Shown: one piece after another, positions 1-64,000 of the stretch
How positions within the stretch are numbered: position 1 is the stretch's first letter
How the letters are laid out: every line of letters starts with the position of its first letter
Assembly: GCA_002269645.1 (NCBI GenBank)
Contig: NIVC01001164.1
Coordinates: 1 to 64,000, forward strand
Reading direction: 5' to 3'
DNA: 64,000 bases
Source: Macrostomum lignano
Taxonomy: Eukaryota
Made by a program: the position numbers and the translations under genes
Notes under the pieces: generated by a model
What the model saw: the letters and a program-made list of their open reading frames with translations, nothing else
What the model was told of the DNA's origin: nothing
Database searches by the model: none

Positions 1-1189
1 CCCGTCATTGATAAAAGCGCCTTTATGAATTAAGACAAAGCAGCTGGAGTGCAGTTGCAGTGCAATTCAGCTAAACAGGGTTGGTAATTTTGCCTTTCTG
101 TCAAAGCCAGTAATTCGATTTGTACACATAGATTAAAGATATTAGCAAATCATTTCTACATATAAAGGTCAAGTAAAATAAAGTCTGCGTGAATAAGCTT
201 CGATTCACACTTCACTTCGAGTGCAAATGAACAGAGGAGCGGAGTATTTTTACTATAGCGAATAGTTAGTTACTCGGAATTATACTTAGATATTAAGCCC
301 TCCTTCTGAGCAGTGCTTACCAACATTGCGCAATCAAATTCGGACAGCTTAAAGCCTGATCATTTGCAAATACGGATCGCGCGCATCAGTTGCTATGGTA
401 AACTGTTTCTAACTCCCCACTAAAATATTTAAATTTTATACCGTTCAATCGCACTAGAATAAGTAGGCAAGCAGCTTTTAGAGAACAAATTTGCAATGGA
501 AATTCAGTGCAGCTTCGCAGAAAGAAAACTGCCCTCAAAAAAAATTCTGGGCAACGATGATGGACACTGGGCGAGTTTTCGAAAAGTACAACAGCCCGGC
601 CTGTCTCAGAGGAAAGCTGTCAGACAGTGGCTCATAGCGGTACAGCTGTGCGGCCCACACTGCCGCTTTTGAAATTTATTCTTTCGACATAAAAAGCTTG
701 CTATTCGTATAGCAACCACGAAATATCTTTCTTGTCTGTAGGCATCTTAGCGCATGTTAAAGAAAATCGTCTCGAATTACTCGGAGCGATGGCCTGTGTC
801 AGCAGACTGTCTGTCTCTGGCACTAATTGAGTCTCAGAAAGCTGAGTCCAGTCGACTCAATCGACCGGCATGCCGAAGCACTTCAAGGCACAGGTGAACG
901 CAGCTTTCTTGTCGCATTAAAATCACCCCTCCCGAATTAGCTAAGAGTGCAACCCTATGCCGTAATGACTCTGCATCTAACAGGACCTTGCATGCATAAG
1001 GAAGCTGAGCTAGAACTTAATACTTGAAGATAATAAACGTTGACTGATGACACGTCGTCACCAGTCTAGGAGTTTTAATAAGAATCAACTTTCCTGACTA
1101 TGCTAGAGTGGAAAATTGCAATCTGGATTCATTTGACAAACTGGGTTACCTTTCTTCGAATTTACTCTTAAATTAAGATGCCACCTCCC

Positions 1190-1352
1190 ATTTGATCTTT
1201 AGGTTTACTTCTTGTTCTGTAAACCTTTGACAAACCCCTTAATCTTTAGGTCTCTGACTCTTAAGCTGGGCTCCAACTCTGATAATTCTTAGGCGGAGGC
1301 TCTGACCCCCTTTGATTCTTAGACTGAAGCTCTGACCCCTGTTGATTCTTCA
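1190..1352. repeat. Degenerate ~32-bp tandem repeat in a PKC intron
   Basis: Recurrent gattcttag...ctctgacccc units just past the exon donor at 1363. Confidence 0.5.
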
Positions 1353-1362
1353 TCCAAACTCA

Positions 1363-7600
<6,238 letters not shown>

Positions 7601-8204
7601 TTCTATAAGTTTAAATTAAAATAACAGCAGCTAGTAAAGCTAAAATTTTACCCGAAAAAATTAATCTAGATTTAATGCGCGTTAGCGTCGCTAGTATGCT
7701 GCCGTAACAAAAGGTTAAGAGATAAATAATTGTGAAGCCAATGTGAATCAATGAATTTCCGGATACAAAGTCTAATATATTTTAAATAAAATAGCTGTTA
7801 AAAAATTAATACCTAGCTTTAAACGTGATACTGCGCTACGAAAAGTCTTTCTCGACTACGCCTTGCGATAAAAATGCTGCCGAAAGATACGAGTTAAAAG
7901 CACGCCACTTTCTGTGTACATCGATGTTCCTATCGTTGATAACGAAAAATGTAAATGATTTACAGGATTTTAAAAAGCCATTGTGTCGACAGCTCATTTT
8001 GTTTTTTTAGCACTAAACAAAAGCAAAGACTCTAACGAAAGTAACGACTACTCCATCGCTATGTATTTTGTATTAAATGATGTATAGTAGGAATGATTCA
8101 CCCATTTCAACACAGTGCCTAAATTTAAATCCTAGTTTTTTTTAAATCAAGGTATCTGAAAGCATATTAGGTTTTGAGGTTAAACAGAATCTATCACTAT
8201 CTAA

Positions 8205-8770
<566 letters not shown>

Positions 8771-9013
8771 TTCATATAATACATACAGTATTAGTTGCAC
8801 ACTACTACGGGTAGCATCATATGGCTATCTTGTCAACAAATCGCTAGAGCGGCAGTCGATTGTCCAATTAAAATACAACGTCTTACTGTACGCAGCCCTC
8901 ATGTGTAAGATTGCTATAAGTGTAAGCATTGTTGCTAGCTGATTCATTTCTAGACACGGACAAACCAGTGAGTGAGTAATACGACCAACAGTTCAGAGCA
9001 ATAGGTTTGCAAG

Positions 9014-18807
<9,794 letters not shown>

Positions 18808-19289
18808 AAGCCGTTCCCATGACAACCAATTTTAATTTGAATGCTGCATGGACGATAAAAACAGAATGATCAGATTTTTCTTCAAATCGGATTGGCGCCA
18901 TTGCAACTTCTGAATTGCTAGTGAATTAAGTCTGCTTTTTTCCAAGTCTGATTCCCATTTTTAAAACTAAATTTTTAAATTAAATTCGTTAAAATGCTAC
19001 CAGAGCAAGCAAGCAAAGTTTATAACTCAGTCAACCTCGAAACAAAACATTGTCTTCTTGCTTCATAAGCGATTCGTGATTTGAGTAGGTTAAATTATCT
19101 ACCTTGTTATCGCTAAGAACTTTATATTTGAATTTCGTCAATGCATTGTGAAGACAAAAACCGTCACAATCGAAATTTCAACGATTTGCGAGTGTAGCTT
19201 ATTATCTGTGCTTCAGTTGTCCATGAAATGAGTCATCTCACTGCGACAAAACTCAGGTTCGAGCTCTTTCACAGGGTGTACAGCGGGCT

Positions 19290-19382
19290 ATTTTTTGTGC
19301 ACAATTCTCAAAATTATCGCCGCGAACGGAATCGAATCAGGCATCGCGAGAGTCAGAGGCGCTACCGCTCGCTCAGTCACTC
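19290..19382 (-). mobile_element. tRNA-derived SINE head, second family (related copy at 23838-23932, plus strand)
   Basis: Shared agcggtagcgc...gattcgattccgtt.gcggc...tgtgcac in both places; does not fold into a full tRNA. Confidence 0.5.
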
Positions 19383-19629
19383 TGTGTCCTGACATGAAAC
19401 CATAGCAACTGTATAAACAACAGCTATGTAACCTTAGCAACTGTATCTACGACACTTTGACTTTTAAAAAATTGCACTTTAATTTTAAAAAATATACTTT
19501 TCGCTTTTTTTCTTGAAGCAGGCATAACTTGTTTTCTTTTCGTCTTTTCTAATTTAAAGTAAATGTTTTTAAAAAACTACGCATATAATCAGAGCTCTAT
19601 GGTAGCGTAGCGGTTCTTCTAAAATCATC

Positions 19630-21286
19630 AGGTGTAGCTGATAGCTTAGCCAGGTGTAGCTGATAGCTTAGCCAGGTGTAGCTGATAGCTTAGCCAGGTG
19701 TAGCTGATAGCTTAGCCAGGTGTAGCTGATAGATTAGCCAGGTGTAGCTGATAGATTAGCCAGGTGTAGCTGATAGCTTAGCCAGGTGTAGCTGATAGCT
19801 TAGCCAGGTGTAGCTGATAGCTTAGCCAGGTGTAGCTGATAGCTTAGCCAGGTGTAGCTGATAGCTTAGCCAGGTGTAGCTGAAAGCTTAGCCAGGTGTA
19901 GCTGATAGCTTAGCCAGGTGTAGCTGATAGCTTAGCCAGGTGTAGCTGATAGCCTAGCCAGGTGTAGCTGATAGCTTAGCCAGGTGTAGCTGATAGCTTA
20001 GCCAGGTGTAGCTGATAGCTTAGCCAGGTGTAGCTGATAGCTTAGCCAGGTGTAGCTGATAGCTTAGCCAGGTGTAGCTGATAGCTTAGCCAGGTGTAGC
20101 TGATAGCTTAGCCAGGTGTAGCTGATAGCCTATCCAGGTGTAGCTGATAGCTTAGCCAGGTGTAGCTGATAGCTTAGCCAGGTGTAGCTGATAGGTTAGC
20201 CAGGTGTAGCTGATAGCTTAGCCAGGTGTAGCTGATAGGTTAGCCAGGTGTAGCTGATAGCTTAGCCAGGTGTAGCTGATAGCTTAGCCAGGTGTAGCTG
20301 ATAGCTTAGCCAGGTGTAGCTGATAGCTTAGCCAGGTGTAGCTGATAGCTTAGCCAGGTGTAGCTGATAGCTTAGCCAGGTGTAGCTGATAGCTTAGCCA
20401 GGTGTAGCTGATAGCTTAGCCAGGTGTAGCTGATAGCTTAGCCAGGTGTAGCTGATAGCTTAGCCAGGTGTAGCTGATAGCTTAGCCAGGTGTAGCTGAT
20501 AGCTTAGCCAGGTGTAGCTGATAGCTTAGCCAGGTGTAGCTGATAGCTTAGCCAGGTGTAGCTGATAGCTTAGCCAGGTGTAGCTGATAGCTTAGCCAGG
20601 TGTAGCTGATAGCTTAGCCAGGTGTAGCTGATAGCTTAGCCAGGTGTAGCTGATAGCTTAGCCAGGTGTAGCTGATAGCTTAGCCAGGTGTAGCTGATAG
20701 CTTAGCCAGGTGTAGCTGATAGCTTAGCCAGGTGTAGCTGAAAGCTTAGCCAGGTGTAGCTGATAGCTTAGCCAGGTGTAGCTGATAGCTTAGCCAGGTG
20801 TAGCTGATAGCCTAGCCAGGTGTAGCTGATAGCTTAGCCAGGTGTAGCTGATAGCTTAGCCAGGTGTAGCTGATAGCTTAGCCAGGTGTAGCTGATAGCT
20901 TAGCCAGGTGTAGCTGATAGCTTAGCCAGGTGTAGCTGAAAGCTTAGCCAGGTGTAGCTGATAGCTTAGCCAGGTGTAGCTGATAGCTTAGCCAGGTGTA
21001 GCTGATAGCTTAGCCAGGTGTAGCTGATAGCTTAGCCAGGTGTAGCTGAAAGCTTAGCCAGATGTAGCTGATAGCTTAGCCAGGTTTAGCTGATAGCTTA
21101 GCCAGGTGTAGCTGATAGCTTAGCCAGGTGTAGCTGATAGATTAGCCAGGTGTAGCTGATAGCTTAGCCAGGTGTAGCTGATAGCTTAGCCAGGTGTAGC
21201 TGATAGCTTAGCCAGGTGTAGCTGATAGCTTAGCCAGGTGTAGCTGATAGCTTAGCCAGGTGTAGCTGATAGCTTAGCCAGGTGTA
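19630..21286. repeat. 22-bp satellite, ~75 copies
   Basis: Unit caggtgtagctgatagcttagc, highly homogeneous. Confidence 0.98.
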
Positions 21287-21717
21287 AAAGCCGGCACTGA
21301 CCATTGCAGCACCGCAGACTCTGTACTACGGGCCAAATAACAGCACCGCTCCCTGAACTGCGTCCGCCATATGCGCCATGTGTGACATGCAAGCTGCTCC
21401 ACTGCACTACACTATAAAATTTTTATGTCACTTTCATTGCTTATAGAAGATTTTTTTGCATTGCAAATTTGCGTGTTTTTGTCTGTATTCTTGAAGTCTT
21501 CTAAAATCGTCTAAAACAAAAAAGATTGAAGTAATCAATAACCGCTAAAAACTAAAAACTTTAAGAAATTGTTTTCAATGCTTGGTTTGTAGATCTAAAA
21601 CCCTTGCATTGGTGTATAGATCTACAAACCAAGCATTGGTGTCTATAGATTTGCAACCCAAGCATTGGTGTCTAGATCTGCAACCCTAGCAATGGAGACT
21701 TGGTTTGCATGGGACGA

Positions 21718-21825
21718 GGCGGTTGGCGGCCTGGAGTCTGGCGGCCTGGAGTCTGGCGGCCTGGAGTCTGGCGGCCTGGAGTCTGGCGGCCTGGAGTCTG
21801 GCGGCCTGGAGTCTGGCGGCCTGGA
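21718..21825. repeat. 15-bp tandem repeat, ~7 copies
   Basis: Unit ggcggcctggagtct. Confidence 0.95.
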
Positions 21826-22342
21826 CGTCGAGCTTCTGAAGTCGGAGAAGCAGCTCCGTCTGCTGAAGCTGCGCAAAGAAACTGCCCTGCTACAGGCGGA
21901 GGTCAGACAGCTTCAGCGGCTGCCCACAGCTTCATTTTTAACCCCGGTGAATTGCTCATTAACCTGTGGTCAGATGATAAGGATGCTGCGCTGCAGGAGC
22001 CCGCTTTGGGGGCCAGCAAGGTGTTTCGAATCCCCGAATTCAGCAATAAGAGGAAGCAGCAAGACTCAGGCGTTACCCATGCAGTCAGGCAGACTTGCAT
22101 TTAAAGTGAAGAGGCTGTTGTTGACTCGCTTACGTTTGGAGACTGGATCTCTGCGAATGCCGGGATTATGCTGAGGTTGCTGGATGACGGCAGTCTGGTG
22201 AAGAGTGCACATTGGCGAGCTGTTTGAACTCGGGTTTGACAGGGCTCATGATATGAGCTTCGAGAATGAGTGCAGCTTGAGTCAGAGAGATCGGATCTGG
22301 GACGAGTTGCCTGATGGCATCGCAGAATGCCCCAGCGACTAG
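21826..22342 (+). mobile_element. Probable DIRS-type (tyrosine-recombinase retrotransposon) ORF1/gag relic
   Basis: Frameshifted peptides FRIPEF..., DSLTFGDWISANAGIMLRLLDDGSL and IGELFELG..SFENE...WDE resemble the W.SANARIM...KIGEL pattern I recall from invertebrate DIRS ORF1. Confidence 0.45.
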
Positions 22343-23510
22343 GTAAGAAAACCTTTTCTAAGTAATGCTTTTCGAGTTAAGTTAAGTTACTAAGTTATTA
22401 ATAGATCTGCCTCCAACTTTTGTAGTTTCCCGTCCCTAGTTATTGAGTAGTACATCTTTCATCTCTAGCAAGGTAAGATTGCTCTGGTCTGCCTACTCAA
22501 ATTGACTTTAAAGCCTTGCGGCGCGAAAATGCCCGCGTCGACTCGCAAAAATTGCGGAATAAAAACTATTTACATGATAAATTATATCTGATAAGGTTGT
22601 AGATAAAAGTTAAATGGTCCTCTCTCTGGACAAATATCCAGACTGTATGTAGAGTATCATTCATTCATAAAATGCTACTGTAAGTAGAGTAACGCAAACA
22701 CGCGCAGCAAAAGTAAAACAATGAATCACGACCCTGATAAGGTAAACGGTGTCCTCACACCTATCGTATTCGAGCAAATTCTATTTAACTGTCAAAGGGT
22801 TCCGTCAAGTTCCTAAGATTTGACCTTTTCACCCCATCAAATTAAACCGGAATAAACCGATTTTTGCAAAAATTGTGTATGAATACAAGCGGAGCCTGAA
22901 AAACCTCAAACTCGGAGCAGTCCCAAAGGAGTTGGAAATTTTCGAGAGGAGCGGGACGACATCTCTGAGATAAATCCGTGCCGCCTTCTGAGCCGTCATT
23001 TTCTTTGATTTTTGACAGCTGAGTTGTTATCGGCGATTTTGTTTATTGATTTTTGTTGAACTTTGAATTGAAGGCCTCCCTATTCCTAAGGGATTGGATA
23101 GGATCCTTGGGACCGATTCCGATACTCTTAGACGTTCATTACTTTGTGGTACCCTAGAGTAGCAGATAGGGGCACACGACTCCGATTCTGATATTTCTAG
23201 AAGAAGACGCCCTTTCTGGAGGACCTCGTTGCTATAGATTTGATTGTATTATTAGGCCGCATCTTTGATATTGATTCCGAACTTGAAGAGTATATTAACG
23301 CCGAAGAAAAGAATTGTTACATTCACTAAGATGGTCTCATACGCTCCCACGCGGCCGACTTCAGAATCGACGAAGGGAATCCCGAAAGACTACTCGCTAC
23401 TTAGTGAAGAATCTGCATGAAAAGAAGAGGAGACCGCCGCGATAATTGATTACTAAGTTTGCTCCCAGGCTGGCGGTCCGGAACTGGGAGTTCGTGCGCT
23501 TAGACACGTG

Positions 23511-23727
<217 letters not shown>

Positions 23728-23979
23728 CCATCTGTTTCAGTTATTTAATTGAACAATCGTTTGTTATGCGGCATGTAAAGACCTTATGGAGCAGATTTAC
23801 TGATGTTTATGCTCAACAATAATCTCATATGGCAGAGGCAGAGCAGCTCAGCGGTAGCGCACCCGACTCATCGCACCAAAGTGCCAGCTGGATTCGATTC
23901 CGTTTGCGGCTATTTTGTTTGGGGCTTGTGCACTGGGGCTTGTCATGCGACGGGCCAACTCCCCAAGGCACAGTTAGTG

Positions 23980-24290
23980 TGCATGCCGTTGTGGTCAGAG
24001 CGTCGGACTCATGACTGAAAGGTCGGAGGTTCGATTCTCGACCCATTCAGAACAATCTGTGTCCTTGAGCAAGACACTTAACTCTGCATTGATTCAGTTC
24101 ACCCAGCTGTAAAATGGGCGCCAGCATTAGCTGGGGTAAGTGAGGCTGTGTGTGGCGCCCCCCAGTCTTTGGACTGAACAGCCGTACGCAGCCTTCAGAT
24201 GCGCTGCGCAATAGCTGCGGCTGAGCTGTGGGTTGCACATCTGCCCAAGGACAGGTGTAATCAATTAATATTATGATTATGCCGTTGTAC
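23980..24290 (+). mobile_element. tRNA-derived CORE-type SINE, near full length
   Basis: Head gtggtcagagcgtcggactcatgactgaaaggtcggaggttcgattctcg, CORE-like ccttgagcaagacacttaac...ctgtaaaatggg, a unique 3' part shared with 24800-24920, and an AT-rich end. Confidence 0.8.
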
Positions 24291-24437
24291 ATCCTGTGTG
24301 ATTGCGAGCCTGCTTGTACGTGTACGTGTGCGTGCTCAGAGGTCGGCGGAAAGGCTCTGACTGCCCTTGATCTGCTACAGCGCCCTCCAGAGCCCCCTGC
24401 AAGCTAACTGGCACACTGACTAACCCTTTTATTGCAG

Positions 24438-24625
24438 GCTCCCAGAACGGTCGGCAAATCCAGCCTCCCCCAGACTGCGTAGGCGGAGCTCGCCCGCTCA
24501 GGCTAGCCTGAGTGCGGTGCGGAGCAGGGCAGCGGCATCAGCATGGCGGAGCTGGGCGTCCGGATCTCGAGGCGTCGTGGCCGGCGGCGGCTAACGCAGC
24601 TTCCAGCAAAACCGTTTCCATGACA
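24438..24625 (+). pseudogene. Diverged duplicate of the GPCR terminal exon (frameshifted; early stop at 24482)
   Basis: Aligns by eye to 18601-18830: same ttgcag acceptor and the block ggcagcggcatcagcatggcggagctgggcgtccggatctcg. Reads APRTVGKSSLPQTA*. Confidence 0.8.
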
Positions 24626-24773
24626 ACCGATTTCTGAGACGACTAAACCAGAAGGATCTGCTTTTGCTGAATATTGCAACTTCTGAATTATTAGATAATC
24701 AAGTATCTGCTTTGTTCCAAGTTTTGTTCCCAGTTTTCAAACAAAGGTTGTTACAATTCTACCTGAGCAAGCA

Positions 24774-25047
24774 GTAATAATAATAATAATAATAATAATA
24801 CTAATGCCTCAAAGGCAGATGTGCAACCGACAGCTCAGCCGCAGCTATTGCGAGGCGCATCTGAAGGCTGCGTACGGCTGTTCAGTCCAAGGACTGGGGG
24901 GTCGCCGCACACACCCTCAATCAGCTTAAGGGTTGTAGCCAAGTGGTTCGATTCTTGCCCTACCCGGACAATTTGTGTCCTTGAGCAAGACACTTAACTC
25001 TGCATGGCTTCAGTTCACCCGGCTGTAAAATGGGTGCCAGCATCAGG
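24774..25047 (-). mobile_element. CORE-type SINE with inverted 5' segment, TSD gcaagca
   Basis: (TAA)n tail and 3' part on minus (24775-24920); head and CORE part on plus (~24930-25047); gcaagca at 24767-24773 and 25048-25054; empty paralogous site at ~19003-19019. Confidence 0.75.
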
Positions 25048-25574
25048 GCAAGCAAGCAAAGTATCCACAAAAAGCACAGTTGCTCTTGTCGACATGTACG
25101 GGGCAACCCCATCAATTGTTGAGCAAAACCGCTAACAGGTCCACCGCTTTTTAGAGAGGACCATGTTTGTAAATAAATATTATAATAAATTAATTTTTTG
25201 TTCATTTCTTGCAGCTTGCATAACCTTCTTTTGCTTTCGTCTATTCTAATTTGAAGTACATGCTTTAGAAAACTATGCATCCAATCATAGTACAGAAAAG
25301 TTTGCGGTTATTGATTCAATCTTTTGTGTTTTAGACGATTTTCGAAGACTTCAAGAATACAAATAAAACTCTCAAATTTACAACGCAAAAATATATTGTG
25401 TAAACAAAGTAAAGTCACACCAAAATTCAATAGTGCAGTGCAGTGTAACAGCTTGCATGTCACACATGGCGCATATGGCGGAAGCAGTTCAGGGAGCGGT
25501 ACTGTTATTTGGCCCGTAGTACAGAGTCTGCGGTGCTGCAATTGTGAATGCAAAACTGAGACAGATAAAGTTAG

Positions 25575-26260
25575 TGGCTACACCTGGCTAAGCTATCAGC
25601 TACACCTGGCTAAGCTATCAGCTACACCTGGCTAAGCTATCAGCTACACCTGGCTAAGCTATCAGCTACACCTGGCTAAGCTATCAGCTACACCTGGCTA
25701 AGCTATCAGCTACACCTGGCTAAGCTATCAGCTACACCTGGCTAATCTATCAGCTACACCTGGCTAAGCTGTCAGCTACACCTGGCTAAGCTATCAGCTA
25801 CACCTGGCTAAGCTATCAGCTACACCTGGCTAAGCTATCAGCTACACCTGGCTAAGCTATCAGCTACACCTGGCTAAGCTATCAGCTACACCTGGCTAAG
25901 CTATCAGCTACACCTGGCTAAGCTATCAGCTACACCTGGCTAAGCTATCAGCTACACCTAGGCTATCAGCTACATCTAGACTGTCAGATACACCTGGCTA
26001 GGCTATCAGCTACACCTGGCTAAGCTATCAGCTACATCTAGGCTGTCAGCTACACCTGGCTAAGCTATCAGCTACACCTGGATAGGCTATCAGCTACACC
26101 TGGCTAAGCTATCAGCTACACCTGGATAGGCTATCAGCTACACCTGGCTAAGCTATCAGCTACACCTGGATAGGCTATCAGCTACACCTGGATAATCTAA
26201 CAGCTACATCTAGGCTATCAGCTACATCTAGGCTGTCAGCTACACCTGGCTAGGCTATGG
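25575..26260. repeat. 22-bp satellite (reverse complement of the 19630-21286 unit), ~31 copies, degenerating distally
   Basis: Unit gctacacctggctaagctatca. Confidence 0.97.
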
Positions 26261-26314
26261 GCTACATCTACCTAACCGGCTGATATAGCAACTTCTCAAA
26301 GTGCAAATGCTCAC

Positions 26315-26459
26315 CATAGCTGGCATAGATGATGCAGACGATGACAACAATAAGAAAGAACACGCCCAGTATCAGGAACACAAGGTTCAACACTTTCCTT
26401 AGCAGCGGCATATTGTAGTCCTGCAACTCCTCCGCATTGTCGTCCTCGATTCTTCTGTC
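26315..26459 (-). CDS. Internal exon encoding one transmembrane helix; parent gene unidentified
   Basis: tttcag acceptor and gtgagc donor; open frame [48 protein letters not shown](G); GC-rich coding-like codons. Confidence 0.6.
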
Positions 26460-26649
26460 CTGAAATTTAAAGAAAAAACTACAAATTTTGGAAAAGTTTT
26501 CAAATCGCAAACTTCAACTCTAACTTCTAAAACTCTGGTTTAGTAAATTTTAGAAAAGCAACGCTGGAGAATTGGGCAACGCGAGAAGAGGTGTGTTTTC
26601 TAAACGGATCTTCTGGCAGAATGCATTGAATCAAGCAGGGTTTCACTTC

Positions 26650-29040
26650 CTTGAAGAACCATAGACAATGAAGTTCTTGAAGTCATTGAAGTACCATGGA
26701 CGATGAACTCCTTGAACTTCTTGAAGTACCTTTGACAATGAAGTCTTTGAAGTCCTTGAAGTATCATAGACAATGAGGTACTTCAAGGACTATAGACAAT
26801 GAAGTCCTTGAAGTCCTTGAGGTACCATAGACACTGATGTCCTTTAAGTACCATTGACACCCATAGACACTGATGTCCTTAAAGTACCATAGACACCATA
26901 GACACAGATGTCCTTTAAGTACCATAGACACCATAGACACTGATGTGCTTTAAGTACCATAGACACCCATAGACACTGATGTCCTTTGAGTACCATAGAC
27001 ACCCATAGACACTGATGTCCTTTAAGTACCATAGACACCATAGACACTGATGTCCTTTGAGTACCATAGACACCCATAGACACTGATGTCCTTTGAGTAC
27101 CATAGACACCCATAGACACTGATGTCCTTTGAGTACCATAGACACCCATAGACAATGATGTCCTTTGAGTACCATAGACACCCATAGACACTGATGTCCT
27201 TTGAGTACCATAGACACCATAGACAATGATGTCATTCAAGTACCATAGACACCATAGACACTGATATCCTTTAAGTACCATAGGCACCCATAGACGATGA
27301 TGTCCTTTAAGTACCATAGACACCCATAGACACTGATGTCCTTTGAGTACCATAGACACCCATAGACACTGATGTCCTTTAAGTACCATAGGCACCATAG
27401 ACACTGATGTCCTTTAAGTACCATAGACACCATAGACACTGATGTCCTTTGAGTACCATAGACACCATAGACACTGATGTCATTTAAGTACCATAGACAC
27501 CCATAGACACTGATGTCCTTTGAGTACCATAGACACCCATAGACACTGATGTCATTCAAGTACCATAGACACCATAGACACTGATGTCCTTTAAGTACCA
27601 TAGGCACCATAGACACTGATGTCCTTTGAGTACCATAGACACCATAGACACTGATTTCATTTAAGTACCATAGACACCCATAGACACTGATGTCCTTTAA
27701 GTACCATAGGCACCATAGACACTGATGTCCTTTGAGTACCATAGACACCATAGACACTGATGTCATTTAAGTACCATAGACACCCATAGACACTGATGTC
27801 CTTTGAGTACCATAGACACCCATAGACACTGATCTCCTTTAAGTACCATAGACACCATAGACAATGATGTCATTCAAGTACCATAGACACCCATAGACAC
27901 TGATGTCCTTTAAGTACCATAGGCACCCATAGACAATGATTTCATTCAAGTACCATAGGCACCCATAGACAATGATGTCATTCAAGTACCATAGATACCA
28001 TAGACACTGATGTCCTTCAAGGACCATAGACACCATAGACACTGATGTCATTTAAGTACCATAGACACCCATAGACACTGATGTCCTTTGAGTACCATAG
28101 ACACCCATAGACACTGATCTCCTTTAAGTACCATAGACACCATAGACAATGATGTCATTCAAGTACCATAGGCACCATAGACACTGATGTCATTTAAGTA
28201 CCATAGACACCCATAGACACTGATGTCCTTTGAGTACCATAGACACCCATAGACACTGATCTCCTTTAAGTACCATAGACACCATAGACAATGATGTCAT
28301 TCAAGTACCATAGACACCCATAGACACTGATGTCCTTTAAGTACCATAGGCACCCATAGACAATGATGTCATTCAAGTACCATAGACACCACAGACACTG
28401 ATGTCCTTTAAGTATCATAGACACCCATAGACAGTGATGTCATTTGAGTACCATAGACACCACAGACACTGATGTCCTTTAAGTATCATAGACACCATAG
28501 ACACTGATGTCCTTTAAGTATCATAGGCACCCATAGAAACTGATGTCCTTTAAGTATCATAGGCACCCATAGAAACTGATGTCCTTCAAGTACCATAAAC
28601 ACCACAGACACTGATGTCCTTTAAGTACCATAGGCACCCATAGACACTGATGTCCTTTAAGTATCATAGGCACCCATAGACACTGATGTCCTTTAAGTAC
28701 CATAGGCACCACAGACACTGATGTCCTTTAAGTACCATAGACACCATAGACACTGATGTCCTTTAAGTACCATAGACACCATAGACACTGATGTCCTTTA
28801 AGTACCATAGACACCCATAGACACTGATGTCATTTAAGTACCATAGGCACCCATAGACACTGATGTCCTTTAAGTACCATAGATACCATAGACACTGATG
28901 TCCTTCAAGGACCATAGACACCATAGACACTGATGTCCTTTAAGTACCATAGACACCCATAGACACTGATGTCCTTCAAGGACCATAGACACCACAGACA
29001 CTGATGTCCTTTGAGTACCATAGACACCATAGACAATGAA
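26650..29040. repeat. 35/36-bp minisatellite, ~62 clean copies plus a degenerate left edge
   Basis: Unit catagacactgatgtcctttgagtaccatagacac(c); 26650-26820 holds older diverged units. Confidence 0.97.
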
Positions 29041-29297
29041 GTAAAACTGCACAACGTAATGGAAACGCCGGAGGGGAAACGCCGGAGATAAAACGCCGGA
29101 AGAGAAACGCCACTAAGGGAAATATCCGGAAGTCTTCAATACAGCAGATGTGCAAGGAGTCGCGGCTAAAATTCAGCTCATTCGGACATTCCTGTCGTTC
29201 ACAGAAAGCACAGTCCGGAACCGCTTGCAGCACTCCTCGTACGGCAGGGGCAAATTTTCAGAGAAGAAAAATCCGTTTAGAAACAAACAAATGCTTA

Positions 29298-29495
<198 letters not shown>

Positions 29496-29770
29496 TCAAG
29501 AAATGCTCACCTCTCACGCGCAGCAACCCCTCCGGGGTTGTGGGGGCGATAAAATCGATTTCTGCTTCTCTTGAACTGCCCAATAATTATTGATTCTCAG
29601 CGGGCGGGGAGGCGGCATGAAATTCCAACCCAACCCCCAGTTTTTATTCTGTTCTTCTTCGTCTTTTCTTTCCCCGACATTTTCATTTCCGAGGAGAGGA
29701 AAGCAGTGCAGTGTGCATGTGGTGAACAATACAAATTCCCAAACCCAGTACAGCCTGTTCTGGATACATG

Positions 29771-30559
29771 CTGCGGCGACGCGTGGATCGACGCCAACCG
29801 GAGAGACGGCTCAGCGTGCTTGGCTACGCCGATGACCTCGCCCTGCTGTCCTCGACCGTCGAGGGCGCCCAACGACAGCTGGATAGGCTGGTTGCCGTTG
29901 CGGCGAGCGTCGGCCTGGTGGTCAACACGCAGAAGACCGTCGTGCTATGCGTGCCGGACGACACCGAGGCTGCAATCTTCTGCCGAGGCGCTGACGGACA
30001 GGCGAGTGAGCTTCCAAGATGTCAGCAGTTCGTCTACCTCGGCGGTCTGGTTCCCGACGTCCGCGAGGATCTGCGGCGTCGCCGAGGACTTGCCTGGGCT
30101 GCCTTTCGTTCTATAAGGTCAGTCCTGCAGTCCGAGGCCCTACCGGACCGCCAGAGGGCGGCGCTGTTCCAGGCGGTGATCGAGACCGTCCTGTTATACG
30201 ACGCCGAGACCTGGACGCTGACAGACTCGCTCGAGGCTCAAGTCGACGCGGCACACGCTGGCCTGCTGCGCGCCGCCTTCAAGATCGGCAACGAGCGAGT
30301 CACCAACACGGCGCTCCATCATCGCGCCGGCCTGGCCCGTCCTAGCGATCTGCTGCGCCGTCGGCGACTCCAGCTGGCAGGCCACGTCATCCGCGCCGAG
30401 GCCTACTGTCCGGAGCCGGTGCAGGAGGTGCTGTACTTACGTTGCAGGCACCCTACCGGCGGGGACAGGCGAGGACTCGGCGCTACGTCGACTGTCTGCT
30501 GGCTGACGCCGGCGCCCCGGACTCTGCCGGCGGTGCGGCCTTTGTTCGCGCCCAAGCTT
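29771..30559 (+). mobile_element. 5'-truncated non-LTR retrotransposon (RTE-like) 3' end
   Basis: RT motif LSVLGYADDLALLS..VNTQKT..FVYLGG..LLYDAETW; (TTG)n tail; 12-bp TSD tctggatacatg at 29759-29770 and 30560-30571. Confidence 0.92.
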
Positions 30560-31456
30560 CGAAGCGCGCCATCTGACGCTGCTTTTGCGAACTGGCAGCG
30601 TACTCTGTTGTTGTTGTTGTCTGGATACATGATGCAGGCACTCGCCCCTCAGATGATCACTGTGCCCAGTAGATCACCTTCATCAGTATTTAGTTATCAA
30701 TAATAGCACCTGTCAATCAAATTTACAGTGACAATAGTCAAAGAGTAGTGAGATTGCCTTACACAGAGTGATAATAAACCGAAACTTGAAACCAATTTTC
30801 GAGCCACCATCTATAGCTAACTGTGCCAGAGAAGCGATGTCCAGGTGGCCACACAAAATTCAACAGAATCTGCTGTCTTTATGCAGCAAAAGTCGCGGGC
30901 CTACGCAGAAATCTGTGCAGGAGCCGCTAGCTCCATGACAACTCGCTCGCTCTTCCGGCTCTGGTCGGTGATAGCTCGTACCTTCTGCACCAATGTCCGA
31001 GTTGGGCGCCTTAGCGCTCAGCATCTCGAGCACGGTGCAACAGAAACCCGGTTCACATGTCGATTTTTGGCTTGAGCTCAACTTTGTCCTAAGTTGAGTT
31101 TATTTTAAATCGATAAGCTTGATTTTGCCTCGATGGGTGAGCATAACTGTTGAGAAGTTAGTGTTCCTGTGCTAGATGGCCGGTCTGTGACTGTGTGGAA
31201 ATTCAGGAGGCAGGCAAATCTGCAAGTTGTTTAACAACGAGGCTTTGCTTTAAAAACGTAGCTAACTGAAAATTAGTTGCACGACTCCCGCCCTCGAGAA
31301 TAAAGTCCGAGGCGGAAAACCGAAGGTCAATAACTTTGCCACCATGCGGACAGGCAGCAGCGGGCTCAAGAAACTCTGCTTTGGATCCTCTGCGGTGAAT
31401 CGCCTATTGGAGTTGCTGTTGCTGTTCAGACTGGGCTGCATTTCGTTCTGGGAGGG

Positions 31457-31745
31457 CACGCTGGCCTGCTGCGCGCCGCCTTCAAGATCAGCTACGAGCG
31501 AGTGACCAACAATAATTTTTATCGCCGCGCCAGCCTGTCCCGTCCCAGCGACCTGTTGCGCCGTCGGCAACTCCAGCTGGCAGGCCACATCATCCGCGCC
31601 GAGTTGTACTGCCCAGAGCCGGTGCAGGAGGTGCTGCTGCTGACGCTGCAGGCACCCTACTGGCGGGGGCAGGCCCGCACTCGGCGTTTCGTCGACTGCC
31701 TGCTGGCTGACGCCGGCGCCCTCGGATTCGGCCGGTGGCGTAGCG
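31457..31745 (+). mobile_element. Second, shorter and more diverged fragment of the same RTE-like family
   Basis: Matches 30250-30500 (HAGLLRAAFKI..RPSDLLRRRQLQLAGHIIRAE.YCPEPVQEVL). Confidence 0.88.
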
Positions 31746-31983
31746 TTCCTTCCCGACCTAGCCCTGAGGTGCACCTTGTGACGCTGAACGCGTATTCTGT
31801 TGTTTCTAATCAAAAAAATTATTAATGAATTATGCTATACAATTAAACTAGTTTTAATCTGTCTTTAGAACTTTAGATATTCGATAATTTTCTCAAAAAT
31901 GATTGAAAAATCCCTCTAAAGCTCACGCCTGCTTTGTAAAATTCATCACGATCAGCTCATCGGCTCCCGACGACTGCGCATCA

Positions 31984-32565
31984 ATCGTAGAGATTGTGAC
32001 CAGTGATGAGCTCGGTAATCATGAAGATCCAATCAGAACTCAGGCTTGAGGAATTGCACTATGTTTCTGTTTTTGGACATTCTTGAGCTCTTTGAAGTGA
32101 GATGTCACCGCTTGAATTGCATGTTGATATCTTATATCTTGCTACTTTGTAGAAGATCCTATGCTTCGATTAAATCGAATGCATCTATACCTTTTACACT
32201 CGATGTCTGATGCCTGTCTGCAAATGTCTTGACCACCTGGCTAAAACAGTATGAAACATCAAGAACACAATTTCAGCCTACGCTCGAATAAACTGATCAG
32301 CCCCGATGTTTTTCAGTAGTCATTAGGTAGAAATCAGTCAGACTATTTTGGGGCACCTCTAAGACCGACTAGCTCCCTCTTGACCTCTTGACCTTCCCAT
32401 TCGGAGGCAGCATCGCCAGAATCCCAAACACGGTACAGCCAAAGGCCCAGACGTCTGTCTTCTGTGAGTGAGCGTTCTCACTGCTCAGGCGAACTGCTCA
32501 GGAGCCATGTAGATAGGAACCAGACTCAAGCCGGCTTACGACTATGTAGATATTTGAGTGCTTCA
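31984..32565 (-). pseudogene. Protein kinase relic (disrupted)
   Basis: Minus-strand motifs with stops and frameshifts: EALKYLHSRKP (VIa), PIYMAPEQF (VIII), KTDVWAFGCTVF (IX), then NIVQFL and IFMITELITGHNLYD (IV-V). Confidence 0.6.
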
Positions 32566-33317
32566 CGGATCTACTACTTTAACAATTTATCATGGTGCGA
32601 AAAGGCTGAAAAACAGAAGAAAAAACTTTTAATTTCCTCATTTCACTTTCTAACTACTGACATCAAACTATATATTATATATGCCGCTTCGTCATGGGCT
32701 CCAAGAGGTTTTTTGGACCCAATGAGTGCTCGAAATGCCCAAAGTGGTACATTATTAACCCGAAGACATAAATTTGGAACTCTCAAATAGTATTACAGTG
32801 TTTCTAGTACAAATATGTTAAAAATAAAAGAAAATAGACTGGTGCAGTCCTTGAGCAGCTGCTGTACTCTAAATGAGCATGAGATGGTTTACAGAACAGC
32901 GCTGTAAATATGGATAGTGCTGTGAATTTATTGCTAGGCTCAATTGCTATTCAAGCTCATGAAGACAATAATTTTACCCCTTCCAGCCAAAACTGAAACG
33001 GAATGTATCTTGTATTGTACAGAGAGCACACGAGGCTCTATTTATGGCACGAATCTAAGCTTGAGCTTAAGTTAAAGCTTAATGAACTTCATTAGAAACA
33101 TGCTTCCTGCCTGTTGTTCTCAATGATTTAAATGAGTAGTAAATCAATGATCAAATCGGTCAAGCTGTCAAATTTGCCGTTAAACACTTCGATTTCTTCG
33201 CGCTATCTCCGCAATATATTTATTTATCTTTAAACCTTATCCAGAACAAGACAACACTGCAACCAGCTCTACTACTGGCCATTAGTAGTAGTATTGTCCG
33301 TCTCTATCCGTTAGCAA

Positions 33318-36077
33318 CTAGTTGATAATGCCGTTGATCCAAGAACGGACGGTGGCCACGGTGGCATAGACTCCGGGCTTGCCGGGGCCTGCATTGAGAT
33401 GAAAAAATGGAGCACGTTTTGCGTTATCCATGAGTCATTAATGAGTCTCAAAATGAGTCTATTCATTGAATATGCTCCAATACGTCTGCGCAATAAGTAT
33501 ACCAGCGAGTCTACTCAATATGTTCGATTTTTTTCAATATTTAGGCAGCTATCAATGAACCAAAATTTTATATATCAAGAACAGACACAAGTTAAACTTA
33601 CGGGCACAATCGTAGCCCCAGGAGGTGACTCCATGGACGTACCAGACGGCGCTGCTACCAGAGCCACTGGAGCACACGAATGGGCCGCCGCTGTCGCCCT
33701 GTAAGCGAATGATTTTTACGCGATGTGCCAATAATAAGATAATTATTATATGAGGATTGTTTACTACTCTTAGTTGCGAGTGTCGGAGAGTGCGCTCACC
33801 TGACAGGCATCGACTCCACCGTTGGGGTAGCCGGCGCAGGTCATGCGGGACGTGATCTGGCGCGGATAATTCACCGAATTGCAGGTGCTGCGAGCAATCA
33901 CGGGCACGTACGCCTGCTTCAGGGCGTTGGCAGAGCCGGTGCCTATTTTAAGATGGAGATTTTAGGTTCATTGATGCTGCAGATCAGCTCATTTTTCTCG
34001 GGCCAAACGCATTTATTTCTGAATCGTGCAAACCCCAAAGCCTCTAATCAGCTCATGCACTACTGCCGGGTTACTTGTACACTTGTATGGGAAAGTCCCA
34101 ATTTCAGGGAGCTGCATGGCGACTGGGGGCATCACAAGGGGGAACGGAGATAACTCTTCCCCCATAGAGACACCTTCACACTGTGTCCCAAGCATTACCT
34201 ACGTCCCTGCAACTAACTTGAGTTGGTCAAGATATGAAGCCGTCTAAAAGATGTTCATTCAGATACTTAATTAATCCCCTATAGGTGACCTCAGGTCCTG
34301 AAGCAAGCATTGTCAAAGCATCTCACCGCGAGTGTCGCCCCAGCCGGTGGTGTAGCAGTACTGTCCACCGGAGGGCTCCGATGAGGGTATGCAGGCCGGG
34401 GTGATGTAATTGTTGTAACTGACTGAGGACGACAGACGGAGTAGAGCGTAGTCGTAGTCAAGAGTGCGGTAGTTGTAACTGAGGGTGGAAGAAAAGAAAC
34501 GGGGAACAGTGCTCGCTGCTTTGTTTTCTGGCCGTTAATTACTTTATGGCAAAAATTAGCGTACTTTGTAATTTATACGTTATAGAAAAACATTCTCGAC
34601 TTTTTTACCGCGAGTGCATGACAATCCGGTCGACAGCATAGTTCTTCTGAGTTGAATCGCGCGAGTTCTTCACATGGCTGCCAAGTCCGACGGTGTAACG
34701 CGAGGGCGACGGATTATCCTCCACGCAGTGGGCGGCGGTCAGCACCCAGCGATTGTTGAGCAGGGTGCCGCCGCAGTAGTGCCTGTTGGCGTAGAACAGC
34801 TGCGCCTGCCAGGGCCAGGAGCCGGGCCGGGCCTCCCGACCGCCGACGATGTAGCCGTTGCCTTCGTAGTGAGAGATCTTCTTTACGCCGCAGCCTGCAA
34901 CACAGTCAATCGGAGTGAAATATACGGTCCCTCACGCTTTGGAAATGGGCAGCCGCAGTGTGTTTCTAAGGCCTTCGGTTCACTCGCTTAGGAAACGCTC
35001 CCGGCGTACTTGACTAAATTTCTTATTGGTTTATTAAATTTATTAAAGCCATGTTCATATGACAGCGTCCATTTTTGGCGCGAATTTAAATTTGACTGAA
35101 TGTAACGAACAAAACTTTACTGATATTCTTGCTTTTGCGCGTTTAAATTTACAAAATTAGTCATACGAGTGAATATAAAGTTTCAACTGTAAACAGTACA
35201 GCTGGGAAGCCTAGTGCTCAATCCCTGATCCGCTGCATGTAATCTTACCCAATAGGCATTAGTAGGTCAATAAATACTGAGTAGCATATTTCACAGTCAA
35301 TACAATATGACATTATGACTCTCTGCACATCAGCGCATCGGAAACAGACCTGACCATCTGAAACAGACATGGAGCCCGCAAGTTTCTGTATTATTGCCCG
35401 GGAATTTCTTGCATTGATTAAGTTAGTGACCTTGCATCTTTTTATTATATAGAATTTTGCATTCTCATTCTACGTCTAGAGAATTCTGAACTTAAGCAAT
35501 CTGCCTGACCGAACTGGCCGGTGTCCGGCTTATCAACAGGAGAGCTAAAGTGGTTACATCTGAATCAGCAAATTGTTATCTGGAAGAGTTCAGCAACGAT
35601 TTTGCACGAAGACTTACGAAGAAAGAAATTCCGGACGTACATGGGGATGCGCTCAATGAGCTGAGAGATCTTGAACGAGGGAGAATTCCCTTTTCTTAAG
35701 TGGCTCGGTTCCAGTCGTTCCTAACCGAAAACCAACTGCCGTCCGATCCGATTTGCGTACAGACTACTACTGGTATTATAACCAACTATTTGCGTTTCTT
35801 CCACTCACAATTAAGAACCCACGGATCCTGTCATTGATTTGCAGCATCGGTTCTTCAACATCAATCGTCCAGGTGTAAACATCATTTGACACCCCCGTGT
35901 CTACATCTGTCAATCTTGGTATTCAGTTGACTATGGAAAACTCGGGGACGAAATCTCATTCATTGATTGCCTGAAAAAGTATTGTCAGTTTGGAAAAGTT
36001 AGTGACAATCAGTTATACTTACTCTGAGCGGCCGCAGACGCCACCAGAAGAAGTCCCGCTAGCAGCAAGCTGAGCAT
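33318..36077 (-). CDS. Secreted trypsin-like (S1A) serine protease, 267 aa
   Basis: Exons 36023-36077, 34609-34894, 34327-34478, 33800-33942, 33602-33698, 33318-33388 (804 nt, in frame). Signal peptide [59 protein letters not shown]. Confidence 0.95.
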
Positions 36078-36173
36078 ACTGTCAAACCTTTGATAGCTTC
36101 AATCGGGCTAAATACCAAATAGATGTTCTAGACTCTGCTTACATTGCATGACGGCCCGGCCGTATCCGCGTCA

Positions 36174-36179
36174 TTTATA
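36174..36179 (-). promoter_or_regulatory. Candidate TATA box of the protease gene
   Basis: TATAAA on minus ~100 bp upstream of the ATG at 36077; position only, TSS unknown. Confidence 0.35.
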
Positions 36180-39100
36180 GGCAAGGGTTGTGACGTCCAA
36201 ACTGCCAGAAGGTATTGGAAAACCGGCAGCTGCTGCTGCTGATGGTGTGCGTTGTGTTGGTGGACAGTTTATCGCATTAGCTGTAATATGATTTCCTATG
36301 ATAAATGGTTGTTAAAATGCGCCTTCAACACGTAGGAAAACGCAGTAGGAAACGCATCGGGGACATTTGTGGATTTTCACACGGAATAAAAGCTTGGCAA
36401 GTTGTCTTCAAGTCCCTTGATATTAATAGTGCAAAGCAGCCATAGTTCCGCTTATCAGTGCTCGCATTTCGTGATCGCAAGCTACAGCCAGGGAATACTT
36501 TATACATCGAGGAATAACTAAATTATGACTGCACCGGTGGGTACGAGTATAGCATTTGCAGATACTCGTATCTACTGGTAAATCGTGCTAGATACGGTGA
36601 ATTAATCAAAATTAGACGCAAGGCACTCGTCATAAAAATGGACGAAGTGGACGAGTATTAGCCCAACATCAAAGCTGACAAATATTTTAGCAAATACACA
36701 CTTTTAGAAATCAAGCGCATTAACTTTATCGATAGAAATGACAACTTGTTTCTGTTGTTTTCCTTTCTCGCCAAACCATACTATGTACTTGTAGCAGCGT
36801 AATCAACTTATTAGTACATGGTTGTTACACGAGTGGGTCAACACTTAGCACCATTCCAGAAAGTTTAAGGCTCCATGTTGATGTACAAGCCGTGTTTTCA
36901 CTCTAAATTTGGCTTCATTAGATGACGGTGTGGACGAGTCTTAAGCAGATAGAGTTTGTCCCATGGTCAATGGAACACACACATACACACAATGGATCCA
37001 CACAGCTTCTAAATTAACCACTAGGAGTCGCGGTAGTCTACTACAGTATATGCTTACATCTAAGTGGGTCCTTGAGTGAGAGTGGACAACTAAAGATGTG
37101 CCACGCAATTGCAGCGCCTTTGGTTGCTAAACTAGCGCCTTTCCAGAGACGGTTAAGGCTTCTATTTCTCAGGTCTGCGCTAAAAGCTAGACCGTTAAAT
37201 CTATTCTCTCCATCATCTTCTGGAAACTGCAGCTGGTATCATCTGTCTGACAGTAGCGAACTGCCTTTGATGGATTTAAGCCATCGAGATAATCTGCAAG
37301 TATAAGTCCCAGAAGTAGAATAGGATCGATTACTAACTAACTCACATCTACTTTGTCTCTAAAGCTGCGAGAAAAATTTAGGCGTACGCGTCCAATGTAT
37401 ACTGGCTACTTGGATTTCACTGTATCGGTAATGCAGAAACTGTGTCGAGTTTCTCGGTTCGGTAACACACATTTTAGCAGTCAAAAACACTTTTGCATTA
37501 GTCAATTCTCTTTCTCTCCCATGTGTTAGTCGATCTGCCCGACTAAATTCTCTCGATAATGCCAAGATTCGCGTGTCTTGTTGGTGTCGTTCTTGGTTTG
37601 GCGCCTTATCTTCCAGAGCTCGTCAGATTTTTGTCAAGCGGTCTTCCCTTGTAATATATATCGCCCATTCGCGTCACTCACGTGCTTTTTCCTCGTATCT
37701 TTATAGCCAGTCTTCGTGCAATTCCATATCTCAAACCGAAACCGATACGATACGCGCGTATAAAAATTCCTGACAGCACCCCTTGCCCCAGCTGCTACTG
37801 CTGAAACGTAGAGTGTGTGCTTGCACTTCACTGCACCGTTCGTTTCGAATTCTGCCAAAATTTTCATTGACTTCGAGTCTTACATGTGCATAATATAAAT
37901 CTGCATAAGTTTGAACTTTCTAGTTTTCAGGCACTGTATTCAGAATATTCTCTGTTACAAAACAGAGCCATGTAACAACCATAGTTAATGTGTCATTTGT
38001 AACATATATTAAGGCGTCATGGAATTATACTTTTTTCCTGCGGGGGCAAGGATCGAGTCCCAAGTTCCCAGTTCCAGAAAATACGCTTGCTTGCCGCCGG
38101 CAAGATTTTAGCGTTTGAACAGGGATAGTTGTCCCTGCGTTTAAATTAAAGTCGTGTTATAAGATGCCACTATTTTGTTTACAGTTGTAAATAAAAAGAA
38201 AGATCCAAAATTTGGTCGGTTGGATCATGAGTTTACAGTCCAGAAGCTGAAGTAATTATATATACTCATAAACATGTACATTATGCATGCAGGGACTACT
38301 AAAAATACGGGACGGGAAACTGGCCAAATCATACAGAAATTAAATAGTTGGAGGCTGGTTTTTTCTAGTGCTCCCTAAAATTTATTATTGAATGTAGAAA
38401 GCGAGCTTTTTCACCATTCTGTGCAGAATTCATACCTCTGCAAGATGCACAACTCAGTTTTAATAATTTTTCTAGTGTAAGAAAAGCAGTTTTACTAGTC
38501 CCTATGATACATGATACATGTATATATGAATTAGGACGCGCAAAGGGGAGAGCCATTGCGCACGTTCTCGCAGAAAAAACGGGAGGGGCAGTCAGCAGCA
38601 GCCTGAGGGGTTAGCGCAAGCGCCTGCAAGTCAGCGATGAGGCAATCAGTCAGAGTCAGTAGCCTGCAGTGCGGGGCCTGGCATACATGTATTGTTTCAA
38701 AAATATAATTTCAAAACCTGTCATGCCACCATTATTAGCTGCAATGTTACAAACAGCTTTCTTCTGAGTCTACTTTTCGCAGCGTACCTCAATATATTAC
38801 AGAATATGCCTGAGCTCAATTATGGATCATTGTGAATTCAAATTAAAGTAATGAAAACTTAACGTACTAAACTTACTAAAACAATTTTTATTAGGGAGGA
38901 AATTTCACGTTTTATCTATGGAAGAGTCATTATAAGAATAGCTTTGCCAAAAAATTAAAATACAGACAAAAAAATAATTAATTGTTTCAATAACTAAAAT
39001 GACAACAAGGATTTATCGCATTTTCAACTTGACTCCATCGTTTCATGTTAAAAATTCAAAAGTTAGTGTACGTCGACTCTATAATATAGGGTCGTTCTCA

Positions 39101-42100
39101 AAGCTAGGTCACAACTTTTTGTTATTGCAAAAAAAGTTTATACATCGACCAATAATCGTACAAAAAAAATTATTTCGACAATTTCTGTAAGAAGCTGCTA
39201 CTAAAACCACAAGAAAACTTGAAATTGAGAAGAAATCAAGGCTATTTGTTATTCTTTGTTGCGGAAAATAAACGACAAAAATATTAAAGAGAAAATAAAA
39301 TTTTCTTCTATTTTTATTTTAAATATGCAGTTAAATTTCTTTTGCAAAAATAAAAGAACAAGAAATTGACAAAGGAAATGTTTTTGAGCACAGCATTTTG
39401 TTACTCTGCTCTAAATCCCAGACATTTAAAATTATCGTGTGCGAAAAAGTGCGAAATTATTATAGCATGCATTTGAAAGAACTTCGATCAGTTTAACTAA
39501 TCACTGAATTAAGAAGTCTAAATAAGTCTTGAAAGGTTGAATTAAAAATCAAGTTTTCACTATGTATCTTTTCAAAGGCAAGATGATTCGACAAATAAAG
39601 AATGTTCATTTTTACGGTGAATAGAATTGTTCATTTTTACATTAAATATAATAAAATCTAACTAATAATAGAAAAAGTCAGGGAACTATCCTTGAACACC
39701 AAAAAGCAAATTGTGGATTTAATATCGACTGCATGTTCCTTAATAAAGGAATTCGGATACTAGTATATATTTGATTATTTGTAGCATAATTTCTGAAAAC
39801 TATAACTTGCTTGATTTTACTTTAAGTACTTATTACATTAATACTTATACCAAAGCTGCATGTACTTAAAATAAAAAATTATGGTTACTTATTAGACATT
39901 TTACTCCAATTAACTTAAAATAATTCAAATTTATTTTTATTAATTCATTTTTTGAAACTTTTTGGAAAATAGACAAAATTGAATTATTTAATTACCAAAA
40001 ACCTACTAGCTTAACTGAAATAGCAATTAGTCTTTAAGAAAAGATTTCACTTGTTAATTGAGAAAAATGAGGATGTGCGAGGTGTAAAAATGCGAAAGAG
40101 CATGCAGGAAACAGAGACAAACAAAAATGTAGGTAAAAGACACTGCACATGCACATAATATGATAACCAGACATAATGCGCACACTGAAACACCAGTAGC
40201 AATGACGCCCAAGCTTTTGATGATCACAAGCGAAAAGGCAAAACCCAGCCATCAATCAAAGAAGTAGACTTTAGCACGCATCTTGAGTGCATCACGCATT
40301 TTTTGCAGAGAAGCTCGAAAATTAACATTTATTCTGTGCACAACCACCAACTGCGACAGGGTCTGCCAGGGGATTTGTGGGCACGCGGTCGCGGATACAA
40401 ATCGGAGGAGTCGCTGACCATTCTGAAATTACAAGCTAGTACATGTAATTTTGTGTATTAATATATTTAGCCCGCTTTATTTCTATGCTCTCGTCCGCCT
40501 CTCGTTAATGCATCCCCAGACTCATGCAGTAATCAAACTTATGATCGAACTATGCATGGCTTCCGTCCCTCGCTTTGAATCTCTCACCTCCCCATAGTTC
40601 CATCAACCTTACCGTAGTGGCTTCCTATGCAAAAATCATCCCTCCGCATCTTACACAGGCTACTTCAGGCTGTAGACTGTACTACACTATTAATTAGTTG
40701 CGCTAAGGAATCTACATGTATTTGCTCGCAGCGCAGCGCGCTGCTCAAATAAGTTTAGATCTATCTAGATATTCTAGTAATTTCAGGTTTGTCCATAGAC
40801 TAGAGCTCATGAGATGAGAATTCAATAAACTAGTACATTTAATATGAATGAACTGCGTGTGTGTGTGCTGTGCATACATATGTATAATATACGAGTAGTT
40901 TATGGGCCAAATTATTGTGTGGCACAATTCTTGGCATCACTCAGCAGGCACAAGATGCAGTTAAGCAGCGCACGAAAATTCTACAAAAGAAATTGAGCCT
41001 GGTTGAGATGATGCGAGGAGGCAGATCCACACAATCTCAGTGAATACACCAGACTGCACCAGATACGAGTCCAGTCGAATGTGCGCACTGGTCTAAGCAG
41101 CACACGCATGTCCTCCTGACAATGACGGCACCTAGCTTCGTCCAAGCCTTTGCCAGCGTCACTGACAGCGTCAATACTACCATGCAGTGCCACCTGCAGC
41201 ACCGACAACGGCAATTCCTCCAGTTAGCCCACAACAGTGGCTAAACTGAGGGACAGGGAACCTACCCGCAGAAGACACACACATACACACACAGCACCGG
41301 CAGCAGCACTCTGACAGCATAACCTAAAGCTCCATGAGCTCAGTTTTCAAGCATTGAAGAAGCAGAAGCAGTCATCTTGGATCCAGGGATCAGGAAGAGT
41401 GTTGCATGTCCGACATGTGCTGTTTCCGTGGCAAAAGGTGATGGAGCAAATTAATCAACACTTACTATCTAGCTCGTATTAAGACTAAAAAACTGAGGCA
41501 AGCTGGGATTAAACCAAAGAAAATTTTTTACTATACTTTTTTACCATATACTTTTACTATACTTCTATAGTATAGTAGAGAGGTACTCTATTTAAATGCA
41601 GTAAGAAGTGAAACAAACTTATATATTTAATTATTAAATTAAATTAATTCAAGGTAAATAACTAATTTAACCAATTTATTAGGAGTATTTAATATTATAA
41701 TAAATTGATTTTTATACCTTACACGAAATAAGCTCTACATTCATTTCTTAGCTTGGGGCCCATCTGTATAAGGTCAGTTTCTTCAAAATGCTGATTAATT
41801 AATTAAGGCCTGTTGTCTTTACTTAAATTTATAAGGGCATCTTAGAAGTTAATATTACTATATAATACATGTATAATATTATTACTGTATTATAATAATA
41901 TAGTTGCAATTTTAATGACTATTGAATAAGTCTAAATGCTTCCCCTATTGACTCTAAATACATGGTATCTTTCCCTTCAGAAAAAATTAGCATAGAATGA
42001 CTTGATGAAAACAAAAAAAAATCATTTCGAGATACACATTTGCTGATCATTCAGGTCAAATTTCAAGGTCCAGTTTTGCACATGTTTCTCTGTAGCTTGG

Positions 42101-45100
42101 TTACAAGGATTCTAATAAAAATATAATAAATATGTCCAATGAACTAACTGATACATAGCCAAATTGAAGTATTTTCAAAAACAAAAAAAATCATTTGCTC
42201 AGTTTACTTTACTGGATATCTGTGTAAAATTTCAGCTCAAAAGGTGCTCCATGGAGAATGCTAGTGTGGTTACAGGATATTTATTTTGTGCTTCAAAGTA
42301 GGAGTTTATTGCGATGCATGGTTGCTTTTAATTATTTTTATCAACAATAGTGCTCTATTTCATAACAATTTTTTACAAAAAGATAATAAGACATGTTTTT
42401 CTAATTATCTGCATCAAAATGTATCATTTTAAGCGCACATTCTAGACGTCAGCTGAAAAATACATTTTGTGAGATGAGAAGAGGCTATCCCACCGGAAAT
42501 GCTAGGCGTACAGTTAAGCGTCTATAAAATAATTTATAGTGCAGTTTATTAAGCTTTAAAAAAATCTTAAATTAAATTTATATAAGCTTTCATTTTAAAT
42601 GTAATATAGCAAGGTTTCAACACAACAACAACTTTTTTTAGCTACAGACATCTTGTAGTATCAAAAATTAACATCGGTGAAATGATTGAATTTGAATTTT
42701 TTCATCGCTAATTATCGCTTAATACCGCCAGATGATTAAAAACACTTTTGCATGATAAAGTTCAACCCAAAAGTTATCTTTATTCACAGATAAAAGTGTC
42801 CTATTATTTTAAATATGGCAGTAACAATAGTAAATGTTCGGAAAATTGTTAAAATTTTTGCTCCTCCTAGAATTTGCGAACGACCCTATAGCTCAATAGA
42901 GCTGTCGCTGTCTGTCTGTCTGACTTGAAATTAAAGTCAAAATACTGATTACGGATAGGCCCTAGCTATAGTATAATAAGACTTGCGTAGTGTGGCAAAC
43001 GATTTACGGCATCCTAGTTTTGTTAACTTATCATTTATTACCACTCAAACGTCTCAAAGTAGCTGACTGGACTGCTACTGCTACTGACTCGGGTTTAAGT
43101 CTATTAGTCAAGTGAGTTTCTTAAGTTTCAAGTGAAGTAGGCCTACAGAAGTGGATCTGGTAGGCTACTTATAGGGACTTCAGTGAGGCCTTTAAGGTTC
43201 CTGAAGTTTCTTAAAATAAATTTAAGTTTATTTAATAAAAATTAAATTATTTAATAAATTTAATAAATTAGTAAATAAATATGCCATAAATAAAAAAAAT
43301 AGAATTTTTTTGCAAATGAATAGCTTTGCAAGGCAATTAGGCCTACATATTAGAATAAAAGCAGATATGTATAGAAAGAAGAGAAATGGTACTTTTTAAA
43401 TATATATATCTGGTTTTCATTGGCATGGCATGATAATAAACTGTCAAGTGTCATATTTTCATTGAAAAAAATACAAAAACTAAAGACGTAAAGTATTCTC
43501 AAAAATTAAAATTTTGTTTTTTTTTTAAATAAAAATTAAGCATATAAAACAGTTTAAAAAATGTGACAAAATTCAGTTTTAAGTTAAAATTAAGGCTCTA
43601 ATAAATCCTATTATATTGAAGGATCAAGGTTTCTTGTTTAAATTTAGCAAAAAATTAAAAAATATATTTTGTACACTTTGTACCAATGAATGTACCAAGT
43701 AATTTTTATTTTTATGCAAATTTTAATTTAGAAAAAGTTTTTACGAAAATGACTAGCCTATGCAAGCTATTTTAGAAAAATAGAATGAAATATATAAAAA
43801 CTTTCAAACTAGGCCTTACCCTTGCCTTGCCTTATGATATAAGAAAAATATTATTAAGTATTTGAGTATTTAGATTTATAATGATTTTTACAAATAACTA
43901 AGTCTGAATTAATTTAGAAGAAAATTTTTATTATTTATTCTACTAATGGCAACTTAAAAATTATTTATGATTAAATCTTTGAAAATTACATGGTATATAA
44001 TTATAAATTCTAATAAACTAATCAATGTTAATAAACTATTTATTTACTTAATTCATTTTTTATACATTTCAATACAAGTATAGATTCTTTTTAAGCTTTA
44101 TAAAGTATTCAAATAAACTTTAAACTTATCTATGCAGTTTCACAATATTATAAATAACCCATTTTCATAGTTAACATAATTTTATTCTGTTTTTTGTTCT
44201 TCTTTAAGTAGTAATAAGCAAGGTTTTATACAATTTACATTTAATCATTTGTAAATTTGATTTTAAACATATCTAAGTATACTAGTATATCAATAGACTT
44301 TTTTGTCATTTATATAAGATGCTGTTTGCAATTTGCATTTAATTTTAATTTTTAATTTTTAATTTTAGCTAAAAACTATATTATTGGTATATTTTGTCTA
44401 ATATTATAGTCAAAAAGTTTTTTATTGATAGAAATTGCATATTAGAAAATTTGTTAATAGGACTATTTACTAAATACGTCTACATAGTTGTCAAGCCTTT
44501 ATACACTTCAATTTGTAGTTTAAAGCTATATAAATATAATGAACTGGACTTATGCTTGTTTCTATGCATTTTATTCACTTATTTACTACTGCCCTTCTTA
44601 GTCTTGGGTTTAATGCTTTTGCCCATAGACTTATACTTAGCACTTTGCCATATTAGCATTAAGTGCATTATGTAATTTGCATTGTAAAGCAAAACAGTTC
44701 TATTGACCTTAATATTAGACAAGAGGAATCAATTCCCGAGGGGATAAAATTTGATAAAATTGTAGTTATGCCTGAATTTATGTATGTATTCAGGTGTATA
44801 ACAGTCCAGATAATGCTAAGCTTAATGCTATAAGAAATTTTTTGCATTGTCCAGATTTTTGCCTCTTTTGGGAATCAATAGGATCCCAAAATTTCTATGA
44901 ATTTATTCCTAATTATTATAAAACTAGACATTGATCTAGTTTTTTGTTTTTTTAATCATTCATATTTTAAAATAGTTTATATACATAATTCATACACTTA
45001 GCATGTGTGGCAGAAAATCTTCCTGACTGGAACTTTATTGTTTAGGATTTTAATTACTACAATTTTATCACAACCATAAGGTCCAATTCCCAAGGCACTG

Positions 45101-45178
45101 AGGCAGCCCTCCCACAAATATTAATTTTTATCATAGGAAAATAAAGAATCCAAAATCGAAATCTTCAGTTCAATTCCT

Positions 45179-47587
45179 ATGGCAACAGCATCATCAACCT
45201 CTGGCGGCGGCAGTGGTGGTGACCCAGACTCCGCCGACCAGGAGAAGCTGTCAGCCAGCCAGCAATTCGAGTGCAACATCTGCCTGGAGACGGCCACGGA
45301 GCCCGTGGTGAGCCACTGCGGCCACCTGTTCTGCTGGGCCTGCGTCTATCGCTGGATGGAGACGCAGGGCCGCTCGCCGTCCTGTCCGGTGTGCAAAAGT
45401 GGCATTAGTCGGGACAAAGTCATCCCGCTGTATGGCCGAGGCGGCTCCGGCAATACCACGGATCCGCGCAGCAGGGTGCCGCCGCGGCCACAGGGCCAGC
45501 GCTCAGAGCCAGAGGCTGGAGGCGGCCTGCATGGCTTCGCTGACGGCCTGTTTGGCCAGCAGCACGGCGGCACTTTTCAGTTCACCTTCGGCATTGGCGG
45601 CTTCCCGTTTGCCTTCTTTGGCACTAATTTTAATATGAGTGAGTTGCTCCCGCATTGAGGCCATTAGAATCCGCATTGCGGCCATTAGAATCCACATTGC
45701 GGCCATTAGAATCCACATTGCGGCCATTAGAATTCACATTGCGGCCATTAGAATCCACATTGCGGCCATTAGAATCCACCATTGCGGCCATTAGAATCCG
45801 CATTGCGGCCATTAGAATCCACATTGCAACCATTAGAATCCACATTGCGGCCATTAGAATCCAAATTGCGGCCATTAGAATCCACATTGCGGCCATTAGA
45901 ATCCGCATTAAGGCCATTAGAATCCACATTGCGGCCATTAGAATCCCACATTGCGGCCATTAGAATCCGCATTAAGGCCATTAGAATCCACATTGCGGCC
46001 ATTAGAATCCACATTGCGGCCATTAGAATCCACATTGCGGCCATTAGAATCCACATTGCGGCCATTAGAATCCGCATTGCGGCCATTAGAATCCACATTG
46101 CGGCCATTAGAATCCACATTGCGGCCATTAGAATCCACATTGCGGCCATTAGAATCCACATTGCGGCCATTAGAATCCACATTGCGGCCATTAGAATCCA
46201 CATTGCGGCCATTAGAATCCACATTGCGGCCATTAGAATCCACATTGCGGCCATTAGAATCCACATTGCGGCCATTAGAATCCGCATTGCGGCCATTATA
46301 ATCCACATTGCGGCCATTAGAATCCACATTGCGGCCATTAGAATCCGCATTAAGGCCATTAGAATCCACATTGCGGCCATTAGAATCCGCATTGCGGCCA
46401 TTAGAATCCACATTGCGGCCATTAGAATCCACATTGCGGCCATTAGAATCCGCATTGAGGCCATTAGAATCCACATTGCGGCCATTAGAATCCATATTAA
46501 GGCCCTTAGAATCCACAGGCCATTAGAATCCACATTAAGGCCATTATAATCCGCACTGACGCCATTAGAATCCACATTGAGGCCATTAGAATCCACATTG
46601 AGGCCATTAGAATCCGCAATGACGCCATTAGAATTCGCACTGACGCCATTAGAATCCGCACTGACGCCATTAGAATCCACACTGACGCTATTAGAATCCG
46701 CACTGACGCCATTAGAATCCACACTGACGCCATTAGAATCCGCACTGACGCCATTAGAATTCGCACTGACGCCATTAGAATCCACACTGACGCCATTAGA
46801 ATTCGCACTGACGCCATTAGAATCCGCACTGACGCCATTAGAATCCGCACTGACGCCATTAGAATCCACACTGACGCCATTAGAATCCGCACTGACGCCA
46901 TTAGAATTCGCACTGACGCCATTAGAATCCGCACTGACGCCATTAGAATCCGCACTGACGCCATTAGAATCCGCACTGACGCCATTAGAATCCACACTGA
47001 CGCCATTAGAATCCGCACTGACGCCATTAGAATTCGCACTGACGCCATTAGAATCCACACTGACGCCATTAGAATCCACACTGACGCCATTAGAATCCAC
47101 ACTGACGCCATTAGAATCCGCACTGACGCCATTAGAATCCACACTGACGCCATTAGAATTCGCACTGACGCCATTAGAATCCGCACTGACGCCATTAGAA
47201 TCCGCACTGACGCCATTAGAATCCGCACTGACGCCATTAGAATCCACACTGACGCCATTAGAATCCGCACTGACGCCATTAGAATTCGCACTGACGCCAT
47301 TAGAATCCACACTGACGCCATTAGAATCCACACTGACGCCATTAGAATCCACACTGACGCCATTAGAATCCGCACTGACGCCATTAGAATCCACACTGAC
47401 GCCATTAGAATTCGCACTGACGCCATTAGAATTCGCACTGACGGCTACTCAATGCCACATTCCCGCAGATGGGCAGAACAGGAACCGAGACGCCTTTGGT
47501 CAGGTGAACACTGAAGAAGACGCCTTCCTCAGCAAAGTGTTTCTCTACATTGCAATCATATTTGTTGTGTGGCTGCTACTAGCCTGA
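45179..47587 (+). CDS. RNF185: ER-membrane RING E3 ubiquitin ligase RNF185/RNF5 family (192 aa)
   Basis: Exons 45179-45638 and 47469-47587. C3HC4 RING FECNICLETATEPVVSHCGHLFCWACVYRWM..CPVCKSGISRDKVIPLYGRG, DPR..PPRPQGQR, FGIGGFPF and C-terminal TM EEDAFLSKVFLYIAIIFVVWLLLA. Confidence 0.93.
45649..47443. repeat. 21-bp minisatellite, ~85 copies, two subtypes, filling the RNF185 intron
   Basis: gcggccattagaatccacatt switches to gacgccattagaatccgcact near 46550-46620. Confidence 0.98.
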
Positions 47588-48679
47588 ATTGAAGATTCGC
47601 AACTTCCAGCTTCATCTAACATACATGCGCAACACCCTGATTTACACCGGCCGTGCGACTTACTTTTGATAAAAAAGCGACTTGCTTATCAAAGTTACCC
47701 TAAAGCAAAATTAATATAATTAATTTTTTTGGTAAACGGCAGGAGTAACTATCACAGTATCACGAGGGTAAATGCCTCGTCATCTAATTAGTTGCAAGTC
47801 TATTTTTGGGTGGGCATTTTTGCGACTTACCTTGGCCGGGTCGGCCGTGTGTTGCGCATGTATATTCATCTAATGTCATTAACTATCCATTGATCTCGTC
47901 TCTACAGTCGGAAATATTACTAATTCATATGCACCATGAATATATTATAATTACTGATGTGTCATCACTTTTGATTGGTTAAACTTATCAGTGATAATTT
48001 GCCTGATTAGTGCAGATCCCGATTAAAAATTAAATTGCCTATTAAAAATTTATGACAAAATTCTCGTTGCTTTTCAGACACTCAATGTATAATGATTTGC
48101 TTATCATTATAGTAGGTATTAAGCTATATTTATATAGATGTACTTTATCTAATCTTTGCTATAAGGATTTTGTTGTGTAATCTGTATTCTCGGCTTTCAT
48201 TCATTTGGACCCAGTTTGCTTTCCTGACCAAATCTAATGGCTTCTCATATGAACAGGCTGTTCTCTCAGGATCTTAACATTACCCTTCGGAATGGGCACG
48301 AGTCATTGTGTGGTGTCTGCTTAACGTTTGTGATTTGTAAGCCCCCCTCTTATCCAGTATGGTAACAAGAGTAACACGTAATTATCATTCACGGATTTGT
48401 ACTTCTAATGATTGAACGAATGACAGTTATATTCTAATTCAAGCTTACATTGCTACTGTACTAGTAGCTTAGTGAATTTTTTCTGTCTACTGAATAGTTG
48501 TCGAAACACTGCACCACTACTACTGTTGAAATGCGATTTTTTAATTAACATAAAATTGTTTATTGTAAATCGATTTTATTACGCCCATCTGTTGCACTGT
48601 ATCGCTTCTATTATTATTTTCCAATTTATTTTTCAGCATGTAGTTTCTTCACTTGTTAACAATAGATAAATCTTTCTTG

Positions 48680-49520
48680 ACCTAAGTCACACTCCTGACC
48701 AAAGTCACTCCTGACCAAAGTCACTCCTGACCAAAGTCACTCCTGACCAAAGTCACTCCTGACCAAAGTCACTCTTGACCCAATTCACTTCTGACCAAAG
48801 TCACTCCTGACCAGCCACTCCTCACCAAAATCACTCCTGACCAAAATCACTCAGACCGAAATCACCACTGACGAAATCACCACTGACGAAATCACCACTG
48901 ACCGAAATCACCACTGACCGAAATCACCACTGACCGAAAAAATCACAGACCGAAATCACCACCGACCGAAATCACCACCCAGACCGAAATAATCACAGAC
49001 CGAAATCACCACTGACCGAAATCATCACCCAGACCGAAATCACCACTGACCGAAATCACCACTGACCGAAATCACCACCGACCGAAATCACCACTGACCG
49101 AAATCATCACTGACCGAAATCATCACAGACCGAAATCACCACTGACCGAAATCATCACTGACCGAAATCATCACCCAGACCGAAATCATCACTGACCGAA
49201 ATCATCACCCAGACCGAAATCATCACTGACCGAAATCACCACCGACCGAAATCATCACTGACCGAAATCATCACTGACCGAAATCATCACTGACCGAAAT
49301 CATCACTGACCGAAATCATCACTGACCGAAATCACCACTGACCGAAATCACCACTGACCGAAATCATCACTGACCGAAATCACCACTGACCGAAATCACC
49401 ACTGACCGAAATCATCACTGACCGAAATAATCACTGACCGAAATCATCACCCAGACCGAAATCATCACAGATCGAAATCACCAGTGACCGAAATGATCAC
49501 TGACCGAAAATCACTCCTGA
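48680..49520. repeat. 15-17-bp minisatellite, ~50 copies
   Basis: aaagtcactcctgacc grading into gaaatca(c/t)cactgacc. Confidence 0.95.
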
Positions 49521-49600
49521 CTCTCACTCTCGTAGTAATGTATCCCTACAAAAGCAGATAGAAGCCATGTCAAACAACAATGACTTCAGCCACAGACTAC

Positions 49601-52600
49601 ATGGGCCAGATACTAACCAGGCGCCAGTACGAAGACCTGCTGATTGACGGCTTGGCGGTCGCGGCAGTCAGCAACGCAGCAAGGCAGCAGTCGAACAGAG
49701 CCGACCGATCCCGAGCTCTGGCCCGATTTCGCGACCTATCGGAATTGCCGCCGGAACTGGCGCTGGCTATTCTGAGCCACCTGGGCCCTACGGATCTGTG
49801 CCTGGCCGCCTGCGTCTGGGGCCATTTGGCTAATGACGAGCTGCTGTGGCAGGCCCTGTGCAAAAATGCCTGGGCCTATTGTACAGCTTATAGCGTGCCG
49901 GGCCGCTCCTACCGGCAGCTCTATCTGCGATTGGATGAAGCTTCACTCAGCTTCAATGCCGACTGCTTCGATGGTTTTGCCTGCTTTCTTAGGCACGAAA
50001 TTCTTATTGACGAGCCGGGAGAATTGGCCCTGTTCTTTCACGGCGCTCGGGTGCTGGACAGGCGCCAGGTTAGCCGCTTCATGGAGACTCGGTGAGGCGC
50101 TGCTGCTTGGCTGGGCTGTGCTGTGCTGTACTGACTCACTAGCTGGGGATTGTGAAGCTTGGGATTCTGAGGGAAATTTGGGGATTGTGAAGCTTGGGAT
50201 TCTGAGAGAAACTTGGGTATAGTGAAGCTTGGGGGTTCTAGGAGAAATTTGGGGATTGTGAAGCTGGGGATTCTGAGAGAAATTTGGGGATTGTGAAGCT
50301 TGGGATTTTGAGAGAAACTTGGGGATTGTGAAGCTTGGGATTCTGAGAGAAACTTGGGTATAGTGAAGCTTGGGGATTCTGAGAGAAATTTGGGGATTGT
50401 GAAGCTTGGGATTCTGAGAGAAATTTGGGGATTGTGAAGCTTGGGATTCTGAGGGAAATTTGGGGATTGTGAAGCTTGGGATTCTGAGAGAAACTTAGGG
50501 ATTGTGAAGCTTGGGATTCTGAGAGAAACTTGGGGATTGTGAAGCTTGGGATTCTAGGAGAAATTTGGGGATTGTGAAGCTTGGGATTCTGAGGGAAATT
50601 TGGGGATTCTGAAGCTTGGGATTCTGAGGGAAATTTGGGGATTCTGAAGCTTGGCGATTCTGAGGGAAATTCGGGGATTGTGATGCTGGGGTGTTCTAAG
50701 AGAAACTTGGGGATTGTGAAGCTTGGGATTCTGAGAGAAACTTGGAGATTGTGAAGCTGGGGATTCTGAGAAAAATTTTGGGATTGTGAAGCTTGGGATT
50801 CTGAGAGAAACTTGGAGATTGTGAAGCTGGGGATTCTGAGAGAAATTTGGGGATTGTGAAGCTGGGGATTCTGAGAGAAACTTGGGGATTGTGAAGCTGG
50901 GGATTCTGAGAGAAATTAGGGGATTGTGAAGCTGGGGATTCTGAGAGAAACTTGGGGATTGTGAAGCTTAGGATTCTGAGGGAAATTTAGGGATTGTGAA
51001 GCTTGGGGGTTCTGAGAGAAACGGGGATTGTAAAGCTTAGGATTCTGGGGTAAATTTAGGGATTCTGAAGCTTGGGTGTTCTGAGAGAAACTTGGGGATT
51101 GTGAAGCTTAGGATTCTGGGGGAAATTTGTTCTGAAGCTTAGGGGTTCTGAGAGAAACTTGGGGATTGTGAAGCTTAGGATTCTGAGGGAAATTTAGGGA
51201 TTGTGAAGCATTGGGGTTCTGAGAGAAACTTAGGGATTCTGAATCTTGGGGTCCTGAGAGAAATTTGGGGATTCTGAAGCTTAGGATTCTGGGGGAAATT
51301 TGGGGATTCTGAAGCTTGGCGGTTCTGAGACAAATTTGGGGATTCTGAAGCTTGGGGGTTCTGATGGAACTTTAGAGATTCTGAAGCTTGAGGATTGTAG
51401 AGGAAATTTGAGGATTGTAGGGGAAATTTGAGGATTGTAGGGGAAATTTGAGGAATGCAGGGAAAATTTGAGGATTGCAGGGGGAATTTGAGGAATGCAG
51501 GGGAAATTTAAGGATTGTAGGGGAAATTTGAGGATGGGGTGAAGCTGTATGATTGTGACCTTTGTTATTACCTAAAGTACATTATCGATTCCCGCCCACT
51601 CAGGCCCGACGTTCTAGACAAACTGATGGAACGGAAAAGCTTCGAAAACCAGTTTTTGCCGAATGCGCTTCGTAAATTTTTCAACGAAGTGGAGGCGCCA
51701 AACGCTAGAAACGAATACTTGAGCCTGCTGCTGGACCGGTTTAGCCTGCGCTTTGTGGCCTCCAACCCTGGCACTGGACTGAGCAAAGGTTTGTCCAGTC
51801 TGCTAGTCTGGTAGAGTAGGAGTGGAGTCTGGTGGAGTAGGTGTAGAGTCTGGTGGAGTAGGTGTAGAGTCTGGTAGAGTAAGAGTGGAGTCTGGTAGAG
51901 TAAATGTAGAGCCTGGTAGAGTAAGAGTGGAGTCTGGTAGAGTAAGAGTGGAGTCTGGTGGAGTAGGTGTAGAGTCTGGTAGAGTAAGAGTGGAGTCTGG
52001 TAGAGTAAATGTAGAGTCTGGTAAAGTAAGAGTGGAGTCTGGTAGAGTAAGAGTGGAGTCTGGTAGAGTAAGAGTGGAGTCTGGTAGAGTAAGAGTGGAG
52101 TCTGGTAGAGTAAGAGTGGAGTCTGGTAGAGTAAGAGTGGAGTCTGGTAGAGTAAGAGTGGAGTCTGGTAGAGTAAGAGTGGAGTCTGGTAGAGTAAGAG
52201 TGGAGTCTGGTAGAGTAAGAGTGGAGTCTGGTGGAGTAGGTGTAGAGTGTAGTATAGTAGATGTGGAGTCTGGTGGAGTAGGTGTAGAGTCTGGTAGAGT
52301 AGGTGTAGAGTCTGGTAGAGTAGGTGTAGAATCTGGTAGAGTAGGTGTTGAGTCTGGTAGAGTAGGTGTAGAATCTGGTAGAGTAGGTGTTGAGTCTGGT
52401 AGAGTAGGTGTAGAGTCTGGTAGAGTAAGAGTGGAGTCTGGTGGAGTAGGTGTAGTAGAGTCTGGTATAGTAGATGTGGAGTCTGGTGGAGTAGGTGTAG
52501 AGTCTGGTAGAGTAGGTGTAGAATCTGGTAGAGTAGGTGTAGAGTCTGGTAGAGTAGGTGTAGAGTCTGGTAGAGTAGGTGTAGATTCTGGTAGAGTAGG

Positions 52601-54448
52601 TGTAGAGTCTGGTATAGTAAATGTAGAGTCTGGTAGAGTAGGTGTAGAGTCTAGTAGAGTAGGTGTAGAGTCTGGTAGAGTAGGTGTAGAGTCTGGTCGA
52701 GTAGGTGTAGAGTCTGGTATAGTAGATGTGGAGTCTGGTGGAGTAGGTGTAGAGTCTGGTAGAGTAGATGTGGAGTCTGGTAGAGTAAGAGTGGAGTCTG
52801 GTCGAGTAAGAGTGGAGTCTGGTAGAGTAAGAGTGGAGTCTGGTAGAGTAGGTGTAGAGTCTGGTAGAGTAGGTGTAGAATCTGGTAGAGTAGGTGTAGA
52901 ATCTGGTAGAGTAGGTGTTGAGTCTGGTAGAGTAGGTGTAGAGTCTGGTAGAGTAGGTGTAGAGTCTGGTAGAGTAGGTGTGGAGTCTGGTAGAGTAAGA
53001 GTGGAGTCTGGTGGAGTAGGTGTAGAGTCTGGTATAGTAGATGTGGAGTCTGGTGGAGTAGGTGTAGAGTCTGGTAGAGTAGGTGTAGAATCTGGTAGAG
53101 TAGGTGTAGAATCTGGTAGAGTAGGTGTAGAGTCTGGTAGAGTAGGTGTAGAGTCTGGTAGAGTAGGTGTAGATTCTGGTAGAGTAGGTGTAGAGTCTGG
53201 TAGAGTAAATGTAGAGTCTGGTAGAGTAGGTGTAGAGTCTAGTAGAGTAGGTGTAGAGTCTGGTAGAGTAGGTGTAGAGTCTGGTCGAGTAGGTGTAGAG
53301 TCTGGTATAGTAGATGTGGAGTCTGGTGGAGTAGGTGTAGAGTCTGGTAGAGTAGATGTGGAGTCTGGTAGAGTAAGAGTGGAGTCTGGTCGAGTAAGAG
53401 TGGAGTCTGGTAGAGTAAGAGTGGAGTCTGGTAGAGTAGGTGTAGAGTCTGTTAGAGTAGGTGTAGAATCTGGTAGAGTAGGTGTAGAATCTGGTAGAGT
53501 AGGTGTTGAGTCTGGTAGAGTAGGTGTAGAGTCTGGTAGAGTAGGTGTAGAGTCTGGTAGAGTAGGTGTGGAGTCTGGTAGAGTAAGAGTGGAGTCTGGT
53601 GGAGTAGGTGTAGAGTCTGGTATAGTAGATGTGGAGTCTGGTGGAGTAGGTGTAGAGTCTGGTAGAGTAGGTGTAGAATCTGGTAGAGTAGGTGTAGAAT
53701 CTGGTAGAGTAGGTGTAGAGTCTGGTAGAGTAGGTGTGGAGTCTGGTAGAGTAAGAGTGGAGTCTGGTGGAGTAGGTGTAGAGTCTGGTATAGTAGATGT
53801 GGAGTCTGGTGGAGTAGGTGTAGAGTCTGGTAGAGTAGGTGTAGAGTCTGGTAGAGTAGGTGTAGAATCTGGTAGAGTAGGTGTAGAGTCTGGTAGAGTA
53901 GGTGTAGAGTCTGGTAGAGTAGGTGTAGATTCTGGTAGAGTAGGTGTAGAGTCTGGTAGAGTAGGTGTAGAGTCTTGTAGAGTAGGTGTAGAGTCTGGTA
54001 TAGTAGATGTGGAGTCTGGTGGAGTAGGTGTAGAGTCTGGTAGAGTAGATGTGGAGTCTGGTAGAGTAAGAGTGGAGTCTGGTCGAGTAGGTGTAGAGTC
54101 TGGTAGAGGTATGGAGTCCGCGGTAGAGTACATGTAGATGTTGCCAATATTGCCAATTTGTCAGTAAAAATTGTGGGCCATGGTTTTAAATCCAATTCAT
54201 CCGCGTTTAAAACTGCTGAATTCGCACAAAAATGCCCCGCAGAGATGGTGTTCATCCTGTGCTACTCGCTCATACTACTGTCAGTAGACCTGTGCAGTCC
54301 GCACGTGAAAAATAAAATGTCTAAACGAGAATTCATTCGCAATACGAGGCGAGCCACAACCCCAATTAGTGACGACTTTCTAGGTCATCTGTACGATAAC
54401 ATCTACCTGGTTGGACACGTGGCGCCAACCACAGCTTGCAGCTATTAG
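49601..54448 (+). CDS. FBXO8: F-box only protein 8 (F-box + Sec7), ~293 aa
   Basis: Exons 49601-50091 (MGQ start; in-frame ATG also at 49580), 51604-51788, 54243-54448. LSELPPELALAILSHL..TDLCLAACVW..LANDELLWQALCK, NQFLPNALRKFF, LCYSLILLSVDLCSPHVKNKMSKREFIRNTRRA..DFLGHLYDNIYLVGHVA. Confidence 0.94.
50144..51537. repeat. 35-bp G-rich minisatellite (20-bp variant at the 3' end) filling FBXO8 intron 1
   Basis: Unit ggggattgtgaagcttgggattctgagagaaactt. Confidence 0.96.
51803..54135. repeat. 21-bp minisatellite, ~110 copies, filling FBXO8 intron 2
   Basis: Unit gagtctggtagagtaggtgta with variants and larger duplicated blocks. Confidence 0.98.
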
Positions 54449-54621
54449 CTGTGGCGTGATATTGAAGCCTAGGAAACTTCTATTTAAGTCTGTGTTGTTT
54501 TGCTAGAGATATCACACCATATGTGGCTTCTGGGGGGGGGGGTGTGCTTGCAGTTCTATAGTTTGTTAGCTATTATAAATTTTCTTAAAATAACACTTCC
54601 AGTCTTAAATATTGCGTCAGT

Positions 54622-54995
54622 TCACTCGGCTCCCTGTCAGTCAGAATCCCTCAGTTCACTCTGCTCCCCATCAATCAGTCAGAATCCCTTAGTTCACTCT
54701 GCTCCCCATCAATCAGTCAGAATCCCTTAGTTCACTCTGCTCCCCATCAGTCAGAATCCCTTAGTTCACTCTGCTCCCCATCAATCAGTCAGAATCCCTT
54801 AGTTCACTCTGCTCCCCATCAGTCAGAATCCCTTAGTTCACTCTGCTCTCCATCAGTCAATCCCTTAGTTCACTCTGCTCCCCATCAGTCAATCCCTTAG
54901 TTCACTCTGCTCCCCATCAGTCAGAATCCCTCAGTTCACTCAGCTCCCCATCAGTCAGTCAGTCAGAGTCCCTCGGTTCACTCTGCTCCCCATCA
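54622..54995. repeat. 38-42-bp minisatellite, ~9 copies
   Basis: Unit cagtcagaatcccttagttcactctgctccccat(caat). Confidence 0.93.
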
Positions 54996-55414
54996 ATAAT
55001 AGCTACTTTACTAATTCTGTGGGATAACTGCTGTTACCCTGGACTTACGTACCATACGCTCGTACAGTACATGTACGAGTATGTGAATATAATGCGGTTA
55101 AATATTTTAATATGTAGTGTGCATGATAAAGATTGCACTTTTCGTCCGTTCTGTACATAGGTATTTAATTTGGGCGAATCAGTTCGTTGAGTTCGCCTTT
55201 GTCCTTGCAGTAACTATTGAGAATGGATGGAGTTACTGAGAGCTCTTTTTGATTGGCTTCGCTGATTTCTGCTCAAACTTGTTGGCATCTATTTTAGTGT
55301 GCGGTTCTTCTGTAACCTCTGATGTTATCAAAGATTTTTCAGACAGTGTTTAAGGTAGACTTTGATATTGGCGTTATCTTTTCTTCTCTTTGCATGTTTT
55401 GGACAGCTTGGATA

Positions 55415-57012
55415 GGGATCTGACATTGAATGGGGGATTCTAGTTAAATATAGGATCTGGGTAGAAATCTGACATTGAATGGGGGGGTTCTAGTTAAATA
55501 TAGGATCTGGGTAGAAATCTGACATTGAATGGGGGATTCTAGTTAAATATAGGATCTGGGTAGAAATCTGACATTGAATGGGGGGGGGTTCTAGTTAAAT
55601 ATAGGATCTGGGTAGAAATCTGACATTGAATGGGGGATTCTAGTTAAATATAGGATCTGGGTAGAAATCTGACATTGAATGGGGGGGTTCTAGTTAAATA
55701 TAGGATCTGGGTAGAAATCTGACATTGAATGGGGGGGGTTCTAGTTAAATATAGGATCTGGGTAGAAATCTGACATTGAATGGGGGATTCTAGTTAAATA
55801 TAGGATCTGGGTAGGAATCTGACATTGAATGGGGGGGTTCTAGTTAAATATAGGATCTGGGTAGGAATCTGACATTGAATGGGGGGGGGTTCTAGTTAAA
55901 TATAGGATCTGGGTAGAAATCTGACATTGAATGGGGGGTTCTAGTTAAATATAGGATCTGGGTAGAAATCTGACATTGAATGGGGGGTTCTAGTTAAATA
56001 TAGGATCTGGGTAGAAATCTGACATTGAATGGGGGATTCTAGTTAAATATAGGATCTGGGTAGAAATCTGACATTGAATGGGGGGGGTTCTAGTTAAATA
56101 TAGGATCTGGGTAGAAATCTGACATTGAATGGGGGGGGTTCTAGTTAAATATAGGATCTGGGTAGAAATCTGACATTGAATGGGGGGGGTTCTAGTTAAA
56201 TATAGGATCTGGGTAGAAATCTGACATTGAATGGGGGGTTCTAGTTAAATATAGGATCTGGGTAGAAATCTGACATTGAATGGGGGATTCTAGTTAAATA
56301 TAGGATCTGGGTAGGAATCTGACATTGAATGGGGGGTTCTAGTTAAATATAGGATCTGGGTAGAAATCTGGCATTGAATGGGGGGGTTCTAGTTAAATAT
56401 AGGATCTGGGTAGAAATCTGACATTGAATGGGGGGGGGAGTTCTAGTTAAATATAGGATCTGGGTAGGGATCTGACATTGAATGAGGGTTCTAGTTAAAT
56501 ATAGGATCTGGGTAGGAATCTGACATTGAATGGGGGGGTTCTAGTTAAATATAGGATCTGGGTAGAAATCTGACATTGAATGGGGGGGTTCTAGTTAAAT
56601 ATAGGATCTGGGTAGGGATCTGACATTGAATGAGGGTTCTAGTTAAATATAGGATCTGGGTAGAAATCTGACATTGAATGGGGGTTCTAGTTAAATATAG
56701 GATCTGGGTAGAAATCTGACATTGAATGGGGGGGTTCTAGTTAAATATAGGATCTGGGTAGGGATCTGACATTGAATGAGGGTTCTAGCTAAATATAGGA
56801 TCTGGGTAGAAATCTGACATTGAATGGGGGGGTTCTAGTTAAATATAGGATCTGGGTAGAAATCTGACATTGAATGGGGGGGTTCTAGTTAAATATAGGA
56901 TCTGGGTAGAAATCTGACATTGAATGGGGGGGGTTCTAGTTAAATATAGGATCTGGGTAGAAATCTGACATTGAATGGGGGGGGGGTTCTAGTTAAATAT
57001 AGGATCTGGATA
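55415..57012. repeat. ~54-bp minisatellite with a variable G-run, ~29 copies
   Basis: Unit gacattgaatg(G)nttctagttaaatataggatctgggtagaaatct. Confidence 0.97.
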
Positions 57013-57515
57013 GGGATGTGATTTTTATTAGTATTTAATTATATAAATATTTTCGTAAGGAATGTTTTTTGAGATTAGAATTTGCATCATGGATAGAAAA
57101 TAGCGCTTGTTAGCCCTAATGATATTATTTAAAAAATTGCGTTAATTATTTTACAGACCTGTTTTCTTAGATCGATAAATGATAACCTTGTAACTATGCT
57201 AAATTGCCTATATGCTTGTACCTTAAAGATAAATGTTCTGTAACTGCTTTATTTTTCTACACAGAATCTACAGTTAGTAATTAATGTTACTCATGTATAT
57301 TCAGACTTTTCGCATGCAGGTTTGAAATGAAAATACACTACAGTAGTATTTCTTATGCAGAGACCTAAATTAGGTTAAATTATATATAGATTTTGTCACC
57401 CTGTGCACGCGTTAATCATTGGGTGTTTACTACTGAAGTTATTTTTGTAAGTTTTCTTTTACAAACAATCTTGAAATGCTGTACCAGCAAGATATTTAAA
57501 GTGGGTTAACACCAG

Positions 57516-59254
57516 CAAGATTCTTATGTTGGCCGACTTTGTGAAGCCAAGATTAGCCTTGTTAATCCGGCTGCAGACTGCAGCTTGCTGCATCCATTCG
57601 ATAGTAAGTCTAATTAATACAAATTGCAAGTTTATTTAGTCCATTAATAATTGATTAACATGAAACTGCTCAGGAGAGTCAGTTAGTCTTCAGTTAGTCT
57701 ACAGTAGTCTACAGTAAGCCTACAGTTAGTCTACAGTTACTCTACAATTAGTCTACAGTATAAGCCTACAGTTAGTCTACAGTAAGCCTACAGTTAGTCT
57801 TCAGTTAGTCTACAGTAAGTCTACAGTTAGTCTACAGTAAGCCTACAGTTAGTCTACAGTAAGCCTACAGTTAGTCTTCAGTTAGTCTACAGTAAGCCTA
57901 CAGTTAGTCTACAGTTAGTCTACAGTAAGCCTACAGTTAGTCTACAGTAAGCCTACAGTTAGTCTTCAGTTAGTCTACAGTAAGCCTACAGTTAGTCTAC
58001 AGTAAGCCTACAGTTAGTCTTCAGTTAGTCTACAGTAAGCCTATAGTTAGTCTACAGTAAGCCTACAGTTAGTCTACAGTTACTCTACAATTAGTCTACA
58101 GTATAAGCCTACAATTAGTCTACAGTAAGCCTACAGTTAGTCTTCAGTTAGTCTACAGTAAGCCTACAGTTAGTCTACAGTAAGCCTACAGTTAGTCTTC
58201 AGTTAGTCTACAGTAAGCCTACAGTTAGTCTTCAGTTAGTCTACAGTAAGCCTACAGTTAGTCTACAGTAAGCCTACAGTTAGTCTTCAGTTAGTCTACA
58301 GTAAGCCTACAGTTAGTCTACAGTTAGTCTACAGTAAGCCTACAGTTAGTCTTCAGTTAGTCTACAGTAAGCCTACAGTTAGTCTTCAGTTAGTCTACAG
58401 TTAGTCTTCAGTTAGTCTACAGTAAGCCTACAGTTAGTCTTCAGTTAGTCTACAGTTAGTCTTCAGTTAGTCTACAGTAAGCCTACAGTTAGTCTTCAGT
58501 TAGTCTACAGTAAGCCTACAGTTAGTCTTCAGTTAGTCTACAGTTAGTCTACAGTCAGTCTACAGCAATAAGAGCGAGTTACATGTCGCAATCCTACACG
58601 CTCAAGATTATTTTATTTTCTCTTTCTTATCTCCTTTGTTCTCTATAAATCTCATCTTCTGTCTCCTTTCATGTCAATCCCATTTATTGTCTCTCATCTC
58701 ATCTCATTCGATCCTCTTCTCTCTTGTCTATTCCCAATCCTTTTCTTTCATCTTGCCCGCAACCTAGATGCTGTAATTCCCTAATGTCCCCTCCGTCAAC
58801 CATGCTGCAATCCCATTGTTCATTTACTGAGCTCTGAGAAAACACTTCATCACACGTACAATTCACTGTTGCTCGATCAGTGGCTCAGTCGGTAGCAGCA
58901 GAAGCCGCGGAGGCCCGTAGCAACCAGGCCGCCCTTCGGCTGGAATCCGCTGCGACGCTGTCCCAGCCAGTGGAGCTGCGACCAGACCGTCAGGCTGGAG
59001 TCTCCGGCACCGGCGTCAATCGGCCTCCACAGGACAGCGGCTACGCCAGCAGTCTGTACACCGATTCCCGGCTCATTGAACTGCTTCCTACTGGAGATGC
59101 TGCTACACCGCCGAACACTCTTGCAGTGTCCACTCCGCCATGGACGTCGATTTCGGAGTCCGTGACCGATGCCGACTGCAACATGCTGAGCATTGGTTCC
59201 AGCGACGGCCCCGACTGCCCCGACTGCCCCGAGACCAATGAGTCCCCTGAGTAA
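57516..59254 (+). CDS. Candidate last two exons of an unidentified gene (low-complexity, disordered product)
   Basis: Terminal exon 58881-59254 (cag acceptor, open GC-rich frame with DSGYAS, stop TAA). Phase-compatible upstream exon 57516-57603 (QDSYVGRLCEAKISLVNPAADCSLLHPFD, gtaagt donor). No family recognised. Confidence 0.4.
57675..58563. repeat. 11-bp-monomer satellite with higher-order 22/33-bp organisation
   Basis: Monomers cagttagtcta, cagtaagccta and cagttagtctt. Confidence 0.96.
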
Positions 59255-59293
59255 TATATGTGCACTGATGGCTTCAAATTCGCCTTTAACTGA

Positions 59294-59722
59294 CAGGGGC
59301 GTAGCCAGAGGGGGGCAAGGGGGCCGTGGCCCCCCCCCCCCAATCACCAACTCTGGCCTTAGCGCCCCCCCCCTATAAGAAACTGGCGCCCCCCTAAAAG
59401 AAACTGGCGCCCCCCCTAAAAGAAACTGGCGCCCCCTAAAAGAAACTGGCGCCCCCTAAAAGAAACTGGCGTCCCCCTCCTAAAAGAAACTGGCGCCCCC
59501 CCTAAAAGAAACTGGCGCCCCCCTCTCTGCTGCTACCCCTATAAGAAACTGGCGCCCCCTCCTAAAAGAAACTGGCGCCCCTCCTCCTATAATAAACTGG
59601 CGCCCCCCTAAGAAGCTGGCGCCCCCCCCCCAAAGAAGCTGGCGCCCCCCCCCTAAGAAGCTGGCGCCCCCTAACTCACGGCCCCGCCCCCCCCTCAATC
59701 AAAATTCCTGGCTACGCCCCTG
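59294..59722. mobile_element. MITE-like element (PIF/Harbinger-style termini) with an internal ~20-bp tandem array
   Basis: Perfect 15-bp TIR caggggcgtagccag (59294-59308) / ctggctacgcccctg (59708-59722); internal aaagaaactggcgccccccta repeats. Confidence 0.8.
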
Positions 59723-60904
59723 CTTTAACATGACGTGTTGACTGGGTGCTGACTAGACCTGATAAACTTCAGGAGGAAGTTAGCTGTTATACTCTAGGTT
59801 TACTTAATGGACTTCAATATACTCTGGATTGTGCTGGCTGAAATCCTAATTTAATTTGCTTTTAAAGTACTAGTGTATATAAAAAATATTTTCTGTACAG
59901 TGTAATTGTAACTCTATCTGAGAATGCGCAGATTGTATAGAGCATAAGTTTACTTTAATATCTTTCATTCTGTTTTTTGCTTTACTGTGGAGTTAGTTAT
60001 CTAAAGATGAGTAAATATGATTGGTACAGGGTCCCGCGCGCCAAGATTCGAACCCGGGATCCACGAGTTCTGAGTGCTACAACTTAATATGTAGCTTGTA
60101 GGCCTGATCATTTTCATGGCAGACAAAATTTATGCAAGCTAAAAGATTGCCTACTACGAGTAACAAGTAGCGACATTTTTTGTGAGGCCTGTCTATTCTA
60201 CGGTCCTTTATAGCGTTTTAGGGCATTGCATGAATTCCATATTGGTGAGCACCACAAATTTTGTTCCATAGAAGTATTTAGATTTTCTTTTAAGCAACAA
60301 ATGAATTAGCAAATCAGTCTAAATTTTTTTCGGTAACGATACGAGCTCAACTCGGAGCAAACTTAGTTGAAAAAAAAGATGTTTATTTGGATTATTTTGT
60401 CAAGTTAATGCAGTTAAATTAAAAACTATGATCCTAGCTAATGAAGGTACAAACTCTGGTTTAAAATTATTAGACAAAAAATAAACATTGATAAACAGTC
60501 TCTGTTAGTATTGGCGTATATATGAATAGTAATTTTCTAATGGGAAACTACGAGTAGCAAGGCCTAGCTAATATTAGAATAACAGAGCAGGTCGACAACA
60601 AAAACTACGAGTAAAAGTATAAAAGTGAAGATTTTAAATCTAAATATTTCAGGCAGAAGATGGGCTGAGTGGAGAACTTTATGAAGTCCAAGATTCACGT
60701 CCACGATATTTTCTCTGCAGTCTGCATTTCAGAGCTGGTTGTAAGAGCAGTTGTAAGAGTTGCTTGTATCGTCCCGTGGTCATCCCCAATTGACAAGGGA
60801 ACAGTGACAATGCATCAAAATATCTAATTGTCCAACCCAACTGCAAGCCCATAAAAACCACCGAATACCGCTCACCCCACCTACTGCCTGGCTTCGGAAA
60901 ATTC

Positions 60905-61215
60905 AATAAATATTCAGCAGAATCAAACTGCAGCTTAAACAAAAAACACAACAGCAACAGTGACGGAGATACTGGGGCCTGAATAAATAAATAAATAAAT
61001 AAATAGTCAGCAGAATCAAACTGCAGCTTAAACAAAAAACACAACAGCAACAGTGACGGAGATACTGGGGCCTGAATAAATAAATAAATAAGTAAATATT
61101 CAGCAGAATCAAACTGCAGCTTAAACAAAAAACACAACAGCAACAGTGACGGGGATACTGGGGCCTGAATAAATAAATAAATAAATAAATAGTCAGCAGA
61201 ATCAAACTGCAAGCT
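60905..61215. repeat. ~93-bp tandem repeat, ~3.5 copies, each ending in (TAAA)n
   Basis: cagcagaatcaaactgcagcttaaac...ggggcctgaataaataaataaat repeated. Confidence 0.93.
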
Positions 61216-61461
61216 TAAGCAGAGAGCACAACAGCAACAATGTTTTACTTGGAAACTTGAATGCTTGATCGTATGATCTTAATCTTGAATTTATGTATCT
61301 TTATTTGTGTATTGTGAATTCCAAAGTTCGATCTTCAATTCGGTTTCCGAATTTCGAATTTTAGGATGTTGTGTGGCTACTTAGCTAATTTTTTATTTCA
61401 AAGCTTCCACTTATCATAGTTTTGTTACGAATTTCCTAGCATTTGTTCAGAATTACAGAAG

Positions 61462-63999
61462 TCACAGAATTAGACAACCACCACCACTGGATTCTTCTTT
61501 GAATCCGTCCTCGGTCTTCTTGATTTTTTTCCACGACTCTGGCACTTCCACTCTCTTGCCGTAGTGTTTTCTCAGCGATTCCTTGTGGTTGCTTACAAAC
61601 CACCGCCATAGCAGACTGGATTCATCACCAGGAGGAGAACAGGGAGGATACCAGTGTGGAAAACATTTGCTAAGATCCTCCATTTTGTAACTCTTATGCC
61701 GAAAGGTAAAAGTGTCCAGTTCACCACAGGTTGCCACTGACAGGTTCCCGGATTCTGGATCAGTAATTCCCGCAACGCCCGCTGGCCTGACGCTCCTACA
61801 CCGTCGACCGTACTCGCACCAGGAAAGCCATCCGCTTGTCTTCACTTGACGTGTCAATGTTGGTTCTCCACACAACGGACAGTCCTGAAGGCCATCCCAC
61901 TCTTTGTCGAGCAGTGAGACATGCGGCGCTTTGCCATCCCACTTCAGTTGCTCTGGTGACGTCGGTGGATTGTGAAGAAAATCCGTGACGTTTTCAAGAC
62001 ATTCAAGTAGTCTCTGATTGAAATTTTGCAAGTCGCTAATGGAGTATTGGCTTGCAACTTTGAAGTCTTCCACGTGCAGACCAATCTTATCACCCTGTTC
62101 GCAAAATCTTTCTATCCAAAACTGAAGCAGGTTGGTGCAACTGGCGCGGTCACTCATCTGCTGCTTAGCCATTTCCCTCGCGCGTTTTTTAATTGGCTCA
62201 AGAAGATTATGCACCTTCACCTTGAGAAATTTTGAGTACTTGCTGTTGCCTTCTGGCTTGAAAAATTGTTCTTCCATCTTTCGCACCAGCCACTTGCGTG
62301 TGAAGCCTTTACTATCTTTGATGAATTCGATCCAATCGTCAAATCTATTTGTGTTAATCAGACTTTTCGTCACCTGCTTCACAAGATTCTTGTTTTCTTG
62401 ATCTAAAAAATCTTTACTGACAAAGTTGGCAGCTTGTCGCAATGCAGTTTCGCTGACGAAGTTCCTGATGATGCCTGCGATTACACCAGCACTGCGCACA
62501 TCCTGGCCCTCTCGCTTGCAGCAGTTCCTGAACTCTTCAAAGACAGTATCCTTGAATGCTTGCAGCTGAGCTCTGACCCCAAACTGCTGCTCAAATTGCT
62601 CATGTGCCGTCTTAAATTCTGCGGCTGCATACCAGCAAGCGTAAACGCTGAAAAAATCTTTAAATTGTGGTTGCAGTTTGACCCACCGATATCCACGAAT
62701 TATTTTGAGATGCTCCTTTGATTGATCGCTGTTGAACTCATCAATCTCTTTATCCACAAAATGTATTATTGATGAAAAGACGCCATGATTGACAATATCG
62801 ATGCCATTGTTTTTTTGGAACTGGATGATTTCTTTCTCAACTTTTTTCAGAACCGAGTTGGAAAAATTGAACACCTGTGTCTTGCACTCTTCCTCGGATG
62901 GCCAGAACTTTTTGAATAAGCCAACATGCCACTTTTTCTCGTAATGATCAGTCCTGATCAGATCGACCCTCAATGGCACACAGGTTTGCTTACCTGCCAT
63001 TGATTTCTCTATCTCATCGTGTATCTCACGCCTCCTACTCTCGAACTCTGAGATCAAAGTCTTCTCAGCCTGATCAAAAAAATCTATCGTCTGCATCGGT
63101 GCTACATGTATATGGACTTCCTTCATCTGCTCTTCCCACATGGTATCAAATTCTTTTCTCAGCTCGTCATCGGCCATCTGAGAGCGATTTTCTGCCACCA
63201 TCTTTTCTGCCACTTGGCGCGCTTTATCCATAAACTTCTGCTTTAGCTGATCCGCTTCGCCTCTGCTCTGCAGAAGTACTCGCCTCTCCTCCTTCACGTC
63301 CGTCAGTCTCTCGTTACACTCGCGAGTAAGTGATTTGACATCTTCCTCAAAGTTGTTAAAAGTTCTTTGTTGCCATTGAACGATTGTCTGATTTTCTTCG
63401 TGTTTTTTGAAAAACGCTTCGAGTTCCTTTTGCTTCTCAGACTGATTTTCCTTGATGAATTTATTCGTTTCGGAGATCTCCGTTTTTAGCCTCTCAGGCA
63501 GGCTCTGGGCATCTTGACAAGAACGCAGCTTTGGGGCCGCCGTCTCTTTCACTTGCTCCCATGCTTTCTTCTCGAGATCGCGCCTAAGTTCAGAGTACTT
63601 CTTGTTGACTTCTTTGTAGGCCCTGAGCTCGAGTGTGTTCTGGAAACTAAATACAAAATCTTCCTTGACAACTGCCTTCCAGAAGTCAGCTGCACGAACA
63701 GAAAACTCTTCGAACGTCAACTTAGAACTGTTCGTACCCTTCAGGCACTGTACAATCTTGTACTTTGTACCCTGAACTCCTCTGCTGTAACCTGGATTGA
63801 CAGGAGCTAACGGAGGTTCTCCCTCCCACAAGTTTGTCAGGAAAATGACGTTTTCGTTCACATCAAACTTAAGGAGATCAGCGAAGCGCTTTAAATTTGT
63901 CACTCCTTCCTCATTCGCTGCACCCTCGACTGTACTGTCCAGAGTCCGCAACAGACGATCTCTCGCTTCCTGCATTTTCTCACGTGAGTCAACAGCACA
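61462..63999 (-). CDS. GVIN1: Very large inducible GTPase (GVIN1/VLIG, URGCP-like) family, C-terminal part; ORF open to the window edge
   Basis: Single uninterrupted frame of >840 codons. Motifs DVNENVIFLTNLWEGEPPLAPVNPGYS, DFWKAVVKEDFVFSFQNTLE, DCPLCGE and LLWRWFVSNHKESLRKHYG match my recollection of VLIG post-GTPase and C-terminal regions; ends GGGCLIL*. The P-loop lies outside the window. Confidence 0.8.
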   Translation of the reverse strand, partial: CAVDSREKMQEARDRLLRTLDSTVEGAANEEGVTNLKRFADLLKFDVNENVIFLTNLWEGEPPLAPVNPGYSRGVQGTKYKIVQCLKGTNSSKLTFEEFSVRAADFWKAVVKEDFVFSFQNTLELRAYKEVNKKYSELRRDLEKKAWEQVKETAAPKLRSCQDAQSLPERLKTEISETNKFIKENQSEKQKELEAFFKKHEENQTIVQWQQRTFNNFEEDVKSLTRECNERLTDVKEERRVLLQSRGEADQLKQKFMDKARQVAEKMVAENRSQMADDELRKEFDTMWEEQMKEVHIHVAPMQTIDFFDQAEKTLISEFESRRREIHDEIEKSMAGKQTCVPLRVDLIRTDHYEKKWHVGLFKKFWPSEEECKTQVFNFSNSVLKKVEKEIIQFQKNNGIDIVNHGVFSSIIHFVDKEIDEFNSDQSKEHLKIIRGYRWVKLQPQFKDFFSVYACWYAAAEFKTAHEQFEQQFGVRAQLQAFKDTVFEEFRNCCKREGQDVRSAGVIAGIIRNFVSETALRQAANFVSKDFLDQENKNLVKQVTKSLINTNRFDDWIEFIKDSKGFTRKWLVRKMEEQFFKPEGNSKYSKFLKVKVHNLLEPIKKRAREMAKQQMSDRASCTNLLQFWIERFCEQGDKIGLHVEDFKVASQYSISDLQNFNQRLLECLENVTDFLHNPPTSPEQLKWDGKAPHVSLLDKEWDGLQDCPLCGEPTLTRQVKTSGWLSWCEYGRRCRSVRPAGVAGITDPESGNLSVATCGELDTFTFRHKSYKMEDLSKCFPHWYPPCSPPGDESSLLWRWFVSNHKESLRKHYGKRVEVPESWKKIKKTEDGFKEESSGGGCLIL

Positions 64000-64000
64000 G

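What the first reader, a model, noticed from the sequence alone, without database searches (positions are those of the whole stretch)
61462..63999. Invertebrate very large GTPase (GVIN/VLIG) ending in a CaaX prenylation box
Seen: intronless frame ending ...WKKIKKTEDGFKEESSGGGCLIL*, that is a basic patch, a Gly linker and C-L-I-L. Known: CaaX with terminal Leu is a geranylgeranyltransferase-I substrate, and prenylation targets human GBP1/2/5 to pathogen-containing membranes; I do not recall a CaaX on vertebrate GVIN1/URGCP. Inference: a membrane-anchored VLIG, a candidate cell-autonomous immunity effector in an animal presumed to lack interferon, convergent with GBPs. The Cys/His-rich segment near the C-terminus also looks altered (CPLC retained, following ligands diverged).
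Basis: partly seen in the sequence, partly recalled or inferred. Interest (0 to 1): 0.75.

Follow-up and report, generated by a model that had tools for sequence, protein, structure and literature searches.

The report
Flatworm giant GTPase with lipid-anchor tail
The window's right end holds the last 845 codons of a single-exon VLIG/GVIN-type giant GTPase gene of the flatworm Macrostomum lignano that really does end in a textbook prenylation (CaaX) box, a rare feature in this family, but this copy carries an early stop codon just outside the window and lipid attachment is untested.

Summary
Window 61462-63999 (- strand) is an open frame of 845 codons plus a stop, ending SSGGGCLIL*. The window is M. 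lignano contig NIVC01001164.1, bases 1-64000.

Extending rightwards gives a single-exon gene with URGCP and URGCP_GTPase (VLIG-type) domains (E 2e-99), so the family assignment is right.

- **CaaX rarity.** Of 150 family representatives, only this Macrostomum clade and one other protein end in a canonical CaaX. A follow-up search showed that protein belongs to an unrelated clade from an unidentified eukaryote (CIIL, CIIL, CTIV).
- **Conservation.** The three M. lignano copies all keep the box: CLIL here, CLIM twice. They are so recent (dS 0.05-0.08) that this proves little.
- **Tail.** It is predicted to be disordered.
- **"Basic patch".** WKKIKK is only the family's conserved SWKxITK motif, and the tail's net charge is 0.
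- **Cys/His module.** It keeps 4 of the 11 conserved ligand positions.
- **Stop codons.** The window's copy has an in-frame TAG at codon 170, 1.7 kb outside the window. A second copy has two premature stops. Only the copy on NIVC01000152.1 is intact (1590 aa).

Prenylation is likely for the intact copy but unproven. An immune role is inference only. This is a new variant of a known kind, of moderate interest.

The parts
61462..63999 (-). Last 845 codons plus the TGA stop of a single-exon VLIG/URGCP-type large GTPase gene. GenBank model P0154 has 1380 aa; the full frame has 1586 codons and continues to contig position 66222, beyond the window.
63784..63987 (-). C-terminal end of the VLIG-type G domain (Pfam URGCP_GTPase positions 329-396 of 396). 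The P-loop and the rest of the G domain lie outside the window.
   Evidence: E 4.5e-11; for the whole domain in P0154
61465..63783 (-). Helical middle and C-terminal region (GVIN1 / GVIN1_C type). It is homologous over about 830 residues to VLIG proteins of nemerteans, bivalves, sea urchins, crustaceans and vertebrates.
   Evidence: 682 representatives at E<=1e-10; precomputed PF25974 and PF26772, both weak; AF2 model of the last 400 aa, pLDDT 81.5, mostly helical
61687..61893 (-). Degenerate Cys/His module. CPLC (61870-61881), the Cys of RRC (61798-61800) and the Cys of ATC (61726-61728) are kept. 7 of the 11 family-conserved Cys/His positions are replaced.
61513..61542 (-). PESWKKIKKT, the family-conserved terminal motif (I/V)P(E/D)SWxxITK.
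61477..61512 (-). EDGFKEESSGGG, a clade-specific acidic then Gly/Ser linker. It replaces the family's terminal EEAIxSL helix. Its C-terminal end is predicted disordered.
   Evidence: pLDDT<50 for model residues 393-400 of 400, which are SGGGCLIL
61465..61476 (-). CaaX box C-L-I-L (TGT CTA ATT CTG), followed by TGA at 61462-61464.
61392..61397 (-). AATAAA, a candidate polyadenylation signal 65-70 nt after the stop. It is conserved in all three copies.

Best explanation
The window ends in the 3' two-thirds of a single-exon VLIG/GVIN-type (URGCP-like) giant GTPase gene of Macrostomum lignano. It is one of three recently duplicated (homeologous) copies.

In this small clade the family's usual C-terminal helix has been replaced by a short acidic and Gly/Ser linker that ends in a canonical CaaX box: CLIL here, CLIM in the two sister copies.

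The most likely mechanism for the intact copy is as follows. The cytosolic protein is prenylated on the Cys, then -aaX is cleaved and the new C-terminus is carboxymethylated. By the X-residue rule, CLIL should be geranylgeranylated by GGTase-I. CLIM should be farnesylated, or alternately geranylgeranylated. The lipid tail would tether the GTPase to membranes, in the way GBP1/2/5 use theirs.

Shown:
- family membership;
- single exon;
- the motif and its rarity in the family;
- a disordered tail;
- loss of most Cys/His ligands;
- premature stops in two of the three copies, including the window's.

Inferred:
- prenylation;
- membrane targeting;
- any immune role.
For: - **Family.** Pfam URGCP_GTPase scores E 2e-99 and URGCP E 2.2e-31 in the window's gene model P0154. 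There are 871 homologues at E<=0.001. M. lignano paralogues are named VLIG-type G domain-containing protein by UniProt.
- **Single exon.** The contiguous DNA translates to P0154.
- **Transcription.** The GenBank models come from a genome-guided transcriptome assembly (PMC5730564). The model for this copy keeps CLIL without any intron.
- **Motif quality.** C-L-I-L and C-L-I-M fit the CaaL/I/M consensus. CLIM and the close relatives CIIL, CVIL and CTIL were shown experimentally to be prenylated in a humanized yeast system (PMC11152559).
- **Accessibility.** There is a Gly/Ser run before the Cys, and the AF2 model gives pLDDT<50 for the last 8 residues.
- **Rarity.** Only this clade and P0077 have a canonical CaaX among 150 representatives. 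The nearest M. lignano paralogues P0003, P0004 and P0153 have none.
- **Recurrence.** An unrelated VLIG clade (P0077 CIIL, P0158 CIIL, P0160 CTIV) keeps a CaaX at 45-73% protein identity. Its 46-58 aa linker is only 21-29% identical. That argues a lipid anchor on a VLIG can be selected for.
- **Three copies.** All three M. lignano copies retain the Cys and the L-I.
Against: - The three copies are very young (dS 0.05-0.08). Retention of C-L-I is expected about 80% of the time even without selection.
- dN/dS in the last ~290 codons is 0.86-1.0, against 0.1-0.4 in the N-terminal and G domains.
- The window's copy has TAG at codon 170. The L004 copy has TAA at codon 559 and TGA at codon 677. The lineage may therefore be decaying.
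- The conserved Cys/His module is largely lost.
- There is no adjacent polybasic or second membrane signal.
- No orthologue from another Macrostomum species was found in the protein collections, so there is no test of deeper conservation.
- There are no prenylation, localisation or expression-after-challenge data.
Confidence: 0.6

Rival explanations
1. The CaaX is a fortuitous ending in a decaying gene lineage. The tail arose by drift when the canonical C-terminal helix was lost. The proteins are not prenylated to any functional effect, or are not made at all.
For: Two of the three copies carry premature stops. dN/dS is about 1 in the last ~290 codons. The Cys/His module has lost 7 of 11 conserved ligand positions. 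Copy divergence is too low for the conserved CaaX to be informative. 1-2% of eukaryotic proteins end in Cxxx by one definition (PMC11152559). One canonical case in 147 unrelated representatives is about that background rate.
Against: The motif is near-optimal (a2 = Ile, X = Leu or Met) and sits after a Gly/Ser linker on a disordered tail. One copy is intact over 1590 codons, and the two others have no frameshift. All three stay open apart from 1-2 nonsense codons, so the disablements are very recent. The N-terminal and G domains are under purifying selection (dN/dS 0.1-0.4). A second VLIG clade conserves a CaaX at 45% identity. The only change in the box, L to M, keeps it a prenylation substrate.
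Confidence: 0.3
2. The window's own copy is a pseudogene or a null allele. It gives no full-length VLIG, and at most an N-terminally truncated product from Met 207, as annotated in GenBank model P0154. The biology, if any, belongs to the intact homeologue on NIVC01000152.1.
For: There is an in-frame TAG at codon 170 where the two other copies have AAG. The annotators' CDS starts downstream and lacks the first ~114 positions of the URGCP domain. The WIN branch has the longest dN of the three.
Against: 1416 codons downstream of the TAG remain open. That is not expected if the stop were old. A single-base assembly error or a segregating polymorphism cannot be excluded with the data in hand. This rival concerns which copy is functional, not what the CaaX does.
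Confidence: 0.65
3. The terminal Cys serves another purpose, such as S-palmitoylation, a disulphide, or a replacement metal ligand for the degenerate Cys/His module, rather than prenylation.
For: Several canonical ligands of the upstream module are missing, and the tail Cys is new to this clade.
Against: The Cys lies exactly four residues from the end with aliphatic a1 and a2. It is about 70 residues from the remaining module cysteines and is separated from them by a disordered Gly/Ser linker. No palmitoylation context is evident.
Confidence: 0.05

Closest known systems
Vertebrate GVIN1 / VLIG-1 (interferon-induced very large GTPase 1) and URGCP
   Same: It has the same domain set: the URGCP helical domain, the URGCP_GTPase (VLIG-type) G domain, and the GVIN1 / GVIN1_C helical C-terminal region. 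The coding sequence is on one large exon. It shares the terminal (I/V)P(E/D)SWxxI(T/K)K motif.
   Different: It has only one G-domain unit and about 1590 aa, against about 2400 aa for GVIN1. The Cys/His module keeps 4 of 11 conserved positions. The terminal EEAIxSL helix is replaced by a Gly/Ser linker plus CaaX. No surveyed protein with the canonical tail, including named fish, newt, bivalve, sea urchin and nemertean proteins, has a CaaX. Human GVIN1 was studied with a C-terminal HA tag, and the paper never mentions a CaaX or prenylation of GVIN1 (10.1101/2025.03.24.645074). Flatworms lack interferon (established knowledge), so induction must differ.
Guanylate-binding proteins GBP1, GBP2 and GBP5
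   Same: They are large dynamin-related immune GTPases whose C-terminal CaaX box drives membrane and pathogen targeting (PMC8286824, PMC2903825). GBP paralogues differ in the X residue and hence in farnesyl versus geranylgeranyl, as CLIM and CLIL do here (GBP box sequences are from my own knowledge).
   Different: It is not a GBP. The window's gene model P0154 gives no Pfam GBP hit at E<=0.001, and its G domain is VLIG-type. There is no polybasic stretch next to the CaaX. The resemblance is functional analogy (convergence), not membership.
CaaX-bearing VLIG clade from ENA metagenome assembly ERZ25069296 (P0077, P0158, P0160; organism unknown)
   Same: These are single-exon VLIG proteins ending in CIIL, CIIL and CTIV after a poorly conserved linker.
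   Different: It is a separate branch in the NJ tree and about 25% identical to the window protein. It keeps the canonical ITxExAxxSL helix and all family domains. It adds a 46-58 aa linker with Arg/Lys just before the Cys. This is an independent acquisition.
M. lignano VLIG paralogues P0003/P0151, P0004/P0153 and P0027
   Same: They are from the same genome and form the same species-specific radiation in the tree, at 34-39% identity. The Cys/His module is also partly degenerate.
   Different: None has a CaaX; their tails are ...VKYATI...DFGLA and ...AASHL. They are longer proteins (1725-2487 aa).

Membership tests
VLIG / GVIN (URGCP-like) very large GTPases | VLIG-type G domain (Pfam PF25683 URGCP_GTPase) with a P-loop | tested here: met
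   P0154, the window's gene model, scores E 2e-99 over profile positions 49-396 and has GIQSSGKST and DTEG. Inside the window only the last 68 profile positions are present (E 4.5e-11, below the gathering score as expected for a fragment).
VLIG / GVIN (URGCP-like) very large GTPases | URGCP helical domain (PF25496) N-terminal to the G domain | tested here: met
   P0154 scores E 2.2e-31 (positions 115-298 of 299). The homeologue model P0002 scores E 7.9e-56 over the full domain. In the window's copy the domain is interrupted by the TAG at codon 170.
VLIG / GVIN (URGCP-like) very large GTPases | Family C-terminal region (GVIN1 / GVIN1_C) ending in (I/V)P(E/D)SWxxITK | tested here: met
   Alignments run to query residue ~830 of 845 in most of the 150 best representatives. 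Precomputed PF25974 and PF26772 hits exist, both weak. The motif is present as VPESWKKIKKT.
VLIG / GVIN (URGCP-like) very large GTPases | Conserved Cys/His cluster LWGC-x3-CPFC-xEPC...HxCxQHRP...C...C...H | tested here: not met
   4 of 11 conserved positions are kept, and 3 of the 7 near-invariant ones. The other M. lignano paralogues are also degenerate. This is a divergent feature of the lineage, not a reason to exclude it from the family.
VLIG / GVIN (URGCP-like) very large GTPases | Coding sequence on one very large exon | tested here: met
   L003 10001-14143 translates directly to P0154. L001 has an uninterrupted 1590-codon frame.
VLIG / GVIN (URGCP-like) very large GTPases | Induction by interferon or infection | not testable with these tools
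   No expression data were reachable. Supplement searches for the locus names found nothing.
CaaX-prenylated proteins | Cys at position -4, aliphatic a1 and a2, and an X that selects FTase or GGTase-I | tested here: met
   C-L-I-L here and C-L-I-M in both sister copies. The CaaL/I/M consensus, and CLIM itself, are prenylated experimentally (PMC11152559).
CaaX-prenylated proteins | Flexible, exposed segment upstream of the Cys | tested here: met
   SSGGG precedes the Cys. The AF2 model gives pLDDT<50 for the last 8 residues.
CaaX-prenylated proteins | Motif conserved among orthologues | tested here: inconclusive
   It is kept in all three copies, but these differ by only dS 0.05-0.08 and the tail region has dN/dS of about 1. 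No orthologue from another species was found.
CaaX-prenylated proteins | Covalent isoprenoid on the Cys, -aaX cleavage and carboxymethylation | not testable with these tools
   This needs labelling or mass spectrometry.
Guanylate-binding proteins (GBP) | GBP-type N-terminal G domain (PF02263) | tested here: not met
   P0154 has no PF02263 hit at E<=0.001. Its best G-domain model is URGCP_GTPase. The relation to GBPs is analogy only.

The most novel reading that the evidence does not exclude
Lipid-anchored VLIGs are a real and recurrent innovation. At least two invertebrate or unidentified-eukaryote lineages independently added a prenylation box to a giant GTPase, converging on the GBP1/2/5 way of reaching membranes. 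In M. lignano the homeologues have split between a geranylgeranyl (CLIL) and a farnesyl (CLIM) form. This would give a natural, cofactor-independent membrane-targeting VLIG in an interferon-less animal that can be made transgenic.
Probability: 0.35. Interest if true: 0.7.

Novelty: new variant of a known kind. Interest (0 to 1): 0.5.

Why it matters
VLIG/GVIN proteins are the least understood of the four interferon-inducible GTPase families. Human GVIN1 was only recently shown to coat a cytosolic bacterium, and it needs unidentified interferon-induced cofactors to do so (10.1101/2025.03.24.645074).

A VLIG with its own lipid anchor would give a simple model for how such giant GTPases can engage membranes. 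It would also be a clear case of convergence with prenylated GBPs. M. lignano is transgenic-tractable (PMC5730564), so the Cys-to-Ser experiment is feasible.

Several things temper this. The claim rests on a 4-residue motif. Two of the three copies, including the one in the window, are interrupted by stop codons. The tail shows no signature of selection within this species.

Tried and rejected
- **C-terminal protein search.** A homologous-protein search with only the last 250 aa returned nothing, not even the 85%-identical P0001. I treated this as a tool limitation, not as evidence.
- **PDB sequence search.** The search with the 845 aa found no relevant hit.
- **Fold search.** The search of the AF2 model of the last 400 aa against PDB gave nothing below E 0.1, only generic helical bundles. 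The fold of the degenerate Cys/His module therefore stays unassigned.
- **Literature on VLIG prenylation.** Searches for VLIG/GVIN with CaaX or prenylation found only reviews that mention GBP CaaX and VLIGs separately.
- **Locus names.** Searches for Mlig019691 and Mlig020665 in paper texts and in two supplement sets found nothing.
- **Polybasic patch.** I rejected the idea that WKKIKK is a polybasic membrane signal, because it is the family motif and the tail's net charge is 0.
- **Conservation argument.** I rejected the idea that the conserved CaaX in three copies demonstrates selection, because divergence is too low.
- **P0086 and P0026.** I rejected P0086 (CTAK) and P0026 (CTDA) as CaaX boxes, because their X and a2 residues are unsuitable.
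- **Large nearby ORFs.** The large ORFs at 51.8-54.1 kb are not genes. They are read-through of a 21-bp satellite.
Full report
**1. The observation**

On the - strand, window 61462..63999 is open for 845 codons and ends ...VEVPESWKKIKKTEDGFKEESSGGGCLIL, followed by TGA. The frame runs off the right edge of the window. The last four codons are TGT CTA ATT CTG (61476..61465). An AATAAA lies 65-70 nt after the stop, at 61397..61392.

**2. Where the window comes from and what the whole gene looks like**

The closest database proteins are from Macrostomum lignano. The 90% cluster of one of them contains P0154, a 1380-aa model whose last 845 residues are identical to the window's frame. Its contig is NIVC01001164.1 of assembly GCA_002269645.1. 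Window coordinates equal contig coordinates 1..64000, verified base for base over 12.5 kb.

P0154 is encoded by contiguous DNA with no intron. It carries Pfam URGCP (E 2.2e-31) and URGCP_GTPase (E 2e-99), with a P-loop GIQSSGKST and DTEG. In the window itself only the last 68 profile positions of the G domain are present.

**3. Homologues**

A full HMMER scan of 1.84 billion representatives found 871 homologues at E<=0.001 and 682 at E<=1e-10. Named ones include:
- 'interferon-induced very large GTPase 1-like' of Lineus, Lytechinus, Ruditapes and Saccostrea;
- fish and newt proteins;
- 'VLIG-type G domain-containing protein' of Pinctada, Meganyctiphanes and M. lignano.

Alignments typically run to query residue ~830 of 845.

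**4. How unusual is the CaaX?**

The canonical family C-terminus is ...(I/V)P(E/D)SWxxITKEEAIxSL followed by 0-10 residues.

Among the 150 best representatives, a canonical CaaX occurs only in the Macrostomum cluster and in P0077 (CIIL). P0086 (CTAK) and P0026 (CTDA) have a Cys at -4 but unsuitable residues after it. The nearest M. lignano paralogues, at 34-39% identity (P0003/P0151, P0004/P0153, P0027), have no CaaX. CaaX is therefore not common in VLIGs.

One canonical case in 147 unrelated representatives is about the proteome background of 1-2% (PMC11152559). Rarity alone proves nothing.

**5. A second CaaX clade**

Searching with P0077 found relatives from the same ENA metagenome assembly, ERZ25069296, whose organism is unknown:
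- P0158, 73% identical, ends ...KRMCIIL.
- P0160, 45% identical, ends ...WRMCTIV.

These are also single-exon genes. They keep the canonical ITxExAxxSL helix and then add a 46-58 aa linker. The linker is only 21-29% identical between them, yet each ends in Arg-x-Cys-a-Ile-X.

In an NJ tree this clade is far from the M. lignano clade. Each clade has non-CaaX sisters. That makes two independent acquisitions. In the second clade the motif is conserved at a depth where conservation is informative. This is the best indirect argument that a prenyl anchor on a VLIG can be functional.

**6. The three M. lignano copies**

The loci on NIVC01000152.1 (L001), NIVC01001164.1 (the window, L003) and NIVC01001556.1 (L004) are colinear, including the downstream satellite arrays, at 92-95% identity. 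This fits the known recent genome duplication and redundancy of the DV1 line (PMC5730564).

| Copy | State of the frame | Ending |
|---|---|---|
| L001 | uninterrupted, 1590 codons | SSGGCLIM |
| Window (L003) | TAG at codon 170 (contig 65713-65715), where the others have AAG | SSGGGCLIL |
| L004 | TAA at codon 559 and TGA at codon 677 | SSGGCLIM |

None of the three has a frameshift.

Pairwise dS is 0.05-0.08. dN/dS is 0.1-0.4 over the N-terminal and G domains. It is 0.86-1.0 over the last ~290 codons (for the window part alone).

I draw three consequences:
- The gene lineage was under purifying selection until very recently, and the nonsense codons are young.
- The window's copy may be a pseudogene, a null allele or an assembly error. 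The GenBank model avoids the stop by starting at Met 207.
- The shared CaaX in three such similar copies is expected by descent and is not evidence of selection.

The one change in the box (CTG Leu to ATG Met) keeps it a substrate. By the X rule it changes the predicted enzyme.

**7. The tail in detail**

WKKIKK aligns with the family's SWxxITK motif and is followed by TEDGFKEE. The last 27 residues hold 5 Lys and 5 Asp/Glu. It is not a polybasic second signal.

What is new in this clade is the replacement of the terminal EEAIxSL helix by EDGFKEESS-GG(G)-CLI(L/M).

An AlphaFold2 model of the last 400 residues (17-sequence alignment, mean pLDDT 81.5, pTM 0.71) is mostly helical. It gives pLDDT<50 for the last 8 residues, so the CaaX sits on a disordered, accessible tail.

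CLIM itself, and CIIL, CVIL and CTIL, were prenylated in a humanized yeast system (PMC11152559). CLIL was not among the sequences I saw reported there.

**8. The Cys/His module**

In 112 homologues outside Macrostomum, 11 Cys/His columns are conserved at 60% or more, and 7 of them at 99-100%. The pattern is LWGC-x3-CPFC-xEPC-x6-H ... HxCxQHRP ... C ... C ... H.

The window keeps CPLC, the Cys of RRC and the Cys of ATC. That is 4 of 11, and 3 of the 7 near-invariant columns. The Cys-rich insertion present in many homologues is absent.

That the module binds zinc in canonical VLIGs is inference. A fold search of the model against PDB gave no significant match.

**9. Transcription**

The GenBank annotation of this assembly derives from a genome-guided transcriptome assembly with TransDecoder ORFs (PMC5730564). 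The existence of models P0154, P0001, P0155 and P0002 therefore implies RNA-seq support for these loci. With 92-95% identical copies, though, read assignment is uncertain.

The model for the window's copy is unspliced through CLIL. I could not reach expression tables for these loci.

**10. Verdict**

The identification as an invertebrate VLIG is solid, and the CaaX is real and rare in the family. The mechanism I consider most likely (about 0.6) is prenylation of the intact homeologue(s): geranylgeranyl for CLIL, and farnesyl or alternate geranylgeranyl for CLIM. This would give a membrane-tethered giant GTPase, analogous to GBP1/2/5 but not homologous in its anchor.

The main rival (about 0.3) is a chance motif in a lineage that is losing function. 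For the window's copy specifically, a non-functional or truncated product is more likely than not.

An immune role is extrapolated from vertebrate GVIN1 (10.1101/2025.03.24.645074) and from family expansions in invertebrates. Nothing here tests it.

I found no paper in the held library describing a prenylated VLIG. I rate this a new variant of a known kind, of moderate interest.

Noticed in passing
L003 9890-9892 (contig NIVC01001164.1:65713-65715, 1.7 kb right of the window); L004 codons 559 and 677 of frame 7091-11875: Two of the three homeologous copies carry in-frame nonsense codons (TAG; TAA and TGA) but no frameshifts. Each is a first-position change to T relative to the other copies (AAG, and the E and G codons at those sites). 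Only the L001 copy is intact.
   Followed up: partly
L002 1212-6536, L005 8001-13244 (ENA ERZ25069296): An independent clade of single-exon VLIG genes from an unidentified eukaryote ends in CIIL, CIIL and CTIV after a long, poorly conserved linker. P0077 and P0158 are on contigs of identical length (25,769 bp), probably the same contig. A DIRS-like retroelement (RVT_1 plus a faint integrase hit) lies upstream of P0160.
   Followed up: partly
proteins P0163, P0047, P0173, P0172: Precomputed Pfam lists show VLIG-type GTPases fused to other immune modules. MACPF (PF01823) occurs in two metagenomic proteins and in one from the amoebozoan Pelomyxa schiedti. CARD, PYD and FIIND occur in a lizard (Tiliqua) URGCP-like protein. 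The Pelomyxa hit also suggests the family extends beyond animals.
   Followed up: no
window 50144-61239: The 11 kb downstream of the gene is largely satellite arrays: 35-bp (50144-51418), 21-bp x110 (51805-54108), 49/300-bp (55418-57013), 11/22-bp (57680-58565), ~22/107-bp (59362-59674) and 93-bp (60905-61239). The 21-bp array creates the 770-aa 'ORFs' on both strands at 51803-54137. The arrays are colinear in the homeologous locus L001.
   Followed up: partly
L001 10001-14773: GenBank model P0002 for the intact homeologue stops at 1046 aa with an odd ending (...PMQTALRV), although the genomic frame is open for 1590 codons to CLIM. The annotation hides the only intact CaaX-bearing copy.
   Followed up: yes
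window 51462-54448 (+), seen as L003 21157-24143: The neighbouring called gene has F-box-like and Sec7 domains. The same neighbour flanks the homeologue in L001. Its span overlaps the 21-bp satellite, presumably within an intron.
   Followed up: no
window 29768-30703 (+); 45769-47587 (both strands): A 311-aa ORF has a weak reverse-transcriptase match (RVT_1, E 1.3e-5) and is a probable retroelement remnant. Overlapping ORFs in several frames at 45.8-47.6 kb give only coiled-coil or low-complexity Pfam hits, so they are probably another repeat array.
   Followed up: partly
The search for homologous proteins with the last 250 aa of the window's frame returned no hit, although P0001 is about 88% identical over that stretch. 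Negative results from that tool with short queries should not be trusted.
   Followed up: no
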